Below, piece after piece: positions 1 through 64,000 of a stretch of DNA of 64,000 nt (the first letter of the stretch is position 1; the number at the start of each line of letters is the position of its first letter). Origin of the DNA: Takakia lepidozioides (Eukaryota; Plantae; Bryophyta). The notes under the pieces are model-generated. The model was not told the origin of the DNA. It worked only from the letters and a program-made list of their open reading frames with translations, and made no database searches. Position numbers and translations under genes: made by a program. Location of the stretch: contig CM060731.1 of assembly GCA_030704615.1 (NCBI GenBank), forward strand, positions 79,608,001 to 79,672,000, read 5' to 3'.

Positions 1-589
1 CTGAATTAAGGCACTCCATGAAAATGTACCTGAATTTGATTAAAGGTATATCATCATTTACGTGGAATACATTATACAAGTAGTGTGTTAATCAAAATAC
101 ACCTGAATTATGGCCATACTAACTTGTGTCCATTGGCATCTTTTGTCTCCAACATAAATCTGTTACTAAGGGACACTAACATCAAAAATCAGGTGAAATT
201 TGGGTTAACAATTTACACCTGAAAATTTGCAGAATTGCAGCATTCTACGTACTTCATCTCTTATCAAAATCATTTGACCAATACAAACAATTACTTATCT
301 GACAAGACTATCCATGTTTTTTTTTTTTTTTTCCCCAGAACAGGGGAGTGACGGGACAGCTATGCTTAATTTCTGATGAATAAAGAACAAAGTACAAATA
401 AGAATACTGTACTGTACCAAATTGTTCTGTACATAGAATCTATGGTTTTTAAACCTATAGCATTATTTGCATTGAATCAAATGTTTTGGTACAGTTTGTC
501 AGAAACAACATAAAGATGTAAAATATTGTGCAGCATATCCAAATTTAATATACATGTCTCCCAACTTTGAGCAAATTGTGTGTTCAAAC

Positions 590-990
590 GTCAAAGGCTC
601 TTTTGAACTAGCTCATTGACAAAGAAAACAAATGACGACATAGAAGAACAACAAACCATCCATCTACATATGATTATTAAAAAAATTAATTATCGTACAT
701 CGATGGATGATTCTCAATTACTCCAACTCGTCAGAGTTCCCTTGACAATATCTAGTTCAAAAGACCCTTTGACATTGGATAATAATTTACTTAACAATAT
801 ATAATTCAAAAAAGGCGTTGACGTTCTGTTTGATTCAACATTTAGTTCAAAAGAGCCTTTGACATTTTTATCTGGACAATTGCTTAATGAGTATAGACAC
901 AAATATCAACTGTTTGATTCAACGTTTAGTTCAAAAGCGCCTTTGACATTTTTATCCGAACAATTGCTTAATGAGTAGAGACATAAATAC
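590..990. repeat. Cluster of a ~22-bp motif (CTAGTTCAAAAGAGCCTTTGAC): one inverted and three direct copies, the last two inside an ~84-bp tandem duplication
   Basis: 590-611 is the reverse complement of 752-773 (1 mismatch). Direct copies at 843-863 and 927-947. 826-905 is nearly identical to 910-990. Confidence 0.8.
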
Positions 991-3900
991 CAACAAAACT
1001 GCACTTTTTGCTGGGGGACACTACCGCCTTTCCCTCTCCCTCTCTCTCTCTCTCAAGAAATTGACCTTGACAAATTATGGCCACAGATCTACCACAGCTC
1101 TACTGACAATAAAGAGCATTCTGGCTGCGGTAAATGTAGCTTTCTTCTAGAACTTCCTTAAAACCACAATCTTTCTTGTTTTGTGTGCAACCCAATTCAA
1201 CATTATAGTATGCTTCATAAGTGCCAGAGCCCATCGTATCATAGTCCCTTAGCTCCACATGTTTAGATTTCCGAGGTTATCTAGCGTTCAATATTGACTA
1301 CTACATGGCACTAAGGGTATCATGGTTCTGGTATGGCCAATTCTAGATAGACAGGCAGAACTTGTGAAATCAAGGAAGTATACTGCAGGTGAGTAATTAC
1401 AACTAAACATCACTTTCATACCTGTACATTCGAGTGCAGATATCCTATGCTTTAATCGTGCGTAGTGCCCATATGTTTGTACTAGGGTAGTTCACTTGGT
1501 TCTAAACTAGCATGCATGGCCAGTAGGCTCTTGCAGGTCTTACAGGCCAACTGCTACGGTGGCAGAAATTTATATGAAAGCATTGGAAAACACCTTCTTG
1601 AAGTGTAGATAATTCAAAGCAAAGTTGACATACAAATCTCTTTCAGTACATGAAATGAGATGGCATGCAGATACTCAGACGTACTCACTCTGGATTTTCG
1701 ATCAATTACTCAGCGGGTTTGCAGATTGAAAGAAGGATATGCAACGAATGAGGCTATAATCAAAAGTCTGTTCTAGATACTCAGCCATGACTTCAAATAG
1801 CTGTCAAATGAAATGATATGACAAGCTTCCTGCCATAGTGGGAGCTGCAATGCTACATACCATGTTCATTGAGAGCTGCAAGTGGTTCCCTATTGTGGCT
1901 CCACAATAGGGAAATGGACAACGTCATCTGGTTCAGCAGCAACCTATAGAAAAGATGCTCAACAAAACTGTGGCCTGTGCTGCACATGAACTGAAAGTTG
2001 GAACTTCGCCTACCTACTAGAAACCCCACTTAAATCACCAGTAACCACACTAAGCTAACTAATGATCCCACAATTTACAGAGAAATGAAAAAACAGACAC
2101 ATTGTCCTTCAACATATGGCAAAGATGTCCACATGAGTCTTGAGAGCAATCACTAAACTAGACAAGTTAAAATAAACATCTTCTTTTACCTTTGGAGAGC
2201 TTAATGAGAGCGACTTTTGCTGCAGTTTCTCTCCACCCAAGGTCTCAAAACTTACTTCACATCTGAGAATGATAACACAGGCTGCACTCCAGAGGTGGCT
2301 GGATTGTAGCTGTGAACCTAAGCTATTTCAGAAGATCAGTTAGAAACTTTGGCCGCATGAGGCTGCGCTCTTACGTTTCTCTATCTTTGCCGTCCATTCC
2401 AGGCTCTACCAGTTGGTGTTGCTCTAGTTGCTAGCTGTACAGTGTCTGGGTCAGCATTTGTACGCTGGTCAAGGTTGTGATGGAAGTTTCACTTCCATCG
2501 AACTTCCGGTTCAGGTTTGTTCTCCAGGAAGTTTCACCCCTCCATAAGAAAAACCAGAATAGAAGAACAAAATTTATTATGACATCCACTGTAGGCCCCA
2601 ATAGAGACTTTTCTACAGGCAGATTGGAACCTGCAAAAGTTGTCAGGTGATCAGACAAGGACCAGTCAGTAACAAGCAATTACTGCGGGCACTACCACTA
2701 GCTCTCGCTCCTAGTGTCTACATTGCATATTAAATAAATCGGTTGATTGCAAGTGAGTGGTCACTCATGCACGCGTACCTGCTCAAAGACTTGAGATTGA
2801 ATTTGGCTACACATAGAGCTTACATAGCTTTCAGGAGCTTCCTTAAGGAAGAGGGATTCATTCTCAAAGATGGCATACCGGAAAACGCTGTAACATGCCT
2901 TCAGTGCTAGTTTGGTTCTGGTGACACATTCACGAAAACCACAGTTAAAAGATGCACACAGACCTGGTCAAAGAAAGGTGGAGCTAGACTCAAAGGTGAA
3001 AGAAAGTCACTGATACTCAGGATTAAGCCCAGGGACCCTTGGGCATCGCAGAAAGCTAGCCTGGATAACATTTGGAATGCTATATTTAAGAGAGATCACC
3101 ATAGACTCTGTAAGTTCTAGTGCTTCTGTAAGTTCTAGCCAGCTACTTCTGACGGTATCCAGGAATAGACATGAAACGTTGTACCACATGTTGACAGCTG
3201 AGAATAATAGTTGGTTTCATCTGAGTCCAGGGATTCAAGGTTCGTGTGCCAATTGATGCTGAGAAACTGGTGGCATAAAATGGACATTAGATGATCAGTT
3301 GCATAAGACTGCATATACAAACCAAATTCACTGACCTCTGAATAATCAAAGCAGATTTGGATAAAAACCAACTGATGCAGCTCCTTGAGTATCTTCGTGC
3401 TGTCCAGAGTTGCTGCAACCAAAGATAAATATTGAAGATGTAACAGCCACCACTATACTGTACCAACACTGAGAAGAAACACTGCTATCTAGGTGCTTTA
3501 CATGTTTTACTGGTTGAACAATGCACACTGATTAGGTCATCTCCATAATCTGCACCTTATAACCTGGATATTAGGTAGGGACTTCAACGCTGTTCTCTGG
3601 CTTGAGGGACCTCTGTCTACCAAGTTAGATTTCGAACATGCTATGAAACGTTCATCCGTTGTGCAACAGAATGTACCTCATTTTTTTGGGAAGAGCATGC
3701 ATGGTGACCAACTCGTTGCCGATAATCCATCGGAGTTCGCAAAATTCGGCTTTGCCGTTTGACAGAGGTTTGGCTCCTGAGTTGATGTCTGTTGATAGGC
3801 ATCCATAAACTCCTGGACACCATGAGAAAGGACGCCCATGAGTGAAAACATTTGAAGATCCTGCCAAGGATGCGGCCCACAATGAGAATGTCACATATGA

Positions 3901-6597
3901 CAAACCAGCCATCTTAGAGGAAATATACTCGATTGAATGTCAACTGAATTTGCAAGTTCTCTTTGAAATTGGCCTGGAACACCAGATCAACTGTGACGAA
4001 AAGAGATTATGTGTGCCACAGATCCCCCCTTTTTTCGTGGCTATCTGCATGCGCCTTATGCTACGCCCTCTACTCAGTTAAAAAAAATTCGATGCTCAGC
4101 TGCAGAATGGATCCGGTATATATAGTAATTGCATTATGATGAGTACCCTCCGTAAATTGATGAGGACTAAGCCCTAACCACTAAGGGCCTCACGAATGAA
4201 AGCAAGGAGGGCGCAACAAAAGCCAATCCACTGTTTTATTGGGTTTGCTGAGGTTCAACACGACGAAATATCACGAATTTCTTATTTAGACTTACTTCTG
4301 GATTTGGTTGTGTGCCTGGGTACGATTTCTCTTCATATAAATAGAGCATAAATACCAGCCTATGGGTGGGAAAGGGTAAAGCCCCCAGCTCTCCTTCAGC
4401 GCTATACTGCACCTGTACATACCTTGTTCCTATTCTCCCTTTTCTCCCTCCCATCCTGAGTAGGCTCTCTTCTTTGAGCAGGTTTCCGTTTGCATCCTCA
4501 AAATTGCATTGCTTGAAATCCAGCTTGGAGCAATCAAATCGGAATCAGACATTCTGGATTTAGAGTCTGGATAACTTACGAGTCATGATATGACCCTACT
4601 TGGACGCCACTAACATTTTAGTTACCTGCACTTTTCAAGTCAGCATCGTGCTTGGACTCTTGGGCTTCAAGGACATCTCAACGGCGCGCCTATGTTGAAG
4701 GATAAAACCCCTCCTAGGAGTAAGCCTCGGAAAAGCTGCCTCTCCAGCATCGTGTCCTAGCAGGCTTGCATTCCCGTCCACGCGCAACTGAAGTCATTCA
4801 AAACCTCGCGACAAGGCGTACATACAGAGCATCAGGTGCTGCTGCTCCCTTCTGGTTGATTCTAACAATGACTGTTACACAGCAGCGCATCAGTCCTCTA
4901 AAGTCATATAGCGGTTTGCCTACGGTTCTAGAAGACTTTGAGTCAAAGCAAGACCTAAGGACTTTGGAATCCATATTCGACTTTAGAAGCTCTCAAAGAT
5001 GACGCTCAACAGTAGGGAACCAAGAACACGGGCCTGCAAGGAAGAAAACACCTCATAAAACCTATCAAATATATACAGCTTGAATGTGCAGCCTTACAGA
5101 GAAAACTGTCAGGTTTCAACTTGGTCAGATCAAGAAAGGAGCGCGAAACTGGGGCACATTTTGCGTTCCATGTGCCTAAAAACCAATTCTCGGGCTCTGA
5201 GTAGGAACGTAGGAACCTCATGTCAGCTAAACAGACTGACCAGAACCCTCTGATGTTCCAGAGTTCAAACTGCACATATCATCGCGTACTAGTAATAATA
5301 AAACGCTAAAGCGAGGGCCGGGAGTGTGACATACTTAACTGATCAAGTGCTATTCTAGACTTTTGCTCCTTGCTATTGCCCTGTCGACGTAAGGTGTACA
5401 GGACAAGTAAAACGATCTAACTTAATCACTACATTGATCTATGAGTTGTAATAGAACCCAGCTCCACCACTGCGCAAAAGGAACAAACGCAGCCATTAAT
5501 TGCCTAGGCATGAACATATTACAGAATACTCCGAGGCACAGCTGACTTCAAGATAACGTTAGCAACATTGGTCCATCTTCCAGAAAAGGTGGAGCGAAGA
5601 CAGTTTGAACAAGCAGCTGCGGCCCTCTCCTGTCAAATACCAGCAGTGCGCACTACTGTCAGGTTCCAGAACTTGAAAGCGCCGCATGAACTATCCTCTC
5701 TGCTTCTTCAGCCTCATACAACCCAGCTATTTAACGTGGATTTCAACCAGTAGCAGGACCCCGTCGTATTTTGTCCTCCATTCACAGCCTTACACCAATC
5801 TCTCCCCACCGAAGAAAAAGTGAGGTTAGAGCTCTTCACTGTGGAGATTGACTGCAGCAGGAGAGGACAACAGTAAGTAGCACCATGACGGCACCGTATG
5901 CACGTATGTTACTGCTGTCTACGGTTGTGGTCAGAGCAGTCTTCAGTTTTCCCGCGTGTGAATTCATTAAATTAAATTTATCGCTGCTGTACTAAGTCTT
6001 CATACGTAATACAGCTTTCCTGTATAATGATGATGAAAACACAGTAAGTTTCCCCTTATGGCCTCCCTGGGGTTTAATATTTTCCCCTTTATCAGTAAAG
6101 CGTAAGCTTTTTGTGTGTTTTTCTTGTTTTGATGAATTTTAGCTTACTCACTAGTATAGCATGTAGGTGATGGATTCTAGTTGCGGATTGTGTCAATTTT
6201 GAAGTGGATTGAGGTCATTTGCCCCTTCCGAGCTGGTTGATTATGCAATGCGTAATTGGGCGTTTCATGCGCGGTAATATTCTTGGAATTTAATAGCTGT
6301 TCTAGAAAAGAGAAGACAGTTGAATGCAAGCGTGGGTGGGAGCCTTGCCCGTAACGGTCGTTCCGGGGGCACGCTGTCAAATCCCCACCCCCCTCTCCCC
6401 TCTCACCTGCGAGCCTGTATTCTAGAATAAACCAATAAAAAATCAAGATGTAGAAGGTAGTGAGATGGCGACGTGATATGTACTATATTATTAAGGTCCG
6501 AGGTTCAAATCTTCGAAGGTCCCAGCACATTGAAAGACTGGTTGCATATGCGATTAATTAATGTATTTTTTCATCTCCAAAGTAATTTCAAGTCCAA

Positions 6598-6925
6598 GAT
6601 CCCCGCTCCGCTCCCTTGTTCCCACTCCCCACTCCCCTGTTCCTGATCCCGGCCTGCTCCCTTGTTCCCAGTCCTTTTGCCTGATCCCCCGCTCCTCCTC
6701 AGCCTCTAGCATGCGGCTGCTCCCATGTTCCCGGTCCCCGCTCCCCTCCTCGCCCTCCGAAACATCGCTTGCTCCTCTGTTCCTGGTTCTTGTTCCCCTC
6801 CTCGCTTTCTCTGTGCAGGGATGGGGGGAGGGAACAGGGGTGCAAAAATGGGAGAATGTTTGGGAACATGGTCCTGAAGGCGGGGAGCACGAGGAGGGAA
6901 TAGGAGGTGTGGAGCGCTCCCCACC
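6598..6925. repeat. C-rich then G-rich foldback (MITE-like) remnant
   Basis: Perfect 10-bp inverted pairs CCCCTGTTCC (6634-6643)/GGAACAGGGG (6831-6840) and CCATGTTCCC (6723-6732)/GGGAACATGG (6862-6871). GC skew flips near 6815. Confidence 0.45.
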
Positions 6926-8530
6926 TTCCTACTACAGGATGAAATTTGACTGGAATCTGGCCTGCGGGCCCCACCATCTTATACGCTTGCCTTAAGCTTG
7001 GATAGCGTAGTCCTCCCCACCACCTCACACTTGTTGGGCAAGCGTAGTCCTCCCCTTCTATAAATGTAACAAGGGCCTCGGCCCCAAGAGGTTCTGTCCT
7101 TGCTCTTTCTTGCTCGTTCCTTTGATGATTTTGGGGGGTGTTGTTTTATACTTTTTCCGCGACTTCAAGAGTCATGCCCATCAACCTTCCATAGACGAGA
7201 CTTAATGGATAAGCCTAATTCTCCGTTCTCTCCCTAGGGAAGATGTCTCCACAATGCCTCTATCCCTTATAGGACAGAGCCAATAAAATTGCTTACAATG
7301 ATCATCTAATATTAATTATATATATTACATTTATTAAATATTGGATGCTATCTCATCCATTACAATGATTTTCTTGTTTTATTTTATTGTTATGAAGTGA
7401 TGATACGGCTCTAAATGCATTAAAAAATCAATAGAAGCGTAGGGGTAGTTTCTAGTCTTGCTGCCTCCTGGAAGGGCCAGAAATTTATTGGATAAAAGGC
7501 AAGGAAAAAAATTATTATTTTTAAAAAAAACCATTGAACTAGCTTTTATTAACAATGGGGCAACCTTTTGCTTAGGTTGATACACCAAAAAAAGTTATAC
7601 CTATAGTGAGTGCAATGATAGTAGGAGTGGGGCTGAACAACCTGAAGTGACTAAGGCATTCAATGGGGTAAAAGCACTTACTAAGCATAGGCCCTCAACT
7701 TAGAGGCGGTGGGGCTAAGAGTAGGTTGGTCATAGAGTAGGGGTCAAGTATTAATGTATGACTCACCAAAAGCCTAGGAACTTGAAGATGAGAGTCACGA
7801 TGGGGGGAGGCTTACACCAAAAATTGAAGGGGCTATTTGTGAAACCACCGTCGACACCTACAAAAATATATGTATGGAATAATAAACCTGATAGTGGTGT
7901 GAGTCAATTAAACGACCAAGAGTTAGTAAAGTATCCGAGCGAGCAAAAAAGCAACCAAGTGTAGGGAGCTATATTTCTAGAGTGACTACAACCATGGTAG
8001 GAAGTTCCACCATCCATACGATTCCTATGCTCAAAGGTCTTTGGGGATTTAGAGCGGACCATTATGCCCAACTCTCATTCGATCAAGGGGTCTATGGAGA
8101 ATTAGGCGCGAGCTAAGAACTAAGACATAAATGGGAGTTTATCTAAGGAGCAAGTGTGCGACAGACAACCACCTAAGTGTCACAACCCCCGACACTCAAA
8201 AACAGCAAACAGAATGAAGGGCACATTGTAGTGCTCAAGTTCGAAGCCAAGCAACTAGATGACCTAACCACCTTAGATCAAGCAAAATCCAAAAGCATTA
8301 TGTAGCATTTTTAGTGTCAGGACCAAAACAGCGGAATGAAATGATAATCAATACAGCCCGAAGACCTAAGCGACGACTGCAAAAGACCAAGTGCATAGAC
8401 CAAGTCCGAGCCTGTCATCAATAGAAGTGGACTACCTAAGAACAGCAGCATCCTAGAGCAACATCTAACGCATATTATTTTTTTAATAATTTTTAGTCCA
8501 ACTCTTTTTTATTTCTTACCTCTTATAACA

Positions 8531-8631
8531 GGAAGGTGGACACCTAAATGAAACACCAGACGGTGGTTTGAACCCACAACCACATCCAACGTGGTATGTG
8601 CCCATTACCACTGGGCTACATGCTGGTTGTC
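8531..8631 (-). mobile_element. tRNA-derived SINE-like repeat, copy 1
   Basis: Minus strand has A-box TAGCCCAGTGG (8608-8618) and B-box GGTTCAAACC (8565-8574). Near-identical to 9001-9100. Confidence 0.7.
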
Positions 8632-8851
8632 ACGCATATTGTGAAGCTTCTCGAAGTTCAAATTTTTCGGGCCTACAATTAAAGTCCTTGTCGATATTAT
8701 GTGGGGAGAGTTGGGGGTTGGTATCTTGTGAGCACGGCGTGAGCACAACCCATTGTCATGGGGGTCCTATGTTTTTAAACCACGGTCATAGGAGTTACAT
8801 GTTTTGAGGCACAGTGCATTTACAGTTGCACCAAAATGATAAACTATCTTA

Positions 8852-8965
8852 TCTATCTATACACTCATGAACATTCGATACATTTCAAACCATTACTTGT
8901 AAGCCAAAACATAATAAAGTAAATAAAAAGTATGACGCGCCTCGCGAAGGGAGCGTAACTTATAG
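8852..8965 (+). mobile_element. Possible miniature non-autonomous Helitron
   Basis: Starts A|TCTATCTATA, has a GC-rich imperfect hairpin ACGCGCCTCGCGAAGGGAGCGT (8935-8956) and ends ATAG|T (canonical end is CTAG|T). A related hairpin-plus-end motif recurs at ~10154-10183. Confidence 0.35.
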
Positions 8966-8982
8966 TATCACTTCACCACAAG

Positions 8983-9100
8983 GGCTACTACCTTCCAGCT
9001 GAAAGGTGGACACTTTCATGACACAACAGACCGTGGTTTGAACCCACAACCACATCCAACGTGGTATGTGCCCATTACCATGGGCTACATGCTGGTTGTC
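8983..9100 (-). mobile_element. tRNA-derived SINE-like repeat, copy 2
   Basis: Same A/B-box module as 8531-8631; aligns with the reverse complement of 13625-13745. Confidence 0.7.
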
Positions 9101-10199
9101 CCAAAACATAATATACTAAGGGAATCATTTTGATATTAAAATATTATGTGTGATTCACCACCTAACGAAAAACTAAAAACATAGTCTATAAACCCTAATT
9201 CGCCGAAAATTTCGTAAAATGAAACCATAGCCGTGAACCCTAACCATGCGGCGGCGGGGTATTGCAATGAGAAAGCTTTGGTCATATAACCACAAACATG
9301 AGAGGCGGCAGATTTCGCATTAAAAAATAAAATTAACCGGAAATAAACGGGTATCTGCAGTTTAATCCCTACATAATCGCTGTATAATCCGGGTATCTGC
9401 AGTTTAGGCCCTACAAATTTTCAATTTCGCATTGAGAAATTAAAATTAAAAAAGTAGTAGTTTCGGGAGTGAGAGTTTCGTCTCGATAAACTATCCATAG
9501 GACGTGATGACCTTTAAGGTCTCTTGGAGTCTCGGCGCCCTTTCTCAAGTCTATCATGGAAAGGGCCTAGTATCGGATGAGCATAGCATGAGGAAATCCC
9601 ACGCCTATAGGCTAACATGTTTATCATGTATAGGGGTTATTTGTTTCTTGAGTGTTGCCGCGAGTAATTGAGCAGATAAAAATAGTTTCGCACATGTTTT
9701 AGTTTCTCAATTTTGGTTTCGCTGTCGAATATTCCAAAGGCATCTTAGGAATATTCGGAATATGCGCTTGCGCTCACGTGAGCAAGCCCACGCGCTACCC
9801 AACCTCAGGAGAGACATAGAGGATATCCGTCATCTGTTGGGAGGCTTATAGTTTTGTTTCATTATTTCCTCAAAGAACCTAATTCTTCCCCCTCCCATTA
9901 GACGTTGAATTGAACATGAGGCTAACATGCTTGTTTTCAACAAATGCGTAAATCGGAAAAAAAGGGGATACTTTTGAACTTCATATAACCAAGCATATTA
10001 GAATTTATTTGCATGTTATGTTGTTGTGGAGTCTTAAAGAATTGTAGACCACGCTTGAGCTTTCTCACTATATCACACTCAAAATTGTTAACATGTACGA
10101 TGTTGATTACACATAATGAAATAACAGTGACATTTGGTGGGTTAGTTAATATAACGGCTCTCGAAGGAAGCGTAAATTATGGTGTTTCTTGACCTCGGA

Positions 10200-10282
10200 G
10201 GACCAGCGGAAAAGTGGAGACTTTTGCAAACCCACAACCACTTCCGAGGTGGAATGGCCCATTACCATTGGGCTACAACTTG
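10200..10282 (-). mobile_element. Degenerate copy of the same SINE-like repeat
   Basis: AACCCACAACCAC…GCCCATTACCATTGGGCTACA matches the 8570-8620 core. Confidence 0.55.
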
Positions 10283-10354
10283 GACATTTGGTGGGTGTTG
10301 GGGTTCCACATTGACCAAGAATAGAGCAGCAAAGACCTCTTATATTATACCATA

Positions 10355-10875
10355 CTAGGGTAGCCTGTGCCGTTGGCCCAAGTGTCCAGGGTCATGTGTA
10401 TGCCCAAGTGCAATCTCCTATGCATTCAAGTGCATCTCTTATGTCTAGGCCCAAGTATGACCTCCAGGTGCCTGTGCCGTTGGGCCAAGTGTCAAGTGTC
10501 ATCTAAGCCCAAGTGCAATCTCATATGTATGCAAGTGTGTCTCCTATGTCGAGGCCCAAGTGCAACCTCTAGGGTAGCCTCTGCCGTTGGCCCAAGGGTC
10601 CAATGTCATGTAAGTCCAAATGCATGTTTTTTCCACATAGTATGGCCTACATGTGAAGAATTGAAATCTAAGACCAAGTGCAATCTTCTATTCATGTATC
10701 CAAGTGCATCTCCCATTCAGAGCCCCAATTGTCCACTGCCATGCCCAAGTCCAATCTCCTATGTATCCAGTGCAATTACCTATGTATCCAATTGCGTCTC
10801 CTATGTCGAGGCCCAAGTGCAACCTGTAGGCCCTAGGGTAGCCTGGGCCAACGGCCCAAGTGTCCAATGTCATCT
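10355..10875. repeat. Degenerate tandem array of CCCAAGTG-core units
   Basis: Many (G)CCCAAGTG(C/T) cores. Longer unit CTAGGGTAGCCT…GGCCCAAG.GTCCA at ~10356, ~10569 and ~10833. Confidence 0.8.
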
Positions 10876-10900
10876 AAGTCTAATCAGTTTTTTTCCACAG

Positions 10901-10938
10901 AGCCTACGACCAGATTTGAACTGGAGACCTTTCCCTTG
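10901..10938 (-). other. 3'-half tRNA fragment (variable loop, T-arm, acceptor strand) embedded in a repeat
   Basis: Minus strand CAAGGGAAAGGTCTCCAGTTCAAATCTGGTCGTAGGCT has T-arm CCAG-TTCAAAT-CTGG. No 5' half, so it is not a functional tRNA. Confidence 0.55.
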
Positions 10939-12129
10939 ATATCTCTCCCTTCGAGGCTCCAACCATTGTCCGGGGAATGCCCACTTTGCCATTTTTGCTA
11001 TTTTCCCTGAATTTCCAGCGACCAAAAGTACTTGGAATTTCACATCTCCCACACCGCAGGTCCAAAGATCATGAGACCAAGCCCGTGCACCCCTCCTCGT
11101 CCAGGGCTTTCCAACGGTACCAAGCACGGGGCTGGGCCCGCAGTTTGGGACATCTCAATGTGACAAAACAAAACAAAACAAACGTCTCCATTCATATGTT
11201 GATAATGAATAAAAACATCACTTAAAAGATAACGTTGAATATCCATCATCTTCGTGAATCTCTCTATTAAAAAGATGTGCCTTGGTGGTAAAACACTCTT
11301 TGTGTTGACATGTGAGTCTAGGGTTCAAACCCCTGAAAGTTGTCTCTCTCTTCCTTCCCCTCTTTGCCATCATGGCCTCTTAAGGGGTTACGGGTTTATC
11401 TTCTTCATTGGTATTTCCTTGGAAAGAAAAAGAGATAAAAAATACATAAACGAACTTTAACAGGCTTAAAAGATAAGCTATGGTTTGACAAAGTTGTCAT
11501 CCTACCTATTATACTCACATGGTCACAAAATAGCATCAACTTCCAATTACATTTGAGAGATTATAACAAAAGAAATGGTCAAGTTTTTATTTAGACTCCA
11601 AATTACCTCCCAAAAATTGGTTTGACCAAGGGTTTGACCCATGTTCTACACTTTTCCTAGGAGAATGACCTCCACATTCACTTGGGGTACATATATTCAC
11701 TCCAATCTCATATAAAATCGGTGTAGAGGCATATCACGTCGTAATGGAATACAAAATAGTGCATCAAAGATGTAATTTTGAGCATTCGAGTAGAAAATTC
11801 AGCCCTTGAATACCGATAGCATGACATGATAAAAAATATAGCTGGGCATAAAACTCGTCGATTGTTATACCAGCTTGTATACTAGCCAGACGATACTCCT
11901 AAGAAGGTTAAAATAAAGACCGATCCACTTGTACACTTCAACTGCAAGAGAAAGAAAAAGAGGTAATATACAGCCGAACCTGAAACATAGCCGGATCCCA
12001 TGCCGATGGGCCCTTGCCATAGCCACTAGTGCATGCCCTATCCACCTTGCCACCATCTAATTGACCCTCCATCTTTTCTTGCACTCCCTCATACCAGGGC
12101 CACACACGGCAAATGCGTCCGCGGAACGC

Positions 12130-12289
12130 AGCTCCCATAACGCGGGGCCTTGGCGTGCAGGGATGTAGACCGTCCATAGGCTGGCGCCGCTACGTCAAGG
12201 TAACCGAGTAGCTCCCATAACGCGGGGCCTTGGCGCGCAGGGATGTAGACCGTCCCTAGGCTGGCGCCGTTGCGTCAGGGTAACCGAGT
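12130..12289. repeat. 80-bp tandem duplication
   Basis: AGCTCCCATAACGCGGGGCCTTGGCG…GGTAACCGAGT at 12130-12209 and 12210-12289, few mismatches. Confidence 0.95.
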
Positions 12290-12769
12290 TCGGAGACGGG
12301 AGGAGAACTGCGTTATGCAGCCAAACGCAGCTCAACGCACGTTCCAGGAAGCGCACACCAGACCGGGGACATCCACGCATTCTGTGTCATTTTGACGTGG
12401 TTGTGGGCCGTTGGATTACACACCATCTCAATCATTCCTAGTTTGCTACCTACTCGACGCATTGGGGAACGGCAGGCAGTGTGCCTGCAACGCAGCTGCC
12501 GTCCAGCAACGTACCGGGGCCTGCCTTCAGCCACTGTGCCTGCGTTCAGCCACTGTGCGTCCTTCGAACGGGGCCTTTTGCCAAGTGTGGCCGGGTCATC
12601 ACCATGCCACCTCTTCTACGCTCCCTACCGACCCTCCATCTCTTCTGAAAGCTCCCTCTTTGGCTATAGCTTGCCCAAATGACCTCCCTACACCTCTAGA
12701 ACCTCCTCCAATCTAGAACTTTCCTTAGCCAACTTTGGCATGCATTAGCGATGTGGCCCGATGCTATGA

Positions 12770-13150
12770 CCTCCTTTGTTGGGACAGCTTGCTAGATGTC
12801 CAATTTTCTTTGCTTAAGTTTTATTTTTTTCTTTTTTAAAGAAAAGGGGACAGTGGCCTTGTAAGTTTTCTTTTGGAAGATAAGGGTACATATTCACAAT
12901 CTTTGGCACATACGTGGTGATTTTTTGCCAGAAAAAAAACATTGTCCATAACTCTCTCTCGCGGGCCTCCTTTGTTGGGACAGCTTGCTAGATGTCCAAT
13001 TTTCTTTGCTTAAGTTTTTTCTTTTTCTTTTGTAAAGAAAAGGCGACAGTAACCCTTGTAAGTTTTCTTTTGGAACGATGAGGGTACATATTCACAATCT
13101 TTGGCACATATCGGGTGATTTTTTGCCAGAAAAGGAAAGATGTTGTCCAC

Positions 13151-13152
<2 letters not shown>
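12770..13152. repeat. ~196-bp tandem duplication containing a LINE 3'-end remnant
   Basis: CCTCCTTTGTTGGGACAGCTTGCTAGATGTCC starts at 12770 and 12966. Confidence 0.9.
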
Positions 13153-13197
<45 letters not shown>

Positions 13198-13393
13198 TCG
13201 CTCCCTCTCGCTCCCCCTCGCTCCCCCTCTCTCTCCCTCGCTCTCCCTCTCCCTCCCTCTCCCCCTCTCTCCCCCCGCTCTCCCCTCCCCTCCCCTCCCC
13301 TCCCGCCCCCTCCCGCCCCCTCTCCCGCGCTCTCCCTCTCTCTCCCCTCTCCCCTCGCCCTCCCTCGCCCTCCCTCCCGCTCCCTCCCGCTCC

Positions 13394-13444
<51 letters not shown>
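13153..13444. repeat. (CT)n microsatellite with degenerate C-rich core
   Basis: Pure (CT)n at both ends with a polypyrimidine middle, flanked by TCCACAA at 13146-13152 and 13443-13449. Confidence 0.95.
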
Positions 13445-13446
<2 letters not shown>

Positions 13447-13624
13447 CAAGTCACGTAGGCAAGCATATGGTTGATTTCAGGAATTTGGGAGGGTTGATTT
13501 ATATGTGAAATAGGTGAGGTAAAATGAACAAGTTCCCCCAAAACAGGCCAGTTCTCTCATGGGATCTTGAATTTTTTATGGAATCACATTTCCAAGGGGG
13601 AGTAATTGTTGTTGCTGCATAATA

Positions 13625-13770
13625 AACAACCAACGTGTAGCCAGTGGTAAGGGCATATACCCTCGTACTAGTGGTTATGAGTTCAAACCACCCTATTGGT
13701 TGTTACAAAGGTGTCCACCTTCCTACCGGAAGGCAATAGCCATTCTGGGTCCATCTTTTTTTTTTTTTTT
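13625..13770 (+). mobile_element. tRNA-derived SINE-like repeat, plus-strand copy ending in a T-run
   Basis: A-box TAGCCAGTGG (13638-13647), B-box GAGTTCAAACC (13679-13689), shared AGGTGTCCACCTTCC body, T15 at 13756-13770. Confidence 0.7.
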
Positions 13771-16700
13771 GGGTGCATAATAAGAGATTTTTTAATTAAA
13801 TTTTATTTTCTAAGGAGAAGGGCCCACCGCCCTTACCTCGCCGCTTCTAGAAAGCTCTAGAAGTAGAAGGAGGGCGTATAGGTGTCTTCTGCGCATGTCT
13901 TGGGCCCCGCTCCCATAAAGTAAAAATAACTAGGTTAAAGGACCACGTGGGCGCCACTCTAGTGGGACCCATGTAACTTTCGTCGGATGAAAGCCCCTGA
14001 AGCTAAATTGTAGGTGCCATGGAGGGATACGCCGCCCCAACCTCCACCCTGCAAGATTTTCCAAGGTATGAGGAGTCAAAAATATATGGCCCATGAGCTG
14101 TTGACTTGAGCACGTGGCAGGGTGGACGCCCTTGGAGGGCTACCACTTCGGGCAAGAAAATGCCAAAAATGCCGGGACAGCTGCCATATCCGGCAACATT
14201 GTGCGGATTTGGCATTCACTAGAAGACTCATTAAATTTCACATCCCAATCGGCAAATTGCAATTTGATTTTTATACAATGGCAGAACGGCAGAGACTATG
14301 TACCCCCAACTCATTTGCCCAGTTTTGGAAGGTCAGGCAACCCTACACTGTGGGAGGGGCGAATGGCTTGGGGCCGCGGGAGGCTTGGAGAGGAGGGAAA
14401 TGGCTCGACAGGGTGCAGGCACCTGTACGCCTAGGCTAGCATAAAAGTAGGAGGGTTGATGGGAGGTAGACAGCTGTATGGTTTTTTTTTATAGGGCATG
14501 GGATGGGGCGACACCTAGGTGCCTGCATCATGCCAGTTATCCAAGGTCATAAGGTGGGAGTAGCATTGTCTTAACATCTCACATCTACCTCTGTAAAATA
14601 GCCCGCTGTAGTATCTACTATCAAGTGCTTCAAACTTATACAGGGTTGACTGCTCGGTATACCTACAGATGAGGCCATCAGATCATTGCACTTCAGCACA
14701 AGAGACAAATTGCCGGGCCCAGAAGTCTTTTGGAACATCACATGATGAGCTAATCAATGTTATCACAGCGATTTCACAACTGAGGAGTTACCTCACTTGC
14801 GTGTGACTTGGCCTGCACTATTAAGCGTTGTCATCTGTACGAGATGGTTGTACTTTTAGACTGTTCGGAGATTCATAACTCCCATACGCGTGCACCGCGC
14901 TGTTTGCTGGATTCCAAGTTCTTGGTCTGTCATCTCCTTTGGTGCAGCCCAGGCGATTAATCGTCTCTTCTTCCCAAAACTATTCTCTCTACTGCAGCCT
15001 ACTAAGTTCGAGGTGCAGGTATCATTGGTTCTATTATTCTATTATATTTAGGAAAGTTAGCCCTACTCTTCTAGGGCGGTGGGTCTACGGGGAGTAGGTA
15101 GACTGGGATCTGTTTGAGCAGGACAGGATGGCAGCGTGGGCCATCCTGTTTGAGCGGTGGGCCCAGCGATGTTTGGAACCATAACTGCCTGGGCCAATGT
15201 GGTACCTTCAGGTATCGTACCTGCGGAGCTGAATCTGAGCCCCGTAATAGCTTCGCCAACCTTATCTTGAGTGATTCCTTGTGTGCAAGGTCCCATTGGC
15301 TGCCCTGGCTTTCAGGTGCTTACATGGATTTGTCAGGATGCCCACATGTCCTCTGTTGTCGTTTGCCTTATCCCTATCTACCCTTCCGACCCGGATATCC
15401 CGGCGAGCCAGATTGATACTGTACCGACTTCGGGAAAGATGAAAGTAGGGCAGACAACGAGAACTGCAGCTCTAGGCGGCAAGTCTAGAATTTCATCTTT
15501 GGAGACCTTAACTTCGTATATAGAATGGCTGTGAAGGAATAAATAAGGGTGAACTTTGAATGTGTAGTGTGTAGCTCATTTTGGTTACCGTAGATCTCTT
15601 TGTCACTTGCACGGAAAAGCTGTCTTGACTTCAGACATGTGTGACCAGTGCTCGCTGATCAGGCCTCTGCAGACAATTTTCAAGTGAGCAATGCCATATT
15701 CATTCAATATTTCAATAGCCCCTTTGTTTGTCTAATCTGGCATTGATTCAATCAGATCAACGAAGATTTGCAGTTGGATAAATGACATATTGAGAAACAA
15801 AATCCAATATTGAAAACCTGCTCAGCAAAACATACATATATATATCAGCTAATAGACCAACAGGGGAAGTAGCCGCAAGGTGCTCGGTGGCTCTTAGTTA
15901 TGCCGGCGGCCGGAGCACAATGGACTGAACTTAGATTGGTGCCATTTGTGCTTATTTTACAAGATGACATTGATCACTACTCGACATAAGCTAGAAAGAC
16001 AAAACTGTTGAAGAGAAGCAATGCAATCTGACTGGGTGAACCAAACTCCAATTTATATAACGTTGGCAATCTAGGTGTTCAAACATTCTCATGAACATTT
16101 CAAACATTCAGGGTAGTTCCAGGCCTTCTAAGTCAAGACTGTGAGAGTTTGTTCCCAATATCAACATTGTTGGATCCAATGCTGAATTGATTTAAGTGAG
16201 TGACGTTAAAGCAACTATATTTCATGAAGGGTGAATTGAACAACTTGAAGTATGAATATAACTCTCAGGTGCTTTGAATTATATGACCAGAGCCGATTTG
16301 ATGCCCTCAGGCAAGATCCTCACCCACTCTCGGCTAAATTTGAAGCTGGAATTACACAGCCTAAATCGATGCAGGGATAGATAACTGCACAAATCAATCT
16401 CTCGTCCTACTTTAATCCACTCCAATCTAGTTCGATGTTGATAACTACATTAGCTGGAATTGTCTGTTAGACATCCACAACCTTCTCTTTCGCTCATGTG
16501 CATTGGCTAGTCCACATCAAACAGTCCTCAAGTCGCAAGATTGAGCAAGTGTGGAAGCACTTTTTGATAGAAGATCTACATTGTATTGAATGAAATCCTC
16601 TACTTGACAAATTTCCTAGCAACTTGATTAGACAACATTTGAGAAAAGGATGAGTGCGCTGCCACTGGGGCAATGGCGAGGTAGATTTGGGGCTGTGAAA

Positions 16701-16852
16701 CTTCCAATCTACTATCTTAAGCTCTTGGAAGGTTCAAAGTGGTAGATGTGTGGCAGATTGTGCTAGCTTGAGTAATCGACTATGTACACCGTAACTCGGT
16801 TGGCCACTGGTGACGGATGACATCCTCCACCTGTATTTCATTTCCCGAATCA

Positions 16853-19800
16853 TCAACTTTGCACGAGCCCATACTGGGCGGCTACATCAAGAATTGTCCT
16901 CTTTACATCCTCAGTTTCCATCATCTCCCAGTCTTTTATCTGCACACATCGCCAAACAAAATATCTGAGCTCATACTTGAGAAATCCAGTTGCCAGTTCT
17001 TACAACGTCCAAGTGTGAGACGCGTTCAACCATATCACAATCAGGTCAGACTCCTTCAGAAGGGGGTGCTTATATAGATTTTTTTCAAGACACTTTACCT
17101 GGAGGAAGTTTTCATTCCCCCAAAATCTTCCACAAACCCATCTGAGATGAATAATCTTTACCATGTGATTTCAAAGGAAAGCTATAGCAGGTTCCACACA
17201 AAAGCTCTTCCACACCAAAATAGTAGGCCCCTTTGGCCTTTGGGAAAAATCATTCCTGTGATCCAAAGCATAATTCTGCAAGCAGTATGTTCTTCAAGAC
17301 GTCCTAGAGTAAGCTTGGTAGACAACATTGTACAAAATACTCATTATAGACATTAGAAGCTTGTTTACGGGCTGGCCAGACCATTGGTTTACACATGATT
17401 CAGTGTGCCACCAAAGATGGGAGCTCTAAATTGGGCAGACTTGCCTTCCTAAGGATCGAGTACTGTAGGTTAAAGGGAGTAACACCAAAGGAAGTAAGCC
17501 CCTCTGCCCACCTCCCCACATACCATGGAGTGCTATAACGAACAGTAGTAACAGGCAGGTTTTAGTTCTTCGTAGAGAGAAACTAAATATCCACCTTTAG
17601 AAAGACATTAGACCAAGGATAAGTCCTAGAACCCTGGATCAACTTATCTACTATGTGATAACATTCATAACTAGTTAGAAGTGTCATCAATTGGGAGTAT
17701 GTTTCAGCTTGATCTCCCTGACCACAACAGTCAATTGCCAATGACGAAATGAATTGAGAACCAGTGAAATTGATGTGTATACCTCTGCTATGAAAGTATT
17801 GAGTACGCTCTCATGCAAGGATGTATGACTGGCATTCAGGACATCGAGGCCCAATGACTCCAAGGCATGCATCAGCTGCACAAGCACCCCTGGTCCTCTT
17901 TGGCAAAAAATTCGGAGGTGATACGTCTGCGCCTCCAATCTCGCTACCTCCAACTAAAGGAACCACATAGGCAGGAACCACATAGGATTACTCAAACTTT
18001 GGACTTTGGCAGACAATACCAGGCAACTCTTGCTCAAAAGACAAGCTTCTTCAGATAACTAGTTCACCTTGACCTGAGGCCTTGCCTACGGTTTTCAAGA
18101 TCTACTTTCTTAAGGAGCCATCAGGGACCAAGGTGATCATAGGGATGCAATGAAATCATCGTGACAACAATCCAACACATTTGAGTGGCTACCAATTCTC
18201 ACACCTGGTATGAGAAAGTCCGAAAGGAACTTGTTGTCCATGGAAGTCCCAAGAAGCTTATGGGACAAGAACGAGTTCATTAAAATCATGTATTGAGAGA
18301 AAGAGAAAAGAGACAGATTGTGTCCCAGGAGGCCCTACGGACCCTAGGGACACTAACATAACTTGGCATTGTGGTAGCACAGAGAGAGACAACTTCGTCA
18401 AGACTCTACAGGACCAAAGATGGAGGTCATACACTTACATCCAGTATTTTCTGCTCCAGTGGTGCTTGAGACTTTCCCTGAGTCATGTACCTGTGATGAG
18501 TATTTGCCTGATTGGGGGCAGCCTCAGTAGCCAGGCCTTTGTCTCTACTCTCATAGTTAGAGACAGTTGCAGCGGTATTACCCCCAGCATCTGAGTCCGC
18601 AGATCCTGAGTCTTCTCCCACTGAACCATAGGATTTGTTTTCTAGCTCTGAGATTTCGGTTTCAATATCTTCTACTTGCTTTTGAAGCTCTTGGACATAG
18701 TCAATGGCATCACCAACAATGGATGCCTTGTCCATCTGCAAGGCACAGAGATCCACCTGTCAGTGTAGAAAACCCTGTCTTTCTTCCTTTACATCCCTTT
18801 CTCTACCTCTTTGTATATGTCAACTTGTACATTTAAGTATTTTAAGGGAAAACAAGAATCGCCTAAGCTGCATACACATGGGAACACTCAACTCAGAAAT
18901 GCAGGTCATGATTAAGATTATGATTGCTAGCCTTGATGGCTGTATGGATTCCCTGAGATGTCAGGGCACTCATTACATGGGCCTTATCCAGAGGGTTTAC
19001 TCTTCAGCTCAAAGTTGAAGGGAGGAACTTGCAAATATACTCCGTCCTTTTCATTCTTGACATCAAAGAGTTCAAAACCATCAACCAGTCACAGTTTTCG
19101 TCATTGTAGCTCTTGAGATTATAATTTGAAACTTACCTGTACACATTCGAAGACTTATCGCCAATTTCACTAAAGGATTTGGACGAATTGCTATTCCTAT
19201 CTGAATTCTCGGCTAACTTTTAGGGTTAATAGCATGAAGTGGTCAACATCGCTGTATTTTGAGGACAAAGTTAGATAAGGATTCTTAGTCCTACAGAGAG
19301 ATTATTCCTTCAGTTTGCAGCTGAGAAACACATTCTCAGCGCTTAGAAGAAGCAAATTCAGTCCAGGGGGAAGATGATTTGAATTGCAACTTTCTTCTGC
19401 AGTGGATCTAAAACCTACTGGGCAAGGTCCATGTTCTCCATGTCACTAAAAGCTCCGGAATAACGAGGATTGACTGGAAGTAGGGCAGCTAAATGCGAGG
19501 AGTGCAAACTCCCAAAACGCTATATACTCTCTAAAGTATGTCAGCTTCTCCCAGACTACCAAGAATCAGAGTCGACTCAGATGAAATCGTACACGAAACC
19601 ATGTGCCGATGGTGAAATCCATCAATTTAAAGTGAGAACTTCCTCGACCGCAGACTAAACTGTCCAAGAAGATGTTTTTCAAGGAATGGTAACAGAAATC
19701 AGGGGCAAGTTTGAATCAGGTCACCCATGTTCAAACTCTGTGAACATTCTGTGAGGTCAAACTTATTCCACAAAGTGTGTTGTCGAGGAATGTTGGAAAG

Positions 19801-21257
19801 GACCTTCTGCCTTCCACCAACCGGAAGTCATTTCTAATCGTGCCTATAAATGGGAAACATATCTTTTCCGCGGAACTGGTAATCTCGAGCTCATTTACTC
19901 TTAGGAGACATTTGGAAGCTCAGCTTTTCCCCCAACTACAGGTTGATCCTTTCATAAGTTCCTTCAATTGGCCGCCGATCAATTGTATAATGGGAACGAC
20001 CCGTCAAAAGCTTCAACTCTCACCCCAGATGTTAACTTGGGGAGGGGGCTGAAGAGTGGAAATGAAATGAAATGGTACTTTATAACATCCGCGGAAAGCT
20101 CAAAGAGCTTATGGGAAGAAAGGAAGTTTTACAGCTAACGTCGGTGGGAGGCCCAAAGGAAGCAAGGAACACACAAGAAATCGGAACCGTAGAAAGGGAT
20201 GTAGAGTTGCAAAACGACATGGTGTGCAGACTGATATCGAGTCTTACAATCCTGGAATTCAGCGGCACAATATTGAATGATCCCGAGTTCAAAGGATAAG
20301 TAGTGTATAACGCTCCGGGTTAAGCCCGAGAGTCTCTTTAGGATAAACACACCTTATGGGAGCATGACTGGATCTCACCTTGCTGATCTTTGGTACTAGC
20401 GCTCTCAGTGAGTACAGTCCATCGTTCAGTTTCTTCCTGCGTTTGCGTTCCGAGACAAGGTTCTTGGACACATTACAGCGACTGTTAGAACGTCCTCTGC
20501 GCCGTCCCTTGCCATCCATGAGCTCATCGCTACAGTCCGACGATTCCGCTGGCCTGGCTTCCAGGTCTGATGTATCTCTTGACATCCCAGTCTCAGGAGG
20601 AGAACCTGTAGCCGGTGAGTCTTGCAAGGGTGAACTTAGATCCTTCCCTACAGGAGCACATTTCAGCCTTGTTCCATTTACAGTTTCAGGTGACTCCACC
20701 TTCACCTGTTCCTTCAACACCTCACACCACTGTCTGGCAGTCGTGGCCTGGGAATTGTCTAGTGCCAAACACATATCCGTAGGGTTTGTTGCACTCCCTG
20801 TGAATGGTGAGGGGAAACTCTTTGAAACTTTCATGCCGGGAGTTGAATAGTCCTGAAGCATCCAGAATGGATCGATACTTTCTGGAGACGTTGTCCAAAG
20901 TTTTGGCTTTCGGTTCAAGTGAGGACGGAAGTTGTCCCTTGTCTCCACCAAGACTCCTGGCTCGCTTAGGCTTGCCACGAGGTCAGGTTGAACAGAATCT
21001 AAAGACATGGATGCATTGTCAAGGAGCTCCTGTAGTTTATCAGACGCCCTTAATTGATAAGGGGCAAGGGACTCAGGGTGAAGCTGCTGGGTGGATGGAG
21101 AAATGCCTGAGGTTTCGAGTAGTTGCACGGTATGATACATATCGGTGTTGGCCACCAGGAGCGGATGAAGCCCTTCCAAAGAGCCTAAGAGATTGTCACA
21201 AGCCGCACCTGAACTCATTTTACGTTCTACCCATGAATCCACATTTTCTGTCATCAT
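16853..21257 (-). CDS. bHLH transcription factor, subfamily III (FIT/DYT1/ICE-related) with C-terminal ACT-like domain; ~477 aa; exons 21257-20379, 18735-18439, 17953-17783, 16939-16853
   Basis: NLVSERKRRKKLNDGLYSLRALVPKISK|MDKASIVGDAIDYVQELQ is split at the conserved loop intron. ACT-like part is LRIFCQRGPGVLVQLMHALESLGLDV…FIAE|IKDWEMMETEDVKRTILDVAAQYGLVQS*. All introns are GT-AG, phase 0. The start codon is uncertain because an acceptor at 21291 shows upstream exons exist. Confidence 0.92.
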
Positions 21258-23452
21258 ACGATTTCCTCCGAAGGCTTTTGCTCCATGGACCTGTAAGCAG
21301 CACAAGAAGTAACACTGCAGTCAGTCCAGAATGTGCCAATGATATCGGCAGCGAGTCTTACTTCCATTCGCATGTATACTATAAAATCTTCTGGGCATAG
21401 CGTGGTTTGCAAGCACACAAATACCACGATGCATCGGTAGATCAATGCAGCTTATTAGTGCACTTTGATTCTAAACAACATATGTTTGGCCGTTCCAAAG
21501 GATACATGCAGCATTATGCAGTCACATCGGAATACAGTCTAGGATTAGAAGATCTACAAAATCTGTGGGAGAGCACCACATATAGGTGCATACAGAATGG
21601 ACCTTACGGTACCTAGCTCCTTATGAGCGGCCATTCCAATTATACTTCGATCGATGCACCTCTTGACCTCGAGACACCACGAAGGTCCAGCATTTCTAAC
21701 TTGCCCCGCAGTTTAAGAAAACGAAGTCATTTCAAGACATGGTAGGAGCTTATGGTGGACATGTCTACATGTTCAGGTTACCTACCACATTGACAACCTT
21801 TCAAGCTTACCAGTCACAGGTCTAACCTCAGGCTCTGGCCCTAAGAAATCTAGTTACGCTCTTTAGCGAGTTTGGACCGGGAGCTGCAAGTTCATAGTCG
21901 TTTTGAGACACACGACATCTGTAGTCGGTGTGGGAAGAGAGCGTCCGGACTACAGGACCCCTTCCGTTCGTCTACAGGTGTGATAGACAGCGCCGAATCG
22001 TGCAACGAACTGCCTGATAATAGTTGAGGAATCTTCAGTCGTGTAGTGACCCTACGGTTCCTTTCATAAGCGAGAGCATTTCATACAAAGTTTCTACTAC
22101 TGAGACATGATATCTAGAGGTAAAATCCATGTTCCTCTACTGTCCTGGACTACACAAGTTTCCACCAGAAGCTTAGTAGTAGGACGACAAGCCAACCATC
22201 TCGTTTGTAGGAACTAAAGACATGTATGCAACCTGCACCTGCAAAAGATTACAGTCCAGAACATCATATGCACAAGCTTGAAATCATGGATGTACCTCCA
22301 TGCCCTGACGGATAGGGCACTCTTCCAATTCGCAGAAGCAAGAGACGCGGACCACTTTCAAGCTTGGAACTGACAAGAGATTTCCAGCTTGTAAAGCTGC
22401 TGGACGCCGAACCTAAATCTCATCACAGACTCCTACCGCACACTACCATGGAACGGAACTCTCTTCGTGTCCGTCTTTCCCCTTCCCTGTTGTGTGTGTG
22501 TGTGTTTATGTGCGTGTAGTGTGCTCGGGGGACAGTTAAAAGCAATAGCTGTCGACGTAAAGATCGGGTGACGAGTACATAGCCGAGTGCAGTTATGAGC
22601 GTGGCAGTGTGCAGCACGCGCAGATCGGCCGTAGCTCTGCCGCCTACAACACTGCCAGAGTGTATTGTCCGTAGAGTAATAACTGTGCCATTCCAGCACT
22701 CCTCGCAGAGAGTCTTTACTCTGCAATCATATTGTTTACGGCGAACTAAGTTATTCCTACCCTCTTAAGCTTTTTAGCCTTTGCCCGGTGACGGCAACAT
22801 TGTGCGTCTCTCTCTCTCTCCTCATCTCACTCCCTCTCTTTTGTGCTACGAATCCAACATTGATGGCGTCGCTCCAAACGCGTAGGTGTAGGGGATGGTT
22901 TGGAGTTTGGAGCCAAGGTCCTTCCAGACATCGACCCAACATCCAGAGTTAAAAGCTTGGATTTTGGACTGATGTGGAGAGACCAAATCTACCTCCTGCA
23001 GGTAGGGACCAAGAGGCCCTACTCTAGTACTGCAATCATGTTAGATTTTTATGTGGAAAATCACGCGCAACCCAATAGGGGTCCCTTGATTACAGAGAGT
23101 AACCGCCAATATGAGGAAGAGGGTAAAGATAATACCATGCGCAAGTAGGTAGAAGGATTTGAGACCGCCATCACTGCTACCGATCAGGGAGTGAACTATC
23201 ATGTTTACTTACTCAATTGTTTTTAAATGTGCCGGGGTAGGCCCGTTCACGTACTGTGGGGGTATCACCAGGCGGTTGGACAGTGGCCATACAGGTGATT
23301 CTAGGTTGAAATGCTGCGACCTCGTTGGGCGTGGTATTATATTATCTTCTCCCCCCTGCCCCCGGGCAGTGTCCCATGAGCCTTGTGCATGGCGAGGTTA
23401 CTGTGAAAGAGGTTATTTTCTCCTCTCACTAAAATTAAGGGGGCCTGATTGC

Positions 23453-23484
23453 GTCCAGACGTCCAGACGTCCAGACGTCCAGAC
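23453..23484. repeat. (GTCCAGAC)x4 perfect tandem repeat
   Basis: Read directly from the sequence. Confidence 0.95.
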
Positions 23485-26400
23485 AATCGTTGTTGAGGAT
23501 ACTTAAGCAAAACCCCCTGACATGAGTGAAGGGGGCAACCCACAAAGCAAATGATGGCGGAACCGCCACCGCTCTGTTGTACGGCGAGGTGGATAGCATT
23601 GCCTGAACCAAGCGCATGCGGACATGTATGCCGCTGGAATCTGGCTTCTGATCTGCTTAAGCAAAGCTGCCAGAAGCCCCTAAGTATCAGAGCTTGAGCC
23701 ACCTCCGGTAGGAAATGCTCCAGAGTTTCCACAGTCTACACTAGGCAGGTACTGTTTGTAACGCCCGTGCGTCTGGTGAGCTTGTTTACTCCCGTCCTGC
23801 TCGTATGACGACTGTGCCTTTTACACCTCCCAGTGTTTCTTTTTCTGGCGAAACGCCAGATTTCGACCTGGAAAATGGGTCAGCTACTGGTACAAAGGAA
23901 TTATGGGGGGGACTATTTCTGGACACTAGGAAAGATCAGGAAGCTCCACATTATAATGTCACTTACTATGTAAGCCTCGGAATCTCTTCCAATCATCAAC
24001 TTCAAATTAAGCCTTAGATCAGGGCCCAGACCAAAAGAAGTGAATATGGACAGCCCTTATCCCGCCGCCCATGTCCCAAAGTAGCACTATCTTCTCGGAG
24101 GAAAATCCTCCCAATCACCAAAACCAGCATATCCATGAAACCAGGGGAATTTCTAGTTTTTAAGAGTATTTTCAGGGCTTTACTGCCGACGTAAACATCA
24201 AAGACAGGGCCTATTCAGTGCGTAGGCCAACCGGCCTACTTGAACAGTTGTACACGAAGTTTGGAAGTAGGCCTACCGGCCTATCGTGGGTTTGACCGCA
24301 TGTGAGGAGACGATGTGGTATGGTGGCCCTGCGCCTTGTGATCGGAGGGCTTCCACGTCGTGAGAATGTCTCCATTATATTAATCTAATGATTGAGACGA
24401 TTGAAGGCGAAGTGGATCAGAGTCTCGGAGAGTATTAAACGCGGTTGACGATGTGAGTTTGCATCGACGATGTGAGTTTTTCCACGCCATTGTCATCATG
24501 GAAGCCTCCAGTGTGAATCGAGAGACAGACGTGGAGATTTGCAAAACAGGTTGCATTCATAGCTCCACTGTAGTTACTAAGTTACTTGTAAGGAGCCCAT
24601 AACTTAGATTTAGTTTATGTAGCTGCTCGTTTGCGTTCCCGCTCGTGAATGGTGCGTGGGAAAGCTTTGGTCCGAAGTCCAATGCAACGACTCGTATGTA
24701 TACCTTTGAATAGTAAAGAAGACTGCAAAGCAGAGTACAGCTTAATTTAGAAAGGGTTGTAAGAACGAAGTTCTTCGAAGATAGTCCTTCGTAGGCCCAC
24801 TAATTTCTAGCGTGCCTGGGATATGGGGGTTCTGGGGTCTTCACGTCTTCACTCCAAAATACACGGGGCCTAACTTAGAGTATTTCACTGGCAGAAGAGG
24901 TTTGGTAGAGAAATGTGTTTGGATGATCACCAAAATTCCCTCGTTTCCTCTAGCGAGTGATCGAAGGGTGTTTATAAACATTTCCTTTCGAGGGATAGTA
25001 AGACCAGAACTTAATAATCGGAGAGTCTTTGGGAGCATTGCCAGATATGCTGGTACCAGTGCATCAGTGTTACCTTAGTTAGCCACAAACAATGTTACCT
25101 TTACTTATAGCCCAAATGCCCTGCCTCCTCCTCTCCGGCCCATCATTACGCACTAGGAAATACACTTGGCACAGCCATCACAAGTTTAGAAGGTCACAGT
25201 CACCATGCATGACTGCATCCCCTTGAATCAGACACTGGTTTACACATCGACATACTCTAAGCAACTTTTGCGGCCTCTAGTGCGTAGGCCGTCCCTTGGG
25301 AAAGAGTCCAGAACTCCTTTATGGCCGTGGGCCACGCCCGGGCACAGTGATCTTGACCAAGTACACACAGCCTCCCTGTACTTCGTCCATAACAATCAGA
25401 TGCAAACAACTAGGGTGTCCTTGATGCATGCGTGTGCTCACTACAAGCACTCTTTAATTGGAGGTATCAGCGGGAGTGAAACCATGGGACTCGCAAATCC
25501 CTACAGGTTTTGCCATCTGGTGGAGACGTCAAAAGCTTGCCAACACCAGCAGATAAAGCTCTCTTGAGAACACGTTGTTAGTAGACCTACTTATACCTTA
25601 ACCGCAGCTCTGTGGCTTCGTGTGATGAGACACGATTGCTGAAGGTGTAATGACTTCTTTGGTTGATGTTGGAAGCTACAAACAAATGTCAATATGCACA
25701 CCAAAAAATGGACTCCATGGACCCTCAGCTGGCAGATGGGTCGGAAGGTACTGTTGGTTACTTCCCCAACTAGCCCCAACAAGCACAACTGGTAGAGCGG
25801 GTGTGTGCGTGTTCTGCTAACATAGGGTGGGTAAGGATTGTAACCAACAATCTTGGAATGAATGAGTGTTATGTTCCATTTTCTCTCCCTAATACTGAAG
25901 GCCAACCTTATCTACCTGTCACAATGATCCGCTTCCTGGTACATGAGGGGGATCCATCCTTGTCAATGGTGGCCTACTGTCGAATTGAGCACCTTTGGAC
26001 TTCAGGCTGGAGACTGTCAAACATCTAGGCTCACAAGGTCCCAGGAGAAAGAGACATGAAATGAAATGAATGATGCTTCAGGAAGAAAAACTCTTTAAGA
26101 GACATCAGCAGTCCAACAGGCAGATGATGGAATTGTAAAGGTGACCCCAAGAAATGGAATACCACTCATGAAGAGTGTGTCTCCAAGGCATAAGACCCCT
26201 CCTATGCCATAATTATCCCAGAAGGCTATATGGTGTGAAGGCTGGACAGGTCTTGCCTCTCGGGCTTTGCAGTGCAGCAAAGTATTGTCTGTAAGATGGC
26301 AAGAGCTTGACTCTGCTCAAACACTTTTAGCCAAAGAAATTATCACTTCCAAATTTTGACAAACAGAACTGAAAGAAAAGAGGAGTGAGAAGGCATAGAG

Positions 26401-27066
26401 ACAAAGCAGACTCCTCCTTCAGAAAAAGAGCTCAGTACTCCATTTGTAGTCCATAAAATAGTAGATGGCTCCCAGCCAAGTTGTTGGCTAGAAAGCCAGC
26501 CAGGAGCTATTATAAGGGTCCTTCAAGCCTCCAGCTCGTCACCTCATATTAGGTAGTCTAAAGCAGGTTACAAATTTATACCGACCTAGCAGACAAAGCC
26601 AGTAGTCTCTTGGCCCCCTTTCATGTCCTACACAGAAGCTCCTGGCTTAGATGGCACCCCAGCTGAACTATACCAGAGATTTTGGTAAAATCATTGAGGG
26701 ATTGGCGCACAAGACAAGATAGACACACATGCACAAAGGAGGTGGTGAATATGGAGACAATATGACAGTTGAACAAGGAGAACAAATGCATAAATCAGTT
26801 TACAAGAATATACAGGGCAAACAACAAAAAACAAACTCAATAGAGAGTGCAAGGGAAGACCGTACAACCTATTGATTAACAGAAAGTACAACCACGAGAA
26901 CAGTCTTGCACACTCTCTTTCACCCCTGCTCTGACTTGAGTCTTCCCTGTGACACTCCCATACTACAGCATTTACAATGTGCCTTGACCCTTCCAACAAA
27001 AATTCACAAACAGCAAGCAAACAAAGCTAACTTGGCATGCCTTCCAAATGCCATGTAGTGAATGTC

Positions 27067-28960
27067 TTAGCTATAGATGGTTGGGTACAATTGGCCCTCG
27101 CCCTCCAACCCAGGCGCCTTCTCAACACCCTGTGCGGTTTCCTCTTCCCCATGAACTCTTTCCTTGCGCAATGCATCTGCAAAAGACTCGCCTTCCTTTG
27201 AATAAGAATCGGAGTGCCCTGGTGAAACCTCGTCGACGCCTCTCTCATTATCTGCTGCCTTCTCCAAGCCACTTACAGGCGGTTCCAACTTTGGAGCATC
27301 TTTTTCACTCAAGCCACTTGACCTGTCTTTTGAGGTGACTTCATCATTTGAACCCTTGAAGTCTCTGGTGACAGAAGACTGCTCAGAAGGCATAGTAAGA
27401 GATTTATCAGCTACCTGCCGCTGTCTCTCCTTAGCCTCCTTGAGGCGCTCTTCATAAACCTTCTGCTTGGCTAGAATACGCTCTATCTTTGCTGCAATTT
27501 TCTCCAATTTTTTGGTTAGTTTTTCTACATCATGTTTCCCCTTCTCTTTCTTCTCCTTCTTTTCTTTCTTTTCCTTCTTCTCCTTCCCACCTTCCTCCTC
27601 AATCTTCAAGTCCTTCTCTTTGATGTTATCAGACTTCTCATTCTTTTCTCTCACCTCTTTCAGATGTTCACTTTCCCCATCCAGACTTTTTTCACATTTC
27701 TCCTTTTTGTCGTTCTTCTCTTTCTTCTCCTTCTTGTCCTTCTTACCTTCCTTCTCTTTCCCCTCCAGACTCTTTTCCTTCTTCTCCTTCTTCTCTTTCT
27801 TATCCTTCTTCTCCTTGTGGTCATCTTCACCTTCCCCTTCCAAACTTTTCTCCTTCTCCTTCTTTTCTTTCTTCTCCTTCTTCTCCTTCTTGCCCATCTT
27901 GTCCTTTCCATTCTCCTTGTCCTCCTCCTCCAAACCCTTGTCAAGCTTCTCCTTCTTCGCCTTCACCTCCTTGGTACCCTCTTTGGCATCCTCATCCTTA
28001 TCACCATTTCCCTCCGAGTGCTTCTCGTGTTTCTCTTTCTTCTCCTTGTGGTGTTTGGCTCTCTCTTCCTTCTTTTCCTGTTTCATCACATGCTCACTCC
28101 ACTCAGTCACACTCTGAATCCAGCCAGGAGATGCAGATCAGCAATGCAGAAAGTCCTCCATTTCAAAAGTGAAAATTCAGAGGTACTGAGGCTATTATTT
28201 TCTGAGTCAATAAGCCTCTACATGAACTAAGACAGGAATAGCTAGCCTGACGTCTTCACATGAATTAAAATGCAGATATAGCGTTCTTAACATAAATAGA
28301 GGACATGTAGTCTCATCAAGAAGTAGGATAAATCTTTAAAATCCATGTTCGACGCCAATAAGATGCCAATCTTAGTTCTGAAGCTATCCTGTACATGGAC
28401 TAAGGCAGGAATAGTTAGTCCGAATTCATTACATGAATTCAAAGCCAGATCAGTTTGCTTGACTTCTACAGTTGTGAGATTTGTCCGATTTAGACGTGGT
28501 GCAGACAAAATCCCAATGAGAGCTTCATCACTTACTCAAAACATCCAGTTGATGCATCTGGTGCCTTGTATGAGGAATATAGATGGAAGATCCCACGCAG
28601 TTCAAATCCAAGCTGGTGAACGAGCTAAACAGAGTGGCTACCTGAAAGTGCAATGGACTATTAAGGACGACATGGACCTACCGTCTTAGTCTCGTCAAGT
28701 TTGCCATGTTCTTGAGTCTTTCCGAGAGAATCGATTCCCCTGGTGGTAACCACTTCCTCCATTGCACTTTGAGCCTCTGATACCTCTGTGGTATTATCTG
28801 CTAAAACAGTGTATGGATTAGCTTCCTCCCCTGTGCTTCCTATCATTGGTTCCTCAGGAAATGCCACATCCTTCTGGATCTCTCTCACTTCTACATCACC
28901 CACTGGCAGCTCTGCTCCAGGCTTCTCCACTCTCACAGCCTCATCTTCAAAGTTTGTCAT
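27067..28960 (-). CDS. Lys/Glu/Asp-rich hydrophilic KED-like protein; ~441 aa; exons 28960-28682 and 28113-27067
   Basis: Two ORFs join in phase 0 via ACG|GTAGGT and TTCAG|AGT. Long KKE/KKD repeats are followed by the helix KLTKKLEKIAAKIERILAKQKVYEERLKEA, which resembles the conserved KED-protein motif. Confidence 0.75.
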
Positions 28961-30699
28961 CTTTCATTCACCCTCTAGATATACCTGCAAGAAAGGAAAC
29001 CACAGCATTACTGCTTGAGGTACTTTCATGTATCTGAAGTAAGTTCTTTCTTTCTTCGTTAATTTCCCCTCTGTGTGCTGCATTGAATACTAACACCTCT
29101 AGGCAAGTCCTCAAGATCTGCAACTGATGCCACCAAACTTCCAATGGCATGTATCTAAAAACTTCACAGGTGCCTTTCTAAGCTACGACATCCTTTCTGT
29201 AGATGGTTCGCACAACTCCCACCTACCCTTCTTTACAGCAGTTAGAGTAAAGCAACAGATGTGCCCATCAGCAATTAAACTGCCTTGACAGATTTTGACC
29301 ACAGTTCTCAGACATTGATGACTGTCAAGTCCACTGGAAACGCCCCACCCACAACAGTATCATGGGAGACGAGCAGGCGTAGGCTCATTCACCAGTCTTG
29401 AACTTACCTGTTTCACACTCAAATACAACCTACTGTCCCATATCAACTGAATAACAATCAAATACTACCATGGTGTAGACTACATTAGACTTGGTTCTGA
29501 ATCGACCAATGGAAGTCTGTTCAGGCTTTCATGTGAGGTTCAACAACGGCCGTGTGATGCAGAACACTGCTTGACAGACTGATGTACATGAGAAGTACAG
29601 GTCTTGGTGCCTAGAAGGAGCCAAGGCAGCTCCAGCTATAAGCTCCCATAAGGTTGTTCCAATTGTCTGGAGATGACTTTATGATGCCCCTAAAATGGCA
29701 GTGTACAAAAACTTTAAGATCTTTGTCAATGCACTACTTCCAAATGGACCATTTTAATATATCAATAAGTTGCTTTCACTTCCCTCCAGCACATTGCAAA
29801 GTCCTGCTTCCAGCTGGAGGGGTAAAAAGGAGGTGTTGACTCCTTGATCTACAAAATTCCTCAAGGTAGCCAGATAATTCTTTGCAGAAAGCATGTGATG
29901 TACTACTGATCATCTCCAAAGCTTACAACCCTAAATCCTTAGTGTTGAGAAATTCAGTGCTATCAATCCATATCCAAGGTCTATATCTTTCTCCAACAAT
30001 TCAGTAGGAATCGTGCAAAGGAGGTCCGAGTATTAGTCAACCAGCAATCATAGCTGTTGAACTCTTGTCTCATATCAGTGCAATACATCGCAGCAGACAT
30101 TATCAAATATTAGGCACACCAATGCCTAGATTCAAGTCATTTTCATAATTTCACTCACAACTCTGAAAAAAGTAACAACCCTCATGCAATGCAAACTCCT
30201 CGATATGTAGTCTATTGAACACTGGACGGAGACGTCAAGCCGCATTAGCACAATGTGGTCCGACAACATGCATGGATCTGTTACTCAATTTTCTGCAGGC
30301 TCCGCGGCGACCGCTTAATCGCAAAATGAAAATAATCACAGATTACAGTAGGGACGGTCAACAGCTACCTGATCCTCTAATTTCCATCTCAACTCGCAAA
30401 ACACAACATTACGGATGGTACATAAAACCTTGCATCAGAAGGGATCCAGTGACGAATACGTGATAATTTCCTTTCAACCCAACCCAACAGCATGAGTTTC
30501 AATACTCACGAAAAATAAAGATACACCAGATCACTCCTTGAGTCCGGTTGCGATCACCGCCTGTCGGTCTTCCCCAAAAGACTTCTTGTATGCCGTGTGC
30601 TTGTCGCACTACTTTCTCCAAGCTTGCAATTTCAGGATCGAACTGTGTATGCAGACGCAGTAAATGAGAACCGATAACAAGGCGCAGGGAGCACTTGAG

Positions 30700-30870
30700 C
30701 GATTATAGAAACGAGCACAGTTCTGCTGCTGTGGAAGCCCTACCCAGAAATAGTATGTAGATAGGATACGACACGTGTAAGGCATAAGTGCAGCCACCTG
30801 TCATTTTACTCCGCAGGCGGCCGGCCGACATTTGGCTTCCCACCCGGCCAGCAACTTCCGTTCACCGACA
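30700..30870 (-). promoter_or_regulatory. Putative stress-responsive promoter of the KED-like gene
   Basis: TATA-like TTCTATAATC (minus, 30701-30710), G-box/ABRE ACACGTGTC (30770-30778), DRE/CRT cores GCCGAC (30824-30829) and ACCGAC (30864-30869), and a 5'-UTR intron donor GTGAGT near 30509. Confidence 0.5.
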
Positions 30871-31629
30871 AATGCGTGAAGTGCTTTATCTTCCTCATAT
30901 CGAGAAAGAAAAATGGGTCACAGGCTGATGAGCCTTTGTGTGGAATGAACTCAACCAGGAAAACCTCACAGATCTATAGCTTCAAAGGGGTTGAGCTTTG
31001 GATGACAGCACCGGTGTAGGGAGAGCATTGTGGTTAGAAATCTGCACAAGATTTTTTATGCACATTGTCTCCCATATGACTTGGAGCCGGCCGGCCTCAA
31101 GACGTGAACGAGTTTTTCTCTTATTGATTCCGAGGTCGAAAAATTTAGATGCACTTGAATATGTGGTCCTCATTACTAGGTCAAGCTAATAGACATTATG
31201 GTACTAATATGTCTTATGAGCTGTGTAGCCTCTTACCCAAGAGTTAAGAGATTCCTATCTATTGTGAAAAAATAACCAGAGAAGGTGATGTCCGGCAAAC
31301 TGTTTTGTCTAATATATTTCTAGGGCCTCTATCCCCTGTTCATAAAAATATTTAAAAAAATGAGTGCAAAAAAAAATTAAATTAAATGGCAACCCTATTT
31401 CACAATAGGTAGTGTTTTCACCAAGCTATTGATTGACTGATGGTTGTGGGATGTTGCAACTCGTTAGATTGTCATTCATCGTATAGGTTTGTACATCATT
31501 CCCGTTTAGGTACGGCCCCTTCTAATTTATCACCAAACAAACTCGTAGTAAAGATATATAAGTTGCACAGTTTTAAGACAAAACATGATAGTAAAATGCA
31601 ACTTCTAGTTACAATATGGACTCTGGAAT

Positions 31630-33330
31630 TTTGCTCAGGCAAACACCAAGATCATGGGCATTCCGGGAAGGACAGGGGTTCACCCACATTGCATCCTTGC
31701 AGTCGGGGAGCAGTTCCTCACAGATGAGACTGTCTCTGAAATGTTCGGCAGGAGGAGATCCAAAGCATGGGCCACAATCTTGTCCAACATCCCACAATAC
31801 ATACTACCCTTGCTGAATGAGGGAAGTCAAACCTGGACAACACCAGCCTGGATGGCCTACCCACAAGGAAACAGCATGTCAGTCATCCCGGTTATGGAAA
31901 TACTGGGAACCATGGCATCCGGTCCGGGGTTTGCAATGGACTGCGAAGGTGATCTGGCATATAGAGATATGGTGGATGTGGACAGGAATGCCCTCTTCCA
32001 TATAAGGGTGCTTGACAACATGGGAAATGCCAATCCAATACCGCCTCGACGGATGGAATCTCAATGGGCTTGTCACCAATCTCTCTCCTGGTTTCTAATG
32101 TGCACATTGAAAGACTTGCAGTTCGACCCAGGGGAATGGAGATGGATGGATAAGAAGAAAAGCCCCTTCTTCTCCTATGCTGTAAAAAAGGGCTATTGAT
32201 CTCTCATCAACCCACCCCGCTCATTTGCTTACAGATGGGCTACCAAATGGGGCAACCTGCAATTTACCCAAGCCACCTGGAACAAGATCTGGAAAGACAT
32301 ATGGAGGAAAGACAGACCGGCAAAGCTTTCTGGCTTCCTCTGGAAGTTGACACATAGAATACTTCCAGTCAAAACAACAGACGCACGAGGAACACCCTTC
32401 ATGCACCCTCTGTCATGCAGAGCCCGAGTCCATTGAGCATTGCTAGTTGTTTTGCAATTTGTCAAGCAAAGTCTGGCGGGTGGTTCTCACATTCTACTCC
32501 CATTGGGCCTCCCTTCCATCTCCACCCTCCCCGTCCTTGCTACTACTCTTAGGGCCCACACTTTATGGAATCTTTGGAAAATCAGATGTGCTTGGATTTA
32601 AAACCCCCCAGTGGCATATCTGTGTTGTTTCATACTTATCATGATCTGTGAGGGGAGGAAAGTGTGGGCACTGTTTATGCAGCTATTCCCAGAACTTTGA
32701 AGCAATGAAGGAGGAAGTTGCTTCAAGATTTCCTTCAGTCCTGGGGCAAAGGCGACTTGTTCGGCTCCTGTCTTCCCAACATGCGATTTACATGGCAACA
32801 ATCCATCACCTCTCAATGGGAAGTCCCCTAGTGATGGGGGAGGAAGAAAATTTCAATTGGCGCCACGAGAAAACTCGGGACCCGGCCGAATTTAGAACTC
32901 AACTCAAGTTCTGATACCTGTAGCTCTTGTTGGCTGGACTACCTCAGCTCCCTTATCAGCTCCCCTGCTCCAGTCTGCTCCAAAGCTTCAGGCAGCTCCA
33001 ACCGTTACTCTTAGGACTGTCATGCTTTTGCAGCTCGGATCTCTCTCTTAGTGTGTTCAGGACCTACCTGACTCTTACCTGGCACTTACTTACCTCATAT
33101 CAACTCTAGAACACCTCTACCATAGCAGCAAAAATCCCTTTTACACCCCACCTCCCCCCCCCCCCCTCTCTACTCTGGCAACCCCTCTCTCCCCTTAATC
33201 TTTTGTTAGCGAGGGTCTTAGGGAAGTTCCCCCTCAGTAAGCCTTCACGGCCTTACTAGGTGGTTATTTCTTCCACCTTTGTGACATCTTTTTAAATCAA
33301 TTTGATTAAAAGGGCCTCTGTCCCCTTTTC

Positions 33331-33359
<29 letters not shown>
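31630..33359 (+). mobile_element. 5'-truncated, decayed L1-clade LINE (C-terminal zf-RVT region, 3' UTR, poly-A)
   Basis: Frames give WNKIWKDIWRKDRPAKLSGFLWKLTHRILP and CTLCHAEPESIEHC..FC..SSKVW. Poly-A at 33331-33359. The 5' boundary is approximate and no TSD was found. Confidence 0.85.
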
Positions 33360-33361
<2 letters not shown>

Positions 33362-33399
33362 GCTAGTGTTTTCCATGTACTCATGCTTACCATGCTGAA

Positions 33400-36300
33400 G
33401 ACGTAGGCACAAGGTCTAACCCTCTTGAAAATGATCTGTATACTTAACACACTTGTTAAAACTCCTAGCGTACACCTCTTGAGCCAAGACAATGTTAGCT
33501 TTGCCCTCAATCACTAACACCATGTGACGTGCATGCAACCGATCTAAGAAGTTAGACAGATCCACATGTTCAGAAATAGTAGAAACTAGAGGAGAATCAT
33601 ACAAAGGAGACACACAATATTGCCTATAAAATAATTCAAATGATGTCTTCTTCGTGCTAGAACGAACAATAGTGCGATAAGCAAAGACCACAGGAGGAAT
33701 GAATATGTCACACTCCCTTGTGAGCGCGCCTTACTTCTCCAACATTCTGCACAAGGTCCTAGGTCCATGGCTTCTTCCGCCTTGTCCTCCTCATGTTTGA
33801 CGCCAAAATTGAAACATATCATGGACAAGAGCTGATTGCAGATCAACTATTTCCTTGGTCCATAAATATCTGAAGAGAACAACCATGCCAAAGCACAACC
33901 TCATCAAAGAAGAATGGGGCAACCAAGTCGGAATCCTTTGTGATTAAATGACGGATTTTTATCCACTTGTTCAAGTAGTCTATAACTGTACAAAGATATT
34001 TATGTCCATTTGATGTGAGCGCGAGAGGTCCCACCAAGTCTAAGCCAACACGAGCAAAAACATGCGTGACAGGCAAAAGTTGCAATTCATAAGTTATTCC
34101 CACCCTAGGAAGCGCAAGGTTAGAACAACATGCTTCACACTTAGAGACATAAGCCGTCACATTATGTTGGATTCATTTTCAGTAATACACTTCATGAATG
34201 CGAGCAATGTTCTTCTTGATCCCAAGATGCCCAGTATACAAAGAAGAGTGAAAACGTTTCAACCAAGTATCCAACTGGCTCCGTATTGGTAGTACCTCCA
34301 TGTACAAGAGTTTCCATCCCTAGCACACTCCTTGAAAAGTTGTCTATTCATGCAGCGATGAGTGTCAATGTTGTAAAGCACTTACTTTCTCAAATTCTCT
34401 GGAAGTCTTACAGGCCTAGGTGATCGTCCATTCAAATATCGATGGAGTAGCTCTGCATGCAGCTGATAATCCATGATAGTACTGCAAATAAACGAGATTC
34501 AATGGGTTTAGCAATAGTGGACTGGAGTGATTGCCTCGTGTTATCTCTAGCCACTAATTAAGTCATTATCTCATTTGAAACGGCTCATGGGAAGGCTAAT
34601 CAGGCCTTGAAGCTCTGCCAAAATCCACACTAGAGTACAGCAGTAGGTGCACCAAACCAAATCCAAGCTGGTTTTAAAAAGAAAAGTGCGAACAAGGAAG
34701 GATATTCAGCCCCTACTAGGCTTTATGCAAGAAGTCCACTGCTCACACTAGCACCAAAATATTCAACCAGTGTCATCAAAAGACTAGACCATTCCCAAGT
34801 GATCTCCAAATTGGCAAGATCAAGCAAACGTGGCTATTGATCAACACACAAAAGGTTTAGAATAGGGTCTGATTCCTTGGCACAGGCCATGTAAAAAGCA
34901 GCAAAGTCATCCAATGTAATTACCATAAACTGCCTCACATGTGACTCAACTTAAGTAAGAGCAGATCAGCATTAGAGTTCTCTTTGTCTTTCTTGTAAAC
35001 AATGTCAAGGTCAAATTCTTGCAAGAACATAGCCCAACATGTCAATCTATCATGCAACTCACGAGGACGAAGCAAGGCTTTGAGAGGAAGGTGATCAGTC
35101 TCCATAATAAATTTGATGTCATGAAGATATTGCCTGAAGTGCTTCACACCAAAGATCAAGGCTAGCCCTTCTTTGTCAGTAATAACATAGTTCTTTTCAT
35201 GTTTGTCTAATTTCTAAGAGGCATAGGCAATGACATGCTCATTGCCTTCAACAACTTGGTATAAGATAGTACATACTGCTACATCTAAAGCATCAATTTG
35301 CATTTTGAAAGGCAATTGAAAGTCTGGAAACATAAGAACAAAGGTAGTAGTAGTGGCAACTTCCAGACGATCAAAGGCAATATGTTGAAAAATGCCCCAT
35401 TCAAACCGACATCTTTGGCCAACAACGTAGTGAAAGCAAAGGCAAGTTTGGCAAAAGTCTTGATGAATCTTCACCGGTAGGAAGCCAAACCAAGAAATGA
35501 CTTAATACAGTGTTTGTCCTTAAGAATCAGAAACTCACAAAACAGCACGAAGTCTTTCAGGATCAGATTCCAGGCCGTCCTTGGACAGTACATGCCCCAA
35601 GAAGTGCAATTTCGGGATACAGAATTCACATATTTATAATAAATTGACCTTAAGTCCAACAACTCTAAGTTTGTAAAGAACATGTTGCAAGTCAATAAGA
35701 TGGGTTTCAAAAGTAGCAAAATATACATTGATGTCATCAACGTATATTAGAGCACACTCCTATCGAAGGTTACCAAGAACAATGTTCATTTAGGCGCTAA
35801 AAGGTGGATGTGTCATACCAAAGGGTGTCATGGTTTCATACTAGTACTTCCACATTCTACAAACAAATGATGTTTTCTCATTTGCTTCCTTTTTAAGTGG
35901 CACTTGCCAAAGTCCAAAGGTAAGATCCAAAGTAGAGAAGTCCGTGGCTCCATGCAACATGTCCAGGTTTCATTTATCTGAAGAAGAGGGTAAGCATCTT
36001 TTTTTTGTAATACCATTCAAACGGCAAAAGTCCACATGTACACAAAACCTGGTGCTACGTCCATCTTTCTTTCCCACAAGCACAATAGGACTAGCTGCTG
36101 GAGAAATAGAAGGCTTGATCATCTCGGCATCCAACATCATGCGAATTTTTTTTTGGACTATGCCTCTTTCCTCTACGCTCTCACCGTAGGCATGTAATTG
36201 TTTGACAAGAGATATTTCCGCAATAAATATCATGTTGTAAGATATGAGTCTTACAAAGATCAGAATGTCATAGGCTAATTATGTCAAGATAATGAGCCAC

Positions 36301-36580
36301 CAAGGCCTTCACTGTTTCTGATCTTCAGCCAGCAATGGATTAAACTTAATCTCCTTAAGAACCTTGGCCAGATCTTCCTTACCTTGTCTATCCAATTTGG
36401 CAGAGGTCACCTTGAGGAGAAGATATGTTGCTAGAAAAAGCCATGATAGCATCAGCCTCATCTTGGACTATGCCCAGAGCTCCCAACCCAAAGCTCGGCT
36501 GTACCTCACAAATCTTAGAGATGTGACGAGTTGAAATTTTAGCTAGTACTTGTCCTTTCTTGATTACCACAAGGGTTTTT
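33400..36580 (-). mobile_element. Heavily decayed Ty3/gypsy LTR-retrotransposon pol remnant
   Basis: Domain order RT (SPAASPIVLVGKKDG..RFC; YVDD at 35733-35744), RNase H (FPDFQLPF..QIDA; METDHLPL; ENSNAD), integrase (CEAC; VGLDLVGPL; VIDYLNKW). Many stops and frameshifts; no LTRs identified. Confidence 0.9.
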
Positions 36581-37734
36581 TCCCAATTACTTTTATCTTT
36601 GTCTTTTTACCTCTTTCTTTTTATTCCTTTTCGATTGACCTTGGACCTCTCTTTCCCATACTTGTCATGAATTTGCTAACCCTCATTTTCTGAAAATTCC
36701 CTCATTTTTTCCTTCCTCGTATTTCATACCTTCTTTCTATTTCTCACCACCATCATTCTCCTTTGAATGTTATTTTTGGGCAAGGGAAGAGACTCTTATA
36801 TTGTACGCTAGCTCCAGTTGGCGTCATCTCTCTCTTTATTTTTATTTTTGGGTTGTTTGCTAAGGGACTGACTTCATTCTTCTATCATTCTTTCTTTTAT
36901 CTCATTAATATTAGTTTTTTTTGTACCCCTCCCGAATGTTGTGAAGTCCATCTTCTTTCTTTCCTCCTCAACTTGTTTTGATATTCTTCCCCAATCTCTA
37001 GATAAAACTCATAAAACTTTGTTTGTCATAGCTTTGTAGTTATAGACCAAGTTGCACCCAGTTTGGGCAAAGCAAAAAAGAAATGTGCAAGAGATGTAGG
37101 AAGAGAGAGATTGGGTTGGGTTTGCGCTGTGTGTGATGAATGCTAGTATACATGAGCCTGTGAATAGGCGCAGACTCACAGGCTCATGGGAGCAAATCTG
37201 GATACTCAGACCTACTCATGGATACATAACCCATATCCGTGGAGGTTCCTTTGAAGGTCAATTACCCACTGTGCAAACCAAAACAAAGACCATTGTTGAA
37301 AGAAAATAGTTAGTTAGTTAGTTCTATCCCCGTACTTTCCTAACTTTACCTGCTTGTTTCAATTCCCGAATCATGGGTTAAAACCCTAATTGTCAACCAT
37401 TAAGTATTTTATTATATATATATAGGGGGGCATGGGGGGCGGGGGGAAATGAAGGAAGGGAGTTAAGGGCTAATCGTTGATGAACAAAGGGTTTTTTTTC
37501 CTTGTGATTTTTGTGGTTTTTTACGAAATCAAGGGAGAGCTTGCTTACCACTAGTGAGCACTGTACCAACGTACCACTAGTGAAATCCACTAAAGTCTTA
37601 TAGTGGCAGGAGAGTTTGTTTGAGCCTTGGAGCACGTCCACGAAAGATAGACATGTTTTAGGGTTTGAAAGGAAATGAAGGGCAGCTGGCAGTGAGTCAT
37701 GAGTCAGGGAGCTAGGGATGTCAGTCCCCCAGCT

Positions 37735-40700
37735 ATTTTTTTATTTTTTTTATTTATTTTATTTATTTTTTGGTGAACAGGGGATTTGGCCCTAGATTAA
37801 CTTTATTTGAATTATTAAAGGGAAAAAAATTAAATCCCTTGAGTGGCACGTGGCCGCCATAAGGCCCACACACACGATAATCGTGACAGATACCCCGAAG
37901 AACAGTGACAGTAACAATGTTTCAGAGCTAGACAAGGAACAGACTCCTAGAAAGCTTCAGAGACTGAGAACGATCCCTGATAAATATCATTCAAACCTAG
38001 GTTGATGTAGGTTTTTGTGCCAGACTATGTAGCAACATGTCTGAAGGACTTGGGAAAAATGGAGCCTCTATTTTAAAGAACAAGAGATCATGGTGCTGGT
38101 ACAGAAGAACGTCCACTATGCGCACCTCTATCTGAGATATGAGAGCTTTGTCTTTGTGGTTGTTCTCACATGTTTCCAGTTGACATCGGACTTATCCGCG
38201 AACTCGGGGGAAGCGGTAGAGGAAGGTTCGCTTTCTCCTCCATTGAGGGGGGATCTGCCCAGGCCAGACACAGGTGTCAGGCCCTGAACAGGTACAGATG
38301 ACGCCTCCTCTCCCCCAGGTGGAGTTGAATTTGGCAATGAGCAATTGTTCTCGTTCTGGCTTCCTGGCAATACCTGCACAGTCTTTTTTCCAAGCCAACT
38401 TAGCCGATATTGTCAGATCAAAAAAGATTTTTCAGAGGAGTGATGAAGCAGTAGAATTACTGCCCTCCATAGACCACTTACTTCTAGCTTTCCACAATTG
38501 CACAGTGTGGCCCCTCTGAGGGACTCAAAGACAGGGCAAGAGGAGGCTATAGTTTTGGTTGCTTTGTTATAATTAAGGAGGATTTCCACTTTGTCACCAA
38601 GGAATGGGCCCCAACTGGAATAGAATGAAGCAACGAATGGCCATATGAGAGATGGTCCTTGATAGGAAATAAGACAATGCTCCATGATTTCAATTGTGCC
38701 AATGTTGCAGCATGTGCAGAGCAGAGCCTCCTGAAAGTTTAGAAATTGCCCAACCTTCAGTACTCGGTTTGCAATCTGCCACAGGAAAGTACTAAGCTTT
38801 GGCAGGTCCATTCTTGTCCCATACCAATGCCCAAAGGATGCCCCAGTTTTCATCATGAAAGTTTTGTAGACCCCACCTGTCATTCTACTTGTCTCATAGG
38901 GCAGCGGTGTTGTTGAGGGATCTGTAGGCTTTTTTGGTGGAGTAAGAGAAAAACTGAGAGCGAACACCTTCCAGGTTCCATTGCCACTCCCCTGGGTCTA
39001 GTTGAAGTTCCTGAATGTGACATCTTCCTATCCAGGCAAAGGTACCAGCTTGGATCGATTGGTTTGTCTATGGGGGCTGTAGGGTTGAATTCTTTGCCAC
39101 ATCTTGACCAATGACAAATTATAATCGGGCTGACCTGCGACATGTGTAGGGGCTGGAGCTGGATGGAGTAGAGTGAGAGGAAGCCTAAGAAAGAGTCAGC
39201 CACAAATCCAAAGCCAAAGACAGAGTCCTGGGTGGCTTTGTAATAAACAGCACCGAGAACGGTTTATTGACAGATTGGACCCACTGGTGGCTCTTGTGAA
39301 TTTCCTTGCCTCCTTTGAGAATCAGTTTCCATGGATCAAGGATACTATGAATTATAGATTGAATTCTTGCCACGAGTCTGTTTTGCCCCAACGCTACTCT
39401 AAGGGACTCTGGGGTGCTGGACCATAGGTGAGCAATTTGGGAGAAGCCCCTTGTTTCCCATGCTGCCCATCGTCTTGCATGTCCTCTCTCTTGAGGTGTC
39501 GGAGTGGATGAGTTTAAGAAGAGATATTGCCTGATGGTTTCTTGGAATGTGGAAGGTTCATGTTTGAGCAGAAAGGGTCTAAGTCTTTTCTAGGCTTTCC
39601 AGATGGATTGCCATAGCGGAGATCCTATGGATTTGTGATTGAAACCTTGAGTTATCCACCTTGTGGATCGCCCCCATTGTGTGTTCAGGAGGGTAGAGCT
39701 GAAGGCTATGTTATCCTCCACAAGTAGTTTCCACCAGCCCCCTTCTGGCCCCAAGAATCTGGGGATCCACTTTCCAAGGAGCGTTTGAATTTGCATTTTT
39801 GGGTCTAAGACCCCCAGACCTCCCTTCTTTTTTGGGAGGCAGTTTTGTCTCCAAGACACTTGAGGTCTTTTATATTGTGTAGTGCTATTGGCTCCCCATA
39901 TAAAGTTCCTCACACATCTTTTCACCTCTCCTAAGAATTCAGAGTTTGGGCCCCAAGTGGATGCGAAGTACCAGATTCCCGCTTCTAGGATCTGATTTGC
40001 CACTAGAGCTCTTCCTGTGATGGACAGGTAGCAGGAACCCCAATATGCCAGTTTTCGCTTAAGCTTAGCGAGGATAGGTCCCATTCTTTGAGCGTCTGTG
40101 AGCTGGTCTATCCCGGAGGCATATCCCAGCAGAGTTGTGGACTCTTCTGGCCGAAGCCAGACAAGACCTAAATTATCTCCCCAGGTGGGGGTATCCCCGA
40201 TTGTGGATGCAGACCAATCTCCCACCAGAATGGCCTTGGTTTTCATCCAGTTAACTCTGAATCCCGAGACTTCACAAAACTGAGCTAGAGTGTCCTGAGC
40301 AGCCTAAAGAGAGTTGGGGTTGGCATCAAGTAGCAAGAAAGTATCATCCACGAACATGGAGTCTTTCACTTGGGCTATAGATTGCGTCTTGGGGTTTGTA
40401 ATTCGAAGGCCTTGCACATAATTGTTGGAGTCCAGCAGATAGCCCAGGGCATTTGCCACGAACAGGAAGAGGAAGGGGGCTAGGGGGACACCCTTGTCTA
40501 ACCAATTTGTGAAGAGAGAAGGATTTTGACAAGTGCCCATTGACCAGAACTCTACTAGTGGACTGATGGAGCAGGATTTCTACCCAGTGACAGAAGTTGG
40601 GAGGGAGCCTAGTTTTTCGCAAAATGGCTAGCAAGAAGGTCCAATCTACCTTGTCGAAGGCTTTTTCGGAGTCTAGGAGCCAAAGAGCCAAGGCCTGACC

Positions 40701-40744
40701 GTTTTTGGTTGCGTAGGAGGCGGCCTCGTGAACGAGAAGGATAT

Positions 40745-40745
<1 letters not shown>
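37735..40745 (-). mobile_element. L1-clade LINE, 3' part (RT from NILLVHEA onward, zf-RVT, 3' UTR, A-rich tail)
   Basis: LDSEKAFDKVDW, VRQGCP, MFVDDT, LSITGRALVAN, CLPKKKGGLG, FLWQIANRVL..CTCC..EHCL. A-rich tail at ~37735-37771. Confidence 0.92.
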
Positions 40746-40795
<50 letters not shown>

Positions 40796-41007
40796 CTCCG
40801 GCCGAAGCCGGCGTAACTAAGAGCCACTTCGCCTTGCGGCTACTGCCCCTTTTCAGGGGTGGGCCCTATGTGAAATGCTGGTGCCCAAGGGACACCAATT
40901 GACCGACTGATGGAGAGAAACCCGAGCCAAGGGTACCACATGGTACCCAAGGGGACCCACGGGGTACCCCATGGGTATCCACGGGTACCTAAAGGCGACT
41001 GGGATAC

Positions 41008-44000
41008 CTAGGGGGCAAGAGGGGGAATAGATTCAAGCTGATGTTTGTTGGTAATGATAGCGGTAAGAGAGCAGAGCGCCGTGAGGTGTATAACTTTAAA
41101 GCATTTATGGATGGAAGTGAGAGGAAGTTTAAAGTTGTCTTGGAGTGCGGAGATGCTGGCATTATGGATGCCCCTCTAGTGCCAGCAGAAATGACAGTAA
41201 GGGGGCCTGTGGCCCATCCTCGCCTGCGGATAGCAAGGATAAGCTGTGCATATTTTTGGCGTTTTTTGAGGATAGAGGAGCTGGGGAAGCAGTCGTGGCA
41301 ATATGTAAATTCTATGAAATGGATGGTGTGAGTAGGGGACGGTTCAGTGGGTGGGAGCGTTAGTGGGAAGTCCCTGGACTAGAAGGATATCCGGGTAGAG
41401 TCGGGCAGGGCATTTGCAGGATGAGTGAGGACTGCAATTACAGGGAAGCAGCCAAGGTGGTACCGTATGGTCCGGGGGTCGGCTTTGATAGGTGCCTGCA
41501 TTGATGAGTGAGAACCATCGAGTGACATTACATTTGAGGAGGAGTTTATGGATATGCCATACTACGTGGTTATGTCGAGCAATACGGAGTCCGTGGATGA
41601 CGGGGTGGGGACAATTATTGAGAAGATGGGGCCATGTATTGCGGGTCACGTGAATGTGGGAACAGAGTGGGCAGTGCGGGGAAAGGAAGCGGGTGGGCCA
41701 GAAGGTGTGCTTGCGCTGATGACCCATGTATTGGGCGTATCTGTTTTTGAGGGTCTGTCGTAGTTGAGCATCAGATACGGCTTTAGTGTGCAAAAAGTGG
41801 TTTGATAGTTTGTGGTGGAATACAGTGGATTGGGTCCACTTTTGGATATGTAGTTTGGTATGGCTAAGAGAAGCCGAGGCTTGTCTATTAGCTTCTTTAG
41901 TCAGAGTAGAATGAAGGTTCCGGATTGGCCGGGGTTCTGATGGGTCGGGTACCGGGTGAAGCAGCCAAAAGGGGTGTGCATGTGCGATGTGGATGGGGTC
42001 TGCCGAAGGTTCAACTGGGGGTTTGGAGCCCAGTTGGGCGAGGAGGTCTGCCTCCTCGTTGCTGAGGATGCCCGTGTGGGATCGAACTTTGAGAAAATGA
42101 ATGGTTTTATTAATGGAGATAGCGAGTTTGATAATTGCAGAGATAAGGTTTCTATCAGGGTGGTGGAGGTGGGAGGAAGGACATGCAAGGTGGTTACGGA
42201 GTATAAAGAGTGAGTTTAGGCTATCCGTGAAAATGTAGTATGGTGGTGGGAACGAGGCTAATTGTGAAATAGCTTCATAAATAGCCATGAGTTCGGCCCG
42301 AAGTATGGTTGCAGGGCCCAGGAGTCGGTGGGCTGTCCCTGTGTTGGTGGCGGCATGGTATACACCGTACCTGGCATGGGAGCCAGAGTGGGAGCCGTCA
42401 GTGTAGTGTGAATGGAGTGGGGGGTATTTGGGGGAAGTAACCCACAGGTTAACCGGAGGGGCTTCATGGGAGATAGTATTGTGAAGGGTAACGGGGCGGG
42501 GGGGGTGTACTGGCCCAGGCTTTGCTAGGTTTTGTCCTGGAGCATGGTCTGGCGAGAGAGCTATGTGAGTCTAGAGACGGGTAGGTGGTGAGTAACATGC
42601 CATGGGTAACGGATAGGAGATGGGTGAGACGAGTGGAAATGTCTAGGGGTATAGGGGTACGGGAGGTAGCTTTGACAAGCAGGAGTAGGGCTACAGTGGG
42701 TTCCTTGTGGCGGAGGTATTTAGGAAAGGGCAGATTGTGCGTACAGCAGAGATGCTTGGGTTCGATGACAGCTAATGATGTCACCTCTGGGGAAAGTTGT
42801 AGAAGGGGGTGTTGGTGGTCAGGTAGGCGTTGTTGTGTGAGGATGTTGCGCACCTCACTTTGGTAAGCTCCCCCTCAAGTCATAGTTACTCGCTTTGATG
42901 TGCGCGCCTGACTCCCAACCGGCCGCCGGGCCAACTTGGAGCTTCGGCTGCTCACCGGGACATAACGGTCCCCCTTCGCTCTCCCGAAAGACCCTCCACC
43001 TATTTGGGCCTAGTGGAATTCCCTTTGGTAGATGGCAGTCCGGAACAGCTCCCCACTCTTTGGTCGCTTTCCGGTTCGCTCGCTTACTCACTAGTTTTTG
43101 GTCACCAACGGGCTTGCACCGTTCTCGGGGTTACTACTCCCTATATATACTTCTGTAGCTGTCCGCGGGGGTTTCACAACCAGCCATGCCATTTTATGGC
43201 GAACCACCACGAAGACCCTCGATTCCCGGTGGTGAGTCGCGGTGAGTCTTGGCCCGCTCACCACGGCCCCTATGGACCGTGATGAGTCCCAAGACTCCCC
43301 ACGACTCCCACCACGAGGTCTCCGCCCCCATGGTGAGTCCTATGCCACCCCCACTAAGTCCCACTAAGCTACCACCACCCCTTGTGGAGCCACCCCCACC
43401 GCAACCCGGTGTGCGGGGCTCCACCTAGTGAGCGCCTCCGCTTCCCTGAGTGCCTTGGGCACTCAAGGGTGCTTCAGCCCCCCATACCTATCGCTGCTGC
43501 TGCCCCCACCATAGGGGCAGCCCCTCATGTGTCCCGACCCCCTGCCCTCAAGGCAAAGGGCCGCGACAGAGGATGAGGATAGTGGATGCGGTGGGGGAGG
43601 AATGAGCGGCAAAGCATGCCCATAGAAGAGCTTCGTGTGCAAGGGGCCCCGGTGGCGGATGTGCCAGGCCGCCACCGGACCAAGTGTGTTGAGTGGCTGA
43701 TCCGAGGGCTCCGAATACACAGTCCCGGGGGTGCGGGCTGTCATAGGGGGAGATGTCAAGGGGGCACGTGAGTGGACTTGAGTAATATGAGTGGGTAAGT
43801 TGGAATGCGGTGATGAGAAATTTGAGGATGTCTGGAGGGATAGTGCCGTGGGTATAGGTTTGAGCTAGTTTGTCGGGGGAGCACGGTTTTTTGGTGGGGG
43901 TGTCACTTAGGTATCTGTCGAGAAGTCTTGCTTTGGGGGTTGTAACTGGCTAGTGGTGGTGGTGGGGGCGGTATATCTGTTCCAGAGCCAGGCGAGCCTA

Positions 44001-44565
44001 ATATGAGGGATAGAGCCGGCGAAGCGGCCGTTAAATGTATAGATGTTGGACGCTATGCGACTAGGACATATGATGGGGGAGGTTTGGTCAATATCTTTGT
44101 CGGGGTTGCATTCAAAGATTTATATATGAATATTAGTTGCGACAAGGGGATTACGAATGTAGCGTGCATCTATCAACTGGGTTTGGGAGACATGATAGTG
44201 GTGGGTGTGTGCCAGAAAGTTGGTGTTAGTTGTTTTGTGGAAACTTGTGAGAAGGTCACGGTTATGGGCTGGGTCACAGTCTTCGTGGTTCCCAAAAAGG
44301 TCATCTTCGATTTGCCAGGTATTATCTTCTGTAGGGAATCCTGCCCATTTACAGAGATAGTAGGTATCTACACAGGCGGCACCGAATGAGTCTAGCAAGA
44401 TTAGGGTTTTGATACCGAGGATAGCTTCAATAACGAAGGCATCGAGGTGATCAAGGTTGGTTAGGTGAGGGACAGTCGGAGAGGTGGAAGATAAAGAGGG
44501 GCTAAGGAGGGGGTACGGGAGTTGGGTTGTTGCGGTATTGGGGGAGGGAGGTGATAGATACGAGT

Positions 44566-44601
<36 letters not shown>

Positions 44602-47600
44602 GGGGGCGAGTTGGGTTTTGCTGCTGGAGAATTGAGGTGGCAGGGGCTTTACGAAATTGTGGAAGGAGGTCTTGTTTGTGGTGTGGGAAGAGTGAACACG
44701 AGAGGTCACAATCAATGGTACAAGCAGTGGTCGGGTGCGGAGGTGTAACAAATATCGACGGGTTTTGATAGTAGCCCGGGAGTGTTTTAGGGTAAATTGG
44801 CACGGGGTGAAGAGCCTATTCCCAATAGTTGTAGTGAGTTGGGCAAGATGAGTAATATGACGAGTTTTGAAGTACGCAAGGATAGATTTCCTTTGACGGG
44901 GATGTGAGTTGCCAAATTGTGAGGAGAATGGACTATGAAGCCAAGCACGTTCAAGTGGCGATATAGAGTTGGGGAAGCCCGGGAGGTCGGTTTGTATGCT
45001 GATTCTCATTTGGCATAGGATGAACAACGATCGGGCAGTGGGGGAGTGGAGACAGGATTGGGAGTGGAGGGTGGGGAGAGAGTATAGTCCATTATATCTA
45101 GAGGCCAGGTGTTTAAGGAGCCCACTAAAAATCAGTCCGAGGCGGCCAAGATCGTTGAGGGCTTCTAGCAGTTGTGACCCCAAAGTGCGGGCATAGGAAA
45201 TAATTAAAGGGCTGGAGCCTATATAGTAGCTATCTTGGGGGAGCTGAGTGAGGGCGTTCGGGGTGCTAGTGGGTAGGCCACATATTCGTTTGGTGAGTTG
45301 GGTAATTTGTTGGTCAAGCTGTTTGATGTCTGGTAAAAAGAAGGGGGTTGCGTGGCAGGCGTATTAGACTTGTGGTTTGAGAACTAACTGGATTATGGCT
45401 AGTTTAGGGCGGATGGAGACTGGGGATTTGAGTAGGGCGAGACTCTTATTTTTTAGTTTGGAAAAGGTTGTGTCCCTCTGTATTTGCCAAGTGAGTGACG
45501 GGACCAGTTGTATGCCCAGATAAGTGTAGGGTTCGTCCGGGCCTAAGAACGGGAAGGGTTTTTATTGGTAGTGTATATGGAGCTTACAGTGGGAAGCTAT
45601 CGTGGATTTTGTGAGTTTGCTACGGTGTGTGGCTGCAGTGACCGCGCACTTATGAAGGCTTAACTCCATACCAGACCATTGATTGAAGCGGGATAATTTG
45701 TCCACTTGGCGATTGAGATGTTGCGGTTAGTGTGCAATGATGGCAAGGTCGTCCGCATAAGCTGCTGAAGAGATTTCATTGAAGGATGTTTTGTATTGAT
45801 ATCCTAGGTTGCCTCGGGCGAGCCATCTTAGCAAGGGTCGAGGAAAGTGATAAATAGGTAAGGGCTAAGTGTATCCCCTTGGATGGTGCCACATAATATG
45901 GGGATAGGTGGGGTGGATCCATAGTAGGAGCCAGAGTATTCGGTGGTGCTGTTGGTGTAGATATTACCAATGAGTTGGATAGCATCTATAGGGTATCCAA
46001 GCTCTGTCATAATGGCCAACAGGCGGGGATGGTCCAGTGAACCAAAGGCATTTTTGAAGTCAATATAGAGAAGATAGATATCTTGTTTAGTAAGTTTAGC
46101 GTCTTCGAGGGCAAAGATAACATATTGTATTTTCCGGGTAGTGCTACGTGTTGCTCGAAAGCCTTCCTGCGGGTCGCTTAAAATACGGTGTTGTTCGCCA
46201 TAGGAGGATAACATCGCAGTTAGTGTGCTGGTAAATAGTTTGTATATGGTGTTTGCAAGGGCTATGGGCCTGTAGTTACTAAGGTCCGTGGGGTCGCCTT
46301 TTTTAAATAGTAGGATGGTCCGGCTATGCTTCCAGGCTTGTGGTATACGATGTAGTCGGTAGCATAGGTGAAGGAATTTAAATAGAAGAACATGAAATTG
46401 GGGGTCAAGTGCTTGAAGTATGGCATTGGGAATGAGATCTGGGCCCGGGGCCCTAGCTTTGGAGAGAGCTTTTAGGCATGATTCATGTAAGTCAGTCGTG
46501 AAGAGATCAAGGATACGGTCAGTGGGGGAGCCTCGCTTTTCCAGTGAGAAACCGTCGAGATCATGCCAGGGGTAGTGTTTGACTTTACAGATGCAATTGG
46601 GTGCGTGGTGGGTGGGGTGAAGACAGTTGGTAACGTTAGGTGTATAGGAAGACGAGGCCTGGAGCCAGATCTCTGTGTTGATGTCAGCGGGTTTCGTTAA
46701 TAGGTGGCCTAGCCTGTGTCTGAGGCAGTCGATGGGTGGGTTGATTGCAGGGTTGAAGATGGCTTTGTGGGCCCATTTAGGGTGTTCATGGAGCAGTTGG
46801 CCAAAAGAGGCGACAAATTTTTTGTGGTTGGCGGAGGCTTTTTGTTTTGTGATAATATAAGCAGATTTTTTGGCTTCTCGTCCAAGTTTGGAGAGGGAGG
46901 CGGTCCATTGGGGAAGAGAAGGTGGGTCCTCAGGTGGGGGCATAATAGATTGACATGCGGGGAGAGTGTTCAAACAGGTGATGCGGGGGTCGGTTCTCCG
47001 GTTATTATATGGCGGGGTAGAGGAAGGAGCTATGATAGTAAGAGCCCGGCGTATGGTATGGTAGATGTTGAGGTGGGAGATCCATTCATGTTTCTGGGTT
47101 CGGGTGAGGTAACCCCCGTTTTGTTTCGATCGAGTGGTTTGGGGGAGGTCGGGAGGGGCGGAACATGTGGCTAAAACACTCTTAGTCATTTCTTGTATTG
47201 TAGATGCGAGTATGGACCCAACTTCGATCCAGGTGGTATCAGGGGAAGAATATAGGTTAGTATCGGTAAGTATGTGAGAGATCTTGTGTATAAAATTTGA
47301 AGAGGTAGGGTGGAAATGTTTTTGGAAAGCTTTGATGTTACATAGGGGTATTGGGGAGAGGATTCTAGGCTGGGGTGAGGGGGTATGTATATCTGACAGG
47401 GGTTGAAAGGGAATGAGGGAGGGAGGGAGGTACACGGTTATCGGGTAGTGGTCCGAGTTACATAAGCTATTGATGTGGACGTGGCTTATGAGATATGACG
47501 GAATTGTATTAACGGTTTTGAGGTAGAAACCATCAAGAAGGTTTAAGGAGGAGTAGTTAAGACCCCCTTGCCTAGAGTAGTGGGAGTCCGCGGGAATGTA

Positions 47601-50600
47601 TTTGAGCTGTAATAGGTTGGTGAATCGAGCCCATTCGTGGTCGGCTGGGGATGGTGGTTTGTGAGTTCCGTTGTATGAGTGTCCTTGTAGTGTGATGCCT
47701 CTGTTGAAGTTGCCGGCTAGTATGACATGGTAGTGTTGGTTATCTGGGTGGGTGACTGTGTGGGAAATAGTGTTTAATAAATCAGGTGTGAGGGGGAGGT
47801 CGTCGGTATGTGAGGGCATATATAGGTGGATGAGGGTGATAGGGCATAATGCTGGTGGGTGTAGGTGGATAATTTGAAGGTGCGAACGAAGGGGGATAGG
47901 AATGGCAATTTTGGTGGTGGTACTAGGGGAGTGATGTGTCTTAAGAATTCCAAGTGCTACTCCACCCCTAGTGGGTTTGTATGGTGCAGAGCGGCGCGAG
48001 AGACACTGCTGGGCCGTTAGGGGGGTGCCATATAAGAGGAAGTAATCGGGTAGCAATTTATTTATGTAGGAGCTGCTAGTATTGTGAGTATGTAGTTTGG
48101 TTTCTTATAGTAGGAAGATATGTGGTTGCGAAGAGTGGGTGAAGAGATGGAGTAGGCTTGGTATGCTAGTGGCTAGTGAGCCCACGTTCCAAGAGGTGAT
48201 CGTTAGTGTGTTGGGGCAGTCGCCGAGAATAGGGAGGGCGCGGTTGGGAGAGGGGGCAAGTGAGGGTTCCTCAGTAATGGCGGTGGCTGGGGGATCGTAG
48301 CCGGGTATCGGGGTGTAGACTGCTTGAAGTGTGGCAGAGAGGATATCATTGGAGAGGAAGGGGAATTGATTGGTGATGCGACGTTGGTCTAGGTCGGGCG
48401 TGGCTACTGAGGCGAGGTGGTCCCCGAGGATTTTATGCACTACTCCGGGTTTGGAGTTCAAAAGGTTAAGCGAGGTGTGGATTGCGGATAGGGAGTGTGG
48501 AGCGGCCAGGTAGTTGTGGGAACGTGGAGGTAATCTTTGTAATTGGTGAAGGAGGGAGCGGATCTGGGGGACTGAGTGGGAGAATAGGTATCCATTACAG
48601 GTCTCTGGGAGAGGGGAAATGAGGATGATAAGGGAGAAGAGGATATGTGGCGCGGGGAAGGATTTGAGTCTTAAGAGGGTTTTAGAGAGTGCCGGGTAGC
48701 AGCTGGACGGTAGTCCAAATGTTGTGATGTATTGCGTATGGTTAGTGGGTTGGTCGCATGGGAAAAATGGGGTGAAATGGTTGACAATGTGTCGATAGCT
48801 GCGCCTGAGCGACACAATGTCTGGTTGGAAGTATATAGCGTATCTGTCTTGTGCGTCTATGGGGAGTTCTTTGATAATATCGTTAATGGTGGTAGGGCCC
48901 GGGTTTGGTTGTATGTCTCCGCATCGTAATAGGATGAGGTCAGAGCAGGTATCTATGTAGGAGTTATCGGGGAGGGGGGATGATGGTGGTAGTGTTTGGA
49001 CCTTCCTAGGTGTAGTGGGTATCCGCCGTGTGGGCTATGGGTAATGAGAGGGGGCTGATGGGTATGGCGAAACTGTGTAAGAGTGTGAGGGTAGTTGGAG
49101 GGAGCGGGGGTTATGTGTTCAGAGGATTGATGGGTAGAGAACGGGGTAGAGTAACTTGCATGGGTGGAGAGAATAGGAGGGATATATTGAGTATACCTTG
49201 GGAAGGGGGATGTATATGGGTGCCCAGAGGGGAGGATGATGCAGATTGTGGGTAGGGGTTTTGGATGAAGTTCGTTCATCCATCCGTTAATAAGGGGCTC
49301 CCAGAATAGTGGGTGCAAATAACTAGTGGTATAGGGGACGTCGCCAGGGCAGACGTCGCCAGTAGTTAGGTAGACGTGGCATGTTTTGAATTTTGAAGCG
49401 TTGGGAGACGGGGCTAGTCCATGATCCATCGGGTGAAGGAAGGTAGTAAATTGCGGGAAAGGGTGTTTGTGGAAGGTGGTAAGCTGCGGGACAGGGTGTT
49501 TGTAGAGGCGCAACAGATCGCAGGAGTTCGCTGGCCAGGACATCAGAGAGAGAGAGCAATGACTAGTAGTTATTGGAGAATGTTTATATTGCTGCAGGAA
49601 GGTGTGATTCGAGCAGAAGTGGTCGGCATGCTGGAGCTCGATCAGAGCTAATGGGCGGTATTGACCAGTCTGTACATCAAGCGCGTTGTTGGCGTCACCC
49701 TCTGCAATTGAGGAGTTAGTGATGCCTGGTGGCAGGGGTAACTTGGCCAACACCACGTTAGCATGGTGAAAGAAATTCGCTAGATTCACTCCAAGATTCT
49801 GGGTGATCGATTCCTTCAGAGCCAACAGATATGCATGGTGTTCCTCCTATTGCTTTGTCAAGGTGGTGGCCACCCGCGATTCCATTGCAGAAAGTTCTCC
49901 ACGAATATCCTTTCTTATCGATATGGCATGAGCAGCTAGTTTTTTGTCTATCTCAGACATCATAGCTTCGTGACCACGAGAAGATTCCGAGTCTGGTTTG
50001 ATTGCAATTGAGTTCACCGTGTCGGCTAGCGCCTAGTTGATGTTTGCCTCCCGGAGCCTGTCGAGAATTTCCTTTGCCGGTGGTACAGCTCCATTCAGAC
50101 TGTTGTTATGTGGCTCGAAGTTGATGTAGCGGTCGATGACCAACACATGCGGTTTGTTGACCCACTGTGTGTAGACACTGGGGTTTTTGCACGTAATCAA
50201 GATCATGCCAGTGTGCTTGATCTTCTCTTCAGGAACAACCGAACAAAAATAGATTTGTGTGATGTTGTCTTTTCCAAAGATAGAGTGCAAGGCGTCCTCG
50301 ATAGCTGCCTGTGGATGCAGTTGGTTGAGATTTTTCACAATGAGCGTAAGCGCGTTTCTCTCTGCCACGATTTCCTGTGGGGTAGCTGTTAAACCCGTCA
50401 TGCTAGTTCGCCGAATTCGCAGCTGTGGTCTGATCAGCGTGAGAATCGGATGCCCTGTGTCAGCATCCTTGGTTTGGTGTCCTCGGAAGTGACGTATATG
50501 AAGCATAACTTGGACTCTGGCCCAATCTTGCGAGTGTAGAGGATCTCGTACTCATCACCATGAACGTGAGCTTCCATGATGAGATGCATTGTAAGCTTGT

Positions 50601-51762
50601 GGCTGATAGTTCCGTGTAGGCTTTCGCTTGTCATGTATAAAGAGAGATGTTCCATTGTCGATTGTAAATCGAATGCTTTTTCCACCTTACCTTGCATTGG
50701 TATGCCAGAGGACATCTCTATGACGAAGGCTCGGTCGCCTTTCAAGAGAGCGATGTCGTCCCTGGCTGGATGTATCAACTCGACCTTGAAGATGCCAGTC
50801 CAGTGCTTGCTGGCATGTTTGGAGTGGGCCATAATGGGCGAATACAGCGTAGTACCCAGTGGAATGTTCATCGCTGCAAAACGCTTCTTAGCCCTATAGA
50901 CAGCCTGTTCTTTGGGCATGTCGGTCTCTTTGTCAAACCTGATCAGAATGTGGTAGGGCGTCGCGGAGAGTCCAGAGACAAGGTCAACGATGGTGCCTTT
51001 TGGCAGTTGAGTAAGCTGGTAGAGTTGGCCTTCGCGACCATCCGGTCGAGCTATAGGGAAAAATAGTTGGGGTACGTGCGGGTAGGCCTTGAGGCCATGT
51101 CGCAGTTCGTATATCTCAGACGGGCAGAGCCCAAGCAGCTCGAGTTCTCTTGTCGTGCGTTTCTCCGTGACAAATGGGAGTTCAGCATCGTGTGCGTGTT
51201 GTTCAAGTGTGTGATAACCCATCCATAAGAGTGGCCCTCCTGGCGAGCTTGAAATTTCTAAGCATGGAGCTGGATCTGGCGAAAGAAATCCCCGTGATTT
51301 TTTGGGGTCGGAGTGGGTGCTTCCAGCCTCGCTGTTGAATGCACTGGAGGCACGCTTGTTGTGCGGGCTGAGAGTCAATGGCTGTGCAGGAGGCGCCTGA
51401 GTGTCATGGAGCTGGGTCACCCGTTGATTTTGTGTTGATGGTGCTGGGGTTGGGGCAGGTTTGTCGTGGACTTGAGCACTGTGAGACTTTGTCTTGTTTT
51501 GTGTCGAGTGAGTTTGATATGCTTGTGGAGTGGCGAAGAATTGTTCGTCGGATAAGTGCATGTCACTGACTTCCTCGTCGCCATCAAAGTGCTGGGAAAT
51601 TTCTGCATTTGCGTCATTGTGGTGCCCCATTTTTGCCGAGAGTCGCTGAGCAAGGAAGTTCACCGGAGATTTAGAGCTGAACATAGCCTTCCCTTTGTGC
51701 CTTGGCTGTTTTTGGATACTCCTCGAGCTTTTTTGGATACTACTAGATTTATTGCTAGACAT
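41008..51762 (-). pseudogene. Disrupted polyprotein of the Dualen-like element: RRM-like, APE, RT, chromodomain, MTase-like, RNase H, CCHC, restriction-like endonuclease
   Basis: RRM-like LTLIVKNL…GMILITC (~50100-50350). APE TSWNVGS (~48190), IFLL*ET, ILAGNFN, SDHYPI (~47440). RT YRPIAL, IDFKNAF, GTIQGDTLSP, YADD (45748-45759). Chromodomain 44237-44437. RNase H YTDGS/RAEL/FTDS/KVRSH/NEEAD (42028-42405). CPLC..H..C, RHN, YPDILLV, then after a frameshift IEFTY, KRQKY, GW, GTRG. Stop at 41008-41010. Confidence 0.88.
42844..43568. mobile_element. 725-bp solo LTR inserted in the Dualen-like ORF
   Basis: TGTTGCG…CGCGACA termini, 5-bp TSD GAGGA (42839-42843 and 43569-43573), central TATATATA (~43142). 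Excision restores the frame STILIL|TQQRLP. Confidence 0.92.
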
Positions 51763-52422
51763 GTGTGGAATTGAAGAGATTGAGTGAGGAGGGGAGATAG
51801 GGGCTATGTTGAGCCTGCAAAGTTTGTCACTGCCTGAAGAATGAAGGTGAGAGTGTGGGGTAGAGATAGAGAGAGGGCAGAGGCTAAGGGGTTGTGAGTG
51901 ACGCGGTAGAATATCTATAAGGAGAGAAATCGTTAGTGGACTAGCTGTGAAGGCGCCAATGTGATAACCATTCTTGATTGTGCCGTTAGAGTGACATCGA
52001 ATCAGACATGTGTTGGCTGCGGGCTGGGGCCATGACGGCAGAGGTTTTACGGCGGTGTGTAGGAGGTCAATATGTAGTTCATAGCAGAGTGGGGATGGGG
52101 TGATAATGTCATGTTGTGTAGGGGCCGAAAGAACGGCGGAGGTATGCTCTGAGCGTAGGGTGCTTTGATGAGGAAGGGCAGGAGTATTCGCTGCAAAGGA
52201 GAGAGCGTCTGGGGAAGTGAATGTTTTTGGCAGATCATGTTTATGGGGCCTACTGCACCGTTTTCCTGGCTGTTGGTGATTATGGTGTGGCAGGGAGGTA
52301 AATTAAATGTCGTTGCAGGGAGCATTGGTGTGGAATCTGAGAGCTTGTAATTAATGGTGTGTGGCTGCTGTGGAGGAGAATCATGATATGTGATGAACGA
52401 GGTGAAGTGATGTGGTGGTGGC

Positions 52423-55400
52423 CTAGATTTGGGAAAGTGGGGTATAAGGGTGGAGAAGCTTGAGTAATTCCCAGCAGTTCCATGACGCATGTACATTTGT
52501 TGTTGCATGCTGTGTGGGTATGGCAGGAGAGGTCGTATGATTACTGTGGAGACGTGCCAAATTGTGGTGTAACGCAGGAGCGAGTATCCTAATACATGTT
52601 GGGCTGCTCGCCTTAGTGGATGCGTAGGCGCTAGCAAATTGGCAGAGTTTGCCGGGTAAACGCATGATATAGGGCAAGCAGTGATTACATAGGGGCAGCA
52701 GAATTGAAGGGAGAGATGCTTGTAGAGTTGGTAAGGCCTGATACAGAAACACCTTTTGTGGGTTATCAGGTAGGGATGTGGGGTGGTTTGTGTCAGTTCG
52801 TGATACTTTTGGGATAAAAGGTGTGGTGTTTATAGAAGAATCAATGCAGGTGATACAAGGTAACACGGAATTTGCAGTACGTGTTGGGTGAGCCCAGGCA
52901 CTCCAGAGCATGTTGGTCGTAGACATGAAGTGTGATATATTGTAAGGAAAGCACTCTGTGCGATTGGCTTGCAGTGTCTCGTTTTTACTAGCACAGATTG
53001 TGGTGACTGGCAACGCTCTGTAAGTATAAAACTGAGGTACCAGGGGAAGGGCTCTTGGTAGACGGCATGTATAATTGTTAATGAGTATGATGGAGCTTTT
53101 TGGCACCCTAAGACACAGAGAGGCAGCTCTCCATCGTGTCCAACCATTCTGGTTGTGTGGGAGATGATACTTGTGAGGGTTGGATTTAAAAAAGGCTATA
53201 TTGTATTGCCGAGGGCCTTTGGGTGAGACACTTAGTGAGAGAAAAGGTTCAAGATAACAAGAATACAGATTGGACAGAAACTGCATACGAATATTGATCT
53301 GAGGACTTGTTGGGATAAGTAAATAGTGGCAGGTCTGAGTGCCATGGAGATGAGGATGCCAATGTAAGGGGAGCCAATCTCTGGGGAAAAGATAACATTT
53401 CCGAGAGCCTTGTGAGGGGGGTATGTGGAAGCAGGAGCAGGCGACATTAACTAGATAGCGTTCAGGAGAAGAATAATGCGATTGGGACTCAGACTGCATT
53501 AGATTATTGTTCCTAGAATCGTGTGGGATAAGTATACAATAGCAGTATCGAGTGTCATGATTGAGATAACAAACATACGGGTGGGACACAAACCACATTC
53601 GATTATAGGTCTGATAGCCATGTGGGATAAGTAAATAGTGGCAGTTTTGAAAGCCATGTAGATGATGATACCAAAGTAAGGGGAGCCAATCGCTAGGGAG
53701 AGAACAGTGTTTCTGAGAACCTTTTGAAGGAAGTCTGTGGGGGCATGTGTGTGCAAAATAAAGATAACATTCGAGAGAGCAATAGTGCGAATGGGACTGA
53801 GACTGCAATAGATTGTGACTCCGAGAACCGTGTGAGATTAGTATGTGATAGCAGTATCGAGTGTCATGTAACTGGGGGGGACAATGAAAGGGAGAATGGT
53901 TACTGGGGAAAGGACTCCATGAGATCACATCAGCCGACATTTGATGTGCATCATTCAATCTCCTGTGAGAGTAACTTTGGTGCCTTTGTGCTTGTGACAA
54001 TTGAGCTGGTAGAGATATTGTTACCTCTTCAGCAGTTGGCTGGTTGTGTAACATATCCAATAAGCCTATGTTCTTCTTCTCCTTGAAGTCCACCAGGACC
54101 TGCTGCTCAGCCTTCACATTGAGTATACATATCAGAAGCACGCCATGCTTGCCAAAAGTAGTTTTAGGATGGTGTTGATGGCGCTTCCAGTAAAGTTGGA
54201 GCTCATGGGACTGACTCAAGTTTTTGTGTAGCATTTGATGACAGGTTGCCAAAGCCTCCAGCCTGTCCATCACTACACCGGCCTCCCGGATATTGTCGTA
54301 TTTGTACCGAAGCTGTTTTTGGGCACTGGCTGGCAGACCTGCTGGCAACTTATTTACAAACTTGGGGCTGGAATCAGTTAAGTGATTGTCATGGATGTAG
54401 ACCCCACTTCGGGCCCTGGAAACACACCCATGTTCAGCATATCCAGCAATCAATGTAATCCATGAGACCACAACGCGTTCAGTCAACTTGTCAAGCATTT
54501 GGCATGTAGCCTTTGTGCTCCCGCATTCGGCATACGTGGCAGGAGGGGCAGTCTTCAGATTGGTATCTTTCATAATGCCGGCTTTAATGATAACATCATG
54601 AACCTCCTTGCCCGATATCTCAGAGAATATGTACAAACCTTGCAGCTTACTTTCATGTGTGGGGTTGGAAACAAGTAAGTGGCTGCCACAGAAGTAGACC
54701 CCACATCGGGCCCAAGATACTAAGAGAGGTTCCATATTGAGGGTGGCTGTTACACAAGTAGCTTCCCTCAGCTTTGCATGGAGCGCCTCTGACTGCTCCT
54801 GTTTCATTCGTGTGTGACTCTCTACCTCTAGTGAATGCTGCTGCAGCAACAGCTCATGCTCGTTCAGGTGCAGCCAGTTCATCCGCTGCAGCACACGCTC
54901 CTCAATTGGGTCAGTTGTTGTAAGTGTGGCGGTGTTTTGGAAATCACAGGTCCTCTGAGCAGCACCCTTACTTTGGTAGTAGCTGTTCAGTGCATATGAT
55001 GCATGGGAAGCCCTCGTGTTGGGTAAGTAACATGTTCCCTTTGATTGTATGGCTGAACAGTTGGCCCGACCACAGGCATAATCCAAAGCAGCTTGCAACA
55101 TACTATCACTGGCCCCCTGTATTGCAGCACACCGAGTTCTGCTGGTTGTTGAATTGATGCCTACATCTGGGATGCCAGTTCTAGTTAGGGCAAGTGCGTA
55201 AACGACAGACAGGTAGGCATTGAAGACACCATGGTTCCACTGCAAGGTGGGGCTGACGCCCTTATCCTCATTGAAAATTTCATAGAGAAATGTATCGATC
55301 ACAATGCCATGTCTGGCAAGAGGCCCAGTCTTGTTAAGCATATGCTTGATGAGATTGGTGTTGTAGGTTTGGGCAGTTGAAGCTGACACTCCAACCTCAT

Positions 55401-57185
55401 TAATATCCCCCTGTGTTGGCCACCCAGTCTCACTGATAACAACTGTGACATCTGAGTGATTAAGTGCAGCGATGGCAGTGTAGACATCATCCAGAATAGC
55501 AACAACCATGTTGGACGTGTGGAGGAACGCAGTGGCTGAATTCACATCACCTCGGTTGGGCTCGAATAGTGCATACTGAAGGGATATGACCTGTGAGTTC
55601 TGCTCATAGGCTGTAGAGGGGTATGAATTGAGCATGAAGAGAGACCCTGTTTCTGACAAGAAGTCCAGCATTGGTCGAATTACAGTCGTGGCAAATGTGC
55701 TGTTGGAGGTGCTCCTGGAGGAAGGGTAGGGGCTGCTAAGAGACACCACTGCGTAGGGGGTGGACACTTTGGTTTGCCCAACCAAGCCATTGGCCACCAG
55801 CCCTGAGTGGATGCAGTTCCTGGTAGGGAGTAGCAGCAGTGCAAGCGATGAATCACCAGTGGGGACCTCGTTGCCAGCGGCAATAGCAGTGATGTTGCAA
55901 GTCGATGCAAAGGGTACAATGTTGTGCTTTACCCATGTTGAGGCGGATGAATTGCTCTCGCCCAGGCTCAACGCCTCGTCGTTAAGCATCCCCCCTGCTA
56001 GCCGGATGTTTGAACCTTGAGAGGCCTGCATAACTATGTCATTTGTGTCGTAGATGCGCACATACAAAATACCCTACGTCTTCAGCAGCTGAGCCTTCTG
56101 CTGCGGTGCTGGCAGGTTGTTGCCGTTGGTTCCATAGTTTAGTCCTTGCGCTTGTGTATTTTTGAAGCCGTTGCACTTGCGCCGCACCATCACGTCGCAG
56201 CCCTGAGCCACATACTCGGTCTGTCTCGCAATGCGCCAGGTGTAGTCTAGCGTGTTGATCTCGAGGCTGTTGTGTGAAATCTTCATGAAAATGGGCCAGG
56301 GCAGGAGAACGGCTACCTGCTCCCAGCTGTAGGCAGCGTGAATCTTGACAGAAGGCCAGCATGTCGGATCGAAGTCATAGATGAGAGACCTCCTTGCTTT
56401 TGGTCAATGAGGGAATAACAAGAAACAACGACGCTTGGTTACTCCAACGCATACAAAGGGCGGAGCTGAGATGATACCTTTTGTCAGGCGGCGGGGCTGG
56501 AAAGCCGTGTGTAGGGATTGGGTTCGCCCATACGGAAGAGCTTTGAACTGGGGGAGCAGCCATGTTGGTCGAGCAAAAGAACTCCAGCAGCAGCGCACAG
56601 CCGAACCCTTCCACCGTCGGCAGCCAGTACTTGTGGTGTTGGAGAGCTCCAGCTTCGCACACGCGACAACAAAGTAGCTCCATGTATCGAGAGTGCAGCA
56701 GCATGCCGCTCTCGGAATCATTCTGCCCAACGTTGGCATTGCTATGCAAAAGCTCGAGCAGGGTCGCCTGGGCCCAATGCGGGCGGTAAGCTTGCGAGAA
56801 GGAGCTCGAAAAGCGCACATAAGGGTAGAGGTGATAGTAGTCAACATCAGAGCCACACGGCGGCTGGCTGTTTCTGCCATTGTTGCCTGAAAACTTGAAA
56901 GGGGGGACTTGAGGCCGCACTTGGCGAAGTTTCTGCGCGGGGTCTCTTCGAAGGTACGGAGAGGGCAGAAGGATATGCATTGTGGTCGCAGCTGGAGCGA
57001 GCTGGCTGGTGGCCTCCCCGATATGAGAAAAGTACCTTGAAAAAACAAAGATATGGAACCAAACGAAAGCTGTTGTAAGATAGCTTAAATTGAGCCTGGG
57101 AAGGATGTTGAGCTTTCTAGGCTGGTGTAGAAGAGCATGGCGGTGGCAGTTGCGTAGCAATGGAGTGAGCATTAGTCCCCGCCAT
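52423..57185 (-). pseudogene. Chimeric cargo ORF: unidentified fragments, GH17 beta-1,3-glucanase plus X8, coiled coil, PLS-type PPR repeat, His/Cys/Tyr-rich tail
   Basis: GCCGCCATGG start at 57185. Stops at 57117-57119, 56404-56406 and 56074-56076 plus one inferred frameshift, then 1,214 open codons. Motifs GLNYGTNGNNLP, VRIYD, AGNEV, SETGWP, LQAALDYACG..C..I..C…CDF..TATLTTTDP, and GKEVH…YAECGS…VVSWITLIAGYAEHG. Confidence 0.8.
53251..53868 (-). repeat. Diverged in-frame 309-bp (103-aa) tandem duplication
   Basis: HDTRYCY…DWLPL…CHYLLIP…CYL occurs twice, with unit starts at 53868 and 53559. Confidence 0.9.
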
Positions 57186-57365
57186 GGCGGCAACCCAAGC
57201 TAAAACTTAAGCAGAGGATAAACTGGCGGCATCACTAATGGGATAAGGAAATATTAACGTAATTGCTAAAAACTTTGGTAGAACCCTAAATAATAGTCAT
57301 GGTTACATAATATAGCTAAGGTAAGCGGCGGGAGCGCTCCGGGAGCGCTAAGGTGTACACATACC

Positions 57366-59250
57366 GATATTGTCAAGAATATATCTTCCCTTAACAAATC
57401 CAGCCTGCCCTGTTCTGATCAGTTGAGGAAGGAGGGGCTGGATACGAAGGGCTAGAGCCTTGGCGATGATCTTGTAGGCCACATTTAAGAGAGTTATTGG
57501 TCTGTAGTTGTCGATACTTGCTCTGTCTCCTTTTTTGAACAGAAGAGTAATAACTCCCTGAGACATGGCTTGGGGCATATGGCCATTGGCCTTTATTTTG
57601 TTGGACATGGCACAGAAATCCCCCGCTATGTGAGTCCAAAGAGCTTTGTAGAACTCTACTGGCATGCCATCAATGCCTGGTGCTTTATTATTGTTCATTT
57701 TCTTCAGCGCGTCTTCTAGCTCCATAGCAGTGAAGTCTTCCCCAAGGTAGAGGAAGTCCAAGGAGTTTAGTTTAGTGGGCACTACTTTCAAGCACTCTTT
57801 GAGCTTGGAGTGGTGAAGAGGGTCTTTTGGGTCTTTTGGGTCTTCCTGGAAGAGACTAGAGAAGTGGGAGAAAGCCAATCCACACATTTCTCTTGGATCT
57901 GATGTTGTAGAATGCAAGTTTTCAGAATGAAATTCCTGAATTCTTAGGATGGATCTGCGGAGCTTGACCTTCTCGAAAAAGTACTTGTACATTTTTTCGC
58001 CTTTAGCTGACCAGTTGATGGAGTTTTGACGTGCTTCCGGGCAGGTAGAGAGCGTGTGATCATCGCAATTAGAGGCTTCGATTCTCTTTTGGCAGACTCC
58101 GAGACATTTCTGAAGAGCCAGAGTCTTTCTTTTCCGCTCTGCCAAGATTTGTCTATTGAGTTCTTGACTTGCTTTGCTTGCAGCCACCAACTTAGCTTGG
58201 AATCTTTGGACGGGGCACAAGATATTATATCCATTTTGTGTCCAGGCATCCCTATGGCCTTGTTTGAAGGCTTGGATTTTAAGGTGGCTGGAATTTAGCC
58301 TGTAAATGCCTCTCCCTCTTTTTCTAGCATTAGGCATAGAAATAGTGCCAGAGACACATGTATGGTCAAATCCCTGTGCTATGGGGTCTTGAGGGTTAAG
58401 AGAGGCTCCATTAGAGATTGTCAAGGAAACGTAGATCCGATCTGATCTGGCCATGCTGAGCTCTTGGAGACAACGATTATTTGTCCAAGTGAAGGAGGGG
58501 TTGCATCCTCCCCGGCGGTTCAACGCATTGTCTATCTTTGCAAGGCTGTGGGTGTGCAGAAGTGACTCCCACTAGGTTTGCTCTTCGTGGCAAAGCTGTC
58601 CCGGGCTGGACCCTATTCTGTCTGACTCTTTCTCTACCATGTTGAAGTCACCTCCCATCACCCACGAGTGGGCAACAGATCTGGCAGAGATTTTTTGATT
58701 GATAAGTTGCCATAGAGTGGCTCGTTCTGAAGGGTTGTTGGGAGCGTAGATGTTTATGAAACCTATGGGGTCTAGGTCGCTTGGGAGCTTCAGGGAGCAG
58801 AATTGAACACGTCCTAACATCCAGGTTTCTTCTGCTATAAGGAATGGTTTGAGGGCGGGGGAAAGGAGGATTGCAGTGCCCCCTTTCGATCCTTCGTAGG
58901 AAGGTTTCCAAAGGGCCGCATCGGAGGGCCAGAGCTGGTCGGAAAGGTTGGAAATTTTAGAGTCCGTGAGCTTGTGTTCCTAGAGGAACCATTGCGTCTC
59001 CCTGTTGCAGAGGGCCAGAGCTGGTCGGAAAGGTTGGAAATTTTAGAGTTTGTGAGCTTGTGTTCCTGGAGGAACCATTGCGTCTCCATGTTGCAGAGGG
59101 CCAGCCAGGTCCGTAGTTTGAATTTTTTTTAAACCATTTGCTTTGGAAAAACAAAGCGAGAGAATAAGCCAAAGTTGGAGAGAAGGAGGGCTCGGAGGGG
59201 AGTGGGCTTAGCTTTTGCGAGGGAGAGATGCTCGCTATGAATGGAGACAC
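57366..59250 (-). mobile_element. L1-clade LINE, 5' part (APE endonuclease and start of RT), continuous with 37735-40745
   Basis: FLQEHKL, INIYAPN, MGGDFN, FTW, DRIY, KAPGIDG, NYRPITLLN, QAGFVKGRYILDNI. The 5' boundary is uncertain (GC-rich sequence continues to ~59760) and no ORF1 was recognised. Confidence 0.9.
58924..59104. repeat. 86-bp tandem duplication bounded by GAGGGCCAG microhomology
   Basis: GAGGGCCAG at 58924, 59010 and 59096. It frameshifts the LINE endonuclease. Confidence 0.92.
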
Positions 59251-61908
59251 CCAGGCGTACAGAGCTTGGCGGCTGGAGTTAATGTGGTTAGGATTATGAT
59301 TTCAGAGATGGTCGGGAAGGGATGAAGGTTCATCTTTGTCAATCCATGCGCAGATGAAGGGTACTAGGAAGTGGAGGAGGATGGGCCGGGGGTTTTTAGT
59401 TGTCGTTTTCCATGGTATTTTGGTACGTTCTAGGCAATGAAGATGAAGACAGGTTTGAGTAAGGTTTAGGCTGTGAAGGTCTGGGACAGATAAGGGCTCG
59501 ACTTGCACGAAGGACTTCTGCGTTCCAAGGAGCGAAACAGGGTGATGGAGCTCATTTCGATCGATTGAGAGCTTGTTGGGGAGGATTTGGCAAGCTGGTG
59601 CTGTTAATGGTGTTTTGCTTGGGAAGCTTCGAACCTGAGCAGCTCAATGGCGTAGCACGAAGGAGGTGGAAGGGGCAAGGGACCGTTGAACGTCTCTCTC
59701 ACTCTCACTCACCGCAAACCGCGGAGCTACATCGCTCCGACCAATCTCCCCTCTTGTCCATATTTTAAGAAAGTTGGATGGTCTCCACTTATTAATAACT
59801 AATAATTACCAATAATTTGTATTTGTTTTTGTAATTTTTACCTTTCTTTTGACTGGTTTGTTTGTTTGTTTGTTTTTTTTTTTTTTGCCTTTCAAATGCC
59901 TTGACAGGCACAAAAAGCAGCTTTGAGGAAAAGGGCATGAGTGGAGGGCCTCCCACCATTTGAGGGCCGTAGAGGAGGGCGGTAGCCGAGGCCAGGTCCC
60001 GAAAATGGTGGAAGGCCCGACATGCGGGCCCTTCCCCTACGTAAAGAACTGCCCGCAAATTTGCCCCCTATTTCTTTCCACCATCTTTATGTTTCCAAGT
60101 TTTGTTCAAGTGACGTCACATGATGTGCTGGCTTGTCAGAGTGAACGGCCATTATGTGCTTGAGCCCAGTAGGTTCCTCAGCCAATAGCACCAAAGAAAC
60201 ACTTAGTTAATGTACGAAAAAAATTGCTAAATGGATTTTCTACAGAAGAAAACATCCTTAAAAGAAAGACGCAGAAAGAAAAAAATTGAAGTGTAGCCTT
60301 ACGAATTCGGAAGGCTCCTGCCGCAAAACAGTAGTAATCCTACAATAACGTAAGATCACTATTTGTAAGGCATCGTCAGATTGGAGATTGCACCATGTAG
60401 GGCGACTAATTATACACAGCGCAATTCTCGGGCAGTTCTTTACGGTTGGGTTAGGGTGTTACCCCATATTCCTGATGTACCCCTCATGGACCTTACATGG
60501 TAATTTTTCCATGTTCTTTTCATATGATACAGGGCGTCCGTCCCCTTTCTTAAAAAAAACGCGTCTTATTTGTAATGATTGCAGGGGTGAGACCTTGCGT
60601 GTCACCCATACATTCGAGACCTTTGATATCCATTGTAACACATCTTTTGGAGTTTTCTTTCTTTGATGATTTGTTGGCTAGCGCAAGAGCATGATCTCAC
60701 CAACTCTCTATGGTCTCTATGTTCTTTATAGTTCTTCCTCTCCTTGTACCATATTTCTCTCTCGAATTTTATCGCTTTTGTACGACCTTGTTATCACCAC
60801 CTAAAAAGGGGCATTACCCGCATGGGGAAGAGGCTCTTATTTACGTTAGCTTTGGCTGGCGTCATATATATATATCACCATCTTGAAAAGCAGCCACTGA
60901 CCTAGCATCTACCCTAGTTCAGAAGAAATCAGTAGAAGTGAGAGGACAACATCATGGAGACGTGAGTAGCGATAAAATTGAAAAATAAAGCTAGATAAAC
61001 AGTAAAAAAATAAATTTATTGCATAGAAATCTAGTAAAATAATAACCTTGTAGGATCCTTTCCAAATTGCAAAGGAGCAGCTGACCTCTACCATAAGTTA
61101 GCTGCTGACATGGAAAACTAACTGCCATGTAGGATAGTTGACGTGGAAAACCTAAGGCCCTGCTAAGGAGAGGAGGAATGCAACAGATGATAGTTAGGTA
61201 GATTCAAAAATTTTAATCTTTGGGAAAATATGCCACAAGTTATGGCTTAGGTTTTTGCCTTACTGAGGGTTTTTCCCACAAGTTTTTTCATCGATAGATC
61301 TGTATTTATGAACGTGGGTGTGAAATACCTAGCTATGGCAACTCAAACAGACCAACAATTCAGTATGTATATGCCAGATAGCCACGGACTGGGAGGCATG
61401 GAAACTGGCATCCACGAAAAGCTTGACCAGGCACTTCCACCGCCTAATGTAATGTAATCGCTCAGGGAAAAGAATAGCAGTCAATTTGGATCTCTTGGAT
61501 CGGGGAGGAATTCTTGTGTACAACATTCACAGCTTGGCAATGCGAGTCCGAACCCGTTCAGGCTCCTTGTGATGCAACACGTCTCACGCAGATGCAGGCA
61601 GGAGGAATCACGGGCAGGCAGGTGAAGGATGCCGATGGACCCTACCATCGCACCTAATCAGCGTCCGTGCGGCAACAGAACACGATGAGCCGTACATGGA
61701 GCCGTACATTCCATGGAGTGGAGTGGGAAAGTGGACGCAGCAACGTATCAGTTGGAACTGTGAAGGAAAGAGCGATGACGCCTATTCTTTTTGCTGAAAT
61801 GGGAGGGTGATGCATCTTCTGTGTCAATGTCTGCAAAATTTATGCTGAGAAATAGACCGTCGCTGCTAGCTGTAATCCTCAAGAGAGCCGTAGAGAATCG
61901 CAAAGCAA

Positions 61909-63675
61909 ATGACAGGGAGACTACAGTTCGAAGGTGGGATTATCTCCGTTTTGAGTGATCACGTTCTGCTCAATATACTCGAAAGGATACCGGACCGTAT
62001 CGACCGGCAGTCATGGTCCATGGTTTGCAAACACTTCCTTTTCTTGGAAGCAAGTTGCAGGAAAGATGTACAACTTCTGAGATCCAAAGTTTTGTCGAGA
62101 ATTTTGCAGAGGTATAACAACCTCGAGCACCTGGATCTCTCTATGTGCATTCGTGTGGACGATGAGAGTTTGCAGACAGTCGCTAGGTTAGCAGGGAAGC
62201 GACTTCTTTCGATCAAGCTGTCCAATTCGCGGGGATTTACCAACTACGGACTGGCAGCAATTGCAAGTGATTGCGTTTCTCTCAGGGACGTCGATCTTAG
62301 TACTTGCTCACAAGTTGGGGACTCCGGTATTTCCGCCCTTGGTCAGCTCAAACACCTACAGAGCCTGAGCCTCCTTCGGTGCCGGAGAATTTCTGACATT
62401 GGTCTCGGTTGCTTGGCTGCCGGTTGCAAAGCGCTTCGGATTCTGAATTTGAGATGGTGTTTGGGAGTCACAGATACAGGCATCGGTTATGTTGCAGGCA
62501 GCTGCACTCAGCTGCACTCTCTTGATCTCTCTTACACTGATGTATGAAATGCTTCCTTCCCCCTTACAAACTGAGTCCAGTACCCCTGGTTGGTGCATTG
62601 TCTGTAGGAGAGCTTTTGACACTGCATAAGGTGGAGCTACCGTCTGTTAATTACCATTCACCTATCTGTGTATGTAGAGAGGCATTGTGATGGAGTCAGA
62701 GGGGAATCTTTGGAAAGTAAACTAGCTTGAACCTCATTCTTGTTCATAACGCCTAGAGAAGGAGGGTAGGGGTAGGAGTGGAAGGTGGTAGCTTCCTTAG
62801 CAGCGTTTGGTGACAAGGTCTTTCTGTTGTGGTGGTGCAGGTCACAGTCAAAGGCCTGTCATTTATTGTGCCTCTGAAGTACCTTGAGAATCTGATTCTC
62901 GTGTCCTGCAACAGCGTGAATGATGCTGGCTTGGAGTGTCTTAAGAATGGTTGCAGGTCCTTGCAGGTATAATGAAGTTGATTTCAGTGGTCTTTACCAG
63001 GGATGGATAAATATGTAGCTAGTTACCTATTTGCTATGGCAAGGAGTTTACTTGGAAAATCAGCTATCAGAACTGGATGTGGATTTCCAATGAACAGAAG
63101 GATTCAGTTTCTTCAAACTTTCAGGGGATTGGGCAGTAGATGATTCCAAATGGGGCTTTGTCCGGCTGGGGTGAAGTGCTATCAATGGCACTGTAACTGG
63201 GTGGCTCATAGCAACACCAGTTCACGAAGATGGAAGTGGTTGATCCTAAGTAGCCATGTGGATGTTGTTATGTCAGTTTGTCTTCTACCTGAACAAAACA
63301 CATGATTGTTACCTTACTTGTACTGTGTGCCTGCAGGGAGTTGAAGAAGATGAGCTGCTTCGTTCGATTATGGAGTAAATGACACTAGATACTGAGAGAT
63401 AGAGCGTTTTCTATCCATAGATGTAGAGATTGGTTTGTAAGTGAGACACACGTGTAGATACTCTTGAAAAAGGATGGCCTTCATACAGCTTTTCTCACTT
63501 TTTACCCTTGTCTCCAAGTCAAACAACGGATTGGGAACAAGAGCTAAAAATTTACTGGTGGCATTTGCAGAAGCTTGATGTCACAGGATGCCTGAATGTC
63601 AGCAGTCTGGGTGTCATGGCCCTGGCCAATAGCTCTGTGCCACTTCAACAGCTGTCACTCTCGTACTGTTTACCG
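61909..63675 (+). CDS. FBL3: F-box/LRR-repeat protein (FBL3-like), 5' exons 61909-62541, 62841-62966, 63571-63675; continues beyond the window
   Basis: F-box LSDHVLLNILERI..DRQSWSMVCKHF followed by Cys-containing LRRs (ISDIGLGCLAAGCKALRILNLRWCLGVTDTGI). Phase-0 GT-AG introns. The symbol marks family resemblance, not proven orthology. Confidence 0.9.
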
Positions 63676-64000
63676 GTAGGTCTTCATGCATGTTCTCTCA
63701 TTTGTAGTGGAGAGACTCTTGTCAGTTCATGGCTTGGGATCAGCCAATTGTCTGTGACCTTTTTCTTGTCTCCCATGGGTTGGGTTGTGCCTTCCATTGG
63801 GCTTTTTTCTTTCCAATATTAAGACGAACAGCTACATAAATGCTTTTGATCAGACCTTGGTGGATCCATTTTTATTGGGTACAAGAATGTGGACATTTTG
63901 CCTAAGAGTCTTTCCTGAGGCTATGTGCATGCAAATGGTATGAGTCTCTCTAGTGAACCATCATCACATCCATCCACAGATAATGTGGCATCTCACACGC

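Follow-up and report, generated by a model that had tools for sequence, protein, structure and literature searches.

According to published work, only Dualen pairs an AP-endonuclease-like domain (APE) with a restriction-like endonuclease (RLE) (PMC9977147, PMC5029228). In Dualen/RandI LINEs (Kojima & Fujiwara 2005), among them Dualen-4b_cRei of Chlamydomonas and Dualen-1_GCr of a cryptophyte, APE, reverse transcriptase (RT), RNase H and a C-terminal CCHC-RLE lie in one polyprotein. Published Dualen elements carry accessory domains such as OTU, Josephin, SET and PHD (PMC5029228); RandI 3' tails are all microsatellites, and RandI/Dualen LINEs end in simple repeats (PMC3747384). R2 elements have a CCHC motif and a PD-(D/E)xK-type RLE but no APE and no RNase H, and they are rDNA-specific. 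Host gene fragments within transposable elements are familiar from Pack-MULEs and gene-fragment-carrying Helitrons, DNA elements with many cargo-bearing copies. Among retroelements, 5' transduction and spliced exon capture are known for L1 and SVA, for example in the MAST2-SVA F1 subfamily.

Here, we compare with these systems a dual-endonuclease LINE of Takakia lepidozioides that occupies 16,620 bp (40746-57365, minus strand) of the window, the whole 64,000-nucleotide stretch analyzed (Table 1). We consider it an old, defective full-length LINE of the Dualen/RandI type with a chimeric, host-derived 5' part that integrated once, and we assign this reading a probability of about 0.8.

Table 1. 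Features of the element and its target site, with positions in the window
Feature	Position	Strand	Evidence or remarks
3'-side copy of 6-bp target site duplication (TSD)	40740-40745		GATATT on +, AATATC on element strand
(TC)n microsatellite tail	40746-~40794	-	sequence; (AG)n on +
3' UTR with terminal stem-loops	40795-41028	-	fold z-score -1.6
CCHC zinc knuckle and RLE (PD...E...K)	41029-41680	-	motifs, alignment, profile; two frameshifts
RNase H domain	42020-42429	-	Pfam RNase_H 1.4e-5, 25.8 bits, exactly at cut-off; 39-44% identity to L002 RNase H
PCIF1-like domain, C-terminal part and linker	42464-42838	-	in-frame continuation after removal of LTR-like insert
Nested insertion, probably solo LTR	42844-43568		725 bp, TGT...ACA ends, 5-bp TSD TCCTC
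PCIF1-like domain, N-terminal part	43569-43925	-	Pfam PCIF1_WW 6.7e-5, below cut-off; 45% identity to L002
Chromodomain	44282-44434	-	between RT and PCIF1-like domain; Pfam Chromo 2.1e-6, 28 bits (cut-off 25.1)
RT	44770-46862	-	Pfam RVT_1 3.4e-16; YADD present
AP-endonuclease-like domain	47091-48692	-	34% identity over 547 aa (E 6e-82) to L002 APE
2A-like ribosome-skipping motif	48894-48917	-	GDIQPNPGP, just upstream of APE, same frame
Family-conserved N-terminal protein region	50036-51762	-	442-aa ORF and next frame; homologous blocks in L001, L002, L005, L006
C-rich region, coding-like	51763-53930	-	single-copy depth; two 312-bp tandem units
Host-derived mosaic	53931-54906	-	coiled-coil-like piece and degenerate PLS-type PPR repeat(s)
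GH17 beta-1,3-glucanase and X8 module	54907-56145	-	intron-free; Pfam GH17 1.8e-48, X8 3e-19
5' leader, 5' end of inserted unit	56146-57365	-	near single-copy depth
5'-side copy of 6-bp TSD	57366-57371		GATATT on +

The limits of the unit are well defined and agree with the first-pass annotation, which had described a 6-bp TSD, a (TC)n 3' end, a split LINE RT that rejoins and a single integration event. The TSD copies are the outermost features, and the element begins on the + strand with (AG)n. When the element and one TSD copy are taken out, the flanking minus-strand ORFs, which encode the L1-like RT of an older LINE, rejoin in frame as ...GFVKGRYILDNI, followed across the junction by LLVHEAASY...SEKAFDKV; this restores a continuous L1-type RT motif, and BLASTP matches to LINE RTs span the rejoined junction. 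Exact rejoining requires removal of the full 16,620 bp. Because the TSD lies outside the cargo, later insertion of the cargo was rejected. It is likewise highly improbable that the 16.6 kb reflects a misassembly or a canonical LINE of ~11 kb beside a separately inserted, unrelated 5' block. The base composition does change sharply near 53.93 kb, and the sequencing check used contigs rather than long reads and covered only 51.5-57.4 kb; however, one reading frame crosses the composition boundary, the TSD and the host ORF tie all 16,620 bp together, and an independent assembly covers 51.5-57.4 kb with contigs at single-copy depth, one of which, 1,912 nt long and derived from a public DNA run, crosses the 5' junction without mismatch.

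We read these boundaries as the trace of a single integration event, in which target-primed reverse transcription placed the element in the RT gene of the older L1-type LINE. Nicks staggered by 6 bp would have given the TSD, and the + strand 3'-OH at ...GGATATT, as we infer, would have primed copying of a (UC)n RNA tail. The 6-bp TSD differs from the ~900-bp (median) duplications at more than half of the active Dualen-4b insertions (PMC9977147), and insertion into another LINE differs from the rDNA specificity of R2. Stem-loop structure at the 3' end is suggestive only, since the fold z-score is just -1.6, and an Rfam search of 40-58 kb matched no family. The last ~55 nt of the 3' UTR also occur alone at 15860-15915 (+); apart from this look-alike and microsatellites, the window contains no further copy.

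By architecture, the element is a Dualen/RandI-type LINE, its membership resting on this architecture and on an RT tree that is unanchored, with no named Dualen/RandI, R2, CRE, RTE or L1 references in it. From the N to the C terminus it encodes APE, RT, a chromodomain, a PCIF1-like domain, RNase H and the CCHC zinc knuckle with the RLE, so that the two endonucleases flank RT and RNase H as in Dualen/RandI; the suggested Dualen/RandI-type architecture is thus present, within one element, in a land-plant genome. For the tree, the two RT frames were joined with an X at the break and at each stop and no real letters placed there. The RT falls within a clade that comprises 65 RTs and has 99% support; most of these RTs belong to giant, multi-domain LINE proteins of 2-4 kaa, and 13 L1-like RTs lie outside the clade. 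The relatives obtained by protein searches are almost only metagenome, ENA or Logan proteins. They carry the accessory domains OTU, Josephin, SET and PHD, and P0322, P0025, P0337 and P0340 have an OTU or Josephin cysteine protease; the OTU/Josephin proteases and SET are shared with known Dualen/RandI elements, as are the microsatellite tail, the very long ORFs and the acquisition of accessory domains. In this decayed copy, no cysteine protease was detected, and the N-terminal ORFs matched no Pfam family. Such a protease was present in the first described Dualen and is variable, not defining.

No LINE group other than Dualen/RandI has both types of endonuclease, and the group is used in arguments on how APE replaced RLE in LINE evolution. 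In the literature searched, the group was reported from green algae and cryptophytes, and a 2015 survey gives green algae only (PMC4438587), so that a diversified land-plant lineage widens its range. The giant size pointed out in the first-pass annotation is not unprecedented: the Dualen published from a cryptophyte encodes 5,287 aa and has extra domains (PMC5029228). The chromodomain after the RT, the PCIF1-like domain and the 2A-like site before the APE distinguish this lineage from the known elements and add to that range, while the host exons at the 5' end are a feature of this copy.

Both endonucleases that had been claimed are present, but neither they nor the RT are intact in this copy. 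The CCHC-RLE motifs CPLC..H..C, RHN, PD, IEFTYC and KKRQKY can be read, and the C, C, C, H, P and D residues are invariant in an alignment of 14 sequences. When the 314-aa C-terminal ORF alone was searched against the PDB, only marginal RNase H1 matches were obtained; the RLE was seen with a profile of the C terminus, for which R2 proteins were the only PDB matches (1e-6 to 1e-3). In a fold comparison of the closest intact relative, R2 gave the top 7 matches (Foldseek 6.5e-7; TM about 0.55). The CCHC and PD-(D/E)xK-type RLE are therefore homologous to those of R2Bm and R2Tg (PDB 8gh6, 8ibw, 9dou and 9nl2), and an RNase H-CCHC-RLE C terminus is common to about 30 long relatives. At the other end, the pieces of the APE gave no direct Pfam match; the APE of the related element L002, with which they align, carries Pfam Exo_endo_phos, and the motifs WN..S, (Q>stop)ETKL, GNFN and SDH are recognizable. 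The D, E, D and D residues of the RNase H are readable as well.

The extra domains proposed earlier are borne out by the chromodomain, which exceeds its Pfam cut-off, and by the PCIF1-like domain, which does so in the relatives P0029 and P0025. Closer relatives and L001 also show chromo-like matches at this position, albeit weak ones. In the PCIF1-like domain of this copy, the [DN]PP[FY]-type motif reads HPPP, and its C-terminal part alone had no Pfam match. We found nothing in the literature on PCIF1 in retroelements. Chromodomains are a chromatin-targeting device typical of LTR chromoviruses. Together with the PCIF1-like, cap-methyltransferase-like domain and the 2A-like site, the chromodomain offers testable ideas on targeting and RNA handling.

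The N-terminal region is possibly ORF1-like. Pfam and Atlas searches with its 442-aa ORF gave nothing usable, and the AlphaFold model of the conserved block has low confidence (mean pLDDT of 50.7). The 2A-like motif also occurs in the relatives P0213 and P0292, and 2A-like peptides are known from APE-type LINEs (PMC3708506).

Judged from its sequence, the copy is dead, with every enzymatic domain inactivated by point mutations and indels. A stop at 48105-48107 replaces the Q of QETKL in the APE, where GDFN has also become GNFN; the RT has one frameshift near 45840 and three in-frame stops; and the element contains at least 6 frame changes. The intact ancestor would have encoded, in one giant ORF, the conserved N-terminal protein, the 2A-like site, APE, RT, chromodomain, PCIF1-like domain, RNase H, CCHC and RLE, followed by the presumably structured 3' UTR and the (TC)n tail.

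What lies upstream was earlier described as 5.6 kb of 5' cargo. About 3.3 kb of it (53.9-57.4 kb: the leader, the GH17-X8 module and the PPR piece) is clearly host derived, whereas the remaining 2.2 kb is rich in C and resembles LINE coding sequence. All of it shares a frame with the N-terminal ORF of the element: frame 3 is open over element positions 282-6929 apart from 6 stops and has 4 stops between element positions 3300 and 5700, against 14 and 44 in the other frames. The GH17-X8 module, which is 54% identical to a Sphagnum protein over residues 5-437 of 484, lacks the signal peptide and the C-terminal tail, has one in-frame stop (56074-56076) and retains both catalytic Glu motifs of GH17 (GNEV and SETGWP). 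Contigs over 55.66-57.34 kb reveal a paralogue that is 87-92% identical, and a paralogue contig splits from the locus exactly at 56145. In a second study, leader and GH17 module are contiguous in a 1,417-nt contig; the leader had no match in Pfam or the Atlas, and the same searches with the C-rich stretch of about 2.2-2.3 kb gave nothing usable. The PPR reading rests mainly on motifs recognized by eye (Pfam PPR only 0.16), and 54258-54651 is repeated about 25-fold in DNA contigs. In what is probably an RNA run, contigs lie over the cargo and not over the adjoining C-rich ORF, and the cargo part appears to be still transcribed. Low-coverage DNA was rejected as the nature of run X5, because its depth relative to X1 varies widely along the sequence and drops to zero in the C-rich region. 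Simple neutral decay does not explain the long open frame of the cargo next to the many frameshifts of the enzymatic part.

How did the host sequence come to lie inside the TSD of a LINE? We hypothesize that the copied RNA was itself chimeric, the canonical element being preceded by the 2.2-kb C-rich stretch and by ~3.3 kb of host-derived sequence: the leader, a spliced GH17-X8 piece cut at apparent exon borders, and coiled-coil and PPR fragments in the frame of the element. Its most likely source is a read-through or spliced transcript starting in host sequence upstream of the source copy. As no parent locus of the cargo was found, the mechanism of capture can only be inferred, and we see 5' transduction or exon capture as an even bet. 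As in 5' transduction by L1 and SVA, the host sequence sits 5' of the element within a shared TSD, runs in the direction of the element and includes spliced exons; here, in contrast, it is a 3.3-kb mosaic of several genes fused in frame to the element ORF, and no subfamily was detected.

Template switching of the RT from LINE RNA to host mRNAs during integration, as in U6-L1 or mRNA-L1 chimeras, would equally place the whole unit within one TSD, with all modules in the same orientation, an intron-free GH17-X8 and a cargo assembled from 3 or more gene pieces that are unrelated to one another, and related elements without cargo are compatible with it. We nevertheless think it rather unlikely. 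The GH17-X8 module starts just past the signal peptide and ends just past X8, and the paralogue diverges at 56145, so that the module ends resemble exon borders and not RNA ends; the boundary of cargo and C-rich region bears no trace of poly(A); and one frame runs through all modules, where random switching would keep the frame at about 1 in 3 junctions.

The first-pass annotation had called the element a Pack-LINE. It does carry host pieces in sense orientation within its TSD, but it looks like a one-off chimeric insertion and not a cargo-carrying family, since the linking stretch (51.7-54.1 kb) has single-copy depth and the cargo is absent from four related elements. The genome holds roughly one copy of this front-end segment, and nothing indicates that a cargo family is spreading, in contrast to the many copies of Pack-MULEs and Helitrons. 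A true Pack-LINE, that is, a propagating subfamily in which the cargo is selected and heritable, or a Dualen with GH17-X8 upstream of the 2A site, is doubtful at best. The cargo is almost free of stops in the frame of the N-terminal ORF, both GH17 motifs are kept, acquired accessory domains abound in the Dualen clade (PMC5029228), and in L002 this N-terminal region contains 4.7 kb of inserted sequence, an MR_MLE_C fragment included. Against this, 51.7-54.1 kb is single-copy and 56.0-57.4 kb near single-copy at an identity of at least 85%, a contig depth that is a poor measure of copy number and that copies more than 15% diverged would escape; the RNA-run contigs leave out the adjoining C-rich ORF; and neither cargo nor C-rich stretch was found in L001, L002, L005 and L006. 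At the DNA level, only the RT core matches the related loci L001-L006, at about 68%, so that 5' ends are not comparable there.

The chimeric insertion nevertheless documents an in-frame mosaic of host exons moved as one 16-kb cDNA, which may be a natural case of LINE-mediated exon capture in a plant, and an enzyme set able to copy at least 16 kb per event; the weight of both is limited by this being a single dead copy. More speculatively, and in our view unlikely, the N-terminal ORF upstream of the 2A-like site could act as an exon trap: time and again, splicing or transduction would bring host exons into it in frame, ribosome skipping would release them as a protein of their own, and the exons would travel to new loci. 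If so, plants would have an RNA-level route of exon shuffling, of which the 16.6-kb copy is one snapshot.

After the LINE had integrated, an LTR retrotransposon would have entered the PCIF1-like domain and been reduced to a solo LTR, with point mutations and indels following. The later solo LTR noted before is probably the 725-bp insert, which is flanked by its own TSD (43569-43573 and 42839-42843) and whose excision mends the PCIF1-like frame. It shows no GC skew, and its GC content is above that of the LINE body. In the conserved N-terminal block of the LINE, a predicted beta-alpha-beta pattern, in a model too weak for a fold search, hints at RRM-like folds.

The element is flanked directly at both ends by a 6-bp duplication (GATATT on the plus strand) and opens on the plus strand with (AG)n, that is, with a (TC)n tail on its own strand. 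An L1-type RT gene on the same strand as the element is split by the insertion, and its two halves form the flanks. When the element and one copy of the target site duplication (TSD) are removed, the target RT reads GFVKGRYILDNI joined directly to LLVHEAASY...SEKAFDKV, with nothing lost or gained, and BLASTP matches to other LINE RTs span the join. Hence, the first-pass annotation was right to describe a single unit of 16.6 kb bracketed by a TSD, a split RT that rejoins perfectly, and a (TC)n 3' tail. As an independent check of the assembly, we used public contigs with the same organism label that tile 51.5 to 57.4 kb of the window; one contig of 1,912 nt crosses the 5' junction with 0 mismatches. 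Long (TC)n/(AG)n arrays, with the same repeat unit as the tail, also occur elsewhere in the window (Table).

Not all of this length arrived together. The similarity to the closest intact relative ends at 43569 and restarts near 42830, and the sequence in between has the structure of a solo LTR. Taking out this insertion and one copy of its TSD joins ...ILIL in frame to TQQRLP.... The later solo LTR proposed from the sequence is thus borne out in its structure (ends, TCCTC TSD, and restored frame) and not in its family, as no second copy was found within the window. Because the insertion and its TSD copy came later, the unit that integrated in one event measures 15,890 bp, in agreement with the earlier figure of about 15.9 kb.

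Table. Features of the element and its surroundings in window coordinates, with depth in the DNA run X1, summed over contigs
Feature	Position	Strand	X1 depth	Description
(TC)n/(AG)n arrays	13150-13444			long arrays
3' UTR look-alike	15860-15915	+		82%, no (TC)n tail
TSD copies	40740-40745, 57366-57371			GATATT (+ strand)
Element	40746-57365	-		16,620 bp
Nested LTR-like insertion	42844-43568			725 bp; TGT...ACA ends; TCCTC both sides; higher GC, no GC skew
PCIF1-like stretch with motif site	43569-43925	-		
APE homology	47091-48692	-		
2A-like motif GDIQPNPGP	48894-48917	-		APE frame, ~200 nt upstream of first APE homology
442-aa ORF	50434-51762			family-conserved sequence begins within it
Depth interval	51500-51696		158	
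Depth interval	51697-54060		34-58, one bin 85	
C-rich part (a)	51763-~53930			same strong C-over-G bias as LINE body
Tandem units	53240-53868	-		two 312-bp units, 76% alike, in C-rich ORF
Host-derived part (b)	~53931-57365			no skew; leader, GH17-X8 module, coiled-coil-like piece, PPR repeats
PPR stretch	54258-54651		about 900-1150	
GH17-X8 module	56145-54907		70-147	intron-free; residues 5-437 of 484-aa Sphagnum glucanase
Depth interval	56031-57400		41-87	

A Pfam scan of the minus-strand ORFs identified RVT_1 (E 3.4e-16), Chromo (E 2.1e-6, over the cut-off), and RNase_H (25.8 bits, exactly at the cut-off). The APE region is 34% identical over 547 amino acids (E 6e-82) to the APE protein of L002, a metagenome contig with a related element. 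The expected APE motifs are found, with a stop codon for the Q of QETKL (48105-48107) and with GDFN, a catalytic motif, changed to GNFN. The RT keeps YADD; its reading frame shifts once, near 45840, and contains three stops. Homology leads across two frameshifts through the C-terminal restriction-like endonuclease (RLE), which contains CPLC...H....C, RHN, PD, IEFTYC.D, and KKRQKY. An alignment of 14 RLE sequences shows no variation at the three Cys, the RH His, and PD, and almost none at the zinc-knuckle His, the RH Arg, and the Glu. A profile built from this alignment matched, among all PDB sequences, R2 retrotransposon proteins only (1e-6 to 1.3e-3), over their CCHC and RLE region, and the PD-(D/E)xK domain claimed earlier thus withstood the profile search. 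The C terminus of L002, which is 39 to 51% identical to the element copy, was modeled with AlphaFold (pLDDT 84); the best Foldseek matches of the model were seven R2 structures (6.5e-7 to 1.7e-4), followed by a restriction enzyme and viral cap-snatching PD-(D/E)xK nucleases. The reading of the element as one that encodes both an APE and a C-terminal CCHC/PD-(D/E)xK endonuclease is therefore correct, as is the overall observation of the element. This copy is a fossil: besides the lesions in APE, RT, and RLE, the frame changes between RT, chromodomain, PCIF1-like domain, and RNase H, and the LTR insertion splits the PCIF1-like domain.

Where does the element belong? The combination of APE and RLE is described as the main characteristic of Dualen/RandI and as unique to it (PMC5029228, PMC9977147), and the tails of RandI consist of simple repeats (PMC3747384). 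With the 742-aa APE-RT ORF as query, 1.84 billion representative proteins yielded 327 matches below 1e-30, many of them 2,000 to 4,200 aa long. All four long relatives that were scanned contain RVT_1; Exo_endo_phos was found in P0008, PCIF1_WW and RNase_H in the other three, and Josephin in P0025. Precomputed annotation of further relatives adds OTU, PHD, and SET domains, and such modules vary across the clade (PHD in P0339, SET in P0354, OTU in P0322, a C-terminal chromodomain in P0072); P0085 has the C5 DNA-methyltransferase-like motif PPCQPYS. The RNase H-CCHC-RLE C terminus is common to the element and about 30 long relatives. The related elements L001, L002-L004, L005, and L006, which come from metagenome or ENA contigs, are colinear with it, in the order N-terminal blocks 1 and 2, 2A/APE, RT, (chromodomain in L001), PCIF1-like domain, RNase H, and RLE. 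In L002 an insert of 4.7 kb (2300-7000), which includes a fragment of the enolase-superfamily domain MR_MLE_C, also separates the two N-terminal conserved blocks, and at a (TA)n run the orientation switches, with PCIF1-RNase H-RLE lying opposite to APE-RT (12400-15000); candidate explanations are cargo, a nested TE, and an assembly artefact.

In an unanchored maximum-likelihood tree of 78 RT cores, with X standing for the break between the two RT frames of the element and for each of its stops, the element falls in a 7-member group (SH-aLRT 99) nested in a 65-member clade (99) of mostly giant multidomain LINE proteins; 13 L1-like RTs from the same searches lie outside this clade. By its architecture the element is a LINE of the Dualen/RandI type, present in a land plant and carrying additions specific to its lineage. 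In a 2015 survey Dualen/RandI was listed from green algae alone (PMC4438587); later work extended the range to cryptophytes (PMC5029228), and our literature search found no report from land plants. Elements of comparable size are already in the Dualen literature.

The family-conserved sequence begins within the 442-aa ORF, and all 5.6 kb upstream of it, called cargo in the first-pass annotation, is missing from L001, L002, L005, and L006. No matches were found for the C-rich part of this region; the tandem units in its ORF encode Cys/His-rich repeats. The host-derived part has a 1.2-kb leader, a module combining a beta-1,3-glucanase (GH17) with X8, a coiled-coil-like piece, and degenerate PLS-type PPR repeats. 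The GH17-X8 module lacks the signal peptide and the C-terminal tail and has one stop, with the catalytic motifs GNEV and SETGWP kept; its nearest relatives are Sphagnum proteins (54 to 56% identity), followed by those of other land plants. One reading frame runs through the host-derived and C-rich parts into the 442-aa ORF. In element coordinates (el, counted from 57365 downwards), frame 3 stays open from el 282 to 6929 but for six stops, one each at el 960 and 1290 and a cluster of four at el 4941-5061. Over el 3300-5700, where composition predicts about 32 stops, frame 3 contains 4 and the other two frames 14 and 44. In the 5' 6.6 kb stops are few and no frameshift is evident, compared with at least 6 frame changes in the 7.9-kb enzymatic part. 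On a rough estimate the imbalance is only weakly significant, and new stops are less likely in a C-rich composition.

Copy number was judged from X1 contigs of 85% or more identity. The depth over 51.7 to 54.1 kb, the link between the host-derived part and the canonical ORF, is that of a single copy. The PPR stretch, set against about 40 for a single copy, corresponds to at least 25 near-identical copies, either of a large, recently expanded PPR family or of a repeat bearing this piece. Weaker contigs (87 to 92% identity) over 55.66 to 57.34 kb point to one paralogue. Over much of 51739-52057 and 52346-53391 the only reported DNA-run contigs differ from the window by about 0.5% up to 4% (at worst 12/319 nt, at 51739-52057) and come from either another genotype sharing the insertion or a close paralogue.

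A run from another study, X5, gave contigs at 99.2 to 99.7% identity on 54061-57212, comprising host-derived cargo only, with no C-rich ORF and no flank; across 51.5 to 57.4 kb none lay over 51697-53863 or beyond 57212. They include one of 1,417 nt (55658-57074, 11 mismatches) and one of 632 nt (54272-54903, 2 mismatches). The X5/X1 depth ratios are too uneven for uniform DNA, and our guess is that X5 is RNA. If so, transcription takes in the cargo part and leaves out the adjoining C-rich ORF, and the cargo may form a separate transcription unit. The match of an 88%-identical X5 contig stops exactly at 56145, with unlike sequence beyond, and X5 contigs break at 54903/54906; both positions coincide with borders of the GH17-X8 module.

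How did host sequence join the element? Since the TSD lies outside the cargo, the cargo was either in the cDNA or added during the same integration. We favor a chimeric read-through or spliced source transcript, which would have acquired the cargo by 5' transduction or exon capture, because the module borders resemble exon borders, one frame is kept throughout, and no poly(A) was found at the inner cargo boundary. The main rival to such a transcript is template switching onto host mRNAs. A propagating "Pack-LINE" subfamily carrying the cargo is not supported: the linking stretch is single copy among contigs of 85% or more identity, a scope that covers copies up to 15% diverged, and the related elements lack the cargo. 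As a label for this element, "Pack-LINE" overstates a single chimeric insertion.

The chromodomain of the element follows the RT and precedes the PCIF1-like domain, and weak chromo-like sequences occupy the same position in closer relatives and L001. In the distant relative P0072 a canonical chromodomain sits at the extreme C terminus, and this different place suggests a separate gain. The PCIF1-like domain exceeds the Pfam cut-off in the relatives P0029 and P0025 and reaches E 6.7e-5 on the N-terminal piece in the element. Algal-type relatives have NPEY or VPPF at the catalytic-motif site; the sub-lineage of the element (with L002, L005, and L006) has HPPP, HPPD, or HPTT instead, which makes methyltransferase activity doubtful. 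Judged from these residues, the N6-adenine methyltransferase motif looks lost in the sub-lineage. The 2A-like ribosome-skipping motif recurs in the relatives P0213 and P0292, and such motifs are known from APE-type LINEs (PMC3708506); the putative site would split the enzyme polyprotein from an N-terminal product resembling ORF1. Stem-loops are predicted in the final ~55 nt ahead of the tail (z = -1.6 only). A look-alike of this 3' UTR stem-loop stands alone elsewhere in the window (Table) and may be a tail-derived mini-retroposon or SINE.

Follow-up and report, generated by a model that had tools for sequence, protein, structure and literature searches.

The 5' end of a retrotransposon in the moss Takakia lepidozioides carries pieces of host genes that lie in the same reading frame as the element's own ORF1. 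The window analysed here, a stretch of 64,000 nucleotides (assembly GCA_030704615.1, contig CM060731.1, forward-strand positions 79,608,001 to 79,672,000), contains one minus-strand insertion of a Dualen-like LINE (57365-40746, 16,620 nt, cargo included), within which two glucanase exons, joined in spliced RNA, and a fragment of a PPR gene belong to a mosaic that is free of stops over most of its length. The locus is probably a plant case, rare and represented by a single decayed copy, of a LINE that picked up upstream host exons.

Table 1. Features of the LINE insertion and its borders, in window coordinates and in the 5' to 3' order of the element.
Feature	Position	Strand	Details
Upstream copy of the target-site duplication, AATATC	57366..57371	-	supplies the two codons (N I) that end the L1-like RT flank; RVT_1 profile position 54
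LINE insertion including cargo	40746..57365	-	split RVT_1 flank, duplication, short-read contig
5' leader, stops in all frames	57088..57365	-	
Upstream piece without detected relatives	56146..57084	-	ORF frame open except for TGA 56406; other frames open too
GH17+X8 module: GH17-gene exons 2 and 3, the intron between them missing	54906..56145	-	interrupted by TAG 56076-56074
Long ORF, 1,216 stop-free codons and a TAG stop (52425-52423)	52423..56073	-	
Linker without detected relatives, the putative coiled coil of the original prediction	54706..54905	-	starts at the exon-3 donor position
PPR gene fragment, native frame	54243..54705	-	core 54618-54412; weak similarity 54705-54243
G-poor tail of the long ORF, without detected relatives, holding a tandem repeat	52426..53900	-	start approximate (53900-54050)
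Tandem repeat, two units of ~312 nt (104 codons)	53252..53868	-	units 76% identical, one 3-nt indel apart
Four-stop patch (ORF frame)	52303..52425	-	two other frames open
180 open codons before the ORF1 ATG, ORF1 frame	51763..52302	-	
ORF1, 442 aa, without known family, multi-copy in the genome	50434..51762	-	
Broken ORF2 region	41347..50551	-	RT 45831-46300; chromodomain ~44280-44430; PCIF1_WW-like piece 43551-43949; RNase H 41347-42570
3' (TC)n microsatellite tail of the LINE	40746..40795	-	
Downstream copy of the target-site duplication, AATATC	40740..40745	-	L1-like RT restarts here; RVT_1 profile position 55

The limits of the insertion are set by a 6-bp target-site duplication on both of its sides and by an older L1-like reverse transcriptase, which it splits between RVT_1 profile positions 54 and 55; in addition, a short-read contig bridges the 5' junction together with the L1 flank at 0 differences. 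Because this is a single insertion with one target duplication, the cargo travelled with the LINE RNA; the cargo region makes up the leading third of the insertion. The element is non-LTR by its reverse transcriptase (RVT_1 E 3.5e-16), its target duplication and its simple-repeat 3' tail, and self-comparison of the window found no long terminal repeats. Among solved structures, the closest relatives of the reverse transcriptase are R2 proteins (1.8e-19), followed by L1 ORF2p (3e-8), and an RNase_H domain (E 1.2e-12) lies downstream of it; Pfam and PDB sequence searches detected no endonuclease in the open pieces that this broken copy retains upstream of the reverse transcriptase. The polyprotein, described as broken in the original prediction made from the DNA letters, indeed contains at least seven in-frame stops and several frame changes, and the copy as a whole is a dead, decayed LINE. 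As in a 5' transduction, the GH17/X8 and PPR pieces (56145-54243) lie inside the insertion, in sense orientation and in their native frames.

In the glucanase module, the GH17 (E 1.8e-48) and X8 (E 3e-19) domains are both encoded in the frame of the long ORF. The predicted mosaic of host-gene pieces in one frame is real for GH17, X8 and PPR, the last being short. Similarity to GH17 proteins, and to paralogue contigs that are 88-95% identical, begins at 56145/4 and stops at 54906. Both limits correspond to phase-1 intron positions in Sphagnum and Ceratodon genes, whose exon borders were read from tblastn pieces and local DNA, and the intron between exons 2 and 3 is missing. A paralogue contig continues for 56 unlike letters at the 54906 end; at the 56145 end the alignment stops with only 15 letters of the contig remaining. 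The coincidence of the piece limits with exon borders, together with the missing intron, indicates that the module came from spliced RNA.

The captured sequence is not a complete GH17 gene, with exons 1 (signal peptide) and 4 (C-terminal) absent, TAG 56076 within it and invariant residues lost. In all, 18 of the 84 columns that are invariant in nine homologues are changed (21%, against 2-12% in real homologues), and RPG has become RHG and the TWC of X8 has become TRC, which bears out the predicted loss of conserved residues; both catalytic glutamates (GNE and SETGWP motifs) are still present in the alignment. The listed differences to an expressed paralogue, which retains the conserved residues, comprise 11 non-synonymous and 3 synonymous changes, and the terminal branch of the cargo measures 0.85 against a median of 0.3. 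The module nevertheless contains no frameshift and a single in-frame stop, TAG 56076. The only relatives of the 692-aa mosaic are ordinary GH17+X8 proteins, the best of which (Sphagnum, 55% identity) matches residues 1-388.

The PPR piece is genuine, but it is a short fragment and no PPR gene: a phmmer search against 1.84 billion representatives returned 3,429 matches, all of them PPR proteins, at ORF residues ~485-552, and phmmer picks out only about two motifs, with a Pfam PPR score (E 0.25) under the cut-off. The query of this search comprised ORF residues 383-1214, but PPR matches swamped the result, which is therefore uninformative for the other parts. Pieces other than GH17, X8 and PPR have no relatives detectable by Pfam or phmmer, Pfam matching neither the tail nor the upstream pieces nor ORF1. 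Searches with the upstream 226-aa piece and with ORF1 plus its leader (622 aa) found no relatives, an Atlas look-up of ORF1 gave weak unnamed matches only, and two scans of metagenome contigs, one with a junction pattern and one with a tail-repeat pattern, found nothing. The two repeat units of the tail differ by 26, 24 and 24 changes at codon positions 1, 2 and 3, without a stop. Derivation of the tail from a decayed PPR array was considered and rejected, phmmer comparison with 150 PPR proteins being no better than for the shuffled tail.

The long ORF (56067..52423, minus strand) encodes 1214 aa counted from a TTG, as predicted, and the stop-free run that contains it (56073-52426) extends over 1,216 codons. 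This openness is non-random: in 2,000 dinucleotide shuffles, a frame contains 49 stops on average and the longest open run is 308 codons, and in the real sequence 39 and 65 stops interrupt the other two frames of the sense strand. The G-poor tail alone has 0 stops against 19.5 expected, with a minimum of 7 in 2,000 shuffles. A purely compositional origin of the open frame is thus rejected (0 stops against 49 expected in shuffles). When 12-22 random disabling events are distributed over the element, a gap of 3.65 kb arises in 7-32% of trials. On this count, protection of the ORF while its neighbour decays is rejected, and the contrast with the broken polyprotein, on which the original prediction leaned, is not significant (p 0.07-0.3).

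Upstream of the run, the frame opens after TAA 57087, and not at 57185 as proposed, and meets TGA 56406 and TAG 56076. Each of these three stops is a single C-to-T step from a sense codon (CAA, CGA and CAG, respectively), in agreement with the prediction except that CAA had not been among the codons named; the two Sphagnum homologues both have Gln at the position of TAG 56076. The first in-frame ATG of the upstream piece is at 56880. Because the region 56400-57200 is poor in A and several of its six frames are free of stops, an open frame there says little.

The long ORF and ORF1 are in the same frame, which fits the suggested coupling to the downstream ORF. They are separated only by a 120-nt patch with four stops, most simply explained as a frame-shifted patch (52303..52425): two frame changes bypass it, the alternative frame has no stop between 52832 and 52049, and a contig of another genotype, one T shorter in the run at 52807-52810, shifts into precisely this frame.

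We consider it about an even chance that the locus records a spliced 5' transduction, followed by translation-based selection that kept the frame open and, after insertion, by ordinary decay. We infer an order of captures in which an ancestor element would have been transcribed together with host exons before the present copy arose, and GH17/X8 exons 2 and 3 would have been spliced at normal splice sites onto sequence already leading into the element, namely the fragment of a PPR gene and a long leader ORF of low complexity that belonged to the element itself. The progenitor most likely had one continuous frame of ~1,900-2,150 codons, with ORF1 as its last part. The proteins made from a LINE RNA preferentially copy that very RNA, so that only versions whose upstream frame was in phase and stop-free would have made ORF1 protein and propagated, and the amino-acid sequence of the passenger parts would have been free to drift. 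Once landed in the old L1-like element, the whole copy would have decayed at the ordinary rate, the 1,216-codon run being the longest gap left between hits.

The divergence estimates are consistent with this history: loss of invariants implies ~8%, against ~2-3% since insertion from the stop density of ORF2, which places most of the drift before insertion. Likewise, residue loss in the glucanase and, in the tail repeats, drift spread evenly over codon positions, both without frameshifts, fit selection for an open frame only. Several observations weigh against it. The probability of acquiring no new stop is modest, at 0.08 for the GH17 module at 8% divergence and ~0.05 for the tail repeats; each join has a 1 in 3 chance of being in frame, and two flanking phase-1 introns keep the frame easily; the glucanase may have drifted before capture, in a host paralogue; and the ATG of ORF1 itself (51762), together with the four stops between the ORFs, argues against a single giant ORF. 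The wider suggestion is that a Dualen-type LINE lineage builds and lengthens its first frame by capturing host sequence, spliced internal exons included, at its 5' end again and again, and that this sequence is retained solely for its openness, since ribosomes have to pass through it to reach ORF1; this is tentative and, on balance, doubtful. The original interpretation is thus supported in part: selection for translatability and not for enzyme function agrees with drift without breakage and with the frame shared with ORF1, and loses the arguments from the polyprotein and from a family of copies.

The "active family" assumed by that interpretation gains no support from the contigs or the window. 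At ≥80% identity, contigs of a DNA run from the same species have single-copy depth (30-49) over 52200-54000 and 56000-56600, second contigs being confined to 56750-57340, 52000-52200 and the parts that derive from gene families, although a contig-based search can miss copies; within the window, blastn and tblastx revealed no sibling. Neither the contigs of the DNA run nor the window contain two or more independent copies that share cargo and junctions. As no second copy of the tail or of most of the cargo was seen at this identity, lineage selection is deduced from one copy.

A single chimeric retrocopy, without any selection on the cargo, is a possible but rather less than probable explanation of the same data. 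An aberrant host-LINE transcript, produced by read-through and splicing or by template switching, would have been copied once; the pieces would be in frame by luck and the copy young, with only the tail and ORF1 ever selected, as coding sequence of the element. Besides the contig depth, which is that of one copy for the tail and the greater part of the cargo, and the lack of a sibling in the window, this agrees with the absence of the mosaic protein among 5.8 billion proteins, with the 1/3 chance of an in-frame join at each junction, with the frequency of 3.65-kb gaps between disabling hits after insertion (7-32% of trials), and with a probability of 0.07-0.27 of no new stop at 1-2% divergence. 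However, the divergence of the glucanase (~8%, with 21% of invariants lost) is far above 2-3% and yet has left one stop and no frameshift, and in the expressed paralogue the conserved residues are intact.

The mosaic is probably transcribed: in a run from another sample, contigs that span the 54000-57074 region are near-identical to the window over 54272-54903 (2 differences) and 55658-57074 (11 in 1,417). The identification of this run as RNA is a guess and its contigs are strandless; since none covers the tail or the ORF1 leader, the present-day transcript would not be full-length element RNA. Takeover by the host after insertion, as a transcribed chimeric gene or non-coding RNA under host-level selection, could draw on these contigs, but is improbable given that the transcribed part holds stops 56406 and 56076, which put the long ORF out of reach of upstream ATGs, that most of the changes distinguishing genotypes within the ORF are non-synonymous, and that conserved enzyme residues are gone. 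It is highly improbable that the element acts as a decoy or small-RNA source, its glucanase and PPR sequence (~90% identical to expressed host genes) interfering with those genes. Circumstantial evidence for such a role comes from contigs of expressed GH17 paralogues that are 88-95% identical in nucleotide sequence, from the probable transcription and from the capture of host genes reported for telomeric LINEs (PMC13534243); the cargo is, however, in sense orientation, and interference gives no reason for an open frame of 1,216 codons. That an assembler created the chimeric joins is barely credible. The window does differ from short-read contigs by ~0.8% plus small indels, such as that in the T-run 52807-52810, but independent contigs span both the 5' junction and the junction of the upstream piece with GH17 (the latter in a 1,417-nt contig), and in the DNA run no 200-nt bin of the stretch lacks coverage.

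Several kinds of plant transposon are already known to capture host genes, among them Pack-MULEs, Helitrons and LTR elements like Bs1. To these the present locus adds a coordinate-level example in which glucanase exons cut at splice sites and a PPR fragment lie within the target duplication of a LINE. A 2026 review describes 5' transduction as unreported in plants (PMC13317346). As one dead copy, the locus has little direct biological weight; if related copies confirm it, plant LINEs would shuffle exons through RNA, and the element would offer a natural test of an upstream frame kept open solely for a downstream element protein. Should the reading of repeated capture by a LINE lineage be true, this would be the first 5' transduction by a plant LINE and a path for exon shuffling, with translatability selected without protein function.

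In human L1 and SVA 5' transduction, transcription takes in a host promoter and exon that lie upstream; through splicing these become part of the element RNA, and they are then copied along with it. Damert et al. in 2009 reportedly described a human SVA subfamily with a spliced MAST2 first exon. The Takakia element resembles these cases in that its 5' end holds host sequence enclosed by the target-site duplication; the human pieces, however, are short and non-coding or first exons, whereas here internal coding exons 2 and 3 and a fragment of a second gene occupy a frame of 1,216 codons. Telomeric LINEs of Drosophila (TART and relatives) also have a captured host piece, reported to act via small RNAs against the host gene. 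They share with the Takakia element a host-gene fragment as part of the element, but the small-RNA mode needs no open frame.

The Dualen/RandI clade (Kojima & Fujiwara 2005) is defined by two endonucleases, one APE-type and one restriction-like, and microsatellite 3' tails are reported for RandI. A microsatellite 3' tail, an RNase H after the reverse transcriptase and a reverse transcriptase nearer to R2 than to L1 link the Takakia element to this clade, although neither of the clade-defining endonucleases was detected in the broken copy; a limited literature search met no host-exon cargo or giant first ORF in Dualen. A close parallel is the maize LTR retrotransposon Bs1, in which several host-gene fragments, including one of a beta-1,3-glucanase, are joined to an element gene in a hybrid frame (Jin & Bennetzen 1994; Elrouby & Bureau 2001, 2010; as summarised in PMC13317346). 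The Bs1 hybrid gene is reported to be transcribed and translated (PMC13317346). Both are plant retrotransposons with host-gene fragments, a glucanase among them, in a fused frame and both suggest RNA-based exon shuffling. But Bs1 belongs to the LTR elements and to a flowering plant, whereas the Takakia element is a non-LTR, Dualen-like dead copy from a seed-free plant, its frame only putatively translated, and its captured pieces precede ORF1 at the 5' end and share the frame of that gene.

The inserted sequence can be delimited through the element that it interrupts. Upstream of the host-derived cargo, and on the same strand, part of another, L1-like LINE breaks off within its reverse transcriptase (RT) at ...GRYILDNI, and this protein continues at LLVHEAASYA... 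16.6 kb further downstream. In the Pfam RVT_1 profile the upstream flank ends at position 54 and the downstream flank begins at position 55; taken with the hexamer AATATC present at the break on both flanks and the (TC)n run closing the inserted DNA, this split shows that the intervening 16,620 nt are one retrotransposed unit, which comprises a leader, the host-derived mosaic, a tail (the G-poor end part of the long ORF), ORF1 and a broken polyprotein with RT, chromodomain, PCIF1_WW-like and RNase H parts. Moreover, the 5' junction with the L1 flank is spanned, with no differences, by a short-read contig from a separate data set. Among solved structures the RT is closer to R2 than to L1; the two endonucleases of Dualen/RandI type were not detected in this broken copy by Pfam and PDB sequence searches upstream of the RT. 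The target is an older, decayed L1-like LINE. Two plus-strand stretches that are rich in C and poor in G or A (12000-14000 and 26000-28000) could be remnants of related elements in opposite orientation; in the first of them, tblastx finds proline-rich, low-complexity similarity between 13200-13440 (+) and the LINE at 44480-44690.

Features of the insertion and its surroundings, with disabling events counted by minimum-cost path through three frames
Feature	Position	Strand	Remarks
Retrotransposed unit	57365-40746	minus	16,620 nt
AATATC at the break	57371-57366; 40745-40740		both flanks
(TC)n run	40795-40746	minus	end of inserted DNA
L1-like target (flanks)	57366-61500; 38100-40745	minus	endonuclease-region end, RT, zf-RVT; 1.4-2.7 events per kb
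95-nt tandem unit	58924-59104		two copies, 96% identical, within L1-like element
Upstream piece	57084-56146	minus	
GH17+X8 module	56145-54906	minus	
PPR core	54618-54412	minus	weak similarity 54705-54243 (local comparison)
Long ORF	56067..52423	minus	1214 aa, start TTG
Tail repeats	53868-53252	minus	two tandem units of ~312 nt, 76% identical
Upstream piece to ORF1	57084-50437	minus	6.65 kb, 4 events
ORF2 region		minus	9.1 kb, 18 events, 8 in one 1.9-kb stretch possibly non-coding
Chromodomain	~44280-44430	minus	E 2.1e-6, between RT and RNase H
PCIF1_WW-like piece	43551-43949	minus	E 7.9e-5, below Pfam cut-off, between RT and RNase H

The mosaic of host-gene pieces proposed in the original prediction stands for its glucanase and PPR parts. 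ORF residues 3-381 match Glyco_hydro_17 (E 1.8e-48, profile positions 30-304 of 306) and X8 (E 3e-19) in Pfam, and a full phmmer scan with residues 383-1214 returned 3,429 proteins, all PPR, matching residues ~485-552; the Pfam PPR model itself reaches only E 0.25 on this fragment. From ~53900 on the sense strand is G-poor, like the remaining LINE, and the tail that begins there resembles nothing found; its reading as a hidden PPR array was rejected after comparison with PPR proteins. No relatives of the upstream piece were found, and little can be concluded from its openness, as several of the six frames are open there.

The limits of the glucanase module point to RNA processing. Its GH17 protein similarity starts at G-L-N-Y-G and ends at T-T-T-D-P, and contigs of an expressed paralogue (88-95% identical) match only 54906-56145, running on for 56 unlike letters at the 54906 end and ending with only 15 letters remaining at the 56145 end. 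When exons of Sphagnum and Ceratodon GH17 genes are mapped, both show a phase-1 intron after the signal-peptide exon, directly before ...GVNYG, a second phase-1 intron after ...DP(S) and a third that splits the X8 domain. Both 56145 and 54906 fall on the first base of a codon, and the module limits therefore coincide exactly with the two phase-1 sites; the internal intron is missing, so that the module consists of exons 2 and 3 without exons 1 and 4. The joins on both sides probably arose when a chimeric transcript running into the element was spliced, that is, by spliced 5' transduction, and template switching onto such an RNA would look the same.

The predicted long open frame is real: 1,216 codons (56073-52426, minus strand) contain no stop, against a mean of 49 per frame and a longest open run of 308 codons in 2,000 dinucleotide-preserving shuffles, which rules out base composition as the cause. 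The other two sense frames contain 39 and 65 stops, and the last, G-poor 524 codons contain none where 19.5 are expected (minimum 7 in 2,000 shuffles). The three upstream stops do share this frame, and are its only ones there (TAA 57087, TGA 56406, TAG 56076). Downstream, four stops fall within 120 nt (52425, 52383, 52353, 52305), past which the frame, shared with ORF1, is open again to the ORF1 end at 50436; the stretch of 180 codons leading up to the ORF1 ATG (51762) is open too, with ~4.9 stops expected. Two frame changes bypass the four stops: an alternative frame is open for 261 codons (52832-52049), and a contig from another genotype, with one T fewer in the run 52807-52810, shifts into exactly this frame, moving the end of the long ORF from 52425 to 52049, and shows a net +3 nt at 52509-52511. 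Around the latter, other-genotype short-read contigs carry four substitutions and three extra bases within 16 nt (52506-52521); the differences at both places reflect genuine polymorphism or else a local error of the assembly. On the simplest reading, a single frame ran in the progenitor from 56073 or further upstream, perhaps ATG 56880, to 50436. At 51739-52057 the sole DNA-run contig has 12 differences in 319 positions; of the nine that are listed, five recur in a third sample (labelled X8) and only one in a plant-metagenome contig that overlaps 51739-51849, a variation that reflects either gene conversion from a sibling or two haplotypes that have diverged.

The proposed contrast with the broken polyprotein proved weak: random placement of 12-22 events leaves a gap of at least 3,648 nt in 32% to 7% of trials (43-77% counting stops alone), and a frame intact at insertion needs no special protection to survive afterwards. 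The loss of conserved residues is evident in the alignment (RPG to RHG, TWC to TRC): the cargo changes 18 of 84 columns (21%) invariant across nine homologues (mosses, lycophytes, a liverwort), versus 2-12% for each real homologue in leave-one-out comparison, and its terminal branch measures 0.85 changes per site versus a median of 0.3. Both catalytic glutamates are kept. Relative to the paralogue contigs, 14 differences are best supported; 11 of them alter an amino acid, with the conserved residue on the paralogue's side. Within the module there is a single stop, TAG 56076, where Sphagnum has Gln; frameshifts are absent, and length differences to relatives are in multiples of three.

Simulated random substitutions yield ~0.3 new stops per kb per 1% divergence. 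The invariant loss corresponds to a divergence of ~8% along the cargo lineage, at which 2.4 stops are expected in the module (P(none) = 0.08) and 5 in the whole host-like part (P(none) = 0.005); the polyprotein stop density (~0.8-1/kb) corresponds to only ~2-3% since insertion. Most cargo drift therefore seems to predate insertion, with the frame kept meanwhile, which is suggestive, although not proof, of selection on openness. Drift could instead have arisen in a host paralogue, and each join has a one-in-three chance of falling in frame. The tail repeats differ at 26, 24 and 24 sites over codon positions 1, 2 and 3, with no stops, a single 3-nt indel between them and a dN/dS of 0.53 (if read out of frame, 0.87 and 0.63).

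LINE copies are mostly 5'-truncated. An active family carrying the cargo, as originally envisaged, is not apparent: in same-species DNA-run contigs aligned at >=80% identity, which can miss copies, depth is single-copy (30-49) over 52200-54000, 56000-56600 and 57200-57400, and no second carrier of the tail or junctions was seen. Second contigs (87-96% identical) cover 56750-57340 and 51740-52200, and depth rises to 105-210 over ORF1 and up to 169 in the GH17 part. The 50-nt PPR motif at 54423-54472 is matched by about a hundred contig-equivalents (depth 3,752); Takakia lepidozioides therefore has a great many PLS-type PPR genes, in keeping with heavy RNA editing in its organelles. In a putative RNA run, near-identical contigs match 54272-54903 and 55658-57074 and none match the tail, coverage reaching down to ~54000, at the start of the G-poor part. 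At present the mosaic probably gives rise to a shorter RNA; coverage of 54000-57074 only looks as if a transcript ended near 54000.

As one dead copy, the locus is of limited weight and moderate interest. In mechanism, its cargo is nearest to human 5' transductions, including an SVA subfamily that reportedly carries a spliced MAST2 exon. A 2026 review gives 5' transduction as unreported in plants (PMC13317346). The nearest precedent for host-gene fragments, including a glucanase, in one hybrid ORF is maize Bs1, in which, according to the same review, fragments of three host genes, among them a beta-1,3-glucanase, are fused (PMC13317346); Bs1, however, is an LTR element, whereas the Takakia cargo is carried by a LINE.
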